The notes beneath the pieces are model-generated. The model saw nothing but the letters and a program-made list of their open reading frames with translations, ran no database searches and was not told the origin of the DNA. Of a stretch of 64,000 nucleotides of DNA, positions 1 to 64,000 are shown in pieces (within the stretch, counting starts at the first letter, position 1; every line of letters begins with the position of its first letter). The stretch comes from an uncultured Candidatus Bathyarchaeia archaeon (GTDB lineage Archaea > Thermoproteota > Bathyarchaeia > Bathyarchaeales > Bathycorpusculaceae). The translations under genes were made by a program, and so were the position numbers. The DNA lies in contig CAZQCX010000004.1 in NCBI GenBank assembly GCA_964591705.1, positions 2,473-66,472 of the forward strand, given 5' to 3'.

Positions 1-293
1 ACGCAGAACCAACGGTCAGGATTAAGGCGCAGATTGACTATTATGAGAAGCGTTTTCCTAATCTTGGGCGCGAATATGGTTACGTACTTCCAGCCATGAA
101 AAAAGCTTCACAAGCGGCTGGAAGACCTATAAGAACTCTCAGAGACCGTGGTGCCATAGTATTCTTGGACTACCGTTTTGGAACAGCTTATTGTCGCGTC
201 TTCCTTCCTTCGTGGGTTACAGCCGGTCTGAAGATATTGCCTGATAGCTGTGGAGTGCTGGGGAGAGAGATAAGCGCCTTCTTTGAACCATGA
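1..293 (+). CDS. Rad3/XPD-type (DinG family) DNA helicase, C-terminal fragment, open at the left window edge
   Basis: Frame 3 is open from nt 3 to the stop at 291-293. Translation ...AGRPIRTLRDRGAIVFLDYRFG... resembles helicase motif VI and the C-terminal end of XPD/Rad3-like helicases. The ATG at 96 in the ORF track is probably internal. Confidence 0.55.
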   Translation, partial: AEPTVRIKAQIDYYEKRFPNLGREYGYVLPAMKKASQAAGRPIRTLRDRGAIVFLDYRFGTAYCRVFLPSWVTAGLKILPDSCGVLGREISAFFEP

Positions 294-296
294 ATT

Positions 297-950
297 TCAA
301 CGAACCAGGCAGTCGTTTCTTCCTCGAAGATAGACGTGTCCAGTTCTTCCCGCTATCCGAATTGCCGAATCGATGTCTTTAAGCCCTCGTCGATGCGCAA
401 TGAAAGGACGGTTTGTACCCGATTCACCCACCACTTCAAAAATCACTTGCTGAGGAAGTTCAGAATCCAAGCTCCTAAGCAGGTCTTTGTACGTTGGCAC
501 TCCATTTCCAATTCTTGCTACAACAACTGTGCGCTCGAAGTCTACGTTTCTGATTAGTTTCTTCACTGCATCCACTACCTCCTTGCGGTCGAAGCAGTTA
601 CCTGTTTCCATGACTTTTCCATCTGCAATTACTGCAAGACCAAAAACTTCGCCAGGATCTATGCCTATCAGAATCCTGTCGTAGCTCTCTTTACCTTGCA
701 GAATTCTTAATGCCTTAGAAACTGTGTCACTTGGCTCGGTTTCGGGCTCGTAGATCAGTATTTTTTCGTGTTCTACTAAATGCTTCTCGCGCTCGGTTGT
801 TATGACAACCTTCGCCTCCGCGGGTAAAACCTCGCCTGGAATCGCGCTTATGAACTGCATATTTCTATTTCTCAGTTCATTGATTAACAAGAAATAGGCC
901 TTTCCAGATACTGTCGCAACTGCCACCTTAGCCCTCATCAAGACTCCCAT
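297..950 (-). CDS. hypothetical protein with RNase H-fold (RuvC/YqgF-like) nuclease signature
   Basis: Within ORF 297..1022. ILIGIDPGEVFGLAVIADGKV looks like the first beta-hairpin with catalytic Asp of RuvC/YqgF-type nucleases. Start placed at ATG 950 (MGVLMRAKV) so that it does not overlap the divergent radB-like gene. Start is uncertain. Confidence 0.45.
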   Translation of the reverse strand: MGVLMRAKVAVATVSGKAYFLLINELRNRNMQFISAIPGEVLPAEAKVVITTEREKHLVEHEKILIYEPETEPSDTVSKALRILQGKESYDRILIGIDPGEVFGLAVIADGKVMETGNCFDRKEVVDAVKKLIRNVDFERTVVVARIGNGVPTYKDLLRSLDSELPQQVIFEVVGESGTNRPFIAHRRGLKDIDSAIRIAGRTGHVYLRGRNDCLVR

Positions 951-953
951 AGC

Positions 954-1709
954 TTGAGTTTGAGCGCAAAACACATTATAAGTCTCGCATTTATATTCGT
1001 TGACGTGACCAATGTGACGCAAAGAATTCTGACAGGCTGCAGATGCATTGATGAAAATACAGGTGGCGGTTTCCCACCCGGTAGCGTCAACTTGATCTAT
1101 GGCGAACCAGAGACTGGGAAATCAACTTTGGCCATGCAGTGCGCCGTGAACTGCTCTATGCAGGGATTGAAAGTGTTGTTCGTTGATTCTGATGGCACTT
1201 TTTCTCCCAAGCGACTTGAGCAGCTGTCAGGAGGAAAATTCGACGAAGTTGCTGTGCTCGTTATTCTCGTGAGACCGACTGATTTCAGAGAGCAGGCTGC
1301 CGTCGTAGATTGCCTCTCAGAGTACACAGCCAAGGGCTTCGGACTAGTTGTAATCGATACAATCACAGGTCTCTATCGCGCCAGAGTCGCGGAAACCTCT
1401 GGAAAAGCGTTTGAACCGAATAGAGAGTTAAACAGACAGATGGCTAGCATAGCTCAAATGGCCAAGATTCGGAAAATCCCTGTCGTAGTCACTAGCCAAG
1501 TTCGTGGTGTCCTAGGAGAGAACAGTGGCGTCGCTCCAGTAGCTACCAGAGTGTTAAAATTCTGGGCTGATGAAATCATCGCTATGAAACCTACCGAGGA
1601 TGTCCAGATCATAAAAGCAGTTCTAGAAGAAACGTCAAAGAGACATAATGAAGTGACCTGCTGCATGAGGATTCGTGAATCTGGTTTTCAGGATTGTTCT
1701 GTCTACTGA
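954..1709 (+). CDS. radB: RadA paralogue, RadB-like recombination ATPase
   Basis: Walker A GEPETGKST, Walker B-like GLVVIDTI, and TFSPKRLEQL as in the RadA/RadB core. No N-terminal HhH domain. In-frame GTG codons at 1005 and 1014 are plausible alternative starts. Confidence 0.7.
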   Translation: MSLSAKHIISLAFIFVDVTNVTQRILTGCRCIDENTGGGFPPGSVNLIYGEPETGKSTLAMQCAVNCSMQGLKVLFVDSDGTFSPKRLEQLSGGKFDEVAVLVILVRPTDFREQAAVVDCLSEYTAKGFGLVVIDTITGLYRARVAETSGKAFEPNRELNRQMASIAQMAKIRKIPVVVTSQVRGVLGENSGVAPVATRVLKFWADEIIAMKPTEDVQIIKAVLEETSKRHNEVTCCMRIRESGFQDCSVY

Positions 1710-1712
1710 CCG

Positions 1713-2228
1713 GTGGTAGCAACTTTGGATTTGCTCTTGCTGATTGGTGAAGCACTAAAATTCATTTTCCCTGCTTATTGTGCGAATGCACTGCCTGTGC
1801 TCGTTGGTGGAGGGCTACCGATGGATTTTGGCAGAAACTTTCTTGACGGCCGCAGGATTTTTGGTAAAAATAAGACCTTCAGGGGGTTTTTCTTTGGCTG
1901 GGGAATAGGCATTCTCGTCGGTCTGGCGGATGGCTCGGTCTTCGGTTTTGACAAGTACAGCGTTGCGTTTAGCATACTAACTCCTCTGGGAGCGCTCTGT
2001 GGCGATCTGGTAGGCGCCTTCATAAAGAGACGATTGAACATCGCTCCTGGGGGGTTGCTTCCGATTGTGGATCAAGTAGACTTCGTAGTCGGAGCGCTCC
2101 TGTTTTCGCTACCTTTGGCGATTGTAACCTTGGAAGTGGCTGTGACTGTTATGGTAATCACTCCACCTATTCATCTGCTCACAAACTTCTTTGCCTTCAA
2201 GTTGAGGCTTAAAAGTAACCCTTGGTAG
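1713..2228 (+). CDS. carS: CDP-archaeol synthase (CDP-2,3-bis-O-geranylgeranyl-sn-glycerol synthase)
   Basis: 171-aa polytopic protein. FPAYCANALPVLVGGG...PMDFG...DGRRIFGKNKTFRGF matches the DUF46/CarS signature. GTG start. Confidence 0.75.
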   Translation: MVATLDLLLLIGEALKFIFPAYCANALPVLVGGGLPMDFGRNFLDGRRIFGKNKTFRGFFFGWGIGILVGLADGSVFGFDKYSVAFSILTPLGALCGDLVGAFIKRRLNIAPGGLLPIVDQVDFVVGALLFSLPLAIVTLEVAVTVMVITPPIHLLTNFFAFKLRLKSNPW

Positions 2229-2231
2229 GGT

Positions 2232-2654
2232 TTAGATCCCCTGACTCTTGGTAAGGATGGCTCCCTCCAAGAACAGATAGGACAACAGAACGAGTGTTAC
2301 ACCTATTATCATGCTCATATAAGCTTGTCTCGGCTTGAAAGCGCTTTTCGTGCTCCGATAAATGAGCAGCAAACCTGCAAGACCAATCGCGTAAAGCATG
2401 GCAGAAAACACTGTGTCCATCACAAACTGCTGGTCCAGAGCGGGATAGAGGAAATAGAATTGTCTGCCAGTGTAAACTGCCACTGGCGGTTGATTGATGA
2501 GTGTGAGTAGGCCTCCGCTGAAGAGGAATGTGGCAAAAGTGATCATGGCAAGCGCTGTTGTTATAGGTGAAGGTTTCGAAGTCGAAAGTCGCCGGAACCA
2601 ACGACTCAATGAGAAAGAAATTGACGATGCCTGTCTTTTAGCTTTCTTCGACAT
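2232..2654 (-). CDS. small 3-TM membrane protein, OSTC/DC2 (Ost3/Ost6 family)-like
   Basis: 140 aa with a basic N-terminus and three predicted TM helices. From-memory alignment to human OSTC: [18 protein letters not shown] vs [54 protein letters not shown] vs [34 protein letters not shown]. Family call needs a profile search. Confidence 0.5.
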   Translation of the reverse strand: [140 protein letters not shown]

Positions 2655-2871
2655 TTCCTTTTTCCTCTTTGCTAATTAGATATTCAGCTACTTCCTTAGC
2701 CCATTTTCCTGTGAGATGGTTGTCTCTGATTCTCCTTAAATAGTCTTCCCATGAGATCTTTAAACCTTTCTTCCAAACTTTGTAGCTCTGGGTTATCCTC
2801 AGGTACGTTCGTCGATGCAATTGGCAAAATTCTCCTTCTCTTGGCTCATTGTCGCAAACTCTGCACTGCAT
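2638..2871 (-). CDS. hypothetical small protein with N-terminal Cys/His cluster
   Basis: 77 aa, MQCRVCDNEPREGEFCQLH... (CxxC...CxxH). Packed 1 nt after topA and overlapping the next gene by 17 nt, consistent with co-transcription. Confidence 0.5.
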   Translation of the reverse strand: MQCRVCDNEPREGEFCQLHRRTYLRITQSYKVWKKGLKISWEDYLRRIRDNHLTGKWAKEVAEYLISKEEKGNVEES

Positions 2872-2872
2872 A

Positions 2873-4942
2873 TTAGTGTTTTCCTCTCTTACCTGAGCAT
2901 TGAGGGTTAAGACACAAGGTCAAAGGGTGTTTTCTGTTCAGCAGAATTTTGATTTTTGGGCAATTACAAACTCTGCAGGTTCCCAAGAACCTAATTAGAC
3001 CTTGTTGGGGAAGAGGAAAGGCTGTTTTGCATTTCCCTTCAAAATATTGTGTGCAACCTAAGAATCGCTTGCTCGTTTTCTTTGACCGAACTACCAGTAA
3101 TCTTCCAGTTTTGCATGTTGGGCAATTTCCAACTGTTCTGCCTTCAAGCCGAGTCTTCTGAAACGCATGGCTAAGCCCTGTTCCGATTGCCTGCTCCCTG
3201 TCTTTCAGTTTCTCCGTAATAGGCTTCAGAGTTGCTATTACCTCTCTAATCAAATCTTCTCTTGTCATCTTGCCATTTTGAATCATCGCCATTTTCTCCT
3301 CGAGTATCTTTGTTAGATGGGGGGATGAAAAAGCTGGGCAATTAGTCAAGAGCACGTCTGCTACTTCAAATCCCAATTCTGTCACCTCCATATTTCTGCC
3401 GCTGATGAATTTCCGATCGTAGAGTGTTTGAATGATTCCTGCGCGGGTTGCCTTGGTGCCAATCCCTTCTTTTTGCATCTTCCTGAGAATCGTGCTTGGG
3501 TTGTATCTTGGTGGCGGTCGAGTGAATTTCTCCTCCACAAGAATTTTTCTAACTTCCACGCGGCCGCCTTTTTCTGTCGGAGGGAGGGGCTTCACATATG
3601 AATCTATGTACTGTCTATAGTAGTACATCCATCCTTCAAATACTGTTTTCACTCCATAAGCATGGAAGCGGTGTCCTTCTATCTCAACGGTTATTTTCGT
3701 TTTGCTAGCTATTGCACGGTCGCCAAATGCTGCCATGTATCTTCGAACCACTAGGTTCCATATGTTTCTCTCGGCTTTGCCGAGGTCCCTGTCAGGTAGG
3801 TTTCCAGTTGGATAGATTGCGGGATGTGCTTGGTCTTCACCTCTGCCCTGTCTTGGTGTTAACGTAGGTTTTGCGAGGAGATGAGTAGCATATTCTCCAT
3901 GTTCTTGGCTTCTGACCAAGTGCTCCAAGACTGCTCTATGTCCAATTGCAGGAGGGAGTTTCTGACTGCTGGTTCTCGGGTATGAGATCAAGGCATCAAT
4001 GTACAGGCGCTGAGAGATCTTGCTCGTTTGCACAGGTGTGTATCCGAAAAGCCTGTACGCTTCAGTCTGCAAACTTGTTAGGTCAAACGGCGGTGGAGGC
4101 TCTTTCAAAAACTTGGTGTTTTCAATTGCCTCGACTCTTCCGCTCTTCCCTTTACATGCTTTGGCTATTCGCTCTGCTTCTTCCTTGATGTCTATTCTGT
4201 TCCTTTCAGAGTCGACCTCTAAGTCAGAGTTGTCGATTCTAACAACAGCTTTCACTGTCCAATATGGCGTAGGAACGAAACTCTGTATGTTCTTTTCGCG
4301 TCTGGCGACGAACCTGAGAGTCGGTCCTTGGACTCTGCCAGAGCTTATAGTGATGTGTGAGCCACTCATTTTTCTGGCTGCGTTGGTTAAGGCTCTCGAT
4401 AGATTTACTCCGTAAAGCCAGTCTACTTCGTGTCTCGCGCAGCCTGCCTCTATGAGGGCGAAGTCGAGGGCTGGTAGTGCCTCAAGGTAGGCTCGTTCGA
4501 TCTCCTCCTTTGTTAGAGTGGAGTATTTCATTCGTCTGGCGGAATGCTGTTTTCCATCACAGGCAAATTTTAGAATATTATAACCAATTACGTTGCCCTC
4601 GATGTCAAAGTCACAAGCGTCGATGAAAGCTCCCGCGTTCTTTGCGAGTTTTGAAATGGTCGCAATCCAGGTGCGGATGTTCTTCGCTTTGAGTTTTGCC
4701 TCATACAAAGGAATCCATTTGTACTCGAATGCAGGATACACCAATCTGTCTTCTTTCGCTTCTCCCACCGTGTAAAGATGCCCAAGTGCTGGAACGATCA
4801 AGATGTCTCCGTTTCTTCTGGCAATGTAGAAAGGTACTCCCTTTTCCATTCTCTTCCTTGGTTTTCCATCCAAGTCTAGGGCGTAAGCTATTCGCGCAGC
4901 TGCATCAGGCTTCTCTGTTATGATCAGCGTATAGCTCTGCAA
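2873..4942 (-). CDS. topA: type IA DNA topoisomerase (topoisomerase I/III family) with C-terminal zinc ribbons
   Basis: Toprim motifs ITEKPDAA and DFDIEGN, active-site Tyr region ISYPRTSSQ, C-terminal CPTCKTG...GCTQY..GKC and CRVCNCP zinc fingers. TTG start. Confidence 0.9.
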   Translation of the reverse strand: MQSYTLIITEKPDAAARIAYALDLDGKPRKRMEKGVPFYIARRNGDILIVPALGHLYTVGEAKEDRLVYPAFEYKWIPLYEAKLKAKNIRTWIATISKLAKNAGAFIDACDFDIEGNVIGYNILKFACDGKQHSARRMKYSTLTKEEIERAYLEALPALDFALIEAGCARHEVDWLYGVNLSRALTNAARKMSGSHITISSGRVQGPTLRFVARREKNIQSFVPTPYWTVKAVVRIDNSDLEVDSERNRIDIKEEAERIAKACKGKSGRVEAIENTKFLKEPPPPFDLTSLQTEAYRLFGYTPVQTSKISQRLYIDALISYPRTSSQKLPPAIGHRAVLEHLVRSQEHGEYATHLLAKPTLTPRQGRGEDQAHPAIYPTGNLPDRDLGKAERNIWNLVVRRYMAAFGDRAIASKTKITVEIEGHRFHAYGVKTVFEGWMYYYRQYIDSYVKPLPPTEKGGRVEVRKILVEEKFTRPPPRYNPSTILRKMQKEGIGTKATRAGIIQTLYDRKFISGRNMEVTELGFEVADVLLTNCPAFSSPHLTKILEEKMAMIQNGKMTREDLIREVIATLKPITEKLKDREQAIGTGLSHAFQKTRLEGRTVGNCPTCKTGRLLVVRSKKTSKRFLGCTQYFEGKCKTAFPLPQQGLIRFLGTCRVCNCPKIKILLNRKHPLTLCLNPQCSGKRGKH

Positions 4943-5173
4943 GCGGTTTAGGGTCCTCCTCCTTCTAATTCCGCGTTCTTTAAAATAAGCTTGTTAAGGC
5001 CTGTTGGAACTTGCCTAACACCTGTCTTGATGCTGCCTCTCGTGTTGCCACTAAGGTTCCCTTTTGACCTTGGCTACTGGACGATGACAGAAAAACGTGG
5101 GCAATTTGCCAACTTAGCAACCAATAAATACCGCACATGCTTTATTTTCCATTCATTTCAGGGGTGAAGACGT

Positions 5174-5338
5174 TTGCCGCAACGCGTCGTTTGCTATGGG
5201 TGCAATTATGTTCTGTACGAAGGTGCTGAGCTCAAACCTCCGGATGAGATTCTCCAGAAATATAATGGTAACTGCCCAAAATGCGACAAGAAGCTCTCAC
5301 TGCTGCCAATTGATGTCGAAGTGAAGCCTTTGAAATAG
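5174..5338 (+). CDS. possible small zinc-ribbon protein (54 aa), not in the ORF track
   Basis: TTG at 5174 is preceded by GGGGTGA (5161-5167, Shine-Dalgarno-like, 6-nt spacer). Translation LPQRVVCYGCNYVLYEGAELKPPDEILQKYNGNCPKCDKKLSLLPIDVEVKPLK has two CxxC pairs. Stop TAG at 5336-5338. Confidence 0.35.
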   Translation: MPQRVVCYGCNYVLYEGAELKPPDEILQKYNGNCPKCDKKLSLLPIDVEVKPLK

Positions 5339-5570
5339 CATTGCATCTGGCTTCAGGAAGAATATTACGAAGTAGTCGATGTCGACCTTTTGGTTGGGCG
5401 CGTTTCTTCAAACTCCTGTTTGGATAGCCACGCCATAGGATCTTTCGTTAAGAATAAGAGAGCAGCTTTTTGGAAAGCCATAAATAAACGGTCCAATGTG
5501 ATATTAGCCAAGATCAACGGCAACATTAAATAAAAGACAGCGCAAAGCAGTAAGAAAAGGATGACCTGAG

Positions 5571-7862
5571 TTGGGGATTAGGGAGACGATATCGAGAGAC
5601 AACATTGCCAGCAGCCTCAGGAAACTTGGGAAACTGCGTCTAAATGTGAGTCATGCGAGAATAATCTCAATTTCAGCTATTCTTCTCATACTTTTTATTT
5701 CATTCACGATACGAATTTTGCCTCTTAGATGGGAAATTCCGCTGGGCGTTGTTCGCCTTAACGAATTTGATCCATACTATCAGTTCATTCTGACCCAGAG
5801 AATGGTTCAAAACGGCGTGCTCTCGCCTTATTATCCTGAACCTTGGGTTTTCAAGCAGCTCTGGTCACCGCAGGGTCTAGATATGTCTATCTCGTTGCCT
5901 TCACTGCCTGCTACCGCTGCAATCCTCTATAGCATTGTGTCGTTGCTGGGAATAAACGTAGATTTGATGATGTTCTGTTCCTTTTTCCCTGCTGTTGCGG
6001 GAACGATCAGCGTTTTGATCATCTACTTTCTGGGGAAAGACTTGGGTGGAAAGCCTGTCGGCATGTTGGCTGCTCTTTTTCTGGCACTGTCGCCTTCGTT
6101 CATCCAGAGGACAGCTCTTGGCTTCTTTGACACTGAAGTTCCGGGTATACTCGGTATACTCCTGTTTAGCCTCCTATTCCTGCGTGCTATCGACGAGAAT
6201 AGAACGCTTCGTTCTTCCATGGCTTACACTTTTGGCGCTGCGTTTACATTGGCTTATCTTATCCTCGGCTGGGGCGCGGCGTATTTCATGCTAGGGCTAT
6301 CCTCCCTGTATGTGCTTGTCTTGATCTTGCTCAGGAAATACAGCCAGCGTCTCTTGCTTTCCTACAGTATAGTTTTTGGGGTTGCCCTTCTCATAGCAAC
6401 CAAAGCTCCAATAATAACGCTCAACTATCTTGTCTCCGCTGCGGTCCTTCCAGTTGCGGGGGTCTTTCTGCTTCTATGTCTATCCGAAATACTTCGTAAT
6501 CAATTGTCGATGCGAACGAAGCTCTTCTTGGTGGTAGGTTCAATAATTGTGATTGTAAGTGGGTTTGTGTCTCTCTGGCATCTCGGGCTCATGCAAAGTA
6601 TCGCCGGAAAGTTCATAACGGTCTTGGATCCGTTTATGAGGTCGACTTCGCCTTTGATAGAATCGGTGGCTGAGCATCGAGTTTCTGCTTGGGGAAACAT
6701 CTACATTGAATTGGGCGTAAGCATACTCTTTTTCCTTGGCGGATTGTATTTCACTCTGAGAAATCCAACGAATAGAAATGTTTTCCTCCTCCTTTTCGGT
6801 TTGACTTCTCTCTACTTCGCAGCCTCCATGGTTCGCCTCCTGGCTATTTTTTCGTCCGCGTTTTGTCTTCTAGTTGCTGCTGGTGTAGTTGGGGTCCTAA
6901 AGCCATTCTTCACATTACTTAAGGAAACACCACAAATTGTGACGAGGACAAAGCGGGGAATCGCGCGGGTAAGCAAGGAATACAGTGGAGTGGCAGTTTT
7001 TCTTGTGTTCACTCTCTTAGTTACCCAGTTTGCTTTCTCGCCTCAAAACAGTGGTGTGCCCAGAGTTTATGGACAGGCGTATAATCCGCTTACTGTTGCC
7101 GCAAGCAGTCTTCCTATCTCCACAAATGTGAACGAATGGGCAAATATGCTCAGCTACACCCAAAGCAATCTCCAGTCTACAGACGTCGTTGGATCATGGT
7201 GGGACTACGGCTATTGGTTGACAATACTTGGTAATGTAACAACGTTGGCTGACAATGCAACTGTGAACTTCACACAAATAGAGGATATCGGATTCTTCAT
7301 GATGGCGAATGAAACGAATGCTCTGAAAATGCTTGAACAGTATGGTGCCAAGTATATCCTTGTGTTCACAACGCTTCAGCTAAGCCAGTCAAGTAGTGGC
7401 TCAACATACATTGCCAGTTTTGGCAGATGGGGCGACGAAGGTAAATGGTCATGGATGGCAAAAATCTCGGGACAGGCACAGAATCGCTTCATACGAAGCG
7501 GTTTCATTGACGAGCAATCCTCATGGTCAGATGAGAAGGCTTTCGGGAACTACACTCTAGGCAAGATCTGGATCGATTCAAACAACAACGGTCAAGTTGA
7601 CACAGGCGAGATTGCAAACAGTCCGAAGGGGATGGCTTCGACAATATATAGACTCATGAGCTGGGCGAAACAGCGATGGACAGAAAACACAGGCGGGCAA
7701 GCGTCTCCAGACGAGACTGCTGAACGGCCTTATTACTTCAAAGAGGCTTACTTCAGCGGGGTTAACACTGCTCCACTTACATATGGCGGGATAATTCCTC
7801 TCGTTGCTCTTTATGAGATAGATTGGCAGGCATACTACTCGGCGACCAGAGCAGTTGGCTAA
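5571..7862 (+). CDS. aglB: dolichyl-phosphooligosaccharide-protein glycotransferase (archaeal oligosaccharyltransferase, STT3 family)
   Basis: 763 aa. Multi-TM N-terminal half with NEFDPYYQF, and the diagnostic WWDYGYW (WWDYG) motif in the C-terminal soluble domain. Confidence 0.9.
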   Translation: MGIRETISRDNIASSLRKLGKLRLNVSHARIISISAILLILFISFTIRILPLRWEIPLGVVRLNEFDPYYQFILTQRMVQNGVLSPYYPEPWVFKQLWSPQGLDMSISLPSLPATAAILYSIVSLLGINVDLMMFCSFFPAVAGTISVLIIYFLGKDLGGKPVGMLAALFLALSPSFIQRTALGFFDTEVPGILGILLFSLLFLRAIDENRTLRSSMAYTFGAAFTLAYLILGWGAAYFMLGLSSLYVLVLILLRKYSQRLLLSYSIVFGVALLIATKAPIITLNYLVSAAVLPVAGVFLLLCLSEILRNQLSMRTKLFLVVGSIIVIVSGFVSLWHLGLMQSIAGKFITVLDPFMRSTSPLIESVAEHRVSAWGNIYIELGVSILFFLGGLYFTLRNPTNRNVFLLLFGLTSLYFAASMVRLLAIFSSAFCLLVAAGVVGVLKPFFTLLKETPQIVTRTKRGIARVSKEYSGVAVFLVFTLLVTQFAFSPQNSGVPRVYGQAYNPLTVAASSLPISTNVNEWANMLSYTQSNLQSTDVVGSWWDYGYWLTILGNVTTLADNATVNFTQIEDIGFFMMANETNALKMLEQYGAKYILVFTTLQLSQSSSGSTYIASFGRWGDEGKWSWMAKISGQAQNRFIRSGFIDEQSSWSDEKAFGNYTLGKIWIDSNNNGQVDTGEIANSPKGMASTIYRLMSWAKQRWTENTGGQASPDETAERPYYFKEAYFSGVNTAPLTYGGIIPLVALYEIDWQAYYSATRAVG

Positions 7863-8754
7863 TCGAAGAGGGACGAACTTGTTTCCGCGAGTCCCAGATC
7901 AGCACAAGGCGGGTAAACCTCTTGTTTCAAATGGGCTGGGCGTCGCATATGTTTTGTTTACAAGCGTTTACCTTTTTTCCCTGTATTTCTTGGGCGTGGC
8001 CAAACCAGTGGATGGAGTTTCTGCACCTCTAACATTAGCGGTTTGTGTCCTTTTTGGAGGTTTCATGGGGCTACTTGATGATTGGATGGATTTGCGGTGG
8101 CGTTATAAAGCCTTCATGCCTTTGGTTGCAGCATTGCCTCTTGTCTATTTGGCTCGTGATTATGGTTTGCGAACCTCAGTGTCGCTGCCTTTTTTGGGAG
8201 TGTTTGACTTCTCAAACGCTTACTACTTCGTGATCATACCGTTGATTGTGATGATAGTTACTAATACTGTAAACCAATTAGGTGGGTTGAACGGGTTGGA
8301 GACAATCTGCCCTGGGATAGTGCTTGCTGGGTTATTGGCGACTTCTGAACTGCTTTTTCAACCATATTTCACTTTGATGCTTGGACCATTGCTTCTCTGG
8401 CTTGGTTTGTCTGTGCTCAATGTTCAGGGCAAGCTTTTTGTTGGCAATTCAGGCTCATTTTCAATTGGAATGACCATCGCTGCCTTCGCCGTAATAACAG
8501 ATTTGAAGCTTGGTTTGGCCATTTCGATTCTGCCTTACGTCTTCAATTCAATATTGATTTTGCTGACTGTTTTCTTTGTCAGGAAGAAAGCAAATGTTAC
8601 TTTTGACGGAAAAAAACTTGTTTCAGATCATAGGAGAAGTTTGGTCACTCTCATTACTTACAAGAGGCCATTAGCTGAGCGTACTGTGGTTGCAGTAATA
8701 TCCTTGTTGATGGCGATATCCACAGCTATTGCAATCATAGTCGAGATTTTCTAG
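7855..8754 (+). CDS. UDP-GlcNAc:dolichyl-phosphate GlcNAc-1-phosphate transferase-like (glycosyltransferase family 4, Alg7/AglH/MraY superfamily)
   Basis: Polytopic protein with LLDDWMDL (DD motif) and NTVNQLGGLNGLE (NxxNxxxGxNGLE, as in eukaryotic/archaeal GPT). Overlaps aglB by 8 nt. Confidence 0.75.
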   Translation: MANRRGTNLFPRVPDQHKAGKPLVSNGLGVAYVLFTSVYLFSLYFLGVAKPVDGVSAPLTLAVCVLFGGFMGLLDDWMDLRWRYKAFMPLVAALPLVYLARDYGLRTSVSLPFLGVFDFSNAYYFVIIPLIVMIVTNTVNQLGGLNGLETICPGIVLAGLLATSELLFQPYFTLMLGPLLLWLGLSVLNVQGKLFVGNSGSFSIGMTIAAFAVITDLKLGLAISILPYVFNSILILLTVFFVRKKANVTFDGKKLVSDHRRSLVTLITYKRPLAERTVVAVISLLMAISTAIAIIVEIF

Positions 8755-8762
8755 GCGAAGAC

Positions 8763-8769
8763 TTTTTTT
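8763..8769 (+). terminator. oligo-T tract, candidate archaeal terminator downstream of the GT4 gene
   Basis: T7 run begins 9 nt after the stop codon at 8752-8754. Archaeal RNA polymerase terminates at oligo-T stretches. Confidence 0.3.
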
Positions 8770-8783
8770 CCACCGTGCTGGCG

Positions 8784-11471
8784 TCAGGCTAGAAATCTTT
8801 CGAGTTTCGTCAGCCCTATGATCTCCTCGAAGTTCAATCCAAGTGCATCTAGGACTTGGTCAAATGTAGAGTGAAGATACGATATGTACTTGTCCACGTC
8901 AACCTCGCTTTTGGAGACCAATTCAACAGGCTTCACATGTGGCTCTCTGATAACTTTAACGAAGCTTATCATGTCGCCTGCCCGAAGATCCATCCCTCGT
9001 CCTTTGAGGATTTTTGCTGCTTTGACATGCTGAGGTGTTGTTTTTGTGTAGCGCTCGATTTCCTCGCCCAGGACAACGTTGAACGCCAGTTCAGTCGTGC
9101 TTTCCCATTCTCTCCTTCTGAGTTTCATGTAACGTTCGCGAACGATTTCGGCAATGTCTTTTTTTGCTCTCTCAAACTCTGCTGGACTCTTCGCTTTTGC
9201 TAGTCGTTCCTTCATCTGGTTGAAAGCGTTCTTGATGAAGGCAGGTATATGTTTCTTCTTCCCAGTCAAGCCTTTTACATCAACCGTACCGTCTTCGAGA
9301 ACCCCAAGGTAGTTCTTTTTTCGGCTGCTGAAGACTGCGTATCGGTAAACCTTGTCTACGTCCAAGCTCATCTTCAGTTCGTGTTCAGTCCATTGGGTGA
9401 GTTCCTCGACCTGTTCTTTGGATGGGTTTTTCAGGAAGAGGCTGTCTGTATCCCCGTAGAGAACTTGGATGCCAATGTTTTCTGCCTTTCTGAGAATTTG
9501 AGTTATTGAATGTCTGCCGATTGCTGCTGTGGCTTCAGCGACAGGTGGACAGTAGAGATCGAAGCTTTCCGCACCAAAAACTCCGTAGCTAGCGTTTAGT
9601 ATGACTTTGAGAGCTCCCTGTGTTATGTTGTACCACTTCTTTTGTTCCAAAGGCAGTGTTTTGTCTTTGCTGCGCAACTTGTACCATTTCACGCGCAAGT
9701 CTCTTAGCGAGCCTATCAGCAGACTCTCTAACGCTCGTTTTTGCGTGCATGCCCAGTGTGGTGTGTCTGGAATTAGATTCCTACGGCATTCTGGATGGGG
9801 GCAAAGTATGGATTGGTAGCCTAAATTCCAGACCTTTATTATTGAAGGATATAGGCTGGGGAAGTCCATGACCGCAACATTGAAGTGTACTCCCGGGATA
9901 GGTTCAACAACGATTGCGCCTTTGTATTTCTTACCTTTGATTATTGCTGTTGTTGCGGTTTTGCCTTTTTTTGTGAGAATATCTTCAGCGTTCGGAATTA
10001 ACATGTTCCTTTTTCTATGTTCACGGTGCATGAAGTTGCGTATCCATCGTGAGACGCCTTGGCGACTGACATCTTCCATCGGCATGCTGCTTATTCTCGC
10101 TAAAAGGAGGATGAGTTTCATGACTGAGTCGTCTTCGAAGCTTGTTAGTTTGTAGGCAATTTCTGAGTCGCGAAAACAGTATTGTGCAAGTTCATTGTAG
10201 GTTAGCTCATCAAATGTTTTCTCAAGGTGGATTTTTCCCATTCCAATTAAAGCAGTGCCGACGTCATCCAGAGTCACATCGCGATAGCGGTTGCCGAAGG
10301 CGTATATTTGGATCGATCTGTTGTAAAAGAATTTGTACAAGTCTATGTGGACTCCGTATTTTAGGAGGCACACGCGTTTCCCAACTTCTATGGGCACTTC
10401 GGTTCTTTGAAATCCCAGATTTATTGCTCTATGCATCAAGTAGCGAAGATCGAAGTCGTCTCCATTGAAGGTGAGGATGAATGGGTATTCCCACAGAACC
10501 TCGAAGATGGCTCTGATGAGTTGTTCTTCGTTTGGCTGGAATTCTATTGACGCCTCAGATGGCAACTGTTGGTCAACTTCATGGGTTTCTTCGCGTTTTA
10601 GCATTAGCACCTTTTTTTGGTCGTCTGAGGTGTAGATGGAGCAGCAAATCACTGGGTATGAAGCTTCACGTGGATCTGGGACCCGTGTTGATGTGGGAGA
10701 GTAGACTTCGATGTCGATGGCTGCTCTTCGGAATTTTGGAGCGGGGTATTCAAGAAGCCTTGCCCAGTCTTTGATAAACTCGTGTTCTTCAGCGGTGGCT
10801 TCTTCAAAATTCGTTTCTATTCTGTCGAGTACTTCCTCGGCCGCTGACAGCTTCACGGGTATGAGGCTGTTGTTTTTGACCTCAAAGATCATGCCTGGCA
10901 GGAGTTCTTTGTCGTACATGTAAGATTGGTAGTACTTTATTTTCGCCTCCCAGACTTTTGCTTCTTCTCCATGTTCCCCAGCCATGGTCTTTGGGAAGTC
11001 CTCGGGGATGATTTCCCTGATTGTGCCTTGTGGTTTGCCGCCAATTGCAAGGGGGTCATTGGTGACGATTTTTGTGATTTGAATTTTCCTGAAATTGAGT
11101 GGGTCAAACTTTTCTTCTAACTCAAAATGGTCCAGACCAGGATGCCCCATGAGACGAGGTATTTTCTCAAGCTCGATCGGAGAGAGATTTGTTAGGCAGT
11201 ATGGCTTGTGTTCAGTGTTGTCGTACCAGAAGTAGATTTTGCCGCTCCCGGGTTCGTAGAGTTTGATTACCGCCTTACGTTGCCGCCCATCATAGGTTGC
11301 AGATACAAAGAAAGATTGAGGCAGATTGCTCGGAGCTAAAGGCGGAAAAATGCGCCGCTTTGTCGTTTTGGACGGGGTCTCAGCGGCTTGAACAGCGACC
11401 GCATGCATCTTTGCCTCTTCTGTCTGCTTCTTTGGAACCTGTGTATAGTCAAAAAGGCTTTTCTGCTGCAT
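8784..11471 (-). CDS. polB: family B DNA polymerase
   Basis: Exo I AIDIEVYS, motif A DFPSLYPSII, KVILNASYGVFG, motif C YGDTDSLF. 895 aa with no intein-like insertion. Confidence 0.95.
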   Translation of the reverse strand: MQQKSLFDYTQVPKKQTEEAKMHAVAVQAAETPSKTTKRRIFPPLAPSNLPQSFFVSATYDGRQRKAVIKLYEPGSGKIYFWYDNTEHKPYCLTNLSPIELEKIPRLMGHPGLDHFELEEKFDPLNFRKIQITKIVTNDPLAIGGKPQGTIREIIPEDFPKTMAGEHGEEAKVWEAKIKYYQSYMYDKELLPGMIFEVKNNSLIPVKLSAAEEVLDRIETNFEEATAEEHEFIKDWARLLEYPAPKFRRAAIDIEVYSPTSTRVPDPREASYPVICCSIYTSDDQKKVLMLKREETHEVDQQLPSEASIEFQPNEEQLIRAIFEVLWEYPFILTFNGDDFDLRYLMHRAINLGFQRTEVPIEVGKRVCLLKYGVHIDLYKFFYNRSIQIYAFGNRYRDVTLDDVGTALIGMGKIHLEKTFDELTYNELAQYCFRDSEIAYKLTSFEDDSVMKLILLLARISSMPMEDVSRQGVSRWIRNFMHREHRKRNMLIPNAEDILTKKGKTATTAIIKGKKYKGAIVVEPIPGVHFNVAVMDFPSLYPSIIKVWNLGYQSILCPHPECRRNLIPDTPHWACTQKRALESLLIGSLRDLRVKWYKLRSKDKTLPLEQKKWYNITQGALKVILNASYGVFGAESFDLYCPPVAEATAAIGRHSITQILRKAENIGIQVLYGDTDSLFLKNPSKEQVEELTQWTEHELKMSLDVDKVYRYAVFSSRKKNYLGVLEDGTVDVKGLTGKKKHIPAFIKNAFNQMKERLAKAKSPAEFERAKKDIAEIVRERYMKLRRREWESTTELAFNVVLGEEIERYTKTTPQHVKAAKILKGRGMDLRAGDMISFVKVIREPHVKPVELVSKSEVDVDKYISYLHSTFDQVLDALGLNFEEIIGLTKLERFLA

Positions 11472-11651
11472 CTGGGCTATTGACCTTCGATATCAGTATG
11501 TTTAGTTGAAGCTAAAATCTTTGCCGTATCATCGTTTAGATCTGTCCACAAATTATTGCTCAAAAAGTAATGCCAACATTATAAATATGGCAGACGCCGT
11601 ATCAAATATCTCCTTGGAACGCTTGATTGCTATGTCACTAAGTGAAACTCA

Positions 11652-12998
11652 TTGTTGAAAAACGCTTGGCAACTTGCAATAGAAACATTAAACGTAATGG
11701 AGTTGCAAAAGCTAAGTGAACGCTTAGCTCTAGCAAAGATCAGCAAACAGCTGGGCATTGCTGATTCGAATACCATTAGGTACGCTTACGGCCTCGTAAT
11801 TGAAACTGTCAGACGAAAGAACCTCATAAACGAGTTTGTTCAAAGTGTCGTGCACCCAAAGAAACTATGTGATTTCCCCGTAAGCGTGTCATCGTTCCTG
11901 CAACTATACGTTTACCAAACACGCGTCACTAAAAATTGGGCAAGAATAGATCTTGGGGAAGCAACGCGCATCGCTGGACTCGCTCGTGTGATCCTAGGAT
12001 GGCAGACTCTGCGTGGCTCTGAGCAATATTTGGGGTTGTTGCTCACACGACAAATAAAACCTATATTGGCAGGGGCAGACTACGAACAAAAAACTGCCTT
12101 TGACACACTCCAACCAGCCTGGTTCGTCAAATACTGCTTTAAACTTCTGGGCAGGCATGAAGCCTTGACCTTTCTTGAGAGCAGCATCTATCCACCTCCT
12201 GTTTGTGTTCGTCTCAACACGCTCAAGGCATCTAATGAAGATATTCTGGACGAACTCGATGCGGAAGGTGTGAGACTCCAAAAGATTGAGCAACTTCGCG
12301 ATGCATACCATCTTGTAAGAACTCAATTGCCTCTCAAGAATTTGGCGTCCTTTCAAAAAGGTTTGTTCTTTGTGCAAGACAAAGCAAGTTGCTACGCGGT
12401 GGAAGCTGCGAAGCCGAAATCCGGAATGACAGTTTTGGAAGTGTGTGCGGCTCCTGGAGCGAAGACGACTTACATAGCACAATGCATGCGGAATCGAGGC
12501 AGAATATACTCGCTGGACTATTCAGTTCGTCGTTTGAGGAGTTGGAAGCAGGAAGTGAGTCGTATGGGAGTGAACATGGCTGAATCCGTGGCTGCTGACG
12601 CCCGTAACAGTACTCCCTTGAACATAGAAGCTGACTTGGTCGTGTTGGACCCCCCTTGTACAAACACAGGTGTCTTTGGAAGGCAACCCTCCGCGAAATG
12701 GCGGTTGACTCCAAATTCAATTTGGAAAATGGCTGCAATCCAGTGGCAGATGATAAGTAACGTCGCTGAAAGAGTAAAACGAGGCGGAGTTCTAGTCTAT
12801 TGCACCTGCAGTATCACTGTCGAAGAAAACGAAATGATCATTGAACGTTTTCTGAAATGGCATCCAGAATTTCAACTCATTGATCCTTCACCAAAACTCG
12901 GCATGCCGGGGTTAAGAGGATTGGAACGATGCAGGCGTCTCTATCCGCACCTTGATGAAAGCAACGGTTTCTTCATAGCCCAACTAGTCAAGCACTAA
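11652..12998 (+). CDS. NOL1/NOP2/Sun family RNA (cytosine-C5) methyltransferase
   Basis: SAM motif VLEVCAAPGAKTT, catalytic Cys motifs DPPCTNTG and YCTCS, plus an N-terminal NusB-like region. Confidence 0.85.
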   Translation: MLKNAWQLAIETLNVMELQKLSERLALAKISKQLGIADSNTIRYAYGLVIETVRRKNLINEFVQSVVHPKKLCDFPVSVSSFLQLYVYQTRVTKNWARIDLGEATRIAGLARVILGWQTLRGSEQYLGLLLTRQIKPILAGADYEQKTAFDTLQPAWFVKYCFKLLGRHEALTFLESSIYPPPVCVRLNTLKASNEDILDELDAEGVRLQKIEQLRDAYHLVRTQLPLKNLASFQKGLFFVQDKASCYAVEAAKPKSGMTVLEVCAAPGAKTTYIAQCMRNRGRIYSLDYSVRRLRSWKQEVSRMGVNMAESVAADARNSTPLNIEADLVVLDPPCTNTGVFGRQPSAKWRLTPNSIWKMAAIQWQMISNVAERVKRGGVLVYCTCSITVEENEMIIERFLKWHPEFQLIDPSPKLGMPGLRGLERCRRLYPHLDESNGFFIAQLVKH

Positions 12999-13903
12999 AG
13001 CTTTGGAAATTTGTGTTTGTTCTCAAGTTGGCACAGTATTTCAAATATGGTTCTAGCTGCAACGGTCGCAGACACGCCTTGGTCATAAACGGGAGCGATC
13101 TCCAGAACGTCAAACCCAATTAGACGATCGTCGCAGAGTCCACACGCCATTTCCAATAGTATGCTGGTGTCTAAGCCTTCGGGTTCTGGATTCTGCACTG
13201 CTGGCGCGAAAGCAGGGTCTAGAACATCCATATCCAGCGACAAGTAGATATGTTCAAAGGGAGCGAGCTTCTGCTTAATTCTTCGGGTTATCTTTTCTGC
13301 TCCTTCTCTTCTGATCTGGCGAGATGTGAAGAAATCTACTCCTTTCTTTTTTGCATAAGTAATTTCTTCTTTGCAGACAGCTCTTGTGCCAATTTCGACT
13401 ATTGTGCCTGGTCTAATTCTCTCGTTGATCAACCGCATGAATGTGGTGTGCGAAAGTTTCAAACCCATAAATTCCTCCCTCAGGTCAAGGTGTGCATCGA
13501 AACTGACCACTGCCGTCTTTTCTGGATTTGAGACTAAGCCCTTCAATATGCCAAATGTCATAGTGTGCTCCCCTCCTATTGCGACGGGTCTTTTTCCGGA
13601 TTTTCTTATGTCTTCTGCAACGTGTTTCAGTATTTCCATCGTTTTCTCAGGGTCAGCGGAGATGTTTACGTCGCCGAGATCATGCAGCTTAATCTCCTCC
13701 AAGTCGACTTCGCTGCGGAAACTGTGGGTTTCAATGTTGAGGGATGCATGCCTTATTGCGTTCGGTCCAAAACGCGCTCCCGTGCGGTATGTGCTAGTTA
13801 CGTCGAATGGAACCCCAAAGACCACATAATCAGCTCTCTTGAAATCTGTCTGTATTCCACTGAACACGTTTGACTGTGAAACGAAAAGCTCAATATGGCT
13901 CAT
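12995..13903 (-). CDS. speB: agmatinase (arginase/ureohydrolase family)
   Basis: Mn-ligand motifs GGEHTMTFG, SFDAHLDL and SLDMDVLDPAFAPAV. Confidence 0.85.
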   Translation of the reverse strand: MSHIELFVSQSNVFSGIQTDFKRADYVVFGVPFDVTSTYRTGARFGPNAIRHASLNIETHSFRSEVDLEEIKLHDLGDVNISADPEKTMEILKHVAEDIRKSGKRPVAIGGEHTMTFGILKGLVSNPEKTAVVSFDAHLDLREEFMGLKLSHTTFMRLINERIRPGTIVEIGTRAVCKEEITYAKKKGVDFFTSRQIRREGAEKITRRIKQKLAPFEHIYLSLDMDVLDPAFAPAVQNPEPEGLDTSILLEMACGLCDDRLIGFDVLEIAPVYDQGVSATVAARTIFEILCQLENKHKFPKL

Positions 13904-14082
13904 CTTGAGTTCTCATCCTCTGTCACCAGTTTATCCGTCGGGATACTCTAAAGCTTTTTCAACGGTTTTGACTCGCTGTTTCATTTTCTCCGCAGACAAA
14001 CTACCAATCTTTGAGTACAAATGCGGGTAACATTAGATTTATTAGCCCTTCACCCAATGCATAAGTCTTAAGGCGAAGGCAA

Positions 14083-14430
14083 ATGTCAATTGGTTCAAAT
14101 CTGAAAAATGTCAGCATTGGTATAACGGCATCCGTCATATTCTATGGAGCTATTGGAATATCTTTTTTGCTGCTGCTTCCATTTGTGAACTTTCCACCAC
14201 ATATCGGCGTGACTGGGATGATGAGTATTTTGGCTGCTTACGGTTTGTTCACGAAAAGAGTGTGGGCGCCTTGGCTAGTGGTCGCCCTTTTTTTGGTTGC
14301 CCTCACGATAACAGCATTTACTCTCTTCTTCAGTATGTTCGTTAACTGGCCAGTCAACATAGGCTTGATAATTTATCTGATTTTGAATTTCTACTTCATG
14401 TACTGCACTCTTTCAAGGGGGACCCCATAG
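14083..14430 (+). CDS. hypothetical membrane protein (about 4 TM)
   Basis: 115 aa, strongly hydrophobic with helix-length segments. No recognisable motif. 3' end overlaps the convergent moeA. Confidence 0.45.
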   Translation: MSIGSNLKNVSIGITASVIFYGAIGISFLLLLPFVNFPPHIGVTGMMSILAAYGLFTKRVWAPWLVVALFLVALTITAFTLFFSMFVNWPVNIGLIIYLILNFYFMYCTLSRGTP

Positions 14431-15679
14431 AAGCCAAAAAATTGTAGTGCACACCAAACAGAGTGACGACTACCTCATCGTTTTCATCGATAAACTGCAA
14501 GTTTTCTGGAATTTCCAAGTAGCCGTCAGCCTTCGCAAGGGTCGTTATTGCTCCTGAAGCTCCTGTCTCAACAGGTTCAGCTGTGAGTCGATTCAACTTG
14601 TCCACCTTAAGATTAACCATCACGAATGTTCGTCTACCCTTAGCTGAGAACATCCTTGTTGCCGCTATAGCTCTAATCATCACATTCTGAGTTGGTTTTT
14701 TGCCACATAGCTTTTGAATGGCAGGGCGCACAATGAGGTGGAACATTAGTAAGGCAGAAGTAGGATGCCCTGGGAGTGCAAAAATTGGTTTCCTTCCAGC
14801 GAGAGCCATTGTAGTTGGTTTTCCAGGCTTCACTGCTATTCCGCTGAAGAGCACACCCGGCTTTCCCAAGGCGTGTATTGTCTGCGGAACTATGTCTTTC
14901 GGACCGACTGAAACTCCAGCTGAAGTCACAACGACATCGGCTTGTGATACCGCTTTCTCCAGCATTTCTAAAAGTCTGGTTTTTTCGTCGGGGGCGATGC
15001 CCATGTGTATTGGTTTTCCCCCGCTCTCGAGCACTGCTGCTGTTAGGCTAAAAGCGTTTGTGTCGTATATCTTTCCAAGAGGCAAATCATGACCGAGTTG
15101 TGTCACTTCGCTGCCCGTCGATAGCACCGCCACGGTTGGAACAAGATAGACGCCTACTGTTGGTTTGCCTAGCGCAGCTATTACTCCAATCTCTCTTGAA
15201 CCCAGCACTTGCCCTTTACGTAGAACGGTTTCGCCTTCTTTTATGTCGGTTCCTTTTCGCATTATGTTGTCGTTTTTCGCCACGGAGTTGAAAATCTTGA
15301 TAGTTTCATTGTTACGCTCGGTGTCCTCTATCATTACTACTGCGTCTGCGCCATTGGGAATTGGGGCACCTGTAAATATCTCAGCTGCTTCGCCTTTCTG
15401 AAGACTTATCGTTGGAATTTCTCCAACGCGTATGGTGCCTGCATTTCTGAGCTGGATCGGAAGGTTTTCCTCAGCTTCATAGGTATCTTCCGCTTTCACA
15501 GCGTATCCGTCTACTGTTGATCTGTCAAACGGAGGGATGTCGAGTGTTGAAACAACGTCTTCAGCAAGCACGCGATTGTATGCCTCCAACAATGATGCCT
15601 CTTCACTTCCTACTGTTCCAAGGTCGAGGTCACCGATGATTTTCTTTGCTTGACTGAGAGTCAGAAGTTTCCGGAACAT
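14396..15679 (-). CDS. moeA: molybdopterin molybdenumtransferase MoeA (copy 1)
   Basis: PPFDRSTVDGYAV, SAGVSVGPKD, GLPGHPTSA, typical of MoeA/gephyrin E-domain. Confidence 0.85.
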   Translation of the reverse strand: MFRKLLTLSQAKKIIGDLDLGTVGSEEASLLEAYNRVLAEDVVSTLDIPPFDRSTVDGYAVKAEDTYEAEENLPIQLRNAGTIRVGEIPTISLQKGEAAEIFTGAPIPNGADAVVMIEDTERNNETIKIFNSVAKNDNIMRKGTDIKEGETVLRKGQVLGSREIGVIAALGKPTVGVYLVPTVAVLSTGSEVTQLGHDLPLGKIYDTNAFSLTAAVLESGGKPIHMGIAPDEKTRLLEMLEKAVSQADVVVTSAGVSVGPKDIVPQTIHALGKPGVLFSGIAVKPGKPTTMALAGRKPIFALPGHPTSALLMFHLIVRPAIQKLCGKKPTQNVMIRAIAATRMFSAKGRRTFVMVNLKVDKLNRLTAEPVETGASGAITTLAKADGYLEIPENLQFIDENDEVVVTLFGVHYNFLASMGSPLKECST

Positions 15680-15684
15680 TGAGT

Positions 15685-16920
15685 TTACGCCTCTATGTTT
15701 GCAAACAGGTGAACAATCACTTTCTCGTTTTCAGCTATGCCTTCTCTGTTCTCCGAGACAATTACAAACCCGTTGCCTCTAGTCATGGTTGATATGGCTC
15801 CAGACCCTCGCGTGCTGATTGGCTCTGCGAGCATTTCGCCATTTTTCTCGAATACATTGACTCTGGCGAAGGTTTTCCTCCCCAGAGCCGTCGTTACTTT
15901 GCGCGTCATTTTTGCTTCTATTATGGGTCTATTTTCTACATTTTTCATCCCGAGCATCTTGCAGATCAGTGGTCTCCCGAAGATTTCGAAACCCACGAAG
16001 GCTGCAACGGGGTTGCCGGAAAGGATTAATACAGGTTTTCCATCAAGCGCTGCTAGAGCAGTGGGCATGCCTGGTCTGATTGCAACACCATGAACGATAA
16101 CACCAGGTTTCCCGATTTTGTTGACAGCTTCCGGGACCAGGTCTGTGCCTCCGACGCTGGTGCCTCCTGTTGTGATTACTGCGTCAGCGATTTTGAGTCC
16201 GATCTGAACTTTTTCCGTAATATCAACGACGTCGTCTTTTACTATCCCTAAATCCAGTGGCTCTACGCCCAACTCTTCACACATGGCTGAAATCATTATT
16301 CGGTTGGATTCATAGATCTGGTTTTCTTCTAGCGAAATGCCCGCTTCAATGAGCTCGTTTCCTGTGGCCAATACTGCAACTCTCGGCTTTTGCATGACTG
16401 TGATTTCGCTGTGACCAAGAGCGGCCAGAAGCGCTAGATGCTGAGGTCGTAGACGTGTTCCCCCTTTTACAGCGACTTCCCCTTCTTTAATGTCTTCACC
16501 TTTGCGCGACACATTTTCATACGGCTTCACTTGGCTCCACACTTCGATCTTGTCATCTAATCTCTTAGTTTTCTCCAGCATTATCACGGCATTGGCTCCT
16601 TTTGGGATGGGATTGCCAGTCCAAATTTGCTTTGCTTGTCTGGGACCTGTATCTTCTAGTTCTGCTTTTTCTGTGAGTCGAAAAAGCAATGGTTTAGATT
16701 GTGATGTACCAGTAGTGTCCTCTGGTTTGACCGCGAATCCGTCCACGGCGCTTCGATTGAATCTTGGCAGATCCTGTCTTGCTTGAACATCTTCAAGGCA
16801 AATGCGATTAGCCGCTTCGCTCAATGCTACTTTTGTACCCCTTGTTTCAATCAGGGATGAACTAAGCCATGTTTGTAAAGCTTCATAGCTAAGTGTCAAC
16901 TTCTGGAATCCTTTCATCAC
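15685..16920 (-). CDS. moeA: molybdopterin molybdenumtransferase MoeA (copy 2)
   Basis: PRFNRSAVDGFAV, TGGTSVGGTD, LSGNPVAA. Tandem paralogue of the preceding gene. Confidence 0.85.
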   Translation of the reverse strand: MMKGFQKLTLSYEALQTWLSSSLIETRGTKVALSEAANRICLEDVQARQDLPRFNRSAVDGFAVKPEDTTGTSQSKPLLFRLTEKAELEDTGPRQAKQIWTGNPIPKGANAVIMLEKTKRLDDKIEVWSQVKPYENVSRKGEDIKEGEVAVKGGTRLRPQHLALLAALGHSEITVMQKPRVAVLATGNELIEAGISLEENQIYESNRIMISAMCEELGVEPLDLGIVKDDVVDITEKVQIGLKIADAVITTGGTSVGGTDLVPEAVNKIGKPGVIVHGVAIRPGMPTALAALDGKPVLILSGNPVAAFVGFEIFGRPLICKMLGMKNVENRPIIEAKMTRKVTTALGRKTFARVNVFEKNGEMLAEPISTRGSGAISTMTRGNGFVIVSENREGIAENEKVIVHLFANIEA

Positions 16921-16982
16921 AATATCCCCAGTTCAAGTAACTGCTTTGTTCTTTTGATGTAGAAAAACGTATCGAAGAGATT

Positions 16983-17852
16983 TCAACATAGTTTTCTGCT
17001 GACTTCCAATAGTGTGTTCTTCATCTTTACGGCGTCAATGTCTAACAGTGGCGTTTCGCAGATCACGACTGGACGGAGGTCGAATTCAGATATGACTTCA
17101 GCAAGAAACTCGAAGCTGGGACCATACTTTTCCTCATCCAAAACACGATGGCGTCTCTCACCTTTTTCGTCAAACTCGATTTTTGTGAAATGTGTATGCA
17201 TGCTTCGAGCAGCTTTGATTCCAAGCTTGTCTTCAACTTTTTCTATTACGCCCCTGAAATCGAGTTTAGTCCTGAACTTCCCCATCTCTCGAGCATGTAA
17301 ATGTGACCAATCAATAACCGGCTGAGTCCTTTCAACTTCTGCACAGATACTTAATACTTCATCCAATGTACCAAGTTGAAAATGCTTCCCCATGGTTTCT
17401 GGTCCCAGCTTGACGTTCCGCATTCCCATGTTATCTAATGCGTTGACAACATCCTCCAAAGCTTTTGTACATTTCTTGAAAGCATTGACTTTGCCTGCTT
17501 TTCCATAAAAACCAGGGTGAAAGACTACAACATAAGCTCCCATCCATTCTGCAGCTGAGACACAGGCGATTAGGCGCCGCTTGCTTGCTTCCAAGATCTC
17601 CTTTTCCCCAGCCAAGTTAATGTAGTAAGAGCCGTGGAGGCTGAGCAAAACGTCGTGTGCCTTGGCTTGGAAGCCGAGCTTCTCAGCCTCTATCTGCTTG
17701 ATTTGTGGTTTTTGTCCCCAGCGGACAGCTTGGTACTCAAAGGCATCTAGTCCCTCTTCTCTAAGAAGGGCAGGTACTGCTGAAAGATCTGCTCCCATGG
17801 CCCTAAACAAGGGTGGCACGCCAGCAGGTCCGAAACGATAATGGTCAGCCAT
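16983..17852 (-). CDS. nfo: endonuclease IV family AP endonuclease (xylose isomerase-like TIM barrel)
   Basis: LSLHGSYYINLAG and VVVFHPGFY align with E. coli Nfo HDSYLINLGH and LNFHPGSH. Confidence 0.7.
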   Translation of the reverse strand: MADHYRFGPAGVPPLFRAMGADLSAVPALLREEGLDAFEYQAVRWGQKPQIKQIEAEKLGFQAKAHDVLLSLHGSYYINLAGEKEILEASKRRLIACVSAAEWMGAYVVVFHPGFYGKAGKVNAFKKCTKALEDVVNALDNMGMRNVKLGPETMGKHFQLGTLDEVLSICAEVERTQPVIDWSHLHAREMGKFRTKLDFRGVIEKVEDKLGIKAARSMHTHFTKIEFDEKGERRHRVLDEEKYGPSFEFLAEVISEFDLRPVVICETPLLDIDAVKMKNTLLEVSRKLC

Positions 17853-18011
17853 TGGTTTTGTCTTCTGTGTTCTTCATCGTGTATCTCATTTCGGTACTAT
17901 AAAGCATGTTTCTCTGTTCTGTAACTTGCCTTCTTTGTTAGGTAATTCTGAAACACCGTCTCAATTTCCAATATCTGTCAATGCAACCTGTGGTGTGTGA
18001 TTAGAAACCTG

Positions 18012-18803
18012 TCACAGTAGAAGTTGAGCTAGGGTTGGCACGAGTACGAATAGGCGAACGTAACTTCCCAATGCCAAGATTCCAATTGTTATTAGCAATA
18101 ATGCGAAATCGTTTCGGTGCAGTTTGAGTTCATAGAGATTGGTCCGTTTCTTGGTAGCTCCCCAGGCTCGGGATTCCATGGCTTCGGCCAGCTCCAAGCT
18201 TCGTCTGATTGCGCTTACAATTAAGGGAATGAGTATGGGGACGTAATTTCTGATTCTTTTCATGAAGCTGCCCTTTTCCAGCTCCAACCCTCTTGCCTTC
18301 TGCGCATCCATTATCGTTTGTGCTTCTTCCGCCAGAACTGGGACAAAGCGCACGGCTGTGGTGAAGGCGAAGGAAAACTCGTAGGGAACTCGGCTCTGTT
18401 CCAGAGCCAAGCCAAGATGATCTGGTGAGGTTGTTAGGAAGAAGACTGAGAAAGATTCCACTAAAACTATGAAGCGCAGCGTCATCGCAGCGGAGTATTC
18501 CACGTCTGTTGCAAGGATTGTGTAGCTGGCTCCTATGAATCTGAAAAGTATGTTGGTGAGAAAAATGAAAGTTGCCAAGAAGAGCGCTCCTCGAAGAGAT
18601 CGGACCCACTCTTTTCGAACGCCTGCTAATAGAACAAAAGGAATTTGCATTATGAAAAGAGCGAACAAGGGTAATATCTCGCCAAACAATATCGCCAGTG
18701 CGAAAACCCCTAAGACATAGATGAACTTGATTCTAGGATCTAGGTTGTGTATTGGTGAAAAGACCCTGCGGAACTTTAGGCCGTCAAAGACGCTCCTGCT
18801 CAT
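18012..18803 (-). CDS. ecfT: ECF transporter transmembrane (T) component, EcfT/CbiQ family
   Basis: 263-aa polytopic protein with DAQKARGLEL and LAEAMESRAWG coupling-helix motifs. 4-nt overlap with the upstream ATPase gene. Confidence 0.8.
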   Translation of the reverse strand: MSRSVFDGLKFRRVFSPIHNLDPRIKFIYVLGVFALAILFGEILPLFALFIMQIPFVLLAGVRKEWVRSLRGALFLATFIFLTNILFRFIGASYTILATDVEYSAAMTLRFIVLVESFSVFFLTTSPDHLGLALEQSRVPYEFSFAFTTAVRFVPVLAEEAQTIMDAQKARGLELEKGSFMKRIRNYVPILIPLIVSAIRRSLELAEAMESRAWGATKKRTNLYELKLHRNDFALLLITIGILALGSYVRLFVLVPTLAQLLL

Positions 18804-19624
18804 TTTGCTTGGTTCTCCATAATGCTGAGCAGGATCTCTTTTGCTTCATAGGCATCAATTACATCTTTCGTCAATCCTAAGTGTTTTAGATGTCCAAAGA
18901 TTTGTGCAATCTGTGGCAGAACAATTGATGACTGCGTCAATGCTTCTGTATTGGTGAGGATCTTCTTCCCTTCACCATCAGCGATTATTTTTCCCTCTCT
19001 CATTAGAATGACCCTTGGATTGCACTCAGCTACAAACTCCACGTCGTGTGTCACGATTACCACGGTCTTTCCTTGAGTCTGTAGCTGAACGATGAACTGT
19101 CGAAGCTTCTCTTTCTGCTCGTGATCTTGGCCAATCGTCGGCTCATCTAGAATAAGCATCTGTGGATCCCAAGCCAAAACCGATGCCAGAGCGACTCGTT
19201 TTCGCTCGCCTCCACTAAGCATGAAAGGGGAGGTCTTCCTATATTGGGTCAGCGACAACAGATTTAGGACCCAAGTGACCTGTTTTTCAATGACTTCTTC
19301 AGTGAAACCGAAGTTCTTCAGGGCAAATGCGATTTCTTCCTCGACTGTTTCGCTGAAAAGCTGGTGGTCAGGGTTTTGAAAAACAAAACCTACGGTTTTG
19401 GATAGGCTTGCGATACTCGCCTTCGTGGTTTCTGTATTGTCTACAAGAACCTTTCCTGTTGAAGGTTTCAACAGCCCATTGAAGTGTTTGACCAGCGTTG
19501 TTTTGCCAGCACCGTTTTGCCCCATTATGGCAACGAATTGTCCGTCATCGATTTTGAGTGTAACTCCTTTCAACGCTTCTACGCCGCTAGGATACTTGAA
19601 ACAAACGTTCTCTACCTCAATCAA
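18800..19624 (-). CDS. ecfA: ECF transporter ATPase component (second of two)
   Basis: Walker A GQNGAGKTT, signature LSGGERKRV, Walker B LILDEPT. Confidence 0.85.
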   Translation of the reverse strand: MIEVENVCFKYPSGVEALKGVTLKIDDGQFVAIMGQNGAGKTTLVKHFNGLLKPSTGKVLVDNTETTKASIASLSKTVGFVFQNPDHQLFSETVEEEIAFALKNFGFTEEVIEKQVTWVLNLLSLTQYRKTSPFMLSGGERKRVALASVLAWDPQMLILDEPTIGQDHEQKEKLRQFIVQLQTQGKTVVIVTHDVEFVAECNPRVILMREGKIIADGEGKKILTNTEALTQSSIVLPQIAQIFGHLKHLGLTKDVIDAYEAKEILLSIMENQAK

Positions 19625-20472
19625 TGGTGCGCCAGAACCTCCAGCAGAATTTTTGCCATTTCGTCAGACGACAGGGGTGTTGTGTTGCCCAAGTATTTTC
19701 CTTCTTTGATGAGCAAGTTGTAAAGGAGTGTTGCCTTGGGGATTCCTACGCCTATTAGTCGCGTTTCTTCTGAACTCAGAACTGAACGTGTTTCACCGGT
19801 CGAGAGGATTCTTCCTTTGTCCATCACTATTATGTGGTCTGCATATTTCGCCGTGAGGTCTAGTCTGTGTTCCACAAGCACGACCGTTATGCCTAAGCTT
19901 TTGTTTAGTTCATACACGACTTCGAATATTCTCTGAGCGCTTAGGGGGTCGAGGAAAGATGTGGGTTCATCCAGCACAATTATTTCTGGCTGCATTGCGA
20001 GAACGGCAGCTATCGCAACCCGTTGTTGTTGCCCCCCTGAGATTTCATGAGGTGATCTTTCTCGCAGATCATAGATGCCGGTCAAATTGAGTGCCCAGTC
20101 AACTCTCTTCCGCATTTCTTCTCTGGAGTAGCCTAGGTTTTCCAGTCCGAAAGCAACATCTTTTTCGATTGAGAGGGCAAACAGCTGATTTTCTGGGTTT
20201 TGAAAGACCAAACCCACGTGTTTCGCTAGCTCACGTGTGGGGGTTTGGGCAACTTGTCTCCCTGAGACGGTGACTTCGCCTTTCAATTCGCCCTGATAGA
20301 AATGAGGTATCAGTCCATTGAAACATCTGCAAAGAGTGGTCTTTCCGCATCCGCTCGGACCAGTTATTAGAACGAAGTTGCCTTTCTTCACTCTGATGGA
20401 AACTTCACTTATCGATGGTTCTGTTCCACCTGGGTAAGTGTAAGTGAGGTTCTTTGTCTCTATTGCATCCAT
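19621..20472 (-). CDS. ecfA: ECF transporter ATPase component (first of two)
   Basis: Walker A GPSGCGKTT, signature ISGGQQQRV, Walker B IVLDEPT. Confidence 0.85.
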   Translation of the reverse strand: MDAIETKNLTYTYPGGTEPSISEVSIRVKKGNFVLITGPSGCGKTTLCRCFNGLIPHFYQGELKGEVTVSGRQVAQTPTRELAKHVGLVFQNPENQLFALSIEKDVAFGLENLGYSREEMRKRVDWALNLTGIYDLRERSPHEISGGQQQRVAIAAVLAMQPEIIVLDEPTSFLDPLSAQRIFEVVYELNKSLGITVVLVEHRLDLTAKYADHIIVMDKGRILSTGETRSVLSSEETRLIGVGIPKATLLYNLLIKEGKYLGNTTPLSSDEMAKILLEVLAHH

Positions 20473-20526
20473 TATGGTGCTGCCTGCCTAAGTTAAGCGA
20501 GCTGTCGTTCATTTAAGAGTAACTAC

Positions 20527-21519
20527 TCAATTTTGTCGGAGTTTTTCCTTGAAAAGGCGCTTGCAGTGCTGGAGAGTGGCTTCCGGATCTCCTGTGCCGT
20601 TCGCTCCGGCGGCTGCTGCATGTCCACCCCCCATCCCTTGAAGGTATTCTCCGAGCGGTTGAGCGATGTCAACTCCAAGGTGGATGTCTGTCTTTCTGTT
20701 GAATTCGCGACTACAACGCAAACTTATCTCGAGACGGTCGTTCTTTTGCCCGACAACTGCAGCAGCGTGTGCTCCGAGGTCAATCAATGCTCTTGCCGCG
20801 GAGGCTTCGTAAGCGCTCACTTGGGAGAATGCTATTATCCACTCTTTCGTTCTCATTAGTTTGGTTCTTTTGCAGGCTTTGATTCTCGCGATCCGTTCAG
20901 ATATTTCTACAGGTAGCGACAACAGAGAAAGGTTTTCTTGGGGGTTTACACCTAGTTGGCAAAGTTCAGCGATTGTTTGGAAGGTTGATCCTGATCCCAG
21001 AACGAAATGGCGTGTGTCAAATGCGATGCCCAAGAATAACGCTTCAGCCTCGTTCAGGTTGGGTTTTGTGTCGGTTTGTTTGAAAAGGTTATAGATGACT
21101 TCGCAGTTGGAGGAGACTTGATCTTTTATTATTGTTATTGTGGCTTTCTGCAGTGTTTCTGGATGTGTAGCGTGATGGTCGATGACTATTATTGGAGCGG
21201 TTGATTTAGATACTGTCTCAGCCAGCTCTCCGAGCTGTTCAATTGTGTTTGTGTCGAGCAACACAATTATGTCTGCGCTTTCGATGTTGGGTTTTGTGTT
21301 GACAGTGATCGGTGTGTATTCAAGTATGTGTTTTGACAGTCTGCTGATTCCTTGCCCCGTTCCAACTTCCGTGGTGATGTTTGGGGCAAGTCTTTTGAGA
21401 AGACCTTGAAACGCGTAAGCTGAGCAGAGTGCATCGGGATCTGCGTTTTGGTGACAAAGAAGGAGAATGAAGCTTGCCTTTTTTTCTTCAAGCAGTTTGA
21501 CTATGCTCTTGATGGTCAT
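20527..21519 (-). CDS. DHH/DHHA1 family phosphoesterase (NrnA/RecJ-like)
   Basis: Motifs HQNADPDALCS, VIDHHATH (DHH) and GGGHAAAAG (DHHA1). Confidence 0.8.
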   Translation of the reverse strand: MTIKSIVKLLEEKKASFILLLCHQNADPDALCSAYAFQGLLKRLAPNITTEVGTGQGISRLSKHILEYTPITVNTKPNIESADIIVLLDTNTIEQLGELAETVSKSTAPIIVIDHHATHPETLQKATITIIKDQVSSNCEVIYNLFKQTDTKPNLNEAEALFLGIAFDTRHFVLGSGSTFQTIAELCQLGVNPQENLSLLSLPVEISERIARIKACKRTKLMRTKEWIIAFSQVSAYEASAARALIDLGAHAAAVVGQKNDRLEISLRCSREFNRKTDIHLGVDIAQPLGEYLQGMGGGHAAAAGANGTGDPEATLQHCKRLFKEKLRQN

Positions 21520-21814
21520 TTGAGGTTTCTCATGATGTTTTTGCTGTTTTTCTAGGTTCCTCTATTTGCGTCGTTATTGAGGTATTGTAAATTCTGATGC
21601 TTGGCTCAACTTGCAAGTTTAATCTTCACTGCCACGCTCAAAAGGTACGTTTCATGCATGCTGGTTCAGCGCCTGTATTCAACTTCTAGAATATCTTTGG
21701 GTGAAGCTTCGACAAATTCTTTGGTTGCATGATCTATACCGTTGTGTTGCGCTTCGATTTGGTCACATGCCAACTTTAGTATGCTTGCATCTTCCACGGG
21801 TTACACCATAGAGC

Positions 21815-22186
21815 CTATGGCGGAGCTAGTGAGATTGGACTCAGGTCTTCCTGTAATTTTGTTTGGACCTCTTTCACCTGACTCCGGAGTCGCTCTTCCT
21901 GTCTCGCCAAAACTGTGCTCCTTGTGGTTAACAGCTCTTTTCGTTCAACTAGATCAGTTGTCACTTTGGCTTTTTCTGATTTGACCATAAGTGAGCCAAT
22001 TGTTCTGTAAATGACAGCTTCGTCTGCTGTCTTCTGCAGCTCGTTCAGGGTCTGCTCAACTTCAGTCTGTTCCATCTCCACCTGCTGTTTCTGGGCCATA
22101 ACCGTCTGCAAGGTCTGCTGGAGCTGCTGCAGCCTGAGGAGCCGTTCCTGAACCTGAGGAGGTAAACGAGAAATATCTTCACTCAA
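21815..22186 (-). CDS. pfdB: prefoldin beta subunit
   Basis: 123-aa coiled-coil protein. LQQLQQTLQ...AVIYRTIGSLMVKSEK...L..R is the typical prefoldin beta architecture. Confidence 0.8.
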   Translation of the reverse strand: MSEDISRLPPQVQERLLRLQQLQQTLQTVMAQKQQVEMEQTEVEQTLNELQKTADEAVIYRTIGSLMVKSEKAKVTTDLVERKELLTTRSTVLARQEERLRSQVKEVQTKLQEDLSPISLAPP

Positions 22187-22303
22187 TGCTGATCATTCCG
22201 TCTGCACAGCATTAAGCACAGCCCTTAATTAAGCATTGTCCAAAACAGCTTGAAGTGTGCACAAAGCCCATAACAGTTCAGTATCTCAGGAGGATATGTG
22301 GAC

Positions 22304-22381
22304 TGGTGCTCCGGCCGGGATTCGGACCCGGGTCCACGGCTCGAGAGGCCGTTATACTTGACCGGACTATACTACCGGAGC
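22304..22381 (-). tRNA. tRNA-Glu (anticodon CUC), CCA encoded
   Basis: Hand-folded cloverleaf. Acceptor GCTCCGG/CCGGAGC, anticodon stem ACGGC/GCCGT with loop CT-CTC-GA, T arm CCGGG-TCCGAAT-CCCGG, discriminator A, then CCA. Confidence 0.85.
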
Positions 22382-22544
22382 GCGGGCTAGTCTTCTTTTT
22401 GGATAGTCTACTTTTCAATTGCGCTTGCGATATATAGCCACTTCGTCTCTTTTTGTCCTTGCTGAAGCTGAGGCGACCTGTGCCTATGAGTTTATGTGGC
22501 GAACTATCGGCCGATGAGCGGCGCAAAATGCAATTGGTTGTTGA

Positions 22545-22754
22545 TCACTGTTTGTAGAAGATTTTGTTTTTTGATCCGCATTTTGAGCAGTATGGTTCTA
22601 TCATTACGATCCAATTGCCGCATTTTTGGCATTTGGCTTGGATTTTCAATCCGCAGCTTGGGCAGAAATACTCATTAGACTTCAACGGAGTGCAGTATAG
22701 CAGTCTGCCCAAATCGTGTTTGCATCTTGGGCACGCCTGTTCCGGAACTCCCAT
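22545..22754 (-). CDS. double zinc-ribbon protein, hypothetical
   Basis: 69 aa with four CxxC pairs (CPRC, CPSC, CQKC, CSKC). Confidence 0.55.
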   Translation of the reverse strand: MGVPEQACPRCKHDLGRLLYCTPLKSNEYFCPSCGLKIQAKCQKCGNWIVMIEPYCSKCGSKNKIFYKQ

Positions 22755-23115
22755 GTCGTTATTCTGTTGAAGTCACCACTGAAATATTTTTTGCTGGGCA
22801 ATGGCAGATATGTGATTATGCTCCCATTGTTTCTTAGTGCTGGCTCTCGCTCGTCTGTGGCGGTGTCTTTTTTGAGGAACAGTCTGTGTTCAAGATATCG
22901 ATTATTGGCTAAAAATCTGGGAATTTGGGGTGAAAAAAAGGGAGGGGCTGTGGCTTGCTATCTGCTTCTTTGTTGCTATTGCTTTTTCCTCACATTAGCG
23001 CGATGATGGCGCTTGGATGAATTGGTAACTCGTGTTTTTCTGCCTTGGCGACCTGTAAGGTTTTTAAGCTACTAGTATCACGATTGATAAGAAAGGTGTT
23101 ACCGAGGCGTTTGGC

Positions 23116-23781
23116 ATGCACATTCCCGATGGCTTCCTTAGTCCCGCGATCGCTGTCGCGATGTTCGCATTAGCTTTTGTTTGTCTAATTTGGTCTTGGA
23201 AGAAAGTTCAGGCTACCTATTCCAGATCTTGTGCATCTGTCTTGGCAATCTCCAGCGCTTTTGTTTTCGCAGCTCAGATGATAAACTACCCTATTGCATT
23301 CGGGACGAGCGGGCATCTCGTAGGGGGCACCTTTCTTGCCGTGCTCTTGGGTCCCTATGCAGGTATGCTGAGCATGACGATTGTGTTGCTGATGCAGGCG
23401 TTGTTCTTCGCTGACGGGGGTCTACTCGCGTTCGGCGCCAACGTCTTCAACATGGCGGTGATTGGTGCGTCGAGCTTCTTCGTGGTTAAGCTCCTAACTA
23501 GGAATCCCAGCAGTCCAGCTCGATTTGCCTCAAGCGTCTTTTTTGCTTCTTGGCTTTCAGTGGTTGTCGGAGCCTTAGCCTGCGCTCTGGAAATAGGCTT
23601 TTCTCCGGTTTTCGCTGGCGCAGGTGGCGTGCTTGTGACCGTGCCCGTGATGCTGTTTTGGCACGCAATAATCGGCATCGGCGAGGGAGCAATAACCACG
23701 ATCCTTCTTACTTCGCTACGGCGTTTCAATCCGTCGATTCTGAGGAGCTTTTTGCTTCTAAGGGGGAAGGTTAACCAATGA
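23116..23781 (+). CDS. cbiM: ECF substrate-capture component CbiM/NikM (cobalt or nickel)
   Basis: Diagnostic N-terminus MHIPDGFLS. 221-aa polytopic protein. Confidence 0.85.
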   Translation: MHIPDGFLSPAIAVAMFALAFVCLIWSWKKVQATYSRSCASVLAISSAFVFAAQMINYPIAFGTSGHLVGGTFLAVLLGPYAGMLSMTIVLLMQALFFADGGLLAFGANVFNMAVIGASSFFVVKLLTRNPSSPARFASSVFFASWLSVVVGALACALEIGFSPVFAGAGGVLVTVPVMLFWHAIIGIGEGAITTILLTSLRRFNPSILRSFLLLRGKVNQ

Positions 23782-24074
23782 GGAAGTGCGTGTTGGCTTT
23801 CTTGCTGATAGCGGGAGCGCTCGCAGTCCTGATTCCTTTTGCTTCGACAAGTCCCGATGGACTAGAGAGAGTGGCTGAAACACTTGGAATAGAGGAGGCG
23901 CCTCCTTTTTGGAGAGGTTTGATGTTTGACTATTCCATAGAGGTTCTGGGCAACTCCTATGTTTCCACCCTAGCTGCTGGCATTTCAGGAATCGCCGTGG
24001 TGTTTTTCGCTTCGCTGGTTCTCGGCAAGGTTCTTTCTATGAAGAGCAATAGCTCCTCTGCGAACGAGATTTGA
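23778..24074 (+). CDS. PDGLE-domain membrane protein (CbiN/NikN-like accessory component)
   Basis: Signal/TM segment followed by TSPDGLERVAE (PDGLE motif) and a C-terminal TM. 4-nt overlap with cbiM. Confidence 0.7.
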   Translation: MRKCVLAFLLIAGALAVLIPFASTSPDGLERVAETLGIEEAPPFWRGLMFDYSIEVLGNSYVSTLAAGISGIAVVFFASLVLGKVLSMKSNSSSANEI

Positions 24075-24724
24075 GCTATATTTGTCTGGGAAATCGACTC
24101 CCATCCACAACTGGGGCAATCCACTGTAGTTCCAGATCCTGTGAGAAAGCTTTGTCGGATGGGTGTTCGTCTAAATCCTGAGGTATTCGCCTGTTGTAAT
24201 TGTCGCCAGAGGGAAATCGCAGAAACAGTCCTCCTCAGGTGTCGTTAGTGTGGCTATTGCGATATAAAAAATGACAGCTACTATCATGTGAACAAGGGCC
24301 GGCAACTTGCTTGGCAGCCTCGGCGATGGTAAAGTTCAAGGTACCCGAAAGATTGGCAATTTACCCAGTTGTTCTGCTTGTTTTCAACTATCCGACTGAG
24401 AGAAAGGTCTCACGTCGATGTGTTTCGAGCGTTAGAAGATATAAACTGCTTGATAAGGTCGCTGGTCTGAAAGAGTTAAGCAAGCCTTCAAGCAAGCGGA
24501 ATTGAGTTCAAAGAAACGGAACGACTGCCTATAGATTTCAAAGTTGCTGGATAGAGCCTGCAAGGCTGGTCTCTGAACAGGGGAACTCTGAGGCTAAGCT
24601 GGAACCGAGCAGTCAAATTCGCCTAGTTTTCTTCAGGCATCTTAAAATAGCGCGGGTCAAATCTGACGAGGCAACAGTTGACTCGGGGAGAAAACTGATA
24701 CAGGCGTCAATTAGAAAAAAGGCA

Positions 24725-25387
24725 TTGCAGACGGTGGGAATCGCGTTTCTCATATCGTCATGCCTAATGGTATTTCTTTTCGGAGTCCTAAGCTCTAAAT
24801 CAACCTTCTCTCGTCAGATCCGGGTTGCTTGCATAGGCGATAGCATCACTGAGGGATCTGGATATCCCGAGCATCTGCAGATCATGCTTGGAGCAGAATA
24901 CAAGATTGGGAACTTCGGGGTTTCAGGATCAGCCGTGCTCACAAACTCGGATATCCCCTACATTAGTCAGCCAGCCTTCTTGAAGGCTAAGGCTTTCCAG
25001 CCTTCAATAGTACTCATACTTCTGGGAACAAATGACGCCAAAGAAAGCACTTTCAGATCAGGGGTGAATTTCACGGTCGACTACAAGAAACTGATTTACG
25101 AGTATCAATCTCTCGAAAGCAACCCTGAGATTTGGTTGGTTACGCCCCCTCCAATTTTCGCGAACAACCTCTGCCTGAGCAACGCGAATCTCGAACGAGG
25201 CATAATTTCTAGTATCGAGCAAATTGCAGCGGAACTAAACCTGCCCTTGGTTGACATAAACACAGTTCTCGCCAAATATCCAGAGTATTTCGGTGATGGA
25301 ATTCACCCCAACCGCGACGGTGCCATGCTAATCGCAAGTGAGATAGGTCGTGCTCTGACTCTATCCGATACGACCATAGGATGTTGA
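24725..25387 (+). CDS. SGNH/GDSL hydrolase (esterase/deacetylase family) with N-terminal membrane anchor
   Basis: Block I CIGDSITEG, block III LLGTNDAK, block V GDGIHPN. Confidence 0.75.
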   Translation: MQTVGIAFLISSCLMVFLFGVLSSKSTFSRQIRVACIGDSITEGSGYPEHLQIMLGAEYKIGNFGVSGSAVLTNSDIPYISQPAFLKAKAFQPSIVLILLGTNDAKESTFRSGVNFTVDYKKLIYEYQSLESNPEIWLVTPPPIFANNLCLSNANLERGIISSIEQIAAELNLPLVDINTVLAKYPEYFGDGIHPNRDGAMLIASEIGRALTLSDTTIGC

Positions 25388-25548
25388 AAGGGACCAAATG
25401 AGTTGTTACGCATGGCGATAGTTGCGACATTCTTTCATTCACTTTGCAAGTTATCTTTGTTATCTGGATAAATGCAGTGATGCTGGTCTTCCCAAGTTTT
25501 ATTAATCTGTTTTGTCCGACAGAGACAGTGAAGGCAAAGGGAAAGTAA

Positions 25549-26613
25549 TTGGACCCGAAGAGCGGGGGCTCCTCTCTTCCCGTAGATCTCGTGCGCACAG
25601 TGGGGATAGTGTTAGTTGTACTTCTGCACGCAGCGTCAGAGCCACATGCAGTTGTTGATGTTATGTCGCAGGAAGAGATAGCTCGCTGGGTGGCGTCTGA
25701 CTTTTATAACTCGTTGGCTCGGCCCTGTGTTCCTTTGTTCCTTATGCTTGCCGGGGCTCTGCTGCTTCAACCGGGAAAAGTGGACGAGCCGCTCATGGTT
25801 TTCTTCAAGAAACGCTGGAGCAGGATAGGTCTGCCGTTCATATTTTGGGGCATTGCTTACTTTGCGTGGCGCTTCTTCGTCAACGGTGAAGCCCTGACTG
25901 CAAGTTCGGTTTTGCAAGGTGTACTCGAAGGACCGTATATACACTTCTGGTTTCTTTATCTGTTAACTGGTCTGTATTTGGTCACGCCTTTGCTGCGGGT
26001 TGTTGTGGCATATTCGAGTCGGAAGCTTCTCAGATATTTCCTGCTGATTTGGTTTGTGGGCACGTCTCTTGTACGGTTCTTGTCTCTTTTAGGACCATAC
26101 GCTTTGAATGCCGATGTCTTTCTGCTGGCGGGGTGGTTGGGTTATTTTGTCTTGGGTATTTACCTCACTAAAGTGCGAGTGCAACCTTCAATTCTGTTTG
26201 CGTCCCTCATTTTTAGCTACTTGTGGACCATGATTGGCACTTACCTAGTGGTGGGCAGCTTAGGCGAACGTTTCAGCCAGTTCTTTTTTGATTCCTTCAG
26301 CTTCAACGTAATCATCGCCTCGGTCTCCTTGTTTATGATTCTCACATCCGTTAAGCCCCAGACACTCAGTTGCCGCTTTCCTCTGTTAAGCCAATTGGTT
26401 CGCAAGATAAGTCAAAATAGTCTGCCAATATACTTGTTCCATTTGATGGTTATGGAAACCCTTCAAAAGGGATATCTTGGATTCAGAATTAGCCTCTTGA
26501 CTATGCACCCTTTTGTGGAAATCCCGCTGGTCACCGCTGCAACCTTGTTTATATCGCTTGTGCTTATAGTCTTAGTGAAGAAACTACCTGGGGTAGATAG
26601 GTTAATCGGTTGA
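25549..26613 (+). CDS. acyltransferase family 3 membrane O-acyltransferase
   Basis: About 10 TM. N-terminal VDLVRTVGIVLVVLLHA is typical of Acyl_transf_3. Confidence 0.7.
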   Translation: MDPKSGGSSLPVDLVRTVGIVLVVLLHAASEPHAVVDVMSQEEIARWVASDFYNSLARPCVPLFLMLAGALLLQPGKVDEPLMVFFKKRWSRIGLPFIFWGIAYFAWRFFVNGEALTASSVLQGVLEGPYIHFWFLYLLTGLYLVTPLLRVVVAYSSRKLLRYFLLIWFVGTSLVRFLSLLGPYALNADVFLLAGWLGYFVLGIYLTKVRVQPSILFASLIFSYLWTMIGTYLVVGSLGERFSQFFFDSFSFNVIIASVSLFMILTSVKPQTLSCRFPLLSQLVRKISQNSLPIYLFHLMVMETLQKGYLGFRISLLTMHPFVEIPLVTAATLFISLVLIVLVKKLPGVDRLIG

Positions 26614-26667
26614 ATCTTCAAAAGCTAGGAAGGAAACGAATTATCAAAAGAAAAAGTGGGTGGTAAT

Positions 26668-28329
26668 TTAGTCTTCGCCTTCAGGACCGCCAGGCATTCC
26701 TCCAGGACCTCCGGGGGCTCCTGGACCGCCTTTGGGCGATTTGGCAGTTATTACATCGTCTATGCGTAGTATCATTGAAGCGGATTCAGCTGCTGATTTT
26801 ATGGCTTGCTCTTTCACGACTGTGGGTTCGATGACTCCCTTCTCAAGACTGTCCTGAATCTTTCCTGTGAAAACGTTGATTCCTTTGTATGTGCCGTCTT
26901 CTCTTTCATGTGCCGATCTCAGATCTACGAGAACATCTATGGATTCAAGTCCTGCGTTTTCCGCCAGAGTCTTGGGTATAACTTCTACAGCGTCTGCGAA
27001 AGCTTCGATTGCAAGCTGTTCTCTTCCGCCAATTTTTGTAGCGTAGCTTCGGAGTTCTTTGGCGACTTCGATCTCGACTGCCCCTCCGCCTGCAACTATC
27101 TTGTTGTTTTCAACTACATCTGAAACCACAGATAATGCATCAGTCATTGCTCTTTCGGCTTCGTCAACCATCCTTTCGAGTCCGGCTCTGATGAGAATAG
27201 CTACCGAATGTGGGTCTTTGCATCTTTCAACGAATATCATTTTGTCTTCGCCAATTTTTCGCTCTTCAACCAAGCCTGCCAACCCTAAGTCTTTCGCTTT
27301 GAGATCCTTATTGTCAGAAACGATTTTGCCGCCCGTTGCCCTGGCAAGTTTCTCCATGTCGGATTCTTTTATTCGTCTAGCTGCGATGATTCCTTCTTTC
27401 GCGAGGAAATGCTGTACCATGTCATCAACGCCTTTTTGGCAGAAAACCACGTTTGCGCCTGCAGATTTGATTTTGTCAGCCATCTCTTTTAGCATGTCTG
27501 TTTCTTGGTCTAAGAATGCTTTCATCTGGGTTGGGTCTTTGATGCGGATTTCCGCGCTGATCTCGGTTTTCTCGATTTCAAGTGCAGAATCTAGTAGTGC
27601 GATTTTTGCGTTTTCTTTCTTCTTGGGCATTCCAGGGTGAACGACTTCCTTGTCTACGATTATGCCTTTCACCAACTGTGATTCCAATAGGCTCTTTCCT
27701 GCTTTCTTCACGAGTTGAATGTTGTCGATGTCTGCGAGCATCTTGTCGCCTCGTTTCTCGGTAATTAGCTTCACTGCCTCAATTGCAATTTCTGCTAAAT
27801 GTTCTCTTGCAGCACCGATTGCTTTGCCGCTTGTTGAAGTTAGTGCAACTTCAAGGAGTTTTTTTCGGTCGTTGATATCTACGGGAACTGAGACTTTGTT
27901 TATTGTTTCGATGGCTTTTTGCACTGCTTTTCGATAGCCGCTGACAAGGAGTGTTGGGTGTATGTTTTGGTCTAAGAGTTCCTCTGCTTTCTTGAGGAGT
28001 TCGCTTGCAAGGATGACTGTTGTGGTTGTTCCGTCGCCGACCATGTCGTCTTGGGTCTTTGAGATTTCAACCATCATTTTGGCTGCTGGGTGCTCTACGT
28101 CTATTTCGTTGAGGATTGCTGCGCCGTCGTTTGTGATTGTGATGTCGCCCAAACTGTCGATGAGCATTTTGTCCATTCCGCGGGGTCCCAGCGTGGTTTT
28201 CAGCACTTCGCCGATTACGCGTGCTGCCATTATGTTGTTTCTCTGAGCTTCCTTGCCTCTGTTTCTGGTTGTGCCCTCTTTGAGTATGAGGACTGGCTGT
28301 CCTGAACCTGTAGTAGTCAAATATGCCAT
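26668..28329 (-). CDS. ths: thermosome subunit (group II chaperonin)
   Basis: [21 protein letters not shown] and a Gly/Pro/Met-rich C-terminal tail. Start moved to ATG 28329 ([19 protein letters not shown]), which matches thermosome N-termini. Confidence 0.95.
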
Positions 28330-28556
28330 TTGATCAAACCTCACTTTGGTTGTGGAATTCTTTTTTATCGGATTTATGCAAAAATCACCCAAAAATATAA
28401 ACTTTTACCCTTAAGCTTCTGCGTTTAATCCCAGATTATATGGGGTGCGTCTTTTTTGTTTTCTGAAGCGGACCGCTGATTGTTCATTGAAGCAGGAAGA
28501 ATTGTCTCCAATGGGGCGGTTGGATACTTGCTTTCATGAAGATAGCATTCCAGCTT

Positions 28557-31500
28557 TCACTTGACAGAATTGAGAGGAGAAGTGGGTGGCGTCATCCATG
28601 CTTTTTCACCTTCGCCTTCGAGTTTGCATTCTATTGGGAGGGTTATGGTGAAGGTTGAACCTTTGCCTTCAGTGCTGTCAACGGTGATTCTGCCTTGGTG
28701 CGCCTCTACGATGCGCTTGCAGATGGCTAAGCCGAATCCCATGCCTTGCGCCTTCGTTGTCACCAGGGGCGTAAAGACTTTGCTCATGGTCTCTTTTGTC
28801 ATGCCTATGCCTGTGTCTGAGAAGAAAATTTCCAAACTGTCGCCTATTTGTCGGCTCTTCACTTTGAGCGTTCCTCCTTGAGGCATTGCGTCAATTGCAT
28901 TCTTCAATAGGTTGATGAAGACCCTGAGCAACTTGTTTTGATCGACGCTTATGAAAGGTTCATTCGCTAAATAGTTCACCGTTTCGATGTTTTCTGGGAT
29001 TCTGATTGTTGACAGTGCTCGCTCTAAAAGCTCTCGAGGTGAGCAGCTCTCGATCTCAAGCTTGGGTTCCTTTGAATAGTCTAGCAGATCATTTATGACC
29101 TTGTCCGCGTACGTGATGGAACTGTCAATGATTTCGAAGATTTTCTTGGCGTCGGCATTGCCTTGGTTTGCCTGTGTCTTTTTCGCATAGTAAATGGCGT
29201 TCCTTATTGCACTCAGCGGATTGCGCAGATCATGTCCAACCATGCCTGCCAATTCTCCGATGGCGGCATACCTTTCTGCTTTCAGCAAAAGCTCATTCGC
29301 TCGTTTCAGTTCAGTTGTTCGTTCTTCGATGGTTCGTTCTAGGTCTCTGGAGTATTTTTCAATTCGTTCTTGGAGCAGTTTTTGTTCAGTAATGTCTTTC
29401 TGAACTGAAATAGAGTGGAGCAAGTTGCCATTATTATCATAGAAAGGATTAACACTAAGCAAGACTGTTCGTTCTTCTCCCTTTTTTGTGATTATTGTGA
29501 GTTCTTCATTGTCTATTTTTCCAGTTTCTAGAAATTTCTGAAACAGTCTTTTGGCTTTTTCTCGCGACGAAGGCGCGTAGATAGTGAATAAGGATTTGCC
29601 AACTAGCTCTTCCTTGTCATAACCGAAGCTTTCCAGTGCACACTTGTTGATATCCAAGAATGTTCCCTTAGGCGAAACCATATAGCAATATACTGGAGCG
29701 TTTTCGAAAATCAGCCTAAACTTCCGTTCACTTCTGCGTAAGGCTTCTTCTTTATCTCTTATCTCGGTTAAGTCGGTGAAGATCCATTGCTGAGCAGGCT
29801 TTCCATCATAAGTCATTGGTTGGTTGTAACAAAGAACAGGCAATTCTTTGCCATCTGACTTGATTAAGCTAATTTCTATTGGCGCAATTTTCGATCCTGT
29901 CACCATTCTTTCCCCATACTCTGAAACTAATTTGTGGTGACTATTCGGAATATGCCTTTCAATTTGCTTCTGCGTGTCGAAGGAGAACGAATTCAACTCT
30001 TCAACTGTATAACCCAGTTTTTCAGTTGTAATGGGGTTGGCATACTTTATGTGGGCGTCTTGGAGAATGATCACCATCTGAGGCAAATTCTCAACAAGCA
30101 GCCTGTATTTTTCCTCAGACTCTCGCAACTTCGTGTCACTTCTCTTGCGTTCTGTGATGTCTCTTGCGATGCTCAAAATCGCTTTTTCTCCCCTGTAGCT
30201 AACAATGCTAGAGCTAATTTCCACTGGCATCTGGTTTCCGTCTTTGCTTGTGTGCACTGTTTCAAAAACCTGCGTTCCAACAGTAGGCAGACGATCGATG
30301 AGGTTTTTGACGCGGTTGCTGTCTAGATGTTTGTCTATTCCTGCGATGTCCATAGAAAGCAATTCCTCTTTGGAGTAACCCAGCACTTTGACCGCTGCGT
30401 CATTTACATCGAGAAAGTTACCGTCGAAACCGATAACCCAGACCGACTCAGTCATTCCATTGATTAGCTCTCTATATTTTGCCTCGCTTGTTCTCAGCGC
30501 ATCTTCACTCTCTTTTCGTTCTGCTATGTTTTTTGCAATATGTACCGTCCCGACCAGTTGACCTTCATTGTTGAAAATTGGGGAGTCAGTCACGAGCAGT
30601 GGACAACCAAGATTCGGGTCATTTATTTCTTCAGTCACCGACATTCCTGTTGCTATTGTCTTAGCATGAGGGCAATTCAGCCAAGGTTGTTTTGTGCCAT
30701 GGATGATCTCAAAGCAAAGTCTCCCTTGTAATTCTGAAGGCTTTTTCTTCAATGCAGTGCACAATGCTTTGTTGGCTCTTGTGATTCTGTAGTCTTTGTC
30801 TACAATGAAGACAAAATCGCTAATTGCATCAAAGGTTCTTTCCCATTCCTGTGCAGCTCTCGCGAGCTGCTCTTCTGCCTTCTTCACTTCTGAGACATCG
30901 TTGTAGACAGCCACTATATTGCCACTAGGCAGTCTGTAGACCCAGTTTTCTCTCCACCCCCTGACGCGTGTGTCCCTGTAGAATCTGCTAGGAATATGCT
31001 CCGCAAGACCCGACCGATGAACCCTCCTGAAAACGTCTAGCAGACCGAATTTTTTGACCCCTGGAAAGACATCTGTCACGCGTTTCCCCAAGATGTCCTT
31101 CTTTCTGGTGTGCTCAATATGTTCGGCAGCTTTGTTGAAGTCCAAGAATATGAAGTCGGAACCGTCGTCGATGGGTCGATAGACCGCAATACCGCAGGGA
31201 GCGGTGTCGAATAGTTGTCTGTATTTCTTTTCAGATTCTCTTACGATTTTTTCTGCTCTTCTCCGAATAGTGATATCCGTGACAAAAGCGTAATAGTGTG
31301 TCACATTCCCCTTCTCGTCAACAAATGGATGAACGACAAGCTCAACTGGCACCATAGTGCCATCTTTGCGGATGTATTCCTTCTGGTATTGCACAGGTCT
31401 CTTTGTGCACTGCAATTCCTGAAGTTTTGTTTCTTCGGTTTTTCTGTATTCTGGAGGTGTCAAATCCTTGCTCCAGCTAATTTTCGAAAGTTCATCTTCG

Positions 31501-32843
31501 GTATAGCCGGTAAGTTTTCTGTATGCATCATTGGTTATCCCCAGCCTACCATCTGGAAAGCCGATTCCGATAGCAATTGATGAATCCCTGACGAGTTGTG
31601 CCAGAAACGATTGCTGCGCATGGCTTTTTTTGAGCGCTGCTTCGGCTTTTTTCCTTTCAGTTATGTCTCTTACAACCATGCTTGTTTTGGTTTTGCCTTG
31701 AGCATCTGTAAACAGTTTTGAGCTTACTTCGGCGGGGAAGGTGGTTCCGTTTTTCCGCTTGAAAGTGAGCTCAGCTGTTGCCTGACCAGTCTGCTCTCGC
31801 TCCTTCAGGGCTCTCAGCAGATTTTCGTCTTGAACAATCACGCCACTCCGCCCTGCTCTTTTTATCTCCTCTTCTGACATGCCCAGCATTTCGCACATTT
31901 TTGGATTTGCTGAAAGAATTGCGCCATCCGGCATCGTTAACATTATTCCGTCTAAACTGTTGTCAACTATGTTTCGGTAGCGGATTTCGCTTTCCCTCAA
32001 CAGTTGCTCGTTTGTCTTTCTGTCGGTAATGTCTCTGGCTATCGCAACAATGAACTTCTCGCTATTTAGTTTCATAGGTGACATCGAGAGCTCAATCAGG
32101 AATTCTGTGCCATCCTTTCTTAGTGCAGGAAATTCCCAAGTCCGACCTTCACAAAAGCCATTTTCCGCCTTGAGGATTTGATGAGCGAGATTTACGTGGT
32201 TCTTGCGGAAACGTGGAGGTACAAGCGTTTCGTTTACTTGTTTACCTACTATCTCTTCTTCTGCATAACCAAAAATGTCTGCTGCGGCTGGGTTCCAATA
32301 TGAAATTACGTCTCTTCCGTCAAACATGAATACAGCATCACGAATTGATTCAGTAATTGAACGCAACTTCATTTCATTGTCTACTGTTTCCCGCATCTTT
32401 TGTTTAGCAAGGTCTTCCATGTTCTTCGCATGAAACTGAAGACGTTCCATGTCCTGATTCTTTCTCGAAACATCATGGAAGACTACAAGATCAGCTGGTT
32501 GCTTAGCATAAATCACCCGCACGCCTCTCACCTCAGCGTATCTCGTAATCCCGTTTCTGTCAGTGAAACATATTTCGTAAGGTTGAATTGGCAAACCCTG
32601 CATTCGCTTTTTTAGATTTTCAAAGAGAATTGCCTTAGTTTCTGCAGTTATAGAGTCAAACTGAAGAAAAGATTTCCCAACGATCTCTCTATTCCTCAAG
32701 CCGGTAACATCTTCAAAAACATGATTGACTGCAAGGAAATTCCCCTTCTCATCAACTATAACGGCCATATCGGATAGGCGGTTCAGGAGCTTCCCTGCTT
32801 TCCCGCGGCGCGTTTTTCTTTCGTCCATCAATGTCCCTTTCAT
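28557..32843 (-). CDS. multi-PAS sensor histidine kinase (nine PAS/PAC repeats)
   Basis: Nine PAC-end motifs: DVSRK, DITDRK, DITERK, DITIRR, DVSEVK, NIAERK, DITERK, DLTEIR, DITEQK. H box GHDLRNPLSAI, N box LKNAIDAM, G1 DTGIGM, G2 GMGFGLAI. Start uncertain; ATG 32843 (MKGTLMDERK) chosen, and the ORF is open to 32918. Confidence 0.9.
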   Translation of the reverse strand: MKGTLMDERKTRRGKAGKLLNRLSDMAVIVDEKGNFLAVNHVFEDVTGLRNREIVGKSFLQFDSITAETKAILFENLKKRMQGLPIQPYEICFTDRNGITRYAEVRGVRVIYAKQPADLVVFHDVSRKNQDMERLQFHAKNMEDLAKQKMRETVDNEMKLRSITESIRDAVFMFDGRDVISYWNPAAADIFGYAEEEIVGKQVNETLVPPRFRKNHVNLAHQILKAENGFCEGRTWEFPALRKDGTEFLIELSMSPMKLNSEKFIVAIARDITDRKTNEQLLRESEIRYRNIVDNSLDGIMLTMPDGAILSANPKMCEMLGMSEEEIKRAGRSGVIVQDENLLRALKEREQTGQATAELTFKRKNGTTFPAEVSSKLFTDAQGKTKTSMVVRDITERKKAEAALKKSHAQQSFLAQLVRDSSIAIGIGFPDGRLGITNDAYRKLTGYTEDELSKISWSKDLTPPEYRKTEETKLQELQCTKRPVQYQKEYIRKDGTMVPVELVVHPFVDEKGNVTHYYAFVTDITIRRRAEKIVRESEKKYRQLFDTAPCGIAVYRPIDDGSDFIFLDFNKAAEHIEHTRKKDILGKRVTDVFPGVKKFGLLDVFRRVHRSGLAEHIPSRFYRDTRVRGWRENWVYRLPSGNIVAVYNDVSEVKKAEEQLARAAQEWERTFDAISDFVFIVDKDYRITRANKALCTALKKKPSELQGRLCFEIIHGTKQPWLNCPHAKTIATGMSVTEEINDPNLGCPLLVTDSPIFNNEGQLVGTVHIAKNIAERKESEDALRTSEAKYRELINGMTESVWVIGFDGNFLDVNDAAVKVLGYSKEELLSMDIAGIDKHLDSNRVKNLIDRLPTVGTQVFETVHTSKDGNQMPVEISSSIVSYRGEKAILSIARDITERKRSDTKLRESEEKYRLLVENLPQMVIILQDAHIKYANPITTEKLGYTVEELNSFSFDTQKQIERHIPNSHHKLVSEYGERMVTGSKIAPIEISLIKSDGKELPVLCYNQPMTYDGKPAQQWIFTDLTEIRDKEEALRRSERKFRLIFENAPVYCYMVSPKGTFLDINKCALESFGYDKEELVGKSLFTIYAPSSREKAKRLFQKFLETGKIDNEELTIITKKGEERTVLLSVNPFYDNNGNLLHSISVQKDITEQKLLQERIEKYSRDLERTIEERTTELKRANELLLKAERYAAIGELAGMVGHDLRNPLSAIRNAIYYAKKTQANQGNADAKKIFEIIDSSITYADKVINDLLDYSKEPKLEIESCSPRELLERALSTIRIPENIETVNYLANEPFISVDQNKLLRVFINLLKNAIDAMPQGGTLKVKSRQIGDSLEIFFSDTGIGMTKETMSKVFTPLVTTKAQGMGFGLAICKRIVEAHQGRITVDSTEGKGSTFTITLPIECKLEGEGEKAWMTPPTSPLNSVK

Positions 32844-33354
32844 CTTGGCTCCCAACTGTTTGGATACTCGATTGCGCGAGCATGCGTGCCTTGAGTCGCC
32901 GATTCGAGAGACCCACACCTGTCATCTGTCAGGTGCATACAACTTTGATGCCACAAATGCGTGTCAACTTCTCTCACATTACCCTTCATCGGTTAGTGTC
33001 AATCACCTAATCGCATTTTGCTCGTTTGGAGCCTGTGCGAACGGCTTCCTTGCTCATTGGCTTTGCATTCAGAAGAGAACCTTTGAAAGACAAATAATGT
33101 TTGTGAACATGAAGTTCAGAGTTGAGGTTCAGATTTCGCATACTTCTCACTACCTGCGGCAATGAGTTATTGTCACGTTTCTTGTTCGACCCTGAGTTTT
33201 GACCTGCCAGAAGAAACAGACCGGGCGATGCCGTCTTCCTTGGTTCCTTTTCAACTCGTTTGCTTGTTGGTCTTTCCAAGCAAGTTCAACAACACCCCAT
33301 TTTTTGTGAGGCTTTGGCTGGCAGGTCTGGCTGCGTCAAGCGTGCCAGTCGCCT

Positions 33355-35241
33355 TCAGGGCTGATGTCGGCGACCTCTCGGAGGTATAATGAACTCAAAT
33401 TGGACACCCTGACCTGCTTTGCCACTCTCCCGTACAGACCAACCATAGATTTCGCATATTTTGCGTATTAAGAACAATCCAAACCCTGTTCCCTTTCCAA
33501 AGCCCTTTTGGAACAGGTGTTCTCTGATGTTTTTATCGCAAATACCAACGCCATCATCCCTATAGCACAATCTCACTGAACAGTCATCAAGCTTCTCAGC
33601 AAAAATACTGATGGCGGTTACTTTTTCACCATATTTCAACGAGTTGTCAATGAGATTATAGAAAACCTGGGTCAGCAACGAGTCTGCGATCACTTCAAGA
33701 CCTCCGCAGCGATTTTCAACAACCACACCCTTGAGATCAGAAAACAGGGTTAACGCATTCGTAACAGTCTTCCCTACGTCAAGAGGACCCAATTCTTCGA
33801 CCCCGATCATTTCATACGTCTTCGCAAAATCAAAAATATCAGAAATGTTTCTAATAGCATCATCAATGTTCTGCAGGTATGTCTCCAATTCAGGACTGAT
33901 TGCACATTTATGCCTCGCCAAATACAAATTGCCCTGTATTACCCCAAGTTTGTTTCTAGCATCATGCCTTGTGAAGCCGCCCAGCACCATAATCTTCTCA
34001 TTCAGCAACTCTGCCTTCGCCAACGCTTTCTCTAGTTCACTCTGCACCGTCACAACATCAGAAATATCCACATATGCCATGAAGAATCCAACCAACTTAC
34101 CATCTACCCATATTGGACCGCCAGACATTGCCACGTTGAAAACCGAATCATCAAGCTTCTTCCTCATGGTGATGAAGTTCACTGGTCCTTCCAGAATCAT
34201 CTCACGGACCATCTCTGACTCCTCTTCAAACCCAACAGGCACAATCACATCAGTGATTACCTTACCTCTTATGTTCTCAAGAGTCCATCCAAAAAGCTCC
34301 GTGAACGCATGATTTATGTCGGTCACACGGAAATCCTTTTCAGTGAAAACGACCGCATATGGGTTAGCAGAAAAAAGAGCCTTCAATTTCTGCTGGCTTT
34401 CCTTCAGCAGAAGCTCCTGCATTTTACGCTGAGTAACATCTCGAACGATGCTCACCCCATACCATTCACCATCTTCCACAAAAGCCGAGAACGAAAGCTC
34501 TACACCAATCGCCTCGCCTGAAGCTTTCCTGAGTGTGAGCTCAACTGTTTTCCCCCTCATTGCCAGAGTTTCATCTGGCAATTGCTTGAATCCTTCAACC
34601 ATGTTTTGCTCATAGGTCTTCGTGAATTGCTTGCCAAAATGTTCGCCAAGCGCTCGGGTTATTTCAGATCTGGCAAAATCGAGCATAGCATTAGCAGCCT
34701 TGTTGAAGTAAACGATCTCCCCAGAGTCGTCAAGAACCAAGATGGCATCTTCCGAAGAATCAAAAACCGCTCGAAATCGCCTTTCACTCTGCAAGAGTTT
34801 CTCCTGAGTTCTCGCATGTTCAGCAGCTTGCCGGATACAGGATGCTAGTTCAGCGTATGCCGCAACCGGGGCGCCGCGCTTGTTCATGTACCTGAACGCG
34901 CCTAGATTCAGCGCTCTTTCTGCGACTTCATCCCGCCCTTTGCCCGTGAACAAGACGAAAGGCGTCGCGACACCCATAGCTTTCAATTCGCGTAGAAACT
35001 CCAGCCCATCTTTCTCAGCCATTTGATAGTCTGAAACAATCACATCAAATTTCTCAGCCTTCAGCATTTCAAGAGCCATCTTAACCGAATTCGCAGATTC
35101 AACTTGAATGTCAGCCTGCAATTCCAAACATTGTTTCGCCATACCCAGAAAAGCACAGTCATCGTCAACATGCAGTATCCGAATTGGGCTGTTAGAGAGT
35201 ATGGCAATAGTCGGTTCCCCCAAAACAGTTTCAGTCATCAA
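33355..35241 (-). CDS. hybrid receiver-PAS-PAS histidine kinase
   Basis: N-terminal receiver (ILHVDDD...VIVSDYQM...), two PAS/PAC units (DVTQRK, DISDV), H box TRHDARNKL, ATPase motifs LIDNSLKYG, DDGVGI, GTGFGLFL. Confidence 0.85.
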   Translation of the reverse strand: MMTETVLGEPTIAILSNSPIRILHVDDDCAFLGMAKQCLELQADIQVESANSVKMALEMLKAEKFDVIVSDYQMAEKDGLEFLRELKAMGVATPFVLFTGKGRDEVAERALNLGAFRYMNKRGAPVAAYAELASCIRQAAEHARTQEKLLQSERRFRAVFDSSEDAILVLDDSGEIVYFNKAANAMLDFARSEITRALGEHFGKQFTKTYEQNMVEGFKQLPDETLAMRGKTVELTLRKASGEAIGVELSFSAFVEDGEWYGVSIVRDVTQRKMQELLLKESQQKLKALFSANPYAVVFTEKDFRVTDINHAFTELFGWTLENIRGKVITDVIVPVGFEEESEMVREMILEGPVNFITMRKKLDDSVFNVAMSGGPIWVDGKLVGFFMAYVDISDVVTVQSELEKALAKAELLNEKIMVLGGFTRHDARNKLGVIQGNLYLARHKCAISPELETYLQNIDDAIRNISDIFDFAKTYEMIGVEELGPLDVGKTVTNALTLFSDLKGVVVENRCGGLEVIADSLLTQVFYNLIDNSLKYGEKVTAISIFAEKLDDCSVRLCYRDDGVGICDKNIREHLFQKGFGKGTGFGLFLIRKICEIYGWSVRESGKAGQGVQFEFIIPPRGRRHQP

Positions 35242-35424
35242 TCTCGCCAGCTCACCAATGATTTGAACACTTGAAGCCTATGGTCTAGTGCATAAAATTG
35301 TTTATGAATTGGCACTCAGTCTTTGGAATAAGACTCACCCGGTTTTCGACAAACAAAATAAAGATTGACGATTCATAAGAAATAAGAACAAACCTTCGCA
35401 ATCTAAAATGAACGGTGGCTATCT

Positions 35425-35877
35425 TTGGTTAACATAGTTCTCGTTGACGATGACGAACAATTTCGGAAAATGCTATGTGAAATCCTAGAAGAAAAAGGAT
35501 ACACCGTCAAATGCTTCGGAAATGGCAGAGATGCCATCGATGCAAGTTATGAGGAGCTCTTCAACATTGCCCTCATAGACATTCACTTGCCAGATACGGA
35601 AGGAACTGAACTTCTCACCAAACTCAGAAAAACAGAGCCGGCAACTGTAAAGATAATCTTAACCGGCAACGCCACTTTGGACAATTCAATCGAAGCCGCG
35701 AACAAGGGAGTAGACGGCTACATAGTGAAGCCATTTGATCCTAAAAAACTGCTTAACCTTATAGAAAAGAAACTGAAAGAACAACGAGAGAAGATAGAGT
35801 TCGACGAGAAAAAAGTAGCCGAGTACATAGGGCTAAGACACGAATGGATGACAACGGCCAAAATTGGAAGAAAATAG
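35425..35877 (+). CDS. receiver-only response regulator with short C-terminal helix (RR1)
   Basis: VLVDDDE, phospho-acceptor context IALIDIHLPD, LTG, conserved Lys in YIVKPFD. No recognisable output domain. TTG start. Confidence 0.85.
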   Translation: MVNIVLVDDDEQFRKMLCEILEEKGYTVKCFGNGRDAIDASYEELFNIALIDIHLPDTEGTELLTKLRKTEPATVKIILTGNATLDNSIEAANKGVDGYIVKPFDPKKLLNLIEKKLKEQREKIEFDEKKVAEYIGLRHEWMTTAKIGRK

Positions 35878-36228
35878 AACTTCTCCCAACTCGTGGTCAT
35901 CCTCGTGAAAATGCGGCTGATAAGAGAGCATCACTTTTCCAATCTTGAACTTGCCATCAGAATCCTGAAGAAATAGCCTCCATTGCACTATTCCTCCCAG
36001 CAGTCAGATGCAGACAATTCAAATGCGAGCGTCCTCCCCATTTTATTCATCCTCAAAAAGGCATCAAATCTTGCATCGTTTGGCCGGCATAAGTCTAGAT
36101 TACGCGAAAATTGTCTTATTTGTTCAGTTCACAATCACATGACCAACCATTCTTGGGGCATCTTGGACTATTGTACGCGTATTGATTTGGAGTTCGCAAT
36201 GGTTATTATCTGACACACATTATCTCCT

Positions 36229-36615
36229 GTGGAGCCGCGTGACTGGTTGACCCTGAACAGAAAGGAGCTGCCTCCTAGCAAATTTGAAATGATCATGGTT
36301 AACGCTATTGATGAGGCTCTTTCCTCTTTGGGAGAAAAATCTAAAGAACTGATTTTCTTTCATCTTGAGCAGGATTTTGCACTGAAGAAATCTGCAATTC
36401 CTTCCAACCTCGAAATTTTCGCGGATGCAATTGAGGAAATATTCGGAGCAGGGGCAAAATTCCTTGAAATGCTTATCATGAAACGACTCACTGAAAAGGT
36501 TGGAGGGTTCTTCAGGCTGGAAGAGGCAGAAATGGGCGACTACTTGATAGCTGCAACAGATTTCTCTAAGAAAATTATGGAACTGTTCCAGAAGCAACAA
36601 ACCGACTGCCAGTGA
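36229..36615 (+). CDS. uncharacterised helical protein X1, paralogue of 37701..38093
   Basis: Core NAIDEALSSLGEKSKELIFFHLEQDFALKKSAIPSNLEIFADAIEEIFGAGAKFLEMLIMKRL aligns at roughly 45-50% identity (by eye) with the other copy. That conservation selects this strand over the antisense ORF 36220..36657. ATG 36289 is an alternative start. Confidence 0.7.
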   Translation: MEPRDWLTLNRKELPPSKFEMIMVNAIDEALSSLGEKSKELIFFHLEQDFALKKSAIPSNLEIFADAIEEIFGAGAKFLEMLIMKRLTEKVGGFFRLEEAEMGDYLIAATDFSKKIMELFQKQQTDCQ

Positions 36616-37033
36616 CGCACCGGGTAAGGAACAAATAACACAGGATGTAGGAAGCATTTAGTGAATTTGACCCTCCTATACATCCTTCCCAATGCACCCA
36701 TTTCGCAGAGATGAACCGCAAGAAAGAAGCCAGAATAAGCATAAAAGCATGAATGTAAAAACACCCGCTCAGACGGAGAATGAATGAGCGATACACTATC
36801 CACTCTCATTTTTCAAACTGTTGGGAATAGTGAATGAGATCAGCAGGTGCAGACAAGAGTCGCTTCTAGACAATGACCTTGAGGATTCGGCAACAAGCCT
36901 CCAAAGAACAAAGGTAAATAATAAGATGGCGCTAGGAGGTAGAAATCGCCAAAGCTACAAAAATAATTGCTTTGTTTATTGTGAGCAAAACCTAAGAGAA
37001 TACGAATTACGAGAAAAGGGGAACATGCGAGAG

Positions 37034-37483
37034 CTAAGCTTTGGCGATTTCCTTTACACGAGTTTCAATGAATTCAGCCACTCTTTCTTCGTTGTAAGTC
37101 CTCTCCATCTTCTGCAGCATCAAATGCGTTTCAATCGTCTTCAGAAGCTTTGCTGGGTCGACAGGTTTGATTAAGTAGGCGTCAGCCTTTCTGTTGACAG
37201 CGTCAATTGCGTTTTGCACCGAGGGATAGCCAGTCAGCATGATCTTGCGCATTCTGGGAACAGTGTCCCTCATTCTCGACAGCAGTTCAGTTCCTTCGAT
37301 GTCGGGCAGCTTAATGTCTAATAGTGCCAAGTTGAAGAACCCCTCATTTGATTTTCGTATAGCTTCATGCCCGTTCATAGCCGTGTTCACAGAGTAGCCT
37401 TCTGCTTCAAGCAAAAGGCGCAAGGTTTCAAGAATGTTCTTGTCATCATCGACCAGCAGAATCCGCGGTTTGTCCTTTTTCAA
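37034..37483 (-). CDS. receiver-only response regulator with short C-terminal helix (RR2)
   Basis: LLVDDDK, LALLDIKLPD, LTG, YLIKPVD. Paralogous to RR1, including the tail (YNEERVAEFIETR vs FDEKKVAEYIGLR). Confidence 0.85.
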   Translation of the reverse strand: MKKDKPRILLVDDDKNILETLRLLLEAEGYSVNTAMNGHEAIRKSNEGFFNLALLDIKLPDIEGTELLSRMRDTVPRMRKIMLTGYPSVQNAIDAVNRKADAYLIKPVDPAKLLKTIETHLMLQKMERTYNEERVAEFIETRVKEIAKA

Positions 37484-37700
37484 GATGTCACCTCCAATCT
37501 CTCGATTGACAAACTATTAGTGGGAGCAGTATCTCTTCAACCTCAGTATTCACCACTGATGCTAATGCCTTGGCAACCCTCAGTCCTGTTGCTCGCCAGC
37601 TCATCGCCCACAGCAATATTGGACGTAACAAGGTCCTGTCTTCAATCATCCTGCTCTTTAACCCCGTCTCATCCGACCTCCTCAGACGTTTCATCACCAA

Positions 37701-38093
37701 TCACGCGAAGTTCCGCTTCATCATGTTTACGTACTGTTTAAAGGTAAGTTCTGGCACAACCCATTTGGGCAAATCCCATTTGTACTCAATCTGTATCTCT
37801 TCGTGGAGTTTCTTCATTATCAAAATCTCCAGATGCCTAGCGCCTGAACCGAAAACCTTCTCAAGGGCATCTGAGAAATCATCAATCCTGAATGGGATCT
37901 CTCGCTTTCTTATTCCAAAAGTGCCTTCCAGATGATAGTATATTGCGTGCATGGATGATTCACCCATGGAGGAAAACGCTGCATCAATTGCGTTGAGCAA
38001 TACGCGATAGAAGGATTGCCCTGTGCCGACTGTTAACATTGCGCATGGCGGTTCTTGATCCAATCCCGTTACGGCTGAACTGCTTTTACGCAA
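37701..38093 (-). CDS. uncharacterised helical protein X2, paralogue of 36229..36615
   Basis: Core NAIDAAFSSMGESSMHAIYYHLEGTFGIRKREIPFRIDDFSDALEKVFGSGARHLEILIMKKL. TTG start at 38093; ATG 38039 is an alternative. Confidence 0.7.
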   Translation of the reverse strand: MRKSSSAVTGLDQEPPCAMLTVGTGQSFYRVLLNAIDAAFSSMGESSMHAIYYHLEGTFGIRKREIPFRIDDFSDALEKVFGSGARHLEILIMKKLHEEIQIEYKWDLPKWVVPELTFKQYVNMMKRNFA

Positions 38094-38126
38094 TCAGGCT
38101 CGCTCCTTCCGACAGACATATATATT

Positions 38127-38147
38127 AACTCTTAATATATAAGAGTT
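38127..38147. promoter_or_regulatory. inverted repeat AACTCTTA-ATATA-TAAGAGTT overlapping the AT-rich TATA-like region upstream of X2
   Basis: Perfect 8-bp arms with a 5-bp AT spacer, 34-54 nt upstream of the X2 TTG start. The adjacent CATATATATTA (38117-38127) is TATA-box-like on the minus strand. Confidence 0.4.
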
Positions 38148-38432
38148 TTGAAGCTCGAGAACTTTTTCACAAACGCACAACACGTATCTCCTCAAACCCA
38201 ACAATCCAACCAGAGCACGAACTAAAAAACAACCAGTCCCCACAGCACCAACACGTCAATAACGAATTCCCAAGAAACCACCCACCTGAAAATTGGGACA
38301 ATCCCCCAGAACCCACTAACCCCCTATTCACCCATAGTCTCACATTTCAAACTCCAGTCTGAAATCAAACTTGGAATGCCATAGTAAGCAAACCCTTGCC
38401 CAAGGACGCCGTGTTCACGTGAAAAGCTTAAT

Positions 38433-38807
38433 ATGTCTTCCACCCGTCTTATCCATGAGACAGGAGATGGAAAAACGAAAGGCGCAATAGTATTCCTCAT
38501 AGTATTCGCCATAGTTGTAGTCATAACCTTGGGTAACACATCAATTCCCCCTGGAAAAGCCATCTACGACGCGGTTCTACCCGGAACAGAAGCGGCTTCA
38601 GGCTACTTGGTCGGTGGTACTGTGGACGCAGTGACACTCATCATTGCTGTCTTCAACGGCGTCATCTATGGATTCATAGCATGGTTGCTATTCACATTGG
38701 CAACGATGGGTCGCAAAAAGAACAAGGCACAGAATATCCAGCAAGTCGTAAACGTCAATCTCGGCGAAAAAGATAAGAAAGAAGAGAAGAGCACAACCCA
38801 AAACTAA
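38433..38807 (+). CDS. hypothetical membrane protein (2 TM, Lys/Glu-rich tail)
   Basis: 124 aa with two hydrophobic helices (AIVFLIVFAIVVVITL; LIIAVFNGVIYGFIAWLLFTLA). No motif recognised. Confidence 0.5.
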   Translation: MSSTRLIHETGDGKTKGAIVFLIVFAIVVVITLGNTSIPPGKAIYDAVLPGTEAASGYLVGGTVDAVTLIIAVFNGVIYGFIAWLLFTLATMGRKKNKAQNIQQVVNVNLGEKDKKEEKSTTQN

Positions 38808-38932
38808 ACTGAAAAAACAACCAGCGGTGTCTCAACAACCTCATTTTTTTGTCTCAAGCACAAAGACTACTAATGAATCTCTTATAGACAACAAACCCCA
38901 CAAAGCTACACGCAATAACAACAAACTTGCTT

Positions 38933-40939
38933 CTAAGAAAGCATTATCAAAGGAGTCAACGACATCAGCAAAGGCGCGATCAGCAGCGAAGTCATATTCG
39001 TAAGCTTCATGAAGATGTTCAAAGACGGTCCTGCCACATCCTTCAAAGGATCCCCAACTGTGTCACCAACCACCGCCGCTGTGTGAGTCTGCGACCCTTT
39101 CAGCCAGAAAGCTTTAGCCTCAATGCCCTTCTTAGTATTATCCCATAAAGCCCCACCAAAAGTGAAAAACGAAGCTAACAAAGCAGCCGTGCAGGTTCCG
39201 CCTAAAAGCATCCCTCCCAAAGCATAGGGTCCAAGTATCAACCCCATCAACAAAGGTGAAGCCAAAGTCACAAAAGTCGGCATAATCATTTTCTTCAGAG
39301 CATTCTTAGTGCTAATGTCAATACACTTGTCATAATCCGGCTTATCTCTGCCTTCCAGAATACGAGGATTAGCCTTAAACTGCCGTCTGACCTCGTTCAC
39401 CATGTCGAAGGCGCCCTTCGCTGTCGCTGCGATAGTGAAAGACGAAAAAAGAAAAGGAATCACCCCGCCAATCAGAATGCCAAAAACAAACGCTTGACCC
39501 AGCCTAGCTGACCACAACCCCACCACGTGACTATAGGTTGCAAACAAAACCACAGTCGAAACAGTACCCGAAGCAGTGGCAAACGCCTTAGCATACGCCT
39601 TTGTCGTATTGCCAGTGGCGTCAAGAACTTCCAGCGCCCCATTAGTCTTCGCAGGAAGACCGGCCATCTGCTCTATCCCCTGAGCATTATCGCTGATGGG
39701 ACCAAAAGCATCACCGGCCATGATAATCCCAATAGTCAAATCTGTTCCCAAGTTCACGGCGAGAAGACCCAGCATCGACCCATTCGTCACTATGAGGGCA
39801 AGCAGCATTGCTCCAATCATAGAAAGAAAAGGCAAAAACGGACTCTGAAGCCCATACGACAAACCGGTTATCAGATTAATCGCAACCCCCCGTTTGGAAG
39901 CCTCCTCCATCTGCAAAACAGGCTTTCCAGAAGTACCTAAATAATACTGAACAACCAACCCCACAGCCGTACTTGCAACTATCCCGCTGAAAGCACAGAA
40001 GAAGATACGCAGATCATTCAATAACCAGACAGATGCAAAGTAAGCTCCTACAGTAGCCACCCCCGCCGCCACAACCAGCCCAACATTGAAAGAAGTGATC
40101 GGCCTCACGTTCCTCCACCCCCTAACAACCAAAACCCCCAACAGCGTAGCTACCACACCCACTGTTCCCAAAGCAAAAGGAAACATCAAAACATTCTCTC
40201 CCGCCCCCCCAACGAAGAGACTCCAGCCAATAATCAGTGCAGTCACGAAATCATCACTTATTGACTCAAACAAATCTGAACCTCGCCCAGCACAATCCCC
40301 AACATTATCCCCGACTTGATCAGCAATAACAGCGGGATTTCTGATATCATCCTCAGGTATGTTCTGCTCTATCTTGCCAACCAAATCAGCGCCAATATCC
40401 GCAGCTTTCGTAAAGATCCCCCCGCCGAGTTGCGCAAACAACGCTGCAAGACTCGCTCCAAACCCATAGCCAATCAACGAGTCTAGATTCCTACTCCCAT
40501 AAATCAGGTACAACAAACTGATCCCGAGAAGGCTCAGCCCCACCACAGACAAGCCCATTACGGCTCCACCTCTGAATGCAAGGGTAAACGCTCTCGCCGA
40601 AGATGACATGGCAGCCCTTGCAGTCCTAACATTCGCCCGAACAGCCACATTCATCCCGATATAAGCGGCAACCATGGAAAGAGCCGCACCCGTATAGAAA
40701 GAAATCACAACTTCCAACGAGCGGAAAACAACAGCGATCGGCAGACACAAAAGAGACACAAACAACAGAATCGTCCTATACTGCCTCTTCAGAAAGGTCT
40801 TAGCACCATTTCTGATGTATCTAGCGACCTCGCGCATCTCAGGCGTTCCCGGGTCTTCGCGATGAATTGACCAAGTCAAATACGCCACAACGGCCATTGC
40901 AAGGGCGCCTACAGCCAACGCGATCCAAACCAAGACCAT
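38933..40939 (-). CDS. hppA: membrane-bound H+/Na+-translocating pyrophosphatase
   Basis: GGGIFTKAADIGADLVGK, DNVGDCAGRG, GDTVGDPLKD. Start placed at ATG 40939, which is preceded by GGAG with an 8-nt spacer. The ORF is open to 40972. Confidence 0.92.
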   Translation of the reverse strand: MVLVWIALAVGALAMAVVAYLTWSIHREDPGTPEMREVARYIRNGAKTFLKRQYRTILLFVSLLCLPIAVVFRSLEVVISFYTGAALSMVAAYIGMNVAVRANVRTARAAMSSSARAFTLAFRGGAVMGLSVVGLSLLGISLLYLIYGSRNLDSLIGYGFGASLAALFAQLGGGIFTKAADIGADLVGKIEQNIPEDDIRNPAVIADQVGDNVGDCAGRGSDLFESISDDFVTALIIGWSLFVGGAGENVLMFPFALGTVGVVATLLGVLVVRGWRNVRPITSFNVGLVVAAGVATVGAYFASVWLLNDLRIFFCAFSGIVASTAVGLVVQYYLGTSGKPVLQMEEASKRGVAINLITGLSYGLQSPFLPFLSMIGAMLLALIVTNGSMLGLLAVNLGTDLTIGIIMAGDAFGPISDNAQGIEQMAGLPAKTNGALEVLDATGNTTKAYAKAFATASGTVSTVVLFATYSHVVGLWSARLGQAFVFGILIGGVIPFLFSSFTIAATAKGAFDMVNEVRRQFKANPRILEGRDKPDYDKCIDISTKNALKKMIMPTFVTLASPLLMGLILGPYALGGMLLGGTCTAALLASFFTFGGALWDNTKKGIEAKAFWLKGSQTHTAAVVGDTVGDPLKDVAGPSLNIFMKLTNMTSLLIAPLLMSLTPLIMLS

Positions 40940-41134
40940 TACTGGTTCTCCGAACAGGTTACCTGCGTCCAATCATACCGTGTAAGTTGTTATCCTGCAG
41001 AGGACCTATTAAGGCTTCAGCCCTAACCACGTGAACCAACAAACTTTAACTGAATTAGCAGCTCTCTCAAAGAAAAAGACAAAACCGGCAAGTCCACAAA
41101 CGAAAACATATTATTCTAAGTATACTATTCTAAG

Positions 41135-41551
41135 ATGACGCAAAAACAGCAGAGGATAGAAATGCAGGACAAAATCCGAATACTCGTCGGTTACGACGCT
41201 TCACCCCAATCAAAACAAGCACTAACCGAGGCAATAGCCATTGCCAAGAAATTCTCAGGATTCATAAAGGTAGTCAGCGTCCACGGCAGAGGCTACAAAG
41301 AAAAAGCCGAAACAAGCGTCATCGAAGTCAAAGAAAACCTGAAGAAAGAACAAGTCGAATACGAGGTTGAACTCGTCGAGGGCTCTAACCCCGCCAAAAC
41401 CCTTGAAACCACAGTCAAGAAAGAAAACTTTGACCTAGTCGTGATCGGAAGCAGAGGCCTAGGAAATACGGCATCCATGCTTCTAGGCAGCGTTTCGAGA
41501 CGGATCGTCAGCAACGCACAATGCAATGTGTTGGTCGTGAAAGGCCAGTAA
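41135..41551 (+). CDS. universal stress protein family (UspA)
   Basis: ILVGYDASPQSKQAL ... VVIGSRGLGNTASMLLGSVSRRIVSNAQCNVLVVK. Confidence 0.85.
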   Translation: MTQKQQRIEMQDKIRILVGYDASPQSKQALTEAIAIAKKFSGFIKVVSVHGRGYKEKAETSVIEVKENLKKEQVEYEVELVEGSNPAKTLETTVKKENFDLVVIGSRGLGNTASMLLGSVSRRIVSNAQCNVLVVKGQ

Positions 41552-41625
41552 CTTAAGTGCCAACGAACTCGGCAAAGAAACAGATCACTCTCCAACTACT
41601 GAGTCAATTACAAAAAAGGGAAAAG

Positions 41626-42180
41626 TCATTTCAAAGTGACTTTTCGCTTCTGCTTTGGTGCTTTCTTGGGAAGAGTGATCTCTAAGACACCTTCTAACGG
41701 GTTTGCCACAACTTCGTCTGTTTTTACCTCTTCTGGCAACTCGATCATTCGGTAGAACGATTCACATGCCCGTTCTTTGCATATGTATGCGCGAGACTTC
41801 TTGTCATATTTCCAGCCCGCCTTACCAGTGATGCCAACGGAGTTGTCTTGAACCTCGATTTCGATGTCTTCTTTCTTGAAGCCGGGCATCTCTGCCCTCA
41901 AAACGTAGTCTTTCTCTCTGTCCTCCAAGTCCACCACTGGAACACGGATCTCCGGCATCAGCGCTAATGCCCTATCCCACAATGATGGAAACAAAAGATC
42001 CCCAAAATCGCTTCGAAACCTTTCGAAAACATCATCGAACGCCCTCCAAAGGTTCGACGGCGTTGCAGGCGACAAAGCGGATTGCTTTTGCGGTTTTGCC
42101 AGTGATTCTTTCTTTGGCGTGACAGCAATTTCCGTCTTGAGATTTTTTTCAGCCTCTGGCTGCTTTTTTGTCTTTGGCAT
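41626..42180 (-). CDS. hsp20: small heat-shock protein (Hsp20/alpha-crystallin family)
   Basis: Alpha-crystallin domain VDLEDREKDYVLRAEMPGFKKEDIEIEV ... GVLEITLPK. Start set to ATG 42180 (MPKTKKQ). The upstream extension in the ORF track has no protein-like character. Confidence 0.85.
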   Translation of the reverse strand: MPKTKKQPEAEKNLKTEIAVTPKKESLAKPQKQSALSPATPSNLWRAFDDVFERFRSDFGDLLFPSLWDRALALMPEIRVPVVDLEDREKDYVLRAEMPGFKKEDIEIEVQDNSVGITGKAGWKYDKKSRAYICKERACESFYRMIELPEEVKTDEVVANPLEGVLEITLPKKAPKQKRKVTLK

Positions 42181-42489
42181 AGAAATTCCCCTGCACTGGA
42201 AGGGGGCTTCCTCGAATTCATGGTTTACTTGAATTTTCAGAGACGCAACTCGGAGCGTAGATGCATGGTTCTTTCGGACTCTCCGAACACAACAAAGGCC
42301 AAAGCGGAAAGATAGAAAACAAGAAGACTCAAGAAAACGAAAAAACTTGGACCCCAACCCAACTGTCACGAAAAGACATAGGAAGGAATTAATTCTCGCC
42401 GTTCACGAGAGCGCACTAGCAAGTATTACTTGCTGATCTTGACTGAATAAGCCAAATAGTCTTAACCTTGAGAAGCCAATCTGACTACT

Positions 42490-44220
42490 ATGTGGAAAAG
42501 CAAGATTCAGGCAACCGCCTTAATCCTTATGGCTGTTCTGCTTCTTCTCGGAGTCTCAGCTTCAATCGCGATAGACTCAGACTTCGGAAAGATAGACGTC
42601 ACCACCGTTACCATAAAGAATGGCGACAAAGAACTGAGCGCCATAATATATAGATCCCAATCAGCAGACACCCAGAATCCTGCTCCTGCAGTGATAGCGG
42701 CTCACGGCATTTGCGGCTCCAAGGAAATGATGAGCAGCATTGGACTCGAACTAGCCCGACGGGGGTTTGTTTCCCTCTGCCTCGATTTACTTGGACATGG
42801 AAAATCCCAAGGGTCGGTCGAGGAAGGCAGAACTGACCCCACTTTCGGCGTCCACTCAGCAGTGCAATACTTGAAGTCACAACCCTACGTAAATTCTTCT
42901 TTGCTGGGGTTGGTTGGGCACAGTTTGGGGGCAGGAGCTGTCAGAGCAACACTGACAAGAGAGAACCAGATTGGCGCAACCGTTCTCGTGGCTGGTGGAC
43001 TGCAACCGCACCTCGCAGACGAACCTGAATATGGAGTGTTCAACGCCACCCATCCCAAAAACCTGCTAGTCATAGTCGGAAAATATGACGTTCTATTTGA
43101 CATCAAAGAGCTAACTTCTAATGAACTTCCACCTGCATTTGGCGTTCAACAACAAATTGTCCCAGAAGTTCTTTATGGAGAATTCATATCCCAGACAGCA
43201 AGAAAACTCGTAATACCCTCAACCACTCACTTTTTCGAGCCCGTTGATCCGACTATCATATCCGAAATAGTCGCTTGGAGCGAAAATTCACTTGGAAAGA
43301 GACAAGACCCAGCCAGCGCCCCAACCCCTCAATTTCTTTATGTTCAGAGAGAAGCCGCAATCCTGCTTGCTCTAGCCAGTTTGGTTGGCATTGCACTCTT
43401 ATCTTACTTTCCAACCAGAAAGCTCATTCACATTGGGAACGAAGAAGGAACGCCCACCAAAGGTGATAAATCCTCACATAAATGGAGACTTCACGCGTTC
43501 TGGGCAGTTCTCAACTTGGCACTGCTTCTCCCCATGTTCGCGATAGGATCAATCATCGCTTTTCCCCCACTAGTTTTCGGATCTTCGATAGCATTTTGGA
43601 TGATGATCACGGGGGCAATTGGGCTAATGGCACTGGTAAAATTCCCGAACAAAATCCTGGGAAAAACATATCCTATGAAGCAAGCATTGACACGCCATTT
43701 CAACAAGAAAGAAGCAGTTGGAGCCATCATTTCGTTTAGCCTAATCCTCTTGATAACTACGATCATAGCATCCGGTGTCAACTTCAATTTCCGAATAATC
43801 TCGCCTGTTTTCAGAGACTTCACGACAGCTCGAGCACTCGTTTTTCCCACCTTCATACCTTTCTTCTTCTTGTATTTTGCATCGGAAAGTCTGTTTCTTC
43901 ACGACCTGCCCCGACACGACTCAAACGGAATCAAAACACGACACCAAATTCAGAACTACGTTGAACCAGTTCTAGGCAAGATCTTACCATTCGCGATTCT
44001 GCTCGCCTTCCATTTTTCCAGCAAAATATTCTTTGACTTCTGGGTACTCCCAAGCTTTGTTGGTTTTCTATTGGAATTCCTCTGGTTGATCCTGCCAATC
44101 TTTGTGATTACGACCAGCATTTCATGGTGGTTTCACAAAAACACCCAAAGAGCTGGCTATGGCGCCTTGCTTAATGCCTTGCTGATGTCGTGGGTAGCTT
44201 CTGTTGTCTTCCCGTTCTAA
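42490..44220 (+). CDS. alpha/beta hydrolase domain fused to a C-terminal polytopic membrane domain
   Basis: N-terminal signal/anchor, HG motif AAHGICGS, nucleophile elbow GHSLGAG, then about 300 aa with about 8 predicted TM helices of no recognised family. Confidence 0.6.
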   Translation: MWKSKIQATALILMAVLLLLGVSASIAIDSDFGKIDVTTVTIKNGDKELSAIIYRSQSADTQNPAPAVIAAHGICGSKEMMSSIGLELARRGFVSLCLDLLGHGKSQGSVEEGRTDPTFGVHSAVQYLKSQPYVNSSLLGLVGHSLGAGAVRATLTRENQIGATVLVAGGLQPHLADEPEYGVFNATHPKNLLVIVGKYDVLFDIKELTSNELPPAFGVQQQIVPEVLYGEFISQTARKLVIPSTTHFFEPVDPTIISEIVAWSENSLGKRQDPASAPTPQFLYVQREAAILLALASLVGIALLSYFPTRKLIHIGNEEGTPTKGDKSSHKWRLHAFWAVLNLALLLPMFAIGSIIAFPPLVFGSSIAFWMMITGAIGLMALVKFPNKILGKTYPMKQALTRHFNKKEAVGAIISFSLILLITTIIASGVNFNFRIISPVFRDFTTARALVFPTFIPFFFLYFASESLFLHDLPRHDSNGIKTRHQIQNYVEPVLGKILPFAILLAFHFSSKIFFDFWVLPSFVGFLLEFLWLILPIFVITTSISWWFHKNTQRAGYGALLNALLMSWVASVVFPF

Positions 44221-44232
44221 TTCCATGCAAAT

Positions 44233-45765
44233 TCAGGGACAGCCAGTCCAGCAGTACAGGCACAAATCCTCTTTTTTCAGATTTTGCGCGTTCGGAGCTT
44301 CCACAACAGCCTTGATCATTTCCTCAATTGTAAGGAAACGCAATGTGGTAAAGCCTATGCGCTTTCTTATCTCCTCTACCATCAGATCATATTCAGGACC
44401 ACTTGCGTTGAGATTAGCTGCCAAATCCTGAACTCCTTTGATATTGCCATAACTTCTGCACGTTGCAAGTTCACTGTGTTTGGTCGAGAGGTCGAAAATG
44501 CATGGATGAAGCTGAGGCGGAGAAGCAATTCGCCCGTGAATCTCTCTGGGTTCAAAAGGCCAAATCTTCTCAACCAACAAATCATGCAGCTGTGTGCCTC
44601 TCCTAATAGAGTCATCCACCAACACGATGCTCTTCCCCCGTATCATCTGCGGATTAGGAACCTGCTTATACCTGGCTATGAGTTCCCGCCTCCTCTGAAC
44701 AGGAGGAATATAGCTTCTTCCCCAGCCAGGAGTATACTTCACCAAAGGACGCCTCAGCGGAGCAACAAGATCGAGAGCTTCGCTTATCCTCTTCTCAACT
44801 TCTTGCGACCCAATCTTTCCTTCGCCAAACTCAGAAAGATGATTGTGAATTTTTTCTTTGGCTATTTCCATCTTCCTTTTGACATATCCAACCGAGTGAG
44901 GGAGACCCGAATCAGCAATTCCCAAGACCAAGTCAGCCTTCGCGTTATCATTCTCAGCCAAGAAGCCACCGCAGCGCTCTCTGACAATTTCAGAGTTTAT
45001 CCCATAGAAGTCCGATGCTGGGAAACCAGAATAAACATGGAGAAATGGACAAAACCTCTTTCTGCCTTTGGAGGGCACCCTAGTGCTGAAGCCTTCTTGG
45101 CCGAAAGACGCGATTTCGCGGTAGTCAAGAAACTTGAAAACGGAATAGCCCAAATTTGGAAAACCAGTTGTTTCTGAGGCAACCGCCCAACTCTCATTTT
45201 TCGATCCCATGACAAGTGGGAAAGTATCTCCAGCCGCATATATGGCACGCTCATTCTCGGAAAGCAAAAGCAGAGAGATTGACCCCTCAAGCCTCTCATA
45301 CATCCTTGTTATGCCATCAGTAATGCTTGTTCCAGTGCAGATCAACTCTCCCACGATCTCGGTCTGATTGAAGATGCTTTTACCCGACTTTTGCCTCGAC
45401 TTCTTGAACGTGGCGCCTTCCCGTATCAAACTGGAATACAGTTCTAAAGAATTCCTAACCAAACCCACCGTGCAAAGAGCAAAAGTCCCCAGCTTTGTCT
45501 CAAACTTAATGGGCTGCTCCTCTTTTGTATCGCTGATTACTCCAATTCCCAATTCCCCATTCAATTTTCTCAAGTGCTTGCCAAATTTTGACTTGAATTG
45601 GCTATTGCTAATGTCGTGAGAGAAAACCTCAATATCTCCGTCAAGAAGAGCTAACCCAGCGACTTCGGTTCCGAGATGAGTGTTGTAGTCAGTTCCAAAA
45701 AACAAGTCTTTGGCGCAACTTCCTTTTGAAGCCACACCGAACAAGCCGCCCAACATTAATCCCAC
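44233..45765 (-). CDS. amidophosphoribosyltransferase (PurF) paralogue lacking the N-terminal Cys nucleophile
   Basis: PRPP motif VLVDDSIRRGTQ. Fe-S ligand contexts FCPFLHVY, HPCIFD and C-terminal CLYCWTGCP align with B. subtilis PurF. The N-terminus MLGGLFGV replaces MCGIFG, and HNG is replaced by TVG. Start is GTG 45765 or ATG 45756. Confidence 0.7.
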   Translation of the reverse strand: MGLMLGGLFGVASKGSCAKDLFFGTDYNTHLGTEVAGLALLDGDIEVFSHDISNSQFKSKFGKHLRKLNGELGIGVISDTKEEQPIKFETKLGTFALCTVGLVRNSLELYSSLIREGATFKKSRQKSGKSIFNQTEIVGELICTGTSITDGITRMYERLEGSISLLLLSENERAIYAAGDTFPLVMGSKNESWAVASETTGFPNLGYSVFKFLDYREIASFGQEGFSTRVPSKGRKRFCPFLHVYSGFPASDFYGINSEIVRERCGGFLAENDNAKADLVLGIADSGLPHSVGYVKRKMEIAKEKIHNHLSEFGEGKIGSQEVEKRISEALDLVAPLRRPLVKYTPGWGRSYIPPVQRRRELIARYKQVPNPQMIRGKSIVLVDDSIRRGTQLHDLLVEKIWPFEPREIHGRIASPPQLHPCIFDLSTKHSELATCRSYGNIKGVQDLAANLNASGPEYDLMVEEIRKRIGFTTLRFLTIEEMIKAVVEAPNAQNLKKEDLCLYCWTGCP

Positions 45766-45904
45766 ATCCGTGCAGCTTGGTCAGCAGTTGAACCCTAAAA
45801 GGCTTGCTGTCAGCAAACTAGACAACATATTTGAGACTGCTCAACGTTATCCTGTGCAGCGAAGCTTCGAAGAGAGAAATATCAAATGGGCTAATGGAAA
45901 GAAG

Positions 45905-46699
45905 ATGCAGAAAAAACTCTTAGCAATAGCAGCTTTCACAGCGATAGTGCTGATTGCAATTCCCTCAGTCTATGTTGTACTGAACGAGGAACCTGCTGCA
46001 ACTCAACCTCTTCACTACACCTACAGGATCGTCAACGTGTTTCCCCACAATGCAAGTTCCTTCACACAAGGACTCGTCTTCGAAAACGGATTCCTATTCG
46101 AAAGCACCGGACTCTATGGAAGCTCCACGCTACAAAGAGTTGATCTAGAAACAGGGCAAACCCTACAACTGCACGTACTTCCGGAAGAATACTTTGGAGA
46201 AGGCATCACAATTCTCGGAGACAAAATCTTTCATTTGACTTGGCAATCACGAAAAGGATTTGTCTACGACAAATCATCCTTTGCCCTGCTTTCTGAGTTC
46301 AACCACCCTTACGAAGGCTGGGGAATTACCAATGATGGAAAAAAACTGATAATGAGCGACGGATCAGCAATATTGAGATTTCTCGACCCAAAAACCTTTG
46401 AACTGATTGGAGAGGTTCAAGTGTATGACGCTGGCGTCCCCGTCAGCAGACTCAATGAACTCGAATTCATAAAAGGCGAAGTATATGCAAACATCTGGCT
46501 GGAAAACAGAATCGCAGTGATTGACATTCAAACTGGACGAGTCAAAGCATGGATAAACCTTGCGGGGCTGTACGAGCCAGAAACTTCTGACCCGGATAAT
46601 GTCTTGAACGGTATCGCGTACGACGCTGCTAGAAACAGGCTTTTTGTGACGGGAAAGCGATGGTCAAAACTCTTCGAAATCGAAATTCGCCTCGCTTGA
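45905..46699 (+). CDS. glutaminyl-peptide cyclotransferase (plant/bacterial beta-propeller type), membrane anchored
   Basis: YRIVNVFPHNASSFTQGLVFENGFLFESTGLYGSSTLQRVDLETGQ and NGIAYDAARNRLFVTGKRW. Start set to ATG 45905 (MQKKLLAIAAF, signal anchor) to avoid overlap with the divergent gene. Confidence 0.8.
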   Translation: MQKKLLAIAAFTAIVLIAIPSVYVVLNEEPAATQPLHYTYRIVNVFPHNASSFTQGLVFENGFLFESTGLYGSSTLQRVDLETGQTLQLHVLPEEYFGEGITILGDKIFHLTWQSRKGFVYDKSSFALLSEFNHPYEGWGITNDGKKLIMSDGSAILRFLDPKTFELIGEVQVYDAGVPVSRLNELEFIKGEVYANIWLENRIAVIDIQTGRVKAWINLAGLYEPETSDPDNVLNGIAYDAARNRLFVTGKRWSKLFEIEIRLA

Positions 46700-46827
46700 T
46701 GAAAGTGTTTTTCAGTTTAGCTGAAAAGATTCGAGCAAACATTTTTCCATGCGAAAAAGAACTTGACAAGCACTAGAAAATCCCATGCCAACGCGTTACA
46801 CTTTTATTTTGTTGCTAAAACAGTAGC

Positions 46828-47454
46828 ATGGGGAAATATGTGAAAGTTGTAGCATTCAACGGCAGCCCAAGAAAAGACGGCAACACCGCCATTCTCATAA
46901 AGCATGTCTTGAAAGTTATCGAGGACGAGGGAATTGAGACAGAGCTTATTCAACTTGCAGGCGAGACAATTCATGGTTGCAACGCTTGCCGAACCTGCTA
47001 TGAAACAAAGAATGAACGCTGCATATTGGCAGAAGACAAAGTCAATGAATATGTGCAGAAAATGAAAAACGCAGACGGCATAATCTTAGGGTCACCAACT
47101 TACTTCTCGATGATGACCCCTGAAATGAAAGCGCTGATAGACCGAACTGGTTACGTGGCGAGAGCAAACGGGCAATTGTTCAAAAGAAAGGTTGGAGCAG
47201 CAGTCGTAGCAGTTCGGAGAGCTGGGGGGATTCCAACTTTTGACGGCATTAACCACTTCTTCCTTATAAATCAAATGATTGTGCCGGGTTCCTCCTACTG
47301 GAACATTGGGATTGGAGGAAAGAAGGGAGATGCCGAATCCGACGAAGAAGGCATCAAAACCATGGAAGACCTGGGAAGAAACATGGCCTGGTTGATTGAG
47401 AAGATTAACGCTCGCTCCAAGTCTGAGACAAGAAAGAAGAAAAAGGAGGAGTAG
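46828..47454 (+). CDS. iron-sulfur flavoprotein (Isf-like, NADPH-dependent FMN reductase family)
   Basis: [11 protein letters not shown], compact Cys motif [15 protein letters not shown] (Cx2Cx2Cx7C), GSPTYF. Confidence 0.75.
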
Positions 47455-47460
47455 GGTTTC

Positions 47461-49113
47461 CTAGCCCAATATTACCTTCAGATCTGCATCGGGCGTGGTT
47501 ATCGGCATTATGTTGAACTTCTCCACGAGCACCTTTAGTATGTTTGGCGTTATGAAAGCTGGAAGGCTGGGTCCTATGCGGATGTCACGTATGCCAAGGT
47601 AGAGCAGCGACAGCAATATTGCCACGGCTTTCTGTTCATACCAAGACAGCACCAAGGAAAGCGGCAAATCATTTACCTCCACATGAAATGCATCAGCCAG
47701 AGCCTGAGCTACCTTGACTGCAGAATATGCATCGTTGCACTGTCCCATATCGAGCAATCTGGGGATTTCGTCGATGGTTCCCAGCTCCTTGTCAAAGAAC
47801 CTGAATTTTCCACATGCTAATGTCAGGATAATCGTGTCCTTCGGAGCCTTCTCAACGAATTCGGTGTAATAGCTTCTTCCAGGTTTTGCGCCGTCGCATC
47901 CTCCAACAAGTATGAAACGCTTTATGTGACCGCTCTTCACAGACTCGATTACTTTGCCTGCGATACCTAGCACTGTGTTTCGGCCGAATCCGACCATGAC
48001 GGTCTTGCCTTCTTTGTCCTCCGTGAAACCTGGCAGCTCCAACGCCCTCTTTATCACTTCAGAGAAGTCCTTGCGGTCTAGGTGTGGAATCCCTGGATAG
48101 CCTACCGGACCGGATGCAAAGATGTTGGCTTTGTAAGAGTCTACAGGTCTCTGCAGACAATTAGTCGTCATCAGTATGGCTCCCGGGAACTGGGCAAATT
48201 CTCTCTGCTGGTTTTGCCACGCTGTTCCGTAGTGACCGAAGAAATGCTTGTACTTCTTGAGTCCTGGGTAGCCGTGTGTGGGAAGCATTTCGCCATGAGT
48301 GTACACGTAGATTCCCTTGCCCTCGCTTTGCTGCAGGATCGCTTCGAGGTCAATCAAGTCATGCCCAGAGACCAAGATGGCCTTGCCTTTTTTCGTTCCT
48401 ATCTGGACTTTGGTAGGTACTGGGTGCCCAAAGGTCTCAGTGTTGCCGGCATCGAGAAGTTCCATTGCGCGGATGTTGATTTCCCCGCATTTCATCGCCA
48501 ACCCGACGAAGTCATTGACGCCAAGCGACTTGTCTAAAGGCGCTGCTAGACCTTTGTGCAGGAATTCAAAAACTGCTGGATCCTTCTTTCCTAAGAGATA
48601 GGCATGATATGTGTATGCGGCTACGCCTTTCAGCCCATAGGTCAGTAGCCATTGAAGAGAGTGCAGGTCTGTGTCGATGCTTGGGTCTGATTTGATGCCG
48701 ACAAGTTTTCCTTGAGCGATTAGCCCCTCTTTTTTCTTTTCCAGCACAAGGGTTGCCGGACCTCCTGTTGAGGGTAGCTGACCTCCAGCTGACTCGATCT
48801 TTTTCCGAAGTTTGTCTCTTAGCTTCGCAGCTCGTGACAGATAATTGACGATGCCGTCTGGATCAAAATTCACATTGGTCAATGTTGCAAACAATGCTTC
48901 ACTCGTAAAAACGCTCACATCCTCGTCGCTGATGCCAAGTTTCGCAGCCTCGGTCTGCAACTGTGACACCCCTCGAAGCATATAGACAAGAAGATCTTGT
49001 AGCGTTGCAACTTCAGGGGTCTTTCCGCAGACGCCCATGACGGTGCAACCTCTCCCTTGAGAAGTTTGCTCGCATTGGAAGCAGAACATCTGATTTTGAC
49101 TCAATCTTTTCAC
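47461..49113 (-). CDS. hcp: hybrid-cluster protein / hydroxylamine reductase
   Basis: N-terminal cluster motif CFQCEQT...GCTVMGVCGK, and 550 aa colinear with Hcp. Confidence 0.9.
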   Translation of the reverse strand: MKRLSQNQMFCFQCEQTSQGRGCTVMGVCGKTPEVATLQDLLVYMLRGVSQLQTEAAKLGISDEDVSVFTSEALFATLTNVNFDPDGIVNYLSRAAKLRDKLRKKIESAGGQLPSTGGPATLVLEKKKEGLIAQGKLVGIKSDPSIDTDLHSLQWLLTYGLKGVAAYTYHAYLLGKKDPAVFEFLHKGLAAPLDKSLGVNDFVGLAMKCGEINIRAMELLDAGNTETFGHPVPTKVQIGTKKGKAILVSGHDLIDLEAILQQSEGKGIYVYTHGEMLPTHGYPGLKKYKHFFGHYGTAWQNQQREFAQFPGAILMTTNCLQRPVDSYKANIFASGPVGYPGIPHLDRKDFSEVIKRALELPGFTEDKEGKTVMVGFGRNTVLGIAGKVIESVKSGHIKRFILVGGCDGAKPGRSYYTEFVEKAPKDTIILTLACGKFRFFDKELGTIDEIPRLLDMGQCNDAYSAVKVAQALADAFHVEVNDLPLSLVLSWYEQKAVAILLSLLYLGIRDIRIGPSLPAFITPNILKVLVEKFNIMPITTPDADLKVILG

Positions 49114-49206
49114 GTTCCGTGAAGAATGAACGAGGCAAATCGTGAAAATAGACCTTTCCCCGAATAGCTTAGGGATTGCAAAAAAGCAGCGGATAACGTC
49201 TCAATA

Positions 49207-49848
49207 TCAAACCGAGGATTCCTTTTCGAAATGATGCTCAAGAAGCCGCCGTGTCCCCCTGCGGATGATTTCGGAAAGTGTCGATGGTCTAATGCCGAGT
49301 TTGGCAGCAAATTGAAGAGTGTCGATTTTCCTTGGGTAATCAAAAAAACCCCCTTTCAAAGCAAGCCAGAATATTCGCTCTTGTTTCTCGGTTAAGACGC
49401 CCTGAATAGGCTCAAATCTTCCCATCCGGCGCACGTAGACTGAATGCCCAGTTTTCTCCAGTGCAGAGATTATGCTCGTGTAGGCTTCGAAAGTGGGAAC
49501 CATAAAGTTGTACATTATCTTGTCTCTGTCGAGGCTCTTTCCCGAAACCAAGAAGGCGTCTCGCGACAGTATCTCGCTGCAGACTTCACAGCCTTCGCTC
49601 TCGAACCACAGAGTAGGCGCACCCTTGGTCTTGCTTTTAGAAGCAACGATTTTGAAGCCTTCAGGAAGGCTCTTCATTCCCTCAGAGCCAATTTCTATCA
49701 AGTGCTTGACGGCACCTTTGGTTGAGCTTCTAATGTCAACCACTTTAAGATTCTGAAACCCTGCTGAGCCAAGCTTCTTGAGCATTCTGCACTGCTTGTT
49801 CTCGATTTCGATGATCACATGGTAAGGTTTGCGCCATGGTTCCACCAT
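49207..49848 (-). CDS. HTH_10 (bacterio-opsin activator-type) transcriptional regulator
   Basis: C-terminal LTEKQERIFWLALKGGFFDYPRKIDTLQFAAKLGIRPSTLSEIIRRGTRRLL is the Bat-type HTH. Confidence 0.75.
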   Translation of the reverse strand: MVEPWRKPYHVIIEIENKQCRMLKKLGSAGFQNLKVVDIRSSTKGAVKHLIEIGSEGMKSLPEGFKIVASKSKTKGAPTLWFESEGCEVCSEILSRDAFLVSGKSLDRDKIMYNFMVPTFEAYTSIISALEKTGHSVYVRRMGRFEPIQGVLTEKQERIFWLALKGGFFDYPRKIDTLQFAAKLGIRPSTLSEIIRRGTRRLLEHHFEKESSV

Positions 49849-49895
49849 TCAAGACAAGCCTCCCGCTGCAGGTACCTAATGAAAAGCCATAGATT

Positions 49896-51038
49896 TCAAT
49901 CTGGCGGCGGAGGTCTGGTTCCCAAAACAACCGCAACATCCGTTATTTGATTCCCGCGAACAACGGTTATCGTCAAACTCTCTTTAGGCTGAGTCTTTTC
50001 TTCAAGATAACTCGCTAAGTCGTCGTTATTCCTGATCAAACTGCCATTCAAAGCGATAATTATGTCATCAACTTGCAGTCTTCCTTCCGAGGGACCGCCC
50101 TTGGTTATGGAAGCTATCCTCCAACCATAGGTGACTCTGGCGCCGATTTTCTGTGCAGCTGAATAGCTCATGTCGGTTCCTGAGACACCGAGATATGAAT
50201 GACCACGAAAACTCCCAGTAGATATAAGAGAAGAAATCTCTCGGAGGAGAGTGTTCGAGGGAACGGCAAATCCCAAGCCCTGAGAATCCGACACTATGGC
50301 AGTGGTTATGCCCACAACTTTGCCTAGAGCATTGAGTAATGGACCACCAGAATTGCCGGGATTGATTGGCGCACTAGTTTGAATTACGTTTGCAATGGCA
50401 AATCCGCCGGCGGAGTCTTCGACTATTGTCCTGCCAACTGCGCTAACGACGCCAGTAGTTAGGGAGCCTACTAGCCCGTAAGGGTTTCCTATTGCAATAA
50501 CTTGGTCGCCTACTCGCAACGTGGAAGAACTGACGACATCAACAGGTTTGAACTCGCTGGCTGGAGCGCCCTGAACCGCAAGCACGGCCAAGTCAGCATA
50601 AGCATCTCTCCCTAGGACGCTGGCAGCGTATCCGTTGCCGTTCGAGAAAGTGACGCTCAAGCTATCAGCGCCAGCTATGACATGATTGTTGGTGACTACA
50701 ACCATCCTGCCAGAGAAATTGTAAACAAAACCTGACCCCTGAACTCCACCCTCTGCCTTTGTTCCATATATCAGCACAATGGAATCCCGCACACTTGAAT
50801 ATATGGATGCCAGAGCGGTTGAGTCTTGGTAAAGCGTGATGTTCTGATAGGAAAAGGTCTGTCCGCCGCCAGTAAGAACAGATAGTCGACTCTCGAGAAT
50901 TGCAACATCCTCGCTTAACTTGTTGATTTCCTCGTAATTGATGTAGAAAGTTGCCAAGCCACCGACGAGCAAACCCGCTGCAAACAGAAGCGCGAGAAAG
51001 CTGAGTGAACTTATTCCTGGATCTCGTTGCCCCTGCAT
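49896..51038 (-). CDS. htrA: HtrA/DegP-family serine protease with PDZ domain, membrane anchored
   Basis: Catalytic His TNNHV, Ser motif GNSGGPLL, C-terminal PDZ (DIIIALNG). Confidence 0.85.
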   Translation of the reverse strand: MQGQRDPGISSLSFLALLFAAGLLVGGLATFYINYEEINKLSEDVAILESRLSVLTGGGQTFSYQNITLYQDSTALASIYSSVRDSIVLIYGTKAEGGVQGSGFVYNFSGRMVVVTNNHVIAGADSLSVTFSNGNGYAASVLGRDAYADLAVLAVQGAPASEFKPVDVVSSSTLRVGDQVIAIGNPYGLVGSLTTGVVSAVGRTIVEDSAGGFAIANVIQTSAPINPGNSGGPLLNALGKVVGITTAIVSDSQGLGFAVPSNTLLREISSLISTGSFRGHSYLGVSGTDMSYSAAQKIGARVTYGWRIASITKGGPSEGRLQVDDIIIALNGSLIRNNDDLASYLEEKTQPKESLTITVVRGNQITDVAVVLGTRPPPPD

Positions 51039-51248
51039 TTGTTAGATCCTCGTATTCACATTTTGTGAACCCTTGAAATAAAAGGTTACTAGCCTAGGCA
51101 GTTTCTACAACGCAAGATCAGCCGAAGGTGATAGTTGCCAAATCCATTAAGCCCATAAGAAAAAAAGGATTGAGGTCCAGAATGATCGGACCGAGCAGCC
51201 TTCTGGATAGTCGACAATGGGTCCAGCGAAAAATGACTCTTCGATAAA

Positions 51249-52247
51249 CTACCTTCTAAGATCAATTATGTCTAAAGCGTCAGGTCCCGTGCCTATCAGA
51301 ACCAGCGGAACTCTGGTTCGATCTTCAACTTCCCTCAGAAATCGCCTAGCTTCGCTCGATAAAGCTTCCAGTTTCCTTGCACCTCGACACTCTGGGAACA
51401 AACTATCAAGTTTTGTAAGCGCTGCATGTGTCGCTCCGTTTATTTTGGCTGTTTTTCTTGCTAGGTCAAAATCAAACGGTGCAGAGCGTCTGTCCCGTCC
51501 CGTGCCTGCAGCAGTCTCGAACCAACCTCTTTTTTGCGCTTCTTCTTTGGTTAATTCTCCAGGCATTGGTCCCGCTCCAACTCGCGTCATGAACGACTTG
51601 TACACTATGATCACGTCATCGACTCTAGTGGGGCCCACTCCTGCCTCTGACGCGATAGCTGAAGCCCCAGTGTCTCTGCCAGTGACATAGGGATATGTGC
51701 CAAAGTAAAGCGAAAGCAAGAAACCCTGAGTACCTTCAAGCAGAACCTTCTTCCCAGCATCGATCCCCTTGTTGATCTCGGTCACACTGTCTGTCAGAAA
51801 AGGCGTAAGCTCAGGAATATCACGGGCAAGCTTCGCTGTTCTTCTAACCCGCTCTTCCAGTGCGGGTCCAACGCCCCAGCCTGTGGTTCCAATTCCTTTA
51901 AAGTGAGCGCTCGTTTTGTCTTGGACCGCGTGTTTCTCCTCTATTATGGATGCCTGCAGGTCAACTCCTATGCGGTCTTTAACATTTGTTAACTCCACTT
52001 CTTTTAGAAATTGTGGAACTTGAACGTTAGCCCCAGCGCTAATGAGCAGGCGGCATTTTGAATATAGAAATGCAGCGGGGACCATGTGAAGCGCATACCT
52101 TTTTTCTCCGTCCCAGACTGTGTGGGCAGCATTAACAGACCCTGTTCTAACGCAGAAATCCAGTCTGTCTTTCAATGCAAGGTAAGAAATTATCTTTCCT
52201 TTGCCTTCATCTCCCCAGAATGCACCTACGATGATCGTGCAGGGCAT
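51249..52247 (-). CDS. purA: adenylosuccinate synthetase (short archaeal form)
   Basis: P-loop GDEGKGK, GIGTTGWGVGP, LTKLD. Confidence 0.85.
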   Translation of the reverse strand: MPCTIIVGAFWGDEGKGKIISYLALKDRLDFCVRTGSVNAAHTVWDGEKRYALHMVPAAFLYSKCRLLISAGANVQVPQFLKEVELTNVKDRIGVDLQASIIEEKHAVQDKTSAHFKGIGTTGWGVGPALEERVRRTAKLARDIPELTPFLTDSVTEINKGIDAGKKVLLEGTQGFLLSLYFGTYPYVTGRDTGASAIASEAGVGPTRVDDVIIVYKSFMTRVGAGPMPGELTKEEAQKRGWFETAAGTGRDRRSAPFDFDLARKTAKINGATHAALTKLDSLFPECRGARKLEALSSEARRFLREVEDRTRVPLVLIGTGPDALDIIDLRR

Positions 52248-52414
52248 GGCTATTCACCGCTGAATGCTCTTGTCAGCACTTATATAACTAATTCGCTCGT
52301 AATCTCGGTTGTCTTAGGCAGAAAACTTCCTGAGAATCAGGCAAGCTGGAAATTTGTGGTTTACGAATTCAACAACGAGGGGCTGAAACGCTAAAATGAA
52401 CTTGGTTAGTATTG

Positions 52415-52723
52415 CTAACCGGCTGTTTGGAAAAAGCAAAGGCTCAGCAGCTCGGCCCAGGCAATGCGATGTAGCGGAATCTGCGCGATTTCTCGGCAAC
52501 CGTAAGGGACGTACTCAAGAAGGTTGCCCTTTCCAATGGCTTTTTGCACTCTCCTAAGCTGCACGTTGACGATAACTGCGCCATCTTTCAAGTGTAGGTT
52601 AACATGCTTACCCAAGAAGGACTTGGCGCTATTCAGGCTGAAACTCTCCATATGAGCCTCACCAGTTACCCTCATTTTCAGCAATGCCGCTCCAGCACTG
52701 CCTGCAGATGGGCAGTTTCTCAC
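52415..52723 (-). CDS. hypothetical protein, weak Sm-like N-terminal pattern
   Basis: FLGKHVNLHLKDGAVIVNVQL loosely resembles an Sm1 motif. Internal ATGs at 52675 and 52651 are possible starts. Confidence 0.3.
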   Translation of the reverse strand: MRNCPSAGSAGAALLKMRVTGEAHMESFSLNSAKSFLGKHVNLHLKDGAVIVNVQLRRVQKAIGKGNLLEYVPYGCREIAQIPLHRIAWAELLSLCFFQTAG

Positions 52724-52938
52724 CTTTGAAAAGGATGTATAGTTTTATGTTTTCATTGCCACACCTATTCTTCCACGGGTTTTTGCAATGCTCCAATCAT
52801 CAATCCTCCGATATGTCTTTCCATGTGAATGAGACAGCTTTTAAAGCGCTTGCAGAAACTGCTCTGCAATTCTCCAGAGAGGTAAGTTAAAGTAAACGTT
52901 TAAACGTCCGTTGCTCAGCTTTTTGTATTGGGGTCACC

Positions 52939-53385
52939 ATGGCTTCCCTAACGGCGGCAACTGCAAGCCTGGTCGTGCAAATCGCAGTTCTCATCCTGCT
53001 AATAATTGCGATCTCGCTGAAAAACAAGAGACGGTACCGCCAACATGGAATCATCATGGCTTCAGCGGTTGTTCTACACTTGGTCACGGTTGTAGCTGTC
53101 ATGGGGCCGACCTTTAGTACGATCTGCACCACACCAGCGATAGTTTTCGACGTAACTCTGCTGTTGACAATCGTACATGGCACATTGGGAATCATTGCCA
53201 TAGTGTTTGGCATTTGGCTTGTTCTATCTTGGTGTTTCAAAACAGACCTCAAGAACTGTTTCGCCAAGAAAAGATTAATGCGTTCAACGTTCGTTTTGTG
53301 GTTCACGTCTGCATTGCTAGGGATACTCATGTACTTAATCTTCTGGGTATCGCAACTGTTTTCATTACTGAGAGGATTTCTCTGA
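52939..53385 (+). CDS. hypothetical 4-TM membrane protein (DUF420-like by appearance)
   Basis: Four helix-length hydrophobic segments separated by basic loops (KNKRRYRQHG). Preferred over the overlapping antisense ORF 52887..53393, which is not membrane- or globular-like. Confidence 0.45.
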   Translation: MASLTAATASLVVQIAVLILLIIAISLKNKRRYRQHGIIMASAVVLHLVTVVAVMGPTFSTICTTPAIVFDVTLLLTIVHGTLGIIAIVFGIWLVLSWCFKTDLKNCFAKKRLMRSTFVLWFTSALLGILMYLIFWVSQLFSLLRGFL

Positions 53386-53423
53386 ATATTCATCTCCTTT
53401 TTCCAGAAAATGGAAATTGCCGC

Positions 53424-54119
53424 CTAGATGTGAACTATTTCGGGCGTAACAGTATCTCTTGTAACCTTCAGCAAGGCAACGGAAGGCTTGCTCATAAACG
53501 AAATCGGGTTCGTGGCGCTTCCAGGGTTGACATACAAGATTTTGCCCTCCCATTTTATGCTCGGACTATGCGTGTGTCCGTAGACAAAAACATTGAATGC
53601 ATTCTTTTTGGCGATCTCCCGCATCCTACCCATCCCAAACACTGCGTTGGGGTCATGCATTACGCCTATCTTCCAGTCAGAAACCCTCAGGGAATTTAGT
53701 TTCGGGAGGGCGCCACTTACTTCTGGGCCATCCATGTTGCCGTGAACCGCTAGCACTGGTGCCAGCTGTTCCAACTCGTCGATAACTGCCAATTCAACCA
53801 AGTCGCCCGCATGCACAATGAAGTCAGCTTTCTCAAATGTGGCAAAAACCTTCTTTGGAATTGCCTTTGCTCTCACTGGGACGTGAGTGTCGGAGATTAG
53901 GCCAACAATTTTGGCAGGTGTCGTAGCGGGCACTTCGTGGGGGACTTGAGTCTGTTCAATAGTCATTGCTAGCCATCCAAGGATGCCGACAAGACAGACT
54001 AAGGTGGCAGAGATAATAAAGATTGGCGTTAAGAAAGCAATTGCCGTAGAAGAGCTGCAGAGTTGACTTCGTAGTCGACCTACGTGCTTTTGGCTAGGAT
54101 TAAGCCAAGGCAGAAACAA
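53424..54119 (-). CDS. metallophosphoesterase (YfcE/MJ0936 family) with N-terminal TM anchor
   Basis: Motifs SDTHVP, HAGD, HGNMD, GHTH. Confidence 0.8.
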   Translation of the reverse strand: MFLPWLNPSQKHVGRLRSQLCSSSTAIAFLTPIFIISATLVCLVGILGWLAMTIEQTQVPHEVPATTPAKIVGLISDTHVPVRAKAIPKKVFATFEKADFIVHAGDLVELAVIDELEQLAPVLAVHGNMDGPEVSGALPKLNSLRVSDWKIGVMHDPNAVFGMGRMREIAKKNAFNVFVYGHTHSPSIKWEGKILYVNPGSATNPISFMSKPSVALLKVTRDTVTPEIVHI

Positions 54120-54122
54120 GAA

Positions 54123-54647
54123 TCATTTCTTTTCGCTTTTGGTCTTCATGTTAGCTAGGTATTTCAGGTTGAAGGGTTTGATTATGACTCCAGGGCTGAG
54201 ATCCATATGGAAGGTCTGGGACTCCAGCAGGAAATCTGACAGGTTCATGTCAATGGTCCTTGCGAACTCTGCGTAATCGGAGTATGAACGATGAAGGGAA
54301 ACGCAGATTGAATCCCATCCCATGCCGCGGCCTTCCTGAACCAGCACCACGTTGGGCTGTCTCATGAACCATTCCTTCATTTTCTGGCTGGTTTTCTCTT
54401 TTTCGTCGCCTTTCTTGGACTCGAGCCTGTGCTTCATGAAAGTCAACGCTGCTATCTCGAACCCGATCTGCCCGAACCTTGGCAACACGGTGTACCCTTC
54501 AATGTAGCTCTCCCCAAGCATTGCTCTCCTTCGTGTCACTGTAGGCTGAGATACCCCCAGCGCTTTGGCGATTTGCCTGTCGCTCCTGTGCGAGTCCTTC
54601 ATCAACTCAAAAAGTAGGTTATGATCGATAGGTTTTAGTTCCTTCAT
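54123..54647 (-). CDS. Lrp/AsnC-family-like HTH transcriptional regulator
   Basis: N-terminal IDHNLLFELMKDSHRSDRQIAKALGVSQPTVTRRRAML is the Lrp/AsnC-type HTH. Confidence 0.7.
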   Translation of the reverse strand: MKELKPIDHNLLFELMKDSHRSDRQIAKALGVSQPTVTRRRAMLGESYIEGYTVLPRFGQIGFEIAALTFMKHRLESKKGDEKEKTSQKMKEWFMRQPNVVLVQEGRGMGWDSICVSLHRSYSDYAEFARTIDMNLSDFLLESQTFHMDLSPGVIIKPFNLKYLANMKTKSEKK

Positions 54648-54988
54648 GTTTTTCGCCTGACCTCTGTAAACCTTTTGTCATTCCATATATAAGCATCATG
54701 ATGGGCACTCCATGATAGACACGTTCTTACCGGTAGCATTGTCACGTTTCAGGCCTAGCAATCATGGAGCGAAATGTGTTCGCCAGCGGCAGAATATATC
54801 ACGGGCCAAGGATTTTTAACTGCAAGGCATTAATGACTGTGCTTTTGTCTCGCACAACAGAGTGCCCTCATCGACAAGAATGTTATCGGCGTCTTGTCTC
54901 AATCTTCTCCCACCGTCCTGCGCTAGAAGGATGAAAGAGTATTAAGAAGAGACCAAACAATAGATTCAGCAATTGGAGAAGCGGATAG

Positions 54989-55339
54989 TTGAGCTTCAGG
55001 TATCGGATGCATCCGAAGGTCAGCAAAGCTGAGATAGAAGTTTTCAAAGCGTTAAGCTCTTCTGGTTTGACAGAAGGTATGGTAACTCAGAAAACCATCG
55101 TTTTGAAATCGACCGTTCCTGATTTCTGCTGGCCCGACAGGCGAAAAGCAGTTTATTTGGACGGTTCTCAGGTGCACTTCGGAGACAAACAAGAGAAATG
55201 GGACGAGGAAGTGCGCGAACTCCTGGAGGGAAAAGGATGGGAAGTCCTCAGAATACCCTATGATCCCCCATTAAGCGACCAGAAACTGACGGAGATCGTA
55301 GCGGCGATTAGACGGCTGCTTAATCTGGATGAAAAGTAG
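54989..55339 (+). CDS. DUF559/Vsr-like restriction-endonuclease-fold protein
   Basis: VPDFCWPDRRKAVYLDGSQVH ... GWEVLRIPY matches the xDF..p....aIExDG..H ... Gw.vlR pattern of DUF559/Vsr-like nucleases. TTG start. Confidence 0.55.
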   Translation: MSFRYRMHPKVSKAEIEVFKALSSSGLTEGMVTQKTIVLKSTVPDFCWPDRRKAVYLDGSQVHFGDKQEKWDEEVRELLEGKGWEVLRIPYDPPLSDQKLTEIVAAIRRLLNLDEK

Positions 55340-55388
55340 ACTTTGCCAGTGGTTTTTTTCGCGTTCTATGTCCACCATTGGTATTCAA

Positions 55389-55405
55389 GGCGTCGGCAGG
55401 GGGAT
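55389..55405 (+). repeat. 15/17 direct copy of the 3' end of tRNA-Ser (candidate att-site remnant)
   Basis: GGCGTCGGCAGGGGGAT versus GGCGCCGGGAGGGGGAT at 56312..56328 (complement of the tRNA-Ser acceptor/T-arm 3' end). Same orientation. The two copies bracket vapBC. Confidence 0.35.
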
Positions 55406-55519
55406 GCCAGCACCAATTTGCCGGTAAACATTCAAATTTTGAAGAAAAGCTGTTAAGATGGCGCTCCTAGCCAGGCATTATTAGCAAAAAAACTCGATGA
55501 AGAAATGAAAAAACAGGAA

Positions 55520-55978
55520 TCACTGTTTGTAATCTGCTAGAAAAACAAGTTGGTAAGATTTCTTCAGAGCTTCCAGTCTCTGCAGCATTTCTTTTTCTGG
55601 TTTCTTGAAAATGGCTTTGCAATTGTAGATGCTTGATGCTGCCAAAACGTAACAGTCTGTCAAGGCTAGACCGTATTTCAATTTTGCATTGCCTGCCTCG
55701 ATTGCCAAATCCTTGTTTTCGGTTGGAATTGTTACTGATGGAAGTCTAAACAACCATTCTGTTAGTTCCGTTGCCAGACTCTGGGGGTTAGCGATCCCAA
55801 GCATTTGGTATATTTTTGCGCTAAAGTAGTACGTCTCAGAAAGCGTGGGATGCGAAACTAAAGCTTCAAGTTTACCATCCATGACGGCAGAAAATACGGC
55901 TTTAGCTTGCTCTTGGAACTCAGCCTCTTTATCAATAAATTCTAGTATGACGCTCGTGTCTATGGCGACTTTTGGCAA
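55520..55978 (-). CDS. vapC: PIN-domain ribonuclease toxin VapC
   Basis: N-terminal VAIDTSVILEF (first acidic residue of the PIN fold), 152 aa. Overlaps the upstream AbrB-type antitoxin gene by 19 nt. Confidence 0.8.
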   Translation of the reverse strand: MPKVAIDTSVILEFIDKEAEFQEQAKAVFSAVMDGKLEALVSHPTLSETYYFSAKIYQMLGIANPQSLATELTEWLFRLPSVTIPTENKDLAIEAGNAKLKYGLALTDCYVLAASSIYNCKAIFKKPEKEMLQRLEALKKSYQLVFLADYKQ

Positions 55979-56229
55979 TCGATACCCAACTCTTTTAGAA
56001 GTCTTTGTGTTTTGTCGCTTGTGGCTTTTGCCTCTTGCAATATTGGCTCTGTAATGTTTTGCCCTGCGCGAACGAAGACTTTTTTTGGAATTTCTTTGAA
56101 TGGTTCCAAAATGACTTTTCTGCCTTCTACTTGAACATTAAGGACTGTGCCTGGTGTAAGGTTGAGTTTTTCCCGCGTGTCTTTTGGTATGACGACTTGT
56201 CCTTTTTTTGAGACTAATGTTTTTGGCAT
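55960..56229 (-). CDS. vapB: AbrB/SpoVT-family antitoxin VapB
   Basis: KKGQVVIPKDTREKLNLTPG is the AbrB/MazE swapped-hairpin motif. Confidence 0.8.
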   Translation of the reverse strand: MPKTLVSKKGQVVIPKDTREKLNLTPGTVLNVQVEGRKVILEPFKEIPKKVFVRAGQNITEPILQEAKATSDKTQRLLKELGIDCQKSP

Positions 56230-56310
56230 GACTAGTTAGTAAGAATGTGATCTTACTTAAGTTTTACCCCTGTCTAAACTGCTGAAAAATACTTTGGATT
56301 GGCTTAAAAG

Positions 56311-56428
56311 TGGCGCCGGGAGGGGGATTCGAACCCCCGAGGCCCCGAGAGGCCACAAGCTTTGTGGTGTTCGCTTAATGGCTTCGCCATCTCCAGGCTT
56401 GCTCCCTACCTGGCTAGGAGACCCCGGC
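56311..56428 (-). tRNA. tRNA-Ser (anticodon GGA) with a 29-nt intron at the canonical 37/38 position, CCA encoded
   Basis: Hand fold. Acceptor GCCGGGG/TCCCGGC, discriminator G, D arm TCCT/GGGA, anticodon stem CAAGC/GCTTG, mature loop CT-GGA-GA, long variable arm GGCC-TCTCGG-GGCC, T arm GGGGG-TTCGAAT-CCCCC. Confidence 0.85.
56362..56390 (-). other. tRNA-Ser intron (29 nt)
   Basis: ATGGCGAAGCCATTAAGCGAACACCACAA lies between G37 and A38. Relaxed BHB: central helix (C)TGG/CCA(C) flanked by 3-nt bulges AGA and AAA. Confidence 0.65.
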
Positions 56429-56454
56429 ACTGAACAGTAATTCCATACCTTAGG

Positions 56455-56464
56455 TTTTATTATA
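56455..56464 (-). promoter_or_regulatory. TATA-box-like element upstream of tRNA-Ser
   Basis: Minus-strand TATAATAAAA ends 26 nt upstream of the mature tRNA 5' end, the spacing expected for an archaeal TATA box with a very short leader. Confidence 0.4.
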
Positions 56465-56525
56465 GTTTCTCAGGTAGTTTTTCTGTTGTATGCCCCTTTT
56501 TGACTTTGCCCCTTTGTCAGAAGCG

Positions 56526-57143
56526 TTAATTCTTCTCAGCCATGAGTACTCGATATCCGCTGCGTCTCGCAAGAACCACGCAGTTGCCAAAAGCCGATTG
56601 AAACAGAGAGACCAGTCTCTTGCCGCCGATTTTTGATCGAAATACCATCTGGATGCTACCTTTTGGCAGTAGTCGATCTGGTGCATTCCTGATTAAGGCT
56701 GCAACTGTTTCCAAACCTGCACTGATGGGCGGATTGGAGAGTATTACGTCGAATTGCAAACTTTCAACAGGTTCATAGAGATGTCCTAATCTGGCCTCCG
56801 CGTTGAATGCCCTGTTTCGCACGATATTCTCTCGAGTTAGGTGCACTGCTCGTGCGTTGACATCGGTCATGATGACCCTAAGTGCTGGGTTGAAGCAAGC
56901 GGAGGCTATTCCGACTGCGCCGTAGCCGCAGCCAACATCCAGAATTGTGCCTTTTTCTGGAAGCCGCATTGCCTCGACCATGAGTCTCGTTCCTTGATCC
57001 AGTCGCTTCTTCGAAAACACGCTTGAGGCAGTCACAAACTCGAAGCGGACGCCGCGAAAAGAGGTATGGATCAATCCGTATTTGGTCTTGGACTCTGGAT
57101 CTGCTGAGAAATAGTGCTCCTTATCGGGTTTTGCTTGCTTCAT
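56526..57143 (-). CDS. class I SAM-dependent methyltransferase (MTS / RsmC-RsmD-like small domain)
   Basis: ILDVGCGYGAVG (motif I), LSNPPI (NPPY-like motif IV). 4-nt overlap with cbf5. Confidence 0.75.
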   Translation of the reverse strand: MKQAKPDKEHYFSADPESKTKYGLIHTSFRGVRFEFVTASSVFSKKRLDQGTRLMVEAMRLPEKGTILDVGCGYGAVGIASACFNPALRVIMTDVNARAVHLTRENIVRNRAFNAEARLGHLYEPVESLQFDVILSNPPISAGLETVAALIRNAPDRLLPKGSIQMVFRSKIGGKRLVSLFQSAFGNCVVLARRSGYRVLMAEKN

Positions 57144-58174
57144 TCCTTACGACTGCTTCTCCAAACCTTTGGATACGTGCCTCGCGGCATCACCACTCGT
57201 TTGAGAACAGCAACAGTTCCGTGATCAATTTTCATGATCTCCTCTGTAGACGTGACGGTTTCTGCCAATGCTACCGCCTCCCCCTTGCCGGTGAAGATTG
57301 CCACAACCGAGTCTTTCACAATATCGCTCTCGAGGGACACGACTCCTGGCGCAGTAAGGTTTGCTCCGTGGCACAACGCATCAACCGCTGAGTCTCTGAC
57401 AACAATCTTTGGAAGCAGCGCCAATGCCGTTTCCATTGGCTGGATGAATTTCCGCAGTAGACCATCTTCCTTTTTCTCTTTCCATTCAGAAAACCAGTAG
57501 GCTACTTCATGCAATGTGACGAATGTGCCGCTGTCTTCTGTGAATGGACCAGCTCGTGTTCTTCGCAACTCTTGCATGTGGGCGCCGCAGCCCAAAATTT
57601 CCCCTACATCATAGCAGAGTTTTCGAATGTATGTGCCTCCTTCACACCCAACTGTGAAGAGAACATTGCGTCCGTTTATTTCGAGCAAATCTATATAGTA
57701 GATTCTTCTTGTTCTGAGTTGACGTTTGACCGAAGACCTCAGGGGGGGCCGCTGATATATCACATCTTCGAATTCCCTCAAAACAGCCCGAGTCTTGTCT
57801 TCCGGGGTATCTCCGTGAAGTCGCATAACGCAAACATATTCTTTCCCGCTGTAGAGGAGTGCTTGAACGATCTTGGTAGAGTCCCCTAGGGCTACAGGTA
57901 AGACGCCTGTCACGTTGGGATTTCTCTGGCTTTTTGTCTAAGCCTCTAGAGTCCCACCGTGACCCACGGACGAAAGGTTGAGGATCTTTTTCGTCCATGC
58001 TGCTACTTCGTGGCTCGTGGGGCCTGCGGTTTTGTCAAGATTTATGACCCCGTACCGAATGTAATCAGCAGCAGACCGATCCTGAGGTTTGCAGCCGTAG
58101 TTTAGGTCAGTAGCGTCCTCTGTTTTTACGATATGTTTTCTCGAGATATCCCAAGGCGGTGTTGTTCTTGGCAT
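57140..58174 (-). CDS. cbf5: tRNA/rRNA pseudouridine synthase Cbf5 (H/ACA RNP catalytic subunit), two exons separated by a 24-nt BHB intron
   Basis: Exon 1 is 58174..57945 (...KILNLSSVGHGGTL-GA). Exon 2 is 57920..57140 (T-CCC-AAC... PNVTGVLPVALGD...). Removing 24 nt restores GHGGTLDPNVTGVLPVALG and gives 1011 nt including the stop, i.e. 336 aa. A PUA-type C-terminal domain is present. Confidence 0.85.
57921..57944 (-). other. bulge-helix-bulge (BHB) pre-mRNA intron in cbf5
   Basis: Coding strand 57955 to 57917: GGGA CTCT AGA GGCTT AGACAAA AAGCC AGAG AAA TCCC. This is helix GGGA/TCCC, 4-bp helix CTCT/AGAG, two 3-nt bulges on opposite strands, and inner helix GGCTT/AAGCC. A 1-nt ambiguity in the cut position (57921..57944 or 57922..57945) gives the same product. 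Confidence 0.8.
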
Positions 58175-58217
58175 TCAACGCGGCTTCTCCTTCAAGGAAA
58201 ATGATGTTACTGCAAGC

Positions 58218-58493
58218 TCAGCGCAACTTGACTTTTTCCACTTCCTCAAGTTGTCCAGCAGATTCAAGAGCCGAAGCAATTTCCTCGTCAGACGCTTCTC
58301 TCGATATATCGATCTTCTCCTTCAGAGGTTGAAGATGACCTATGTTTACCCTCCTCCTCTTGACGCCTGACAATTTTCTTGGCCCAGTTACAAGCACAAA
58401 ACTCTTGTCTATAATGTCAACTATGACGCATTTCTTTCCAGTTTCGCGTCCTCTCTGTTTAATGCATATCCTGCCGATCTCTATCGCGGGCAT
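58218..58493 (-). CDS. rpl14e: 50S ribosomal protein L14e
   Basis: [29 protein letters not shown] matches the archaeal L14e N-terminus (KOW-like). Confidence 0.85.
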
Positions 58494-58863
58494 TTGCTTT
58501 GTCTCCTTGATTGAATGGTAAGTAGTGAATCTTCAGCGGATATTTAAGCTTGACAATCTCCGACAGCGCCCATTCGAACTGCCCGCAGTCTATCGGATTT
58601 TTTGGGCTTTCAAGCTTTTGCAAGGGTTGAATAAGCAGTTGAGATTGTGGTAGACGCCCACGCTCCCAGAAAGTAATCAGGAACCCAGACTCGTCCAAAC
58701 TCGTTTACAGCCTTGGTTTCCTGAATTCCAGCTTGCAAACGTTTTTATATGTGTTTTCAGCTTTCCTGATTGTCACATTAACTCATGTCACTAACGAAGC
58801 TTTTTGAAAGCTGTAGAGAAAACACATGAAGAATTTTGTGGCAGGAGCATACATAACAAAATG

Positions 58864-60012
58864 GAAACACAGTCATTTAGAGACCTACCGCTAAGCATGG
58901 AAGTCTTGAAGGGCGTAGAAGAACTTGGATACGAAGAACTTTTCCCGATTCAAGCCCAAGCAATCAAACCTCTGCTCGAAGGCAAAGACGTGATAGGTCA
59001 AGCACAGACAGGAACGGGAAAAACAGCAGCCTTCGGTATCCCGATGATAGAACGCATTAGCCCTGAAGTCAAGAAAGTACAGGGCTTAGTTCTAGTACCA
59101 ACAAGAGAGCTCGCGGTTCAAGTGGCGGAAAACATTCGCCTCTTTGCCAAGTATTCAAAGATAAGAGTATTGCCTGTCTATGGTGGGGCGCCAATTGAGC
59201 GCCAAATAAGAGAGCTTTCGAGGGGCGTTCAGATCGTTGTCGGAACACCCGGTCGAGTGATTGACCTTCTGGAAAGAAACGTGCTGAATCTGGCCTCAGC
59301 TAAATTCGTGGTCTTGGACGAAGCAGACAGAATGCTAGATATGGGCTTCATTGAAGACATACACTACATTCTTTCAAGGGTGCCGACAACAAGGCAGACA
59401 AGCCTTTTCAGTGCAACAATAGACAGCACGGTGATGAATGTTTGCGACAGATACATGCGAAACCCCTCCAAAATACTAGTAAGCAAAGATGAAATCGCCC
59501 TCACGCAAATGAAACAATACTTCGTCACTGTCAATCCCCATGGCAAGTTCGAGAAGCTATGTGGGCTGATTGGTGAACACAGAATACAGCGGGCTATAAT
59601 ATTCTGCAGAACACGTCATGAAACCAGCAGATTGGCAGAACAACTCACACGAAAAGGATTTACAGCACAGGCGTTGCACGCAGGTTTCACTCAACCGCAA
59701 AGAGACCAAGTTACGAACGCGTTCCGAAATGGACGACTGAATCTGCTCGTTGCGACAGATGTAGCAGCAAGAGGGTTAGACATACAGGGAATAACGCACA
59801 TCATCAACTACGATGTGCCAGCCGATCCACCAGTTTATTTCCACCGGATAGGTCGCACTGCCCGGATGGGGGGTGATGGTACGGCGATAACACTGGTGAG
59901 CTACGGTGAACTCTCGGACTTCAACAACATAAGAGCCCTGACCAAAACGAAAATAATGGAGATCAACGCACCGGCCTTCAATGAGGACTCGCCGATTCAA
60001 AGCTTTTTCTAG
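58864..60012 (+). CDS. DEAD-box ATP-dependent RNA helicase
   Basis: Q motif FPIQAQAI, AQTGTGKT, PTRELA, DEAD, SAT, ARGLD, HRIGRTAR. Start set at ATG 58864 (METQSFRDL). The ORF is open from 58804. Confidence 0.9.
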   Translation, partial: ETQSFRDLPLSMEVLKGVEELGYEELFPIQAQAIKPLLEGKDVIGQAQTGTGKTAAFGIPMIERISPEVKKVQGLVLVPTRELAVQVAENIRLFAKYSKIRVLPVYGGAPIERQIRELSRGVQIVVGTPGRVIDLLERNVLNLASAKFVVLDEADRMLDMGFIEDIHYILSRVPTTRQTSLFSATIDSTVMNVCDRYMRNPSKILVSKDEIALTQMKQYFVTVNPHGKFEKLCGLIGEHRIQRAIIFCRTRHETSRLAEQLTRKGFTAQALHAGFTQPQRDQVTNAFRNGRLNLLVATDVAARGLDIQGITHIINYDVPADPPVYFHRIGRTARMGGDGTAITLVSYGELSDFNNIRALTKTKIMEINAPAFNEDSPIQSFF

Positions 60013-60107
60013 AATCCAGCATGTGGAAGGCGGCAAAAACGTATCTAGAGAAATGGGTTGTCACGACCTAACCATTAACCATAATAAGCCGCTACTACAA
60101 TCTTTTC

Positions 60108-60272
60108 ATGAGGTATAGACAGCAGAAGATGTTCAGAGACCCTGTCTGCGGAATGCAACTTGACGAGAACACAGCCAAGTTTAAGATAACCTATGAGGGC
60201 GAGACGTACCATTTCTGCAGCTTGGTCTGCAAGAAGAGATTCAAGAGGCATCAAGCAAAATTCGTTAAATGA
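60108..60272 (+). CDS. YHS/TRASH-type metal-binding mini-protein (54 aa), not in the ORF track
   Basis: MRYRQQKMFRDPVCGMQLDENTAKFKITYEGETYHFCSLVCKKRFKRHQAKFVK carries the YHS signature DPVCGM...Y.G..Y.FCS..C...F. ATG 60129 is an alternative start. Confidence 0.65.
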   Translation: MRYRQQKMFRDPVCGMQLDENTAKFKITYEGETYHFCSLVCKKRFKRHQAKFVK

Positions 60273-60304
60273 AAAACCCGCGTGGATACTGTTCTCACAA
60301 CGTT

Positions 60305-61057
60305 CTATTCTAGTTCTTTCCACACGAGAGTCCCTAGGACAGCGCCAATCAACGGCGCTACCCAAAATAGCCACAGTTGGGTCAAAGCAGTACCGCCAAC
60401 AAACACTGCTGGACCCAGACTCCTGGCAGGATTAACCGATGTCCCTGTTATTGGAATGCCTACTATGTGGATCAAGACGAGACTCATTCCGATGGATATG
60501 CCGGCGAAGCCTTTTGGAGCCTTTTCGCTTGTCGAGCCAAGAATCACAAGTATGAAGAGGAAGGTCAAAGCGATTTCTGCTGCAAAGGCAGATGCTAAAT
60601 CAAAACCCCCTGGGGATGCCTCGGCAAATCCGTTTTGACCCAAGCCATCCATAACCAAGGAGTAGTAGGGGTTTCCAAGGGCAACTGCGTATACCATGCC
60701 TGCCCCTGCGGTGGCGCCAGCAACTTGAGCAATAATATAGGTCGCGCTATCCCTGACAGTGATTTTTCTGCTGATCAACATGGAAACGGTCACGGCGGGG
60801 TTAATATGGCAACCCGAGATGCTGCCTATGGCATAAAATAGGACAAGCACAGAGAGACCGAAAGCGAGTGATATTCCAACAAGTGCTGTAGTAAGAGGAA
60901 TCCCCATGAGTGAAGAAAAGACCGCGCTCCCACAGCCCATGAAGACCAAAACGAATGTTCCTATGAATTCAGCAGCGTATCTCTTGCCTACAGTCGCATC
61001 AGCCATGGCGGACTTGGTGCGATGCGACTGTTTGTCTTCTTTATCCATAGCGACCAT
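60305..61057 (-). CDS. aqpM: aquaporin / MIP-family channel
   Basis: Two NPA boxes (HINPAVT, SVNPARS), six TM segments, AEFIGTFVLVF N-terminal motif. Confidence 0.9.
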   Translation of the reverse strand: MVAMDKEDKQSHRTKSAMADATVGKRYAAEFIGTFVLVFMGCGSAVFSSLMGIPLTTALVGISLAFGLSVLVLFYAIGSISGCHINPAVTVSMLISRKITVRDSATYIIAQVAGATAGAGMVYAVALGNPYYSLVMDGLGQNGFAEASPGGFDLASAFAAEIALTFLFILVILGSTSEKAPKGFAGISIGMSLVLIHIVGIPITGTSVNPARSLGPAVFVGGTALTQLWLFWVAPLIGAVLGTLVWKELE

Positions 61058-61209
61058 CTAGACAGAATTCCATGTTTTTGTTCAAACCTTATAACACTTG
61101 TTGCTGATCGCACTTCATGGCAACTTGCAGAAGACTGCAGTCTTTAGAAGGCTCACCGTGAACTCTGGGTGAGCTGGGAAGCTTAGCCTCATGAAGGGCA
61201 AGAGCTGGG

Positions 61210-62499
61210 CTAGTTCGCCTTCAGTTCTTCGCCATGGGAAATGTCCATGACTACCAAGCCTGAAACTGGCTTCGGATAGAAATCCGTGGATTTCTCAGGT
61301 ATCCGCTCGTGTTGTTGGGCGATTTCCCAGACGATTTTTGGATCTATGGGGTTCATAAGAAACGCCTGTTTGGCTTCGCCTCTGTCAACTCTAGCCACTG
61401 CGTTTCGCGTCCAACGTTCGTATATGATGTCGTCATCCAACTTTAGTTCGCCGATCTTGAGAATTTCCTTAAATATTACGTCTCGCAAAATCACCACATC
61501 GAAAAGCTTTGTCTCTTTTGGAGACTTGGAACTGACGAATTCATATACCCTGTTTTCGTGTTTCAATATCAATCCGTAGGCTTTGGCGCGGGAATAGACG
61601 CAAAATGCGTGTTTATCATGGTGACTTGCGAGATATTTCTCGAGATTTTCTGCAGTGGCATTGATCTCTGTGACTGTGAAGAAGCGTCGAAGCATTTCTA
61701 GTGTTTGATCGGTTAGCACGTGCCTTTTTAGGAGTCTGTGGGCTGGTAGAGTCAACAGTCCTTCGTCTTGTATTGGAACTAATAGGCTCATGTGAAAATT
61801 GAAGGCTGAATCTCCACTCCAATTCTTTTCTGTTTGGCGTCGTTCATCTCTGTATGTGATTGCGCTTTCATAACGGTGGTGGCCGTCTGTGATGACGAGT
61901 TTCTTTGGCTCCAAAACCTTTTGCAGCTTCTTGATCTTGGCTGGATCAGTCACTCGCCATATCGTGTGCTTGACTTCGGGAGATTCCTCAACCGAAAGTT
62001 CTGGCTTGGTCTTGGCGACTTCTTCGAAAAAGGATAGAGTCGTGTTTTCAGGATCGGAATATACTAGAAAAATTGGTTCAAGATCTTTCTCGACGTTTCG
62101 CATCATGTTCAAGCGGTCGATTTTTGGCTCTTTGTAGGTTGTTTCATGGGGAAACACGATTTCTTCTTCATAATTGTATAGGCGTAAGGCTGCGATGACC
62201 CCTGTGCGTTTGAGATGCTTGCCATCCAGGGTAAATTCCTGTCTGCAGACAAAAAATGCGGGGACATCATCCTTCGCCAAGATGCCATTGTCCAACCACT
62301 CTTGAAATCGATGCCGAGCAATCCTGTATTTGTCGTTTTCCATTGGCAGAATCAGCCGGCAGAAGTTGTAGACAGACTTGGTGTAGTAGTCTCTCTGCAA
62401 TTCAGGGTCGATTTTGTCATAGGGTTGAGTGATTAGGCTTCGTCGATCACCAGCCAACTCAGTGTAACGGATCGCCCTGAAAGGTCTTATGTCTGCCAT
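61210..62499 (-). CDS. DUF1015-family protein
   Basis: N-terminus MADIRPFRAIRY and VITDGHHRYESA are typical of DUF1015. 429 aa. Confidence 0.7.
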   Translation of the reverse strand: MADIRPFRAIRYTELAGDRRSLITQPYDKIDPELQRDYYTKSVYNFCRLILPMENDKYRIARHRFQEWLDNGILAKDDVPAFFVCRQEFTLDGKHLKRTGVIAALRLYNYEEEIVFPHETTYKEPKIDRLNMMRNVEKDLEPIFLVYSDPENTTLSFFEEVAKTKPELSVEESPEVKHTIWRVTDPAKIKKLQKVLEPKKLVITDGHHRYESAITYRDERRQTEKNWSGDSAFNFHMSLLVPIQDEGLLTLPAHRLLKRHVLTDQTLEMLRRFFTVTEINATAENLEKYLASHHDKHAFCVYSRAKAYGLILKHENRVYEFVSSKSPKETKLFDVVILRDVIFKEILKIGELKLDDDIIYERWTRNAVARVDRGEAKQAFLMNPIDPKIVWEIAQQHERIPEKSTDFYPKPVSGLVVMDISHGEELKAN

Positions 62500-62507
62500 T
62501 GCTCAGT

Positions 62508-63425
62508 TCAGCTCGGAGCCTTTTCCAATGCTTCAATAACTCTCTTGGAGATAAGCACGCTTGCCCTTGCTTGTGCCTCATGCGTCTGAGCGCCTATATG
62601 AGGTGTGGCATGCACGTTTCTCAGCTCGAGGAGCTTGCTGTCCCTTGGGGGTTCTTCTTCGAAAACGTCAAGTGCAGCAGCCTTGACCTTGCCTGATACA
62701 AGGGCTCTGTAGAGCGCTTCTTGGTCGACAACTCCGCCTCGAGAGCAGTCCAGGAGCATTACGCCCTGTTTCATCATGCCGAACTCTTTCTCCGATATCA
62801 GATGCCGAGTATGCGGTGTTAGTGGAACGTGGATTGTGACGAAGTCGGCTTGGGGCAGCATTTCTTCGAGAGTAACAAATCTATCGTAGACACACATGTC
62901 GACCGCGATTACCTTCATGCCCAAGGCTAACGCAAACCGTTCAACTGTTTTGCCTATGCTTCCGCAACCCACTATGCCGAGTGTCTTGCCGTTGATTTCG
63001 ACGCCCATGAGCTCATCCTTTGCCCATTTTCCCTCTCGAAGACTCACAGTGCCTTCAACGATGCCTCTTGCAAGAGCGATCAAATGCCCGATTGTGAGCT
63101 CGGCCACGCTGGTCGCAGCAATATGCGGCGTGTTTACGACGTCAATGCCCATCTCTGCTGCTTTTCTAACGTCGATGTTGTCTAGGCCTTCTCCTGCTCT
63201 CCCTATGACCCTTAGTTTTTTTGCTCGGGAAAGCAGGTCTGCGGTTATTTTGGTGGCTGATCTTACGATGACTGCGTCATAGTCAACGATTATGTTGGCG
63301 AGTTCAGTTTTTGGTAAGTCCCAAGCTTTCTTGATTTGTAGGCCTCTTTCTTCCATCAGTTTGATGCCGTCGTCAGATATTGGGTCGCAGACCAAGACCT
63401 TAAGTTTCACTGGGGCAGCTCCCAT
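62508..63425 (-). CDS. serA: D-3-phosphoglycerate dehydrogenase-type 2-hydroxyacid dehydrogenase (short form)
   Basis: NAD motif GIVGCGSIGKTV, catalytic region ATPHIGAQT. Start at ATG 63425, or at GTG 63410 which overlaps the upstream stop (GTGA). Confidence 0.8.
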   Translation of the reverse strand: MGAAPVKLKVLVCDPISDDGIKLMEERGLQIKKAWDLPKTELANIIVDYDAVIVRSATKITADLLSRAKKLRVIGRAGEGLDNIDVRKAAEMGIDVVNTPHIAATSVAELTIGHLIALARGIVEGTVSLREGKWAKDELMGVEINGKTLGIVGCGSIGKTVERFALALGMKVIAVDMCVYDRFVTLEEMLPQADFVTIHVPLTPHTRHLISEKEFGMMKQGVMLLDCSRGGVVDQEALYRALVSGKVKAAALDVFEEEPPRDSKLLELRNVHATPHIGAQTHEAQARASVLISKRVIEALEKAPS

Positions 63426-64000
63426 ATTTCGTCGATGGCGGCGAGAACGTCTTTGATTCCTGATAGGGTCCATATCCCCATGTGACCTATTCGGAAGGTT
63501 TTTTCGGCGAGTTTGCCGTAGCCGTTGGAAATCATATAGCCTTTTTCTGCAAGTTTCTCGTTGAGTTCACGAATGCCTTTTCCAAGAGTGTTTTTGATGC
63601 AACTAACCGTGACTGACTCGTAGCCTGGCTCTGGGAACATTGCGAAGTGTTTTTTTGCCCATTCTTGGGTGTATTCAGCCATGTCTTTGTGTCGTTGGTA
63701 GATGCCGTCGTAGGTTTCTTGCATCATTAGGTCTAGGCGTTTGTTTAGGGCGAAGAGGAGAGGGATGTTTGGCGTGTATGGTGTCTGGCGGTTCTTTTCG
63801 TAGTAATTGAAGATTTCGACAAGATCAGTGTAGCCGCCCCTGTTTGGAAGCGCTCTCGCGCGTTCCAGTGTTCTTTCGTTGACTACTCCGATTGCCAGTC
63901 CAGGAGGCAGCGCGAAGCATTTCTGGCTTGAGGTGAAAATAACGTCGCATTCAATGTCGGAGGGAATTATCTTGTCGCCGCCCATTCCGGAAACGCTATC
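63407..64000 (-). CDS. class V aminotransferase (serine-glyoxylate / phosphoserine aminotransferase-like), C-terminal part, open at the right window edge
   Basis: PLP-lysine context TSSQKCFALPPGL. The reading frame continues past nt 64000. Confidence 0.75.
   Translation of the reverse strand, partial: DSVSGMGGDKIIPSDIECDVIFTSSQKCFALPPGLAIGVVNERTLERARALPNRGGYTDLVEIFNYYEKNRQTPYTPNIPLLFALNKRLDLMMQETYDGIYQRHKDMAEYTQEWAKKHFAMFPEPGYESVTVSCIKNTLGKGIRELNEKLAEKGYMISNGYGKLAEKTFRIGHMGIWTLSGIKDVLAAIDEIWELPQ

Follow-up and report, generated by a model that had tools for sequence, protein, structure and literature searches.

Close linkage to a histidine kinase (HK) and a receiver-only response regulator (RR) is a conserved feature of a family of small helical proteins, here named X. 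Two members of the family, X1 and X2, are encoded together with the receiver-only regulators RR1 and RR2 in the stretch of 64,000 nucleotides analysed here (the window), which stems from the genome of a Bathyarchaeia archaeon. Bathyarchaeia belong to the abundant archaea of sediments, and in archaea approx. 40% of the response regulators consist of a receiver domain only. Most archaeal receiver-only regulators have no conserved neighbourhood (Galperin et al. 2018, PMC5847659) from which their targets could have been deduced. In the present data, the genes of one receiver clade marked by a conserved C-terminal helix are nearly always accompanied by a member of a single small helical family, usually together with a kinase. 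This singles out the X proteins as a specific candidate for the partner or output that has been missing for archaeal receiver-only regulators, while X, kinase and receiver constitute a defined, cloneable three-protein set for studying this type of signalling. We consider it fairly probable that X is the third component of an X-kinase-receiver module, in which the receiver signals by contact with X.

Operon conservation of X, kinase and receiver

The neighbourhood of X was surveyed at 79 loci in Bathyarchaeia genomes. Sixty-five of them were assessable, and 14 of the 18 loci lacking a receiver (REC) were cut by a contig end. Kinases and receiver-only RRs were systematically adjacent to X. The module, which consists of X (often as a tandem pair), a kinase (sometimes absent) and a receiver-only RR of ∼150 aa on one strand, was found in 61 of the 65 assessable loci, although these counts are not phylogenetically independent because nearly all loci come from one class. 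Among the 79 loci, 29 were of the type XX-HK-REC, 19 of the type X-HK-REC and 12 of the type X-REC, and one was X::HK-REC. The four assessable loci that contain X without a receiver are L033, L057, L066 and L080. The arrangement is strongly polar, as 60 receiver-only ORFs were located downstream of X and two upstream, with ∼310 kb of flank on each side. The intervening genes encode histidine kinases with PAS/GAF or CHASE4, HisKA and HATPase_c domains according to Pfam. Both the X and kinase genes and the kinase and receiver genes overlap by 4–49 nt in independent gene calls. The module borders on 38 non-homologous upstream neighbours; the linkage is thus not one inherited syntenic block. A reverse census starting from RR2 homologues recovered X in three out of three cases, and it revealed a third, divergent subfamily (X3) paired with its own receiver.

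The adjacency could be incidental if X were an unrelated small protein lying near RR genes in the window genome. The two cassettes of the window differ in gene order and have spacers of 217–351 nt, and the closest X1 homologue (P0002, on a contig of 1.6 kb) is followed by a multi-pass membrane protein and has no neighbouring RR. However, the presence of the module in the large majority of loci, the strand-polar asymmetry, the 38 distinct flanking contexts, the overlapping reading frames, the fusions and the reciprocal census all speak against coincidence. For the X family as a whole it is already refuted, and we regard it as scarcely credible.

In these operons X comes first, and in some cases it is joined to the kinase N-terminus, which would suit a role on the kinase side equally well. 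X could then be an accessory protein or co-sensor that binds the N-terminal PAS/GAF region and tunes autophosphorylation, with the receiver signalling elsewhere. The stop codon of X overlaps the kinase start in most operons, and three independent fusions of X to PAS or PAS-kinase N-termini were detected (L002, P0180 and P0125). The fusions in the X subfamily join the kinase N-terminus and not the receiver; a REC-X fusion was found neither among the ORFs of the loci nor among the best 120 of 1847 RR2 homologues. At L057 and in the P0036 contig, X is accompanied by kinases without a receiver-only RR. Nevertheless, X stays with the receiver where no kinase is adjacent (12 X-REC loci, L083, L087, L088 and both window cassettes), and the sensor architectures of the kinases vary between PAS/GAF and CHASE4 while X and the receiver stay conserved. 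Moreover, NitrOD5, to which X is related, has REC and not kinases as its fusion partner (PMC5847659). We judge an action of X on the kinase to be rather unlikely and prefer the receiver as its partner.

A TFIIB-repeat-like ORF was considered as a general output as well. It was located beside X in two contexts, was absent from 80 genome loci and from the window, and was rejected.

The two cassettes of the window

The four ORFs of the first-pass annotation were all found in the window. RR1 (35425..35877, plus strand) encodes a receiver-only regulator of 150 aa and is followed on the same strand by X1 (36229..36615), an ORF of 128 aa for which gene callers gave 122 aa with the start at 36247. On the minus strand, X2 (37701..38093, 130 aa) precedes RR2 (37034..37483), a receiver-only regulator of 149 aa. 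RR2 is a canonical member of the X-linked receiver clade, while RR1 is a divergent paralogue. The annotation had also described both pairs as paralogous, the small proteins being roughly half identical, and had pointed to the differing gene order; all of this was borne out. RR1 and RR2 share 47% identity over 135 aa (E 6e-43), and X1 and X2 share 48% over a 73-residue core (E 1e-25).

Over the domain alignment, the identity of X1 and X2 is merely 37%, and their nearest relatives belong to different subgroups of the family. No similarity was detected when the cassettes were compared as DNA, and a repeat search detected neither duplication scars nor inverted repeats flanking them. Given the lack of DNA-level similarity and of flanking repeats and the different subgroups of X1 and X2, a recent duplication or inversion of the cassette was rejected. 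The order X2-then-RR2 is the canonical one in the family and RR1-then-X1 is the unusual one. The cassettes are best explained as two RR and X pairs of old divergence, of which RR1-X1 was rearranged and is more divergent.

Upstream of X2, AT-rich TATA-like elements (cttatatatt and ttaatatatat; 38118..38143, minus strand) are located 25–50 nt from its start codon, and a GGAGG was read from the sequence at 38103–38107. They suggest a putative promoter and ribosome-binding site of an X2-RR2 transcript. The 217-nt spacer between X2 and RR2 ends in GGAGGTGA ahead of the RR2 start, and no AT-rich box comparable to the one upstream of X2 was seen in it upon inspection of the sequence. X2 and RR2 are probably transcribed together as one transcript. 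An Rfam scan of positions 35000–38500 yielded matches at chance level only.

Two kinases are encoded nearby, within 0.2–2.5 kb, and their Pfam domains agree with the earlier description as a kinase with nine PAS repeats and a receiver-PAS-kinase hybrid. The first is a cytoplasmic histidine kinase of 1453 aa (28557..32918, minus strand) with PAS_9 in nine stretches, HisKA and HATPase_c. The second is a hybrid REC-PAS-PAS-histidine kinase (33355..35241, minus strand) with Response_reg, two PAS_9 and HATPase_c, which is divergently transcribed relative to RR1. Its proximity makes the hybrid a possible cognate kinase. The nine-PAS kinase is a candidate for this role, too, and related operons have a PAS/GAF kinase between X and REC.

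Both regulators matched Pfam Response_reg alone (RR1 with 87.8 bits and RR2 with 91.9 bits), which agrees with the earlier statement that neither of them has an output domain. The residues D13, D14, D56, T84 and K106 (RR2 numbering) are invariant in alignment A4, including RR1 and RR2, and correspond to the phospho-acceptor Asp, the acidic pair, the Thr/Ser and the Lys of receivers. The C-terminal helix which had been noticed in both regulators turned out to be a feature of the partner RRs in general, as EKVAEFIETRVKEL is conserved to 70–90% across 63 X-linked receivers. In RR2 the helix reads ERVAEFIETRVKEI and agrees with the clade consensus; in RR1, which has a mean identity of 45% to the X-linked receivers, it reads KKVAEYIGLRHEWM. 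In the AF2 model of RR2 (pLDDT 90.4), α5 runs on as a single helix comprising residues 110–148. The best 120 of the 1847 RR2 homologues are all REC-only with 142–159 aa. The best alignments of RR1 and RR2 were those to NtrC/AtoC/NosR-type receivers, extending to about residue 125–141. Many RR2 homologues carry the JGI label 'NtrC family'.

The X family and its relation to NitrOD5

X1 and X2 are best explained as four-helix proteins that stand alone and belong to a large, mainly Bathyarchaeial family. A profile search gave 2563 cluster representatives at E ≤ 1e-3 and 1226 at E ≤ 1e-10, mostly with 100–200 aa; X1 had 36 homologues at E ≤ 1e-10. Nearly all X domains are stand-alone among 150 representatives and 119 genome copies. 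All representatives examined are annotated as "hypothetical", and NCBIfam holds no family for X. The conserved core of X1 comprises residues 19–92, and the core motifs quoted in the first-pass annotation coincide with the most conserved columns of the family. The AF2 model of X1 (pLDDT 87.5) shows four long helices and a short one. The X2-type subgroup is marked by the C-terminal segment KW..KWVVPE(L/M)TF..YV. X2 itself most closely resembles Xa, which comes first in tandem X pairs, and proteins of 138 aa resembling X2 orthologues were found in the X-HK-REC operons L088 and L090.

The core had been regarded as one without a known family. This stands insofar as no Pfam match exceeded the threshold, but consistent matches below it were obtained for PF11537 (NitrOD5/DUF3227). 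X1 scored 19.4 bits and X2 14.3 bits with a gathering cut-off of 27 bits, and 30 out of 37 X members matched at E ≤ 0.1 (best 4.4e-4), all below the gathering threshold. X2-type orthologues reached 14.3 and 19.7 bits; as bridging subfamilies, neither the X2 type nor X3 passed the threshold. In a Foldseek search with the X1 model, the two top matches were 2p9x_A and 2p9x_B (probability 1.00, target-normalised TM 0.72, E 0.05), followed by the next match at E 1.0. The X profiles A1 and A2 also ranked 2p9x first in the PDB (E 6.5e-3 and 3.4e-3), with the C-terminal half alone being aligned. 2p9x is a true member of PF11537, given that a 43-aa fragment of it scores 51.6 bits. The profile and fold comparisons thus place X at the edge of PF11537, itself described as a response-regulator output domain, and not in an unrelated family. 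They point to X as a distant relative, apparently a divergent branch of the DUF3227/NitrOD5 (PH0832-like) superfamily. The superfamily would thereby extend to thousands of unannotated Bathyarchaeia proteins which are missed at current Pfam thresholds. The literature search found nothing on DUF3227 or PH0832. Concerning the earlier proposal of a novel output module, the operon linkage supports X as a partner of the RR, whereas the novelty was overstated because the domain superfamily is already known.

Proposed signalling role and comparison with known systems

The proposed module would consist of X as a single or tandem protein, a cytoplasmic or CHASE4 kinase and a dedicated CheY-like receiver with a conserved helix extending α5. 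The kinase would phosphorylate the receiver. Being devoid of an output domain, the receiver would signal by binding to X, and its conserved C-terminal helix would be the most likely site of contact. As a separate protein, X may fill the role of the related NitrOD5 domain that is fused to REC in Nitrosopumilus; this analogy rests on distant homology as all X proteins lie below the Pfam gathering threshold. X would relay the signal through contacts with additional proteins, possibly in the form of X-X homodimers or heterodimers, and act neither by DNA binding nor by catalysis. The physical binding of RR and X, the direction of the signal flow and a downstream target are predicted parts of this model.

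Under receiver control, X could instead be a novel small DNA-binding transcription factor, which would suit archaeal two-component systems as these have no known DNA-binding outputs (PMC5847659). Weak matches to HTH_62 occurred in two out of 37 members, but besides being rare, they remained below the cut-off of 27 bits with 17.9 bits in X1 and 13 bits. The top 50 Foldseek matches contained no HTH or winged-helix structure, the X domains have a median pI of 6.2 (X1: 4.8) and the conserved positions are chiefly hydrophobic or acidic. DNA binding by X is very unlikely.

It is even harder to credit X with the function of a histidine phosphotransfer protein (Hpt/Spo0B-like). His45 would then take up phosphate from the CheY-like receiver and donate it to a second receiver, such as the REC domain at the N-terminus of the abundant REC-PAS-kinase hybrids. 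X forms a small bundle of helices, shares its operon with a kinase and a Spo0F-like receiver, and has His45 in 118 of 119 genome-derived domains of the core subfamily; REC-PAS-kinase hybrids are located near X in the window and in L083. However, no Pfam match to Hpt (PF01627) was obtained even at E ≤ 1, and the Foldseek match to HptB was merely at E 4 with a TM of 0.24. Tyr or Ala takes the place of His45 in P0003, P0004, P0006, P0011, P0036 and the X3 subfamily; in two of these, P0006 and X3, a receiver nonetheless lies directly downstream. The exchange of His for Tyr between hydrophobic neighbours points to a structural function of this position. Furthermore, the operon kinases are not hybrids, so that no relay is required. 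Without an Hpt profile match and with His45 replaced in receiver-linked subfamilies, phosphotransfer was rejected as the main model and is extremely improbable.

A bolder form of the contact model takes X, kinase and an RR with a docking helix as an unrecognised three-component architecture of Bathyarchaeia, where X would be the generic output adaptor of archaeal receiver-only regulators and tandem Xa/Xb heterodimers or fusions of X with kinases would form homotypic Death-like complexes that wire several kinases and receivers to one another. As cited in PMC5847659, an archaeal 'Death domain-like' superfamily was labelled by Makarova et al. (2017), with a six-helix bundle and the association with KaiC-like ATPase hubs as criteria. 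No Death, CARD or Pyrin structures were among the top 50 Foldseek matches of the X1 model. We consider the bolder form of the contact model unlikely. Its most radical version would be a phosphate relay through His45 of X.

In CheY-FliM, Spo0F-Spo0B and PhyR-NepR-type systems, an output-less receiver transmits its phosphorylation state by binding a small partner protein, often a helical one, whose gene lies nearby. These bacterial partners are not homologous to X, which lacks both an Hpt/Spo0B signature and a sigma/anti-sigma context, and the contact of RR and X is putative. NtrC/DctD-type receivers have a coiled-coil linker after α5 and thus share with RR1 and RR2 a long helix continuing from α5. 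RR1 and RR2 differ in that they end after this helix without an AAA+ or DNA-binding domain, and in the helix sequence itself, which is a clade-specific signature.

HalOD1 (PF18545) is a haloarchaeal output domain that occurs stand-alone, REC-fused or PAS-fused (PMC5847659). Like X, it is an abundant small stand-alone protein that is also seen fused to REC or PAS modules, and this usage implies that such proteins are nodes of protein-protein interaction within archaeal signalling. No sequence relationship between X and HalOD1 was detected. HalOD1 has metal-binding-like (D/E)hh(D/E/N) motifs which X lacks, and no conserved operon of the X-HK-REC type has been reported for it.

The closest comparison is that with NitrOD5, which is described as a thaumarchaeal response-regulator output domain, occurs as REC-NitrOD5 fusion and stand-alone and is given for Nitrosopumilus, Nitrosotalea and Nitrosotenuis (PMC5847659). 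NitrOD5 and X are both small all-helical archaeal domains, mostly stand-alone, present in several copies per genome and linked to receiver domains. They have the motif F-x2-A-x3-(I/L)-F-G-x-x-A-x2-L-E-x-x-I-x-K-L in the third helix in common, and the NitrOD5 member 2p9x (PH0832 from Pyrococcus horikoshii) is the best PDB match to X by profile and by fold. In contrast to the three thaumarchaeal genera, X is Bathyarchaeial, and its scores of 14–20 bits lie below the 27-bit cut-off of NitrOD5. While NitrOD5, a putative output domain, is fused to REC, X is tied to REC by the operon (X-HK-REC or X-REC) and its fusions are at kinase N-termini. Unlike NitrOD5, X possesses an additional C-terminal helix and a near-invariant His45/Glu80 pair.

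Receiver and X genes of the window

All four small genes of the locus are present in the ORF table, namely the receiver-only response regulators RR1 (35425-35877, +; 150 aa) and RR2 (37034-37483, -; 149 aa) and the helical proteins X1 (36229-36615, +; 128 aa, or 122 aa with the start at 36247 in external gene calls) and X2 (37701-38093, -; 130 aa). Upstream, Pfam recognised both kinases reported in the first-pass annotation: directly adjacent a REC-PAS-PAS-HATPase_c hybrid (33355-35241, -), and a second kinase of 1453 aa in which nine PAS stretches accompany HisKA and HATPase_c (28557-32918, -). The observation was borne out in every particular. RR1 and RR2 are paralogues (47% identity, 135 aa, E 6e-43) lacking an output domain, with Response_reg as the sole Pfam domain in each. 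X1 and X2 are, as had been estimated, about half identical (48% across a 73-residue core, E 1e-25). In the hybrid kinase, HATPase_c is clear, while HisKA was unmatched and a SPOB_a-type match at residues 415-446 was weak, pointing to an atypical phospho-acceptor helix.

Stress and chaperone genes lie on either side of the signalling locus: thermosome (26668-28392, -; 87-91% identity to proteins labelled Candidatus Bathyarchaeota/Bathyarchaeia), membrane H+-pyrophosphatase (38933-40972, -), universal stress protein (41135-41551, +) and Hsp20 (41626-42369, -). The thermosome matches identify the window as Bathyarchaeia DNA. In locus L017, a thermosome gene (1801-3453) lies 0.7 kb upstream of X. 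These neighbours may be coincidental or hint at a regulon.

The X family and its genomic neighbourhood

X is a real, large family. A word-indexed search returned 36 homologues of X1, all named 'hypothetical protein' at source and without precomputed Pfam domains, and the core is strongly conserved in their alignment (A1). When 1.84 billion cluster representatives were searched with the family profile, 2563 proteins matched at E<=1e-3, of which 1226 also reached E<=1e-10; lengths of 100-200 aa account for nearly all of the 150 best matches. Among 119 genome-derived copies (X1 numbering), G35, I42, H45, F50, I57, P58, F64, I71, F72, G73, G75, A76, E80, L82, I83 and L87 are at least 95% conserved and S37 94%. 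The closest X1 homologue (P0002, 61% identical) lies on a contig of only 1.6 kb (L084), where the next gene encodes a multi-pass membrane protein of 156 aa (965-1435, +) in place of a receiver.

For the neighbourhood census, one genome per GTDB species was scanned with X-family patterns, yielding 140 relatives. The best 80 were analysed as loci, 79 of them labelled Bathyarchaeia/Bathyarchaeota, so that the data are concentrated phylogenetically in one class. ORFs were called and screened with HMMs of REC, X family and catalytic core of the kinases, all built from window and locus sequences. X was detected in 79 loci, 38 of which carry a tandem pair. The arrangements were XX-HK-REC (29 loci), X-HK-REC (19), X-REC with a gap of about 100 nt (12) and X fused to a kinase followed by REC (one, L002). 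A downstream REC was undetected in 18 loci; 14 of these have a contig end within 3.5 kb and four (L033, L057, L066 and L080) truly lack it, hence the module is present in 61 of 65 assessable loci. Receiver-only ORFs numbered 60 in 309 kb downstream of X versus 2 in 317 kb upstream. The census supports the proposed proximity of X to receiver-only regulators and kinases. The largest upstream neighbours fell into 38 non-homologous clusters across 75 loci, which argues that the module travels as a unit and not as one inherited syntenic block. In many genomic contexts X is firmly tied to a kinase and one receiver clade.

The genes between X and REC encode PAS/GAF-HisKA-HATPase_c kinases, or CHASE4-HisKA-HATPase_c in L025, and Pfam found no receiver domain within them. 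Fusions of X to the kinase were seen in P0180 (1165 aa, NCBI MFB3888032.1, Bathyarchaeia; X-5xPAS-HisKA-HATPase_c), in L002 (882 aa; X-PAS-GAF-HisKA-HATPase_c) and in P0125 (X-PAS-PAS, then further PAS-kinase ORFs). Some could be frameshift artefacts, since X and kinase normally overlap in different frames; given three independent cases, genuine fusion is likely. A REC-X fusion was found neither among the census-locus ORFs nor among the best 120 RR2 homologues.

X-REC recurs directly upstream of NrdR and the anaerobic ribonucleotide reductase NrdD (e.g. L021, 4989-8869); L033 and L080 (4980-8480) have this locus with X, the receiver missing. L019 (DATKLC010000013.1), labelled Candidatus Krumholzibacteriaceae bacterium, carries a typical Bathyarchaeial X-HK-REC, possibly through a binning error or transfer. 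In L083, where an X-REC pair lies between two large REC-PAS hybrid kinases, a Y1 (IS200-like) transposase gene (5977-6417) directly follows the pair.

Receiver partners and ancestry of the cassettes

The X-linked receivers form a clade with a conserved helical extension. In an alignment of 63, residues beyond the receiver fold show 70-90% conservation and the consensus Y-S-Q-E-K-V-A-E-F-I-E-T-R-V-K-E-L; the helix of RR2, ERVAEFIETRVKEI, is canonical and that of RR1, KKVAEYIGLRHEWM, divergent. The acidic pair, phospho-acceptor Asp, Thr and Lys are invariant in an alignment containing both RR1 and RR2. In the AF2 model of RR2 (mean pLDDT 90.4), a standard (beta-alpha)5 receiver fold ends in an alpha5 that runs on as a single helix over residues 110-148 (pLDDT 81-96).

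At E<=1e-10, 1847 homologues of RR2 were retrieved; the top 120 are without exception REC-only and 142-159 aa long. Three contigs were inspected in this reverse census, with X genes verified by the X HMM. L090 reads X (138 aa)-PAS kinase-REC, L088 has X3-REC followed by the same order with a 138-aa X, and in L087 kinase-REC is convergent with X3-REC; two adjacent cassettes in a window-like arrangement thus recur in L087 and L088. Independent gene calls on these contigs place X/HK and HK/REC overlaps at 4-49 nt. A C-terminal segment distinctive of X2, KW..KWVVPE(M/L)TF..YV, is common to the 138-aa proteins. X3, a more divergent subfamily of 119-aa proteins that match the X HMM at E 1e-12 to 1e-13, is encoded at 3652-4011(-) in L087 and 179-538(+) in L088, each directly upstream of its own receiver of ~151 aa with a variant C-terminal helix, IAxFLK/RxK/R (IAxFLKSK...). 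A small ORF with a weak, sub-threshold TFIIB-repeat match (17 bits; L088, 1190-1678, +) adjoins X; such an ORF stands beside X in two unrelated contigs, L088 and that of P0036, and has no homologue in L001-L080 or the window.

The first and second genes of tandem X pairs (Xa and Xb) are distinct orthogroups (64% identity within, 42% between). X2 resembles Xa more than Xb (48% against 37%), and X1 is most similar to single X genes preceding kinases (about 50%). RR2 averages 53% identity to the locus receivers, reaching 77% to metagenomic orthologues, and RR1 averages 45%. Together with the absence of DNA-level repeats linking the two cassettes, these sequence comparisons indicate that X2-RR2 and RR1-X1 are old paralogues. 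The difference in gene order was also real: X2-RR2 keeps the family order, X first, without an intervening kinase, and RR1-X1 is reversed. TATA-like AT-rich boxes (38118-38143) and GGAGG precede X2, while RR2 is preceded by GGAGGTGA and no obvious AT box, which suggests that X2 and RR2 may share one transcript.

Relationship to NitrOD5 and possible role

X1 matched PF11537 (NitrOD5, also DUF3227) below threshold (19.4 bits, cut-off 27 bits; model positions 4-77 of 94), as did 30 of 37 family members; no other Pfam family recurred in more than three of the 37. PH0832 (2p9x) was the top-ranked PDB match for X-family profiles (E 6.5e-3 and 3.4e-3), aligned across the motif F..A...FG..A..LE..I..KL. 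The AF2 model of X1 (pLDDT 87.5; helices 16-32, 36-50, 61-90 and 99-127) returned 2p9x as its top two Foldseek matches (probability 1.00, target-normalised TM 0.72), every other match being at E>=1. That 2p9x truly belongs to PF11537 is borne out by a 43-residue fragment of PH0832, which reaches 51.6 bits against the family. These results make X a distant homologue of DUF3227/NitrOD5 that escapes current Pfam thresholds. The first-pass annotation had assigned the core to no familiar family; the consistent, though sub-threshold, PF11537 matches qualify that statement.

X is shown to be a helical domain of this superfamily that can be kinase-fused. It may contact the receiver, probably via the conserved C-terminal helical extension, and as a separate protein would act as receiver output or adaptor. 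This fits the published REC-NitrOD5 fusion and the loci in which X accompanies REC although the kinase is encoded elsewhere. In the main rival reading X would modulate the kinase, as favoured by its position as first gene of the operon and at the kinase N-terminus in fusions; a scaffold binding kinase and receiver would reconcile both readings. Phosphorelay through His45 is unlikely, because this residue is Tyr (as in X3) or Ala in subfamilies still linked to REC and neither Pfam nor Foldseek gave an Hpt signal. DNA binding is likewise improbable: the median pI of X is 6.2, the top 50 Foldseek matches include no HTH fold and HTH profile matches were rare and sub-threshold, in line with the early description of a helical protein without obvious HTH.

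The proposal of a candidate output module is largely supported, but its novelty was put too high, as both the superfamily and the idea of its service to response regulators are already published. NitrOD5 was named as a thaumarchaeal response-regulator output domain by Galperin et al. 2018 (PMC5847659), with several stand-alone copies in other genera; a passage there citing Makarova et al. 2017 puts it in an archaeal 'Death domain-like' family. New are the extension of the superfamily to a very large Bathyarchaeial family uncaptured by Pfam, the conserved X-(X)-HK-REC operon, the X-kinase fusions and the receiver clade with its signature helix. Most archaeal REC-only regulators have no conserved neighbourhood (PMC5847659), and the X-HK-REC module is a clear, experimentally tractable exception. 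While NitrOD5 is fused to REC in Nitrosopumilus maritimus (PMC5847659), X is tied to REC through a shared module.

Follow-up and report, generated by a model that had tools for sequence, protein, structure and literature searches.

A putative bulge-helix-bulge intron within the catalytic aspartate codon of cbf5 in Bathyarchaeia

An insert of 24 nt split the cbf5 gene of a Bathyarchaeia archaeon inside the codon for the catalytic aspartate, and is read here with high confidence as an archaeal bulge-helix-bulge (BHB) intron of the cbf5 pre-mRNA, at the position that the cbf5 intron also occupies in Desulfurococcales and Sulfolobales. Archaeal protein-coding genes contain introns only extremely rarely. 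The motif and its register, the restored frame and protein, the conservation of the site, the covariation, the codon adaptation and the built-in stop could all be observed in the sequence itself.

The cbf5 gene was encoded on the minus strand (58174..57140) of the window (the whole stretch of 64,000 nt that was analysed) and was interrupted by an in-frame TAG at 57940..57938, as displayed by the ORF list and by translation. Two minus-strand ORFs in the same frame, separated by this TAG, were found as originally predicted: the ORF at 57938..58174 (78 aa) ended with GHGGTLEA-stop and the one at 57140..57913 (257 aa) began with (M)TGVLPVALGD. Public records list the interrupted gene as two proteins, P0121 (78 aa) and P0123 (257 aa). 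Removal of 24 nt (57945..57922) restored the reading frame, giving GHGGTLDPNVTG, with GHGGTLDPNVTGVLPVALG at the junction; the predicted spliced letters were GGUGGGACUCUAG joined to AUCCCAACGUGACAGG. The following features were delimited, the intron boundaries presupposing that each bulge is cut after its second base:

57946..58174, minus strand: cbf5 exon 1, 229 nt from the ATG at 58174 to the G of the Asp codon (ORF list, translation)
57946..58174, minus strand: exon 1 product, residues 1-76 and the initial base of the Asp77 codon, lying in the N-terminal part of the match to NCBIfam Cbf5
57922..57945, minus strand: putative BHB intron AGGCUUAGACAAAAAGCCAGAGAA, 24 nt, containing the in-frame TAG at 57940..57938
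57140..57921, minus strand: cbf5 exon 2, 782 nt from the AU of the Asp codon to the stop codon (ORF list, translation, homology)
56526..57143, minus strand: small-domain methyltransferase gene (Pfam MTS), downstream of cbf5 and overlapping its stop codon by 4 nt

The spliced Cbf5 was a full-length protein of 336 aa. It matched positions 3-322 of the 323 in the NCBIfam profile NF003280 with 446.5 bits, where the cut-off is 242, and had 74-81% full-length identity to relatives. Its alignment with the Cbf5 of P. abyssi and P. furiosus, whose structures are solved, was gapless across GHGGTLDPxV[ST]GVLPVAL, bearing out the claim that a GAT codon for the aspartate is assembled across the splice junction and GTLDP restored. 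Homology of the spliced protein set the boundaries independently, and the predicted cut sites coincided with them. The methyltransferase gene is probably co-transcribed with cbf5, because of its 4-nt overlap with the cbf5 stop codon; the same downstream arrangement was also found in L201-L204.

The junction folded into an hBHBh' motif of the strict form. Read directly, the coding strand at 57955..57917 carried the predicted letters GGGA CUCU AGA GGCUU AGACAAA AAGCC AGAG AAA UCCC, and the minimum-energy fold reproduced the layout deduced for them (a 4-bp central helix, two 3-nt bulges, a 5-bp inner helix and a 7-nt loop). The outer helix GGGA/TCCC of the original prediction was present as well, but was longer than listed, with 5 bp, a one-base interruption and 6 bp. 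The elements of this fold, all on the minus strand, were:

57917..57955: core hBHBh' motif (minimum-energy fold, Watson-Crick scan, covariation in the central and the inner helix)
within the core: outer helix GGGA/UCCC
within the core: central 4-bp helix CUCU/AGAG
57947..57945 and 57923..57921: bulges AGA and AAA, 3 nt each, on opposite strands
57944..57940 with 57932..57928: inner helix GGCUU/AAGCC, 5 bp
57939..57933: 7-nt loop
57909..57963: extended exon-exon outer helix (5 bp, one-base interruption, 6 bp)
57956..57952 with 57920..57916: near part of the outer helix, UGGGA/UCCCA
57963..57958 with 57914..57909: far part of the outer helix, GUCACG/CGUGAC, after one unpaired base per side

Flanking helices were thus of the strict kind (outer 5 + 6 bp, inner 5 bp, all Watson-Crick), with the far outer-helix strands coming from Gly-His and Val-Thr codons. 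The region 57970..57905 folded at -26.4 kcal/mol (z = -4.16), a value equalled by none of 200 shuffles. The junction was the sole match of a Watson-Crick-only scan for hBHBh' motifs with 5 bp or more in both h and h', for which 0.035 matches were expected per 64-kb window. The bare motif was not significant, a G:U-permissive minimal scan of the window returning 78 matches against about 60 expected, and the other matches that the window gave at low stringency (3 bp or more in h and h') were attributed to chance (9 found, 8.2 expected). A search for the intron sequence at other sites, as expected of a mobile element with several targets, matched only the cbf5 junction in 1.27 Mb. Predicted cuts after the second bulge base, with joining of CUAG to AUCCC, would yield GAU (Asp) and the 336-aa Cbf5. 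The original prediction was right in the length removed (24 nt) and in the product, but not in the junction, which had been placed between CUAGA and UCCC instead of at the canonical CUAG/AUCCC; because an A is repeated, both give the identical product.

Inserts at exactly the same cbf5 site were found in other archaea. Among 80 Bathyarchaeia species genomes, nine (about 11%) carried an insert there, of 18, 24, 30 or 33 nt, and the BHB was the minimum-energy structure in each. A codon-degenerate metagenome scan, in which parts of the exon sequence were fixed, gave at least 120 contigs with an insert at the site; all 120 listed were genuine cbf5 genes, and the same cut register restored GTLDP in every one. 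Because exon parts were fixed, the exon columns of this sample are uninformative and it holds only intron-bearing genes. Unique junctions numbered 117, with inserts of 14-43 nt and the motif in the same register throughout. Relaxed motifs also occurred among relatives, one (L136) without an inner helix and one group (L057) with an A.C mismatch in h.

The distribution of the insert was very patchy, requiring at least 5-9 events of gain or loss. Genes were assigned roughly to their nearest reference on the supplementary alignments of PMC2738675, from alignment position 130 on, beyond the intron site. The genomes nearest to the cbf5 of the window were all labelled Bathyarchaeia or Bathyarchaeota (67-81% identity). 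A Metallosphaera-like Sulfolobales gene (L086) had a 19-nt intron at a position identical to the junction of the window; outside exon-encoded parts it shared no recognisable sequence with the Bathyarchaeia introns, introns this short carrying too little signal on common descent. The closest named homologues of L151 came from several phyla, with 58-63% identity, and the putative intron is present in at least one further, unplaced lineage besides Bathyarchaeia. Filled and empty sites also occurred in near-isogenic genes (L124/L127 versus L043, about 91% nucleotide identity).

The compensatory helix changes for which the original prediction had pointed to related cbf5 loci, together with conservation of the insert, were found over the 117 junctions. 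At central-helix pair 2, which joins a synonymous exon position to an intron base, U:A was found 71 times, C:G 44 times and U:G twice, with no mismatch; inner-helix pair 1 was G:C in 93 and A:U in 18 junctions. Paired cells accounted for 95%, against 87.2% in shuffles (0 of 500 as high), and double-change cells numbered 105, against 32 in shuffles, six of the 12 pairs showing double changes; the significance from shuffles is overstated because the sequences are related. Pairing dropped to 20-55% when the register was slid, and the central helix was 99% paired over 80 distinct junctions.

Synonymous exon codons were adapted to pairing in intron-bearing genes only. In a protein-selected set, with a small intron-bearing side (10 genes, about 4 clades), the Val codon was GUG in 10 of 10 intron-bearing and 4 of 71 intron-free genes (p = 5e-10), and the Asp codon GAU in 10 of 10 and 22 of 71, respectively (p = 3e-5). 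The combination of GGG, YUA, GAU, CCY and GUG was displayed by seven of the 10 intron-bearing genes and by none of the 71 others. Recurrence in 117 sequences, compensatory changes and adapted exon codons together require selection on RNA structure.

The inserts could not be translated through, since 68 of the 117 unique ones were not multiples of three and the remaining 49 all carried an in-frame stop codon. A stop in the frame of exon 1 was encountered within the intron in 112 of 117 cases (37 expected), and in 90 of these at codon +2. Tentatively, this near-universal built-in stop may point to selection for cutting short the translation of mRNA that is still unspliced, and would fit a checkpoint tying the synthesis of Cbf5 to EndA/RtcB activity.

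By analogy with archaeal BHB splicing and with experiments on the crenarchaeal cbf5 gene, from which EndA cleavage, ligation, circularisation and any regulatory role are proposed, processing may run as follows. Exon 1 (GGGA-CUCU-AG), exon 2 (A-UCCC) and the intron would fold into the strict hBHBh' in the transcript, and the tRNA-splicing endonuclease EndA would cut each 3-nt bulge after its second base. A ligase of the RtcB type would then join CUAG to AUCCC. The catalytic Asp would thereby gain its GAU codon and the mRNA would encode the 336-aa Cbf5, while the 24-nt intron would be set free, probably as a circle. On unspliced mRNA, ribosomes would halt at the TAG two codons past the interrupted codon, leaving a 78-residue fragment devoid of the Asp. 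EndA is considered universal among Archaea, and its presence in the host is assumed on that ground; neither an EndA nor an RtcB gene was seen among the annotated ORFs of the window's 41-64 kb. Ten predicted spliced proteins, looked up as exact sequences, gave no match. In a protein search for transcript-derived copies of the spliced L124 Cbf5, the best near-identical full-length match was a genomic intron-free relative (P0244), no transcript being found. For a comparison of register, Bathyarchaeia loci were searched for intron-bearing tRNAs; the one call, a 93-nt tRNA-Lys, was ambiguous and its fold uninformative.

Explanations that dispense with splicing were weighed against this reading. The separate public entries for the 78-aa and 257-aa proteins and the look-ups of spliced proteins that returned no transcript are what would be seen if a stop-carrying insertion of 24 bp had inactivated cbf5, or had arisen in assembly, with an incidental hairpin. 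That a pseudogene or artefact accounts for the locus is nevertheless extremely improbable: both halves were intact and strongly conserved (446 bits once spliced, 74-81% full-length identity to relatives), chance disruptions are not expected to recur at one phosphodiester bond, and 117 distinct sequences from independent assemblies showed compensatory changes and adapted exon codons. Equally improbable is a non-covalent assembly of Cbf5 from two separate polypeptides (1-78 and 80-336), or an insert read through or bypassed in translation. The insert of the window is in frame and a GTG at 57913 offers a possible start for the C-terminal piece, but the N-terminal piece ends with GTLEA and the codon for the catalytic Asp is absent from both. 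The relatives' inserts, moreover, shifted the frame in 68 of 117 cases and ranged from 14 to 43 nt, their sole constants being the RNA motif and a GAU CCN that removal restored exactly, and the covariation was at the RNA level, synonymous exon sites included. Group I and group II introns, inteins and programmed frameshifting were ruled out by the size, the absence of coding capacity and the variable frame.

Cleavage of the BHB by EndA without efficient rejoining would make the element mainly a switch for cleavage or decay, or a separator of the upstream gene from cbf5, and not a productive intron. EndA does process BHBs other than classical introns, among them the processing stems of rRNA and a Haloferax 5' UTR (PMC7714728), and a negative regulatory role of the cbf5 intron was proposed by Watanabe and colleagues (PMC2738675). 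Such a switch is nonetheless judged very unlikely. For the crenarchaeal homologues, cDNAs of the spliced form are on record (PMC2738675), and Cbf5 is a conserved core enzyme of which the loci examined held no second copy. The boundaries of the inserts always restored the exact frame and the Asp codon, and this exactness would be under selection only if ligation yielded a functional mRNA.

The closest known system is the crenarchaeal cbf5 pre-mRNA intron, reportedly described in Watanabe et al. 2002 (FEBS Lett) and Yoshinari et al. 2006 (BBRC). Earlier reports of cbf5 BHB introns in Crenarchaeota, to which the original prediction had referred, were traced: in Desulfurococcales and Sulfolobales an intron of 16-44 bp breaks up the catalytic residue's codon, and cleavage falls between bulge residues two and three, with cDNA backing for several species (PMC2738675). 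The 2009 survey by Yokobori et al. found it in no lineage beyond these two orders, and reported its absence from Thermoproteales, Thermofilum, Cenarchaeum, Nitrosopumilus and Korarchaeum (PMC2738675). Its authors interpreted the patchy presence among crenarchaeal relatives as secondary loss and placed the origin of the intron in the ancestor of the two orders (PMC2738675). As of 2020 it was described as the only BHB intron reported within an archaeal coding sequence (PMC7714728), consistent with the rarity claimed in the original prediction. The insert of the window resembles this intron in gene and site within the catalytic Asp codon, in size class (24 nt) and lack of an ORF, and in BHB architecture with predicted cuts after the second bulge base; presence among relatives is patchy on both sides. 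The host differs, Bathyarchaeia being a different phylum in the NCBI taxonomy, and no similarity between the intron sequences was evident beyond structure. The motif of the window is a strict hBHBh', while most crenarchaeal examples have been called unconventional or relaxed and linked with heterotetrameric EndA; splicing is shown experimentally for the crenarchaeal intron and predicted from sequence for that of Bathyarchaeia. Since host range is a historical description and not a mechanistic criterion, the Bathyarchaeia case extends the range of this intron.

The archaeal tRNA intron at 37/38 is itself an hBHBh' motif, reportedly characterised by Marck and Grosjean 2003 and by Thompson and Daniels 1988/1990. 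It has the same layout as the window (3-nt bulges, 4-bp helix, short hairpin intron), the 5' exon providing an outer-helix strand, the 4-nt central strand and two bulge bases, and the 3' exon one bulge base and the other outer-helix strand; the same enzymes (EndA, RtcB) would be expected to act on both. In cbf5, unlike tRNA, cutting would take place in the coding region of an mRNA, with no tRNA body helping recognition, and half of the motif derives from the conserved G-T-L-D-P codons. The definition of hBHBh' used was that quoted in PMC6379350. The BHB in the 5' UTR of Haloferax volcanii HVO_1309 is likewise EndA-dependent, in an mRNA and outside Crenarchaeota, but lies in an untranslated region of another gene in another lineage and interrupts no reading frame (Schwarz et al. 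2020, PMC7714728).

The kind of intron is already known from Watanabe 2002/Yokobori 2009, and what is new is the host lineage, the strict motif and the very patchy distribution. Tentatively, the cbf5 intron might be no speciality of two crenarchaeal orders; it might be an old feature of Thermoproteati (TACK) that was precisely lost many times, or might still be moving between lineages, a reading with which the near-isogenic filled and empty sites and the near-universal built-in stop fit. Movement could then occur by gene conversion or by reversed cleavage/ligation, into a target pre-formed by the G-T-L-D-P codons, because GGNA...UCCN already gives half of the outer helix. A junction region closer to that of a distant intron-bearing clade than to the nearest relative is only suggestive of lateral transfer, as this local-identity test involved about 5 nt and was inseparable from selection on the pairing codons.

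Occurrence in about 11% of the sampled Bathyarchaeia species, in at least 120 metagenome contigs and in at least one more lineage that is unplaced challenges the published origin of the intron in a Desulfurococcales-Sulfolobales ancestor, and the 117 junctions, with filled and empty sites, provide a dataset on how BHB introns are gained and lost. Genes currently called as two fragments affect marker-gene sets and completeness estimates of a very abundant sediment and peat lineage. Given the strict motif, any type of EndA is predicted to be able to process the Bathyarchaeia cbf5 intron, a prediction that would loosen the proposed tie between mRNA introns and the broad-specificity heterotetrameric EndA.

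The cbf5 gene was resolved by the ORF list and its translation into two pieces in the same frame with a TAG between them, as the original prediction had it. The features of the locus are as follows.

58174 to 57140, minus strand: cbf5
58174..57938, minus strand: cbf5 ORF piece 1, 78 aa, C-terminal end GHGGTLEA-stop
57945..57922, minus strand: candidate intron, AGGCUUAGACAAAAAGCCAGAGAA, 24 nt, cut placed between bases 2 and 3 of both bulges
57940..57938, minus strand: in-frame TAG
57913..57140, minus strand: cbf5 ORF piece 2, 257 aa, GTG start, (M)TGVLPVALGD
56526..57143: small-domain (MTS) methyltransferase gene, 4-nt overlap with the cbf5 stop (57140..57143)

Removal of the 24 nt (cut after the second bulge base) left exon ends ...CUAG + AUCCC... 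and a computed translation of 336 aa containing ...GHGGTLDPNVTGVLPVALG..., which scored 446.5 bits against the NCBIfam profile NF003280 'Cbf5' (cut-off 242; profile positions 3-322 of 323). The active-site motif of this product aligned without gaps with Pyrococcus Cbf5 crystal-structure sequences (2aus, E = 7e-117). Spliced frame, profile score and structure-sequence alignment all bore out the claim that the catalytic Asp codon is assembled across the junction, GAU being present only once the exons were joined. The predicted 24-nt removal and its product stood, while the predicted join, CUAGA/UCCC, was one base off the canonical register CUAG/AUCCC; the repeated A makes the product identical in both registers. 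In public records of this contig, cbf5 was annotated as two separate proteins.

The coding strand from 57955 to 57917 read GGGA CUCU AGA GGCUU AGACAAA AAGCC AGAG AAA UCCC, identical to the junction first described. RNAfold of 57970..57905 gave the bulge-helix-bulge (BHB) layout as both the minimum-energy and the centroid structure: a 4-bp helix flanked by two 3-nt bulges, which lie on opposite strands, and an inner hairpin of 5 bp whose loop has 7 nt (-26.4 kcal/mol, z = -4.16; 0 of 200 dinucleotide shuffles as stable). The proposed hBHBh' layout was thereby recovered, with an outer helix longer than the GGGA/UCCC originally listed (UGGGA/UCCCA, one unpaired base per side, then GUCACG/CGUGAC). 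Elements were ordered h, H, bulge on the 5' strand and H, bulge, h on the 3' strand, the same order as in the canonical archaeal tRNA intron at position 37/38. A BHB is defined as a 4-bp helix between two 3-nt bulges (PMC6379350).

Chance occurrence of such a motif depended on its stringency. The bare motif, with G:U allowed and 4-bp flanking helices, gave 78 matches on both strands of the window against about 60 expected from a first-order Markov model, and is by itself not significant. With Watson-Crick pairs throughout and a minimum of 5 bp in both h and h', the window had a single match, the cbf5 site (0.035 expected per window). More weight than to motif rarity was given to the coincidence of the motif-predicted cut sites with the boundaries set independently by protein homology.

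In a collection of 5.8 billion proteins, the nearest full-length homologues were 74-79% identical, and the few with a source name were mostly Bathyarchaeota. Among GTDB species representatives, the nearest 80 loci (67-81% identical) were likewise nearly all labelled Bathyarchaeia or Bathyarchaeota. Bathyarchaeia-type cbf5 also occurred in bins named Candidatus Sulfotelmatobacter, Candidatus Acidoferrum and Chloroflexota (loci L007 and L076, protein match P0032), most likely through mis-binning in public MAGs. One MAG (MFD05377.bin.2.168) held two different intron-free cbf5 contigs (L074, L078), which suggests strain mixture or contamination rather than true duplication.

Alignment of related loci, the check proposed originally, revealed an insert at exactly the same point of the Asp codon in 9 of the 80 species loci (L001, L002, L051, L055, L057, L059, L065, L071 and L072; 18, 24, 30 or 33 nt), with BHB-compatible pairing in each and the BHB as minimum-energy structure in all; cbf5 was uninterrupted in the remaining 71. 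JGI metagenomes were scanned with the pattern CAY GGN GGN ACN YTN GA ... AT CCY AAN GTG AC, with 13-43 free bases between, which fixes exon codons only and samples interrupted genes (at least 120 contigs). Insert removal restored ...G HGGTLDPxVTG[VI]LP... and conserved Cbf5 sequence in 120 of the 120 contigs listed. Genome loci and listed metagenome matches together provided at least 117 unique junctions, 14-43 nt long, whose common feature was exact GAU CCN restoration on removal.

Among the 117 junctions listed, 68 were not a multiple of three, placing the cbf5 halves in different frames, and all 49 in-frame inserts carried an in-frame stop; the inserts are therefore not translated through. 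A stop in the exon-1 frame lay inside the intron in 112 of the 117 junctions listed, against 37 expected when intron interiors were shuffled. In 90 of these 112 it was the second codon past the interrupted one, a position set by the conserved A-GGC-UUA-[AG] at the start of the intron, so that ribosomes on unspliced mRNA would terminate at once. This near-universal early stop would fit selection for ending translation early when the mRNA is unspliced.

Some metagenome loci were more divergent. Interrupted cbf5 genes at L136, L151 and L115 were 56-65% identical at most to sampled Bathyarchaeia genes (about 56-57% to the nearest one for L136 and L151). L136 carried a 14-nt mini-intron without inner helix (relaxed form), and the best named matches of L151 (58-63% identical) were scattered over Hadarchaeota, Thermoprotei and others. 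In contig L162, the cbf5-containing frame was open for 868 aa, which may be only a stop-free upstream region, or a fusion.

Helices anchored at the exon boundaries allowed pairs to be counted without alignment.

Pairs and bulges in the 117 unique junctions listed (exon columns fixed by the scan pattern carry no information on pairing)
Central helix pair 1: C:G 117
Central helix pair 2: U:A 71, C:G 44, U:G 2
Central helix pair 3: C:G 103, U:A 9, U:G 2, 3 unpaired
Central helix pair 4: U:A 90, U:G 27
Inner helix pair 1: G:C 93, A:U 18
Inner helix pair 2: G:C 94, A:U 10, G:U 5, C:G 3
Bulge 1: AGA 110/117
Bulge 2: AAA 102/117

In central-helix pair 2, an intron base is paired with the third, synonymous position of the Thr codon. 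In 80 distinct fixed-register sequences (alignment A2), 95.0% of cells were paired against 87.2% in shuffles, a level reached by 0 of 500 shuffles, although the sequences are related and this control overstates the significance of pairing. Compensatory change was frequent in the same alignment (105 cells with double changes; shuffles had 32 +/- 11, and none of the 500 reached 105), and sliding the 3' partners by 1-3 columns lowered pairing to 20-55%.

Exon codons differed as well between intron-bearing and intron-free genes, compared among genome-derived genes chosen by protein similarity only and unbiased for codon choice.

Junction codons in intron-bearing genes (spanning roughly four clades, not independent) and intron-free genes
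Val = GUG: 10/10 and 4/71, p = 5e-10
Asp = GAU: 10/10 and 22/71, p = 3e-5
Pro = CCC: 9/10 and 21/71, p = 4e-4
Gly = GGG: 7/10 and 10/71, p = 5e-4
All five pairing-compatible choices jointly: 7/10 and 0/71

At the level of codon choice, this contrast matches what selection for the outer helices would predict. The G-T-L-D-P peptide intrinsically encodes GGNA...UCCN, half of the outer helix, which may be a reason for the use or retention of the site.

Intron-bearing genes fell in at least four separate places of a neighbour-joining tree of 81 genome-derived Cbf5 proteins. Fitch parsimony required at least 5 state changes (at least 9 with 88 metagenome genes added) and a loss-only or gain-only history about 20 events each, all rough counts from a single-protein tree. 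Loci L124 and L127, with a 24-nt insert, were 96% identical in protein and about 91% in DNA to intron-free L043. Within 45 nt of the junction they were 90-92% identical to a distant intron-bearing clade (L057) against 86% to L043, while the rest of the gene was 84% and 92% identical, respectively. This local likeness, a difference of about 5 nt and not decisive, could reflect co-conversion in lateral transfer, or may be due to no more than selection acting on the codons that pair. Across 1.27 Mb of related DNA, the intron core sequence was confined to the cbf5 junction. A protein search with the spliced L124 Cbf5 led to nothing but P0244 (contigs L201-L204), a genomic relative that lacks the intron, and ten predicted spliced proteins had no match in exact look-ups. 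The P0244 junction (GGC ACC UUA GAU CCC AAA GUG ACC, about 230 nt into the gene) kept BHB-adapted codons on the 3' side only (GAT CCC AAA GTG ACC), the 5' GGC ACC TTA not being adapted; a precise intron loss long ago may have left this pattern. Elsewhere, a 93-nt tRNA-Lys(UUU) called by ARAGORN in L025 (6117..6209) was long enough for an intron but had an ambiguous fold (z = -0.6).

As stated in the original prediction, cbf5 pre-mRNA introns are known in Aeropyrum and Sulfolobus; numerous further members of the Desulfurococcales and Sulfolobales also have them (Yokobori et al. 2009, PMC2738675; Watanabe et al. 2002). They measure 16-44 bp and form a BHB-like structure in which EndA cuts between bulge residues 2 and 3; they have cDNA support in several species, and are absent from Thermoproteales, Thermofilum, Cenarchaeum, Nitrosopumilus and Korarchaeum (PMC2738675). 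A 2020 paper treated this case as the only additional BHB intron reported (PMC7714728). The window element is of the same kind and at the same site, but in a different host lineage, Bathyarchaeia and Sulfolobales belonging to different phyla within Thermoproteati (NCBI taxonomy), and its motif is strict whereas the crenarchaeal ones were mostly reported as 'unconventional'. A hot-spring metagenome match, L086, had a 19-nt insert at the identical position, the size listed for Metallosphaera, and its protein was closest to Sulfolobales references and resembled that of Metallosphaera; the window intron had no recognisable sequence similarity to this one. Searches of full-text literature available without subscription found no paper describing a cbf5 intron outside Crenarchaeota, whether in Bathyarchaeota or in other groups.

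From what is known of BHB processing in archaea and from the experiments on crenarchaeal cbf5, EndA would be expected to cut both bulges of the cbf5 pre-mRNA and an RtcB-type ligase would then join the exons, the intron being released, probably as a circle. Neither endA nor rtcB was seen within the annotated part of the window. Unspliced mRNA would give a 78-residue fragment without the Asp. Negative control was reportedly proposed by Watanabe et al. as a role of the cbf5 intron; a regulatory role of this sort, or one coupling Cbf5 synthesis to the RNA-processing machinery, is speculation here. The cbf5 neighbourhood was otherwise ordinary, with genes for a DEAD-box helicase and a PIN protein among those present. 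The pairing of cbf5 with the MTS methyltransferase gene, kept in L201-L204, suggests an operon of the two in this lineage.

Spliced product, same-site inserts, covariation and codon adaptation together support the BHB-intron reading, and on this comparative evidence the element is very probably a functional BHB intron. The kind of intron is already known; what is new is the extension of the cbf5 intron range to Bathyarchaeia, where it appears common and evolutionarily labile, and where it poses a practical annotation problem, intron-bearing cbf5 being called as two fragments.
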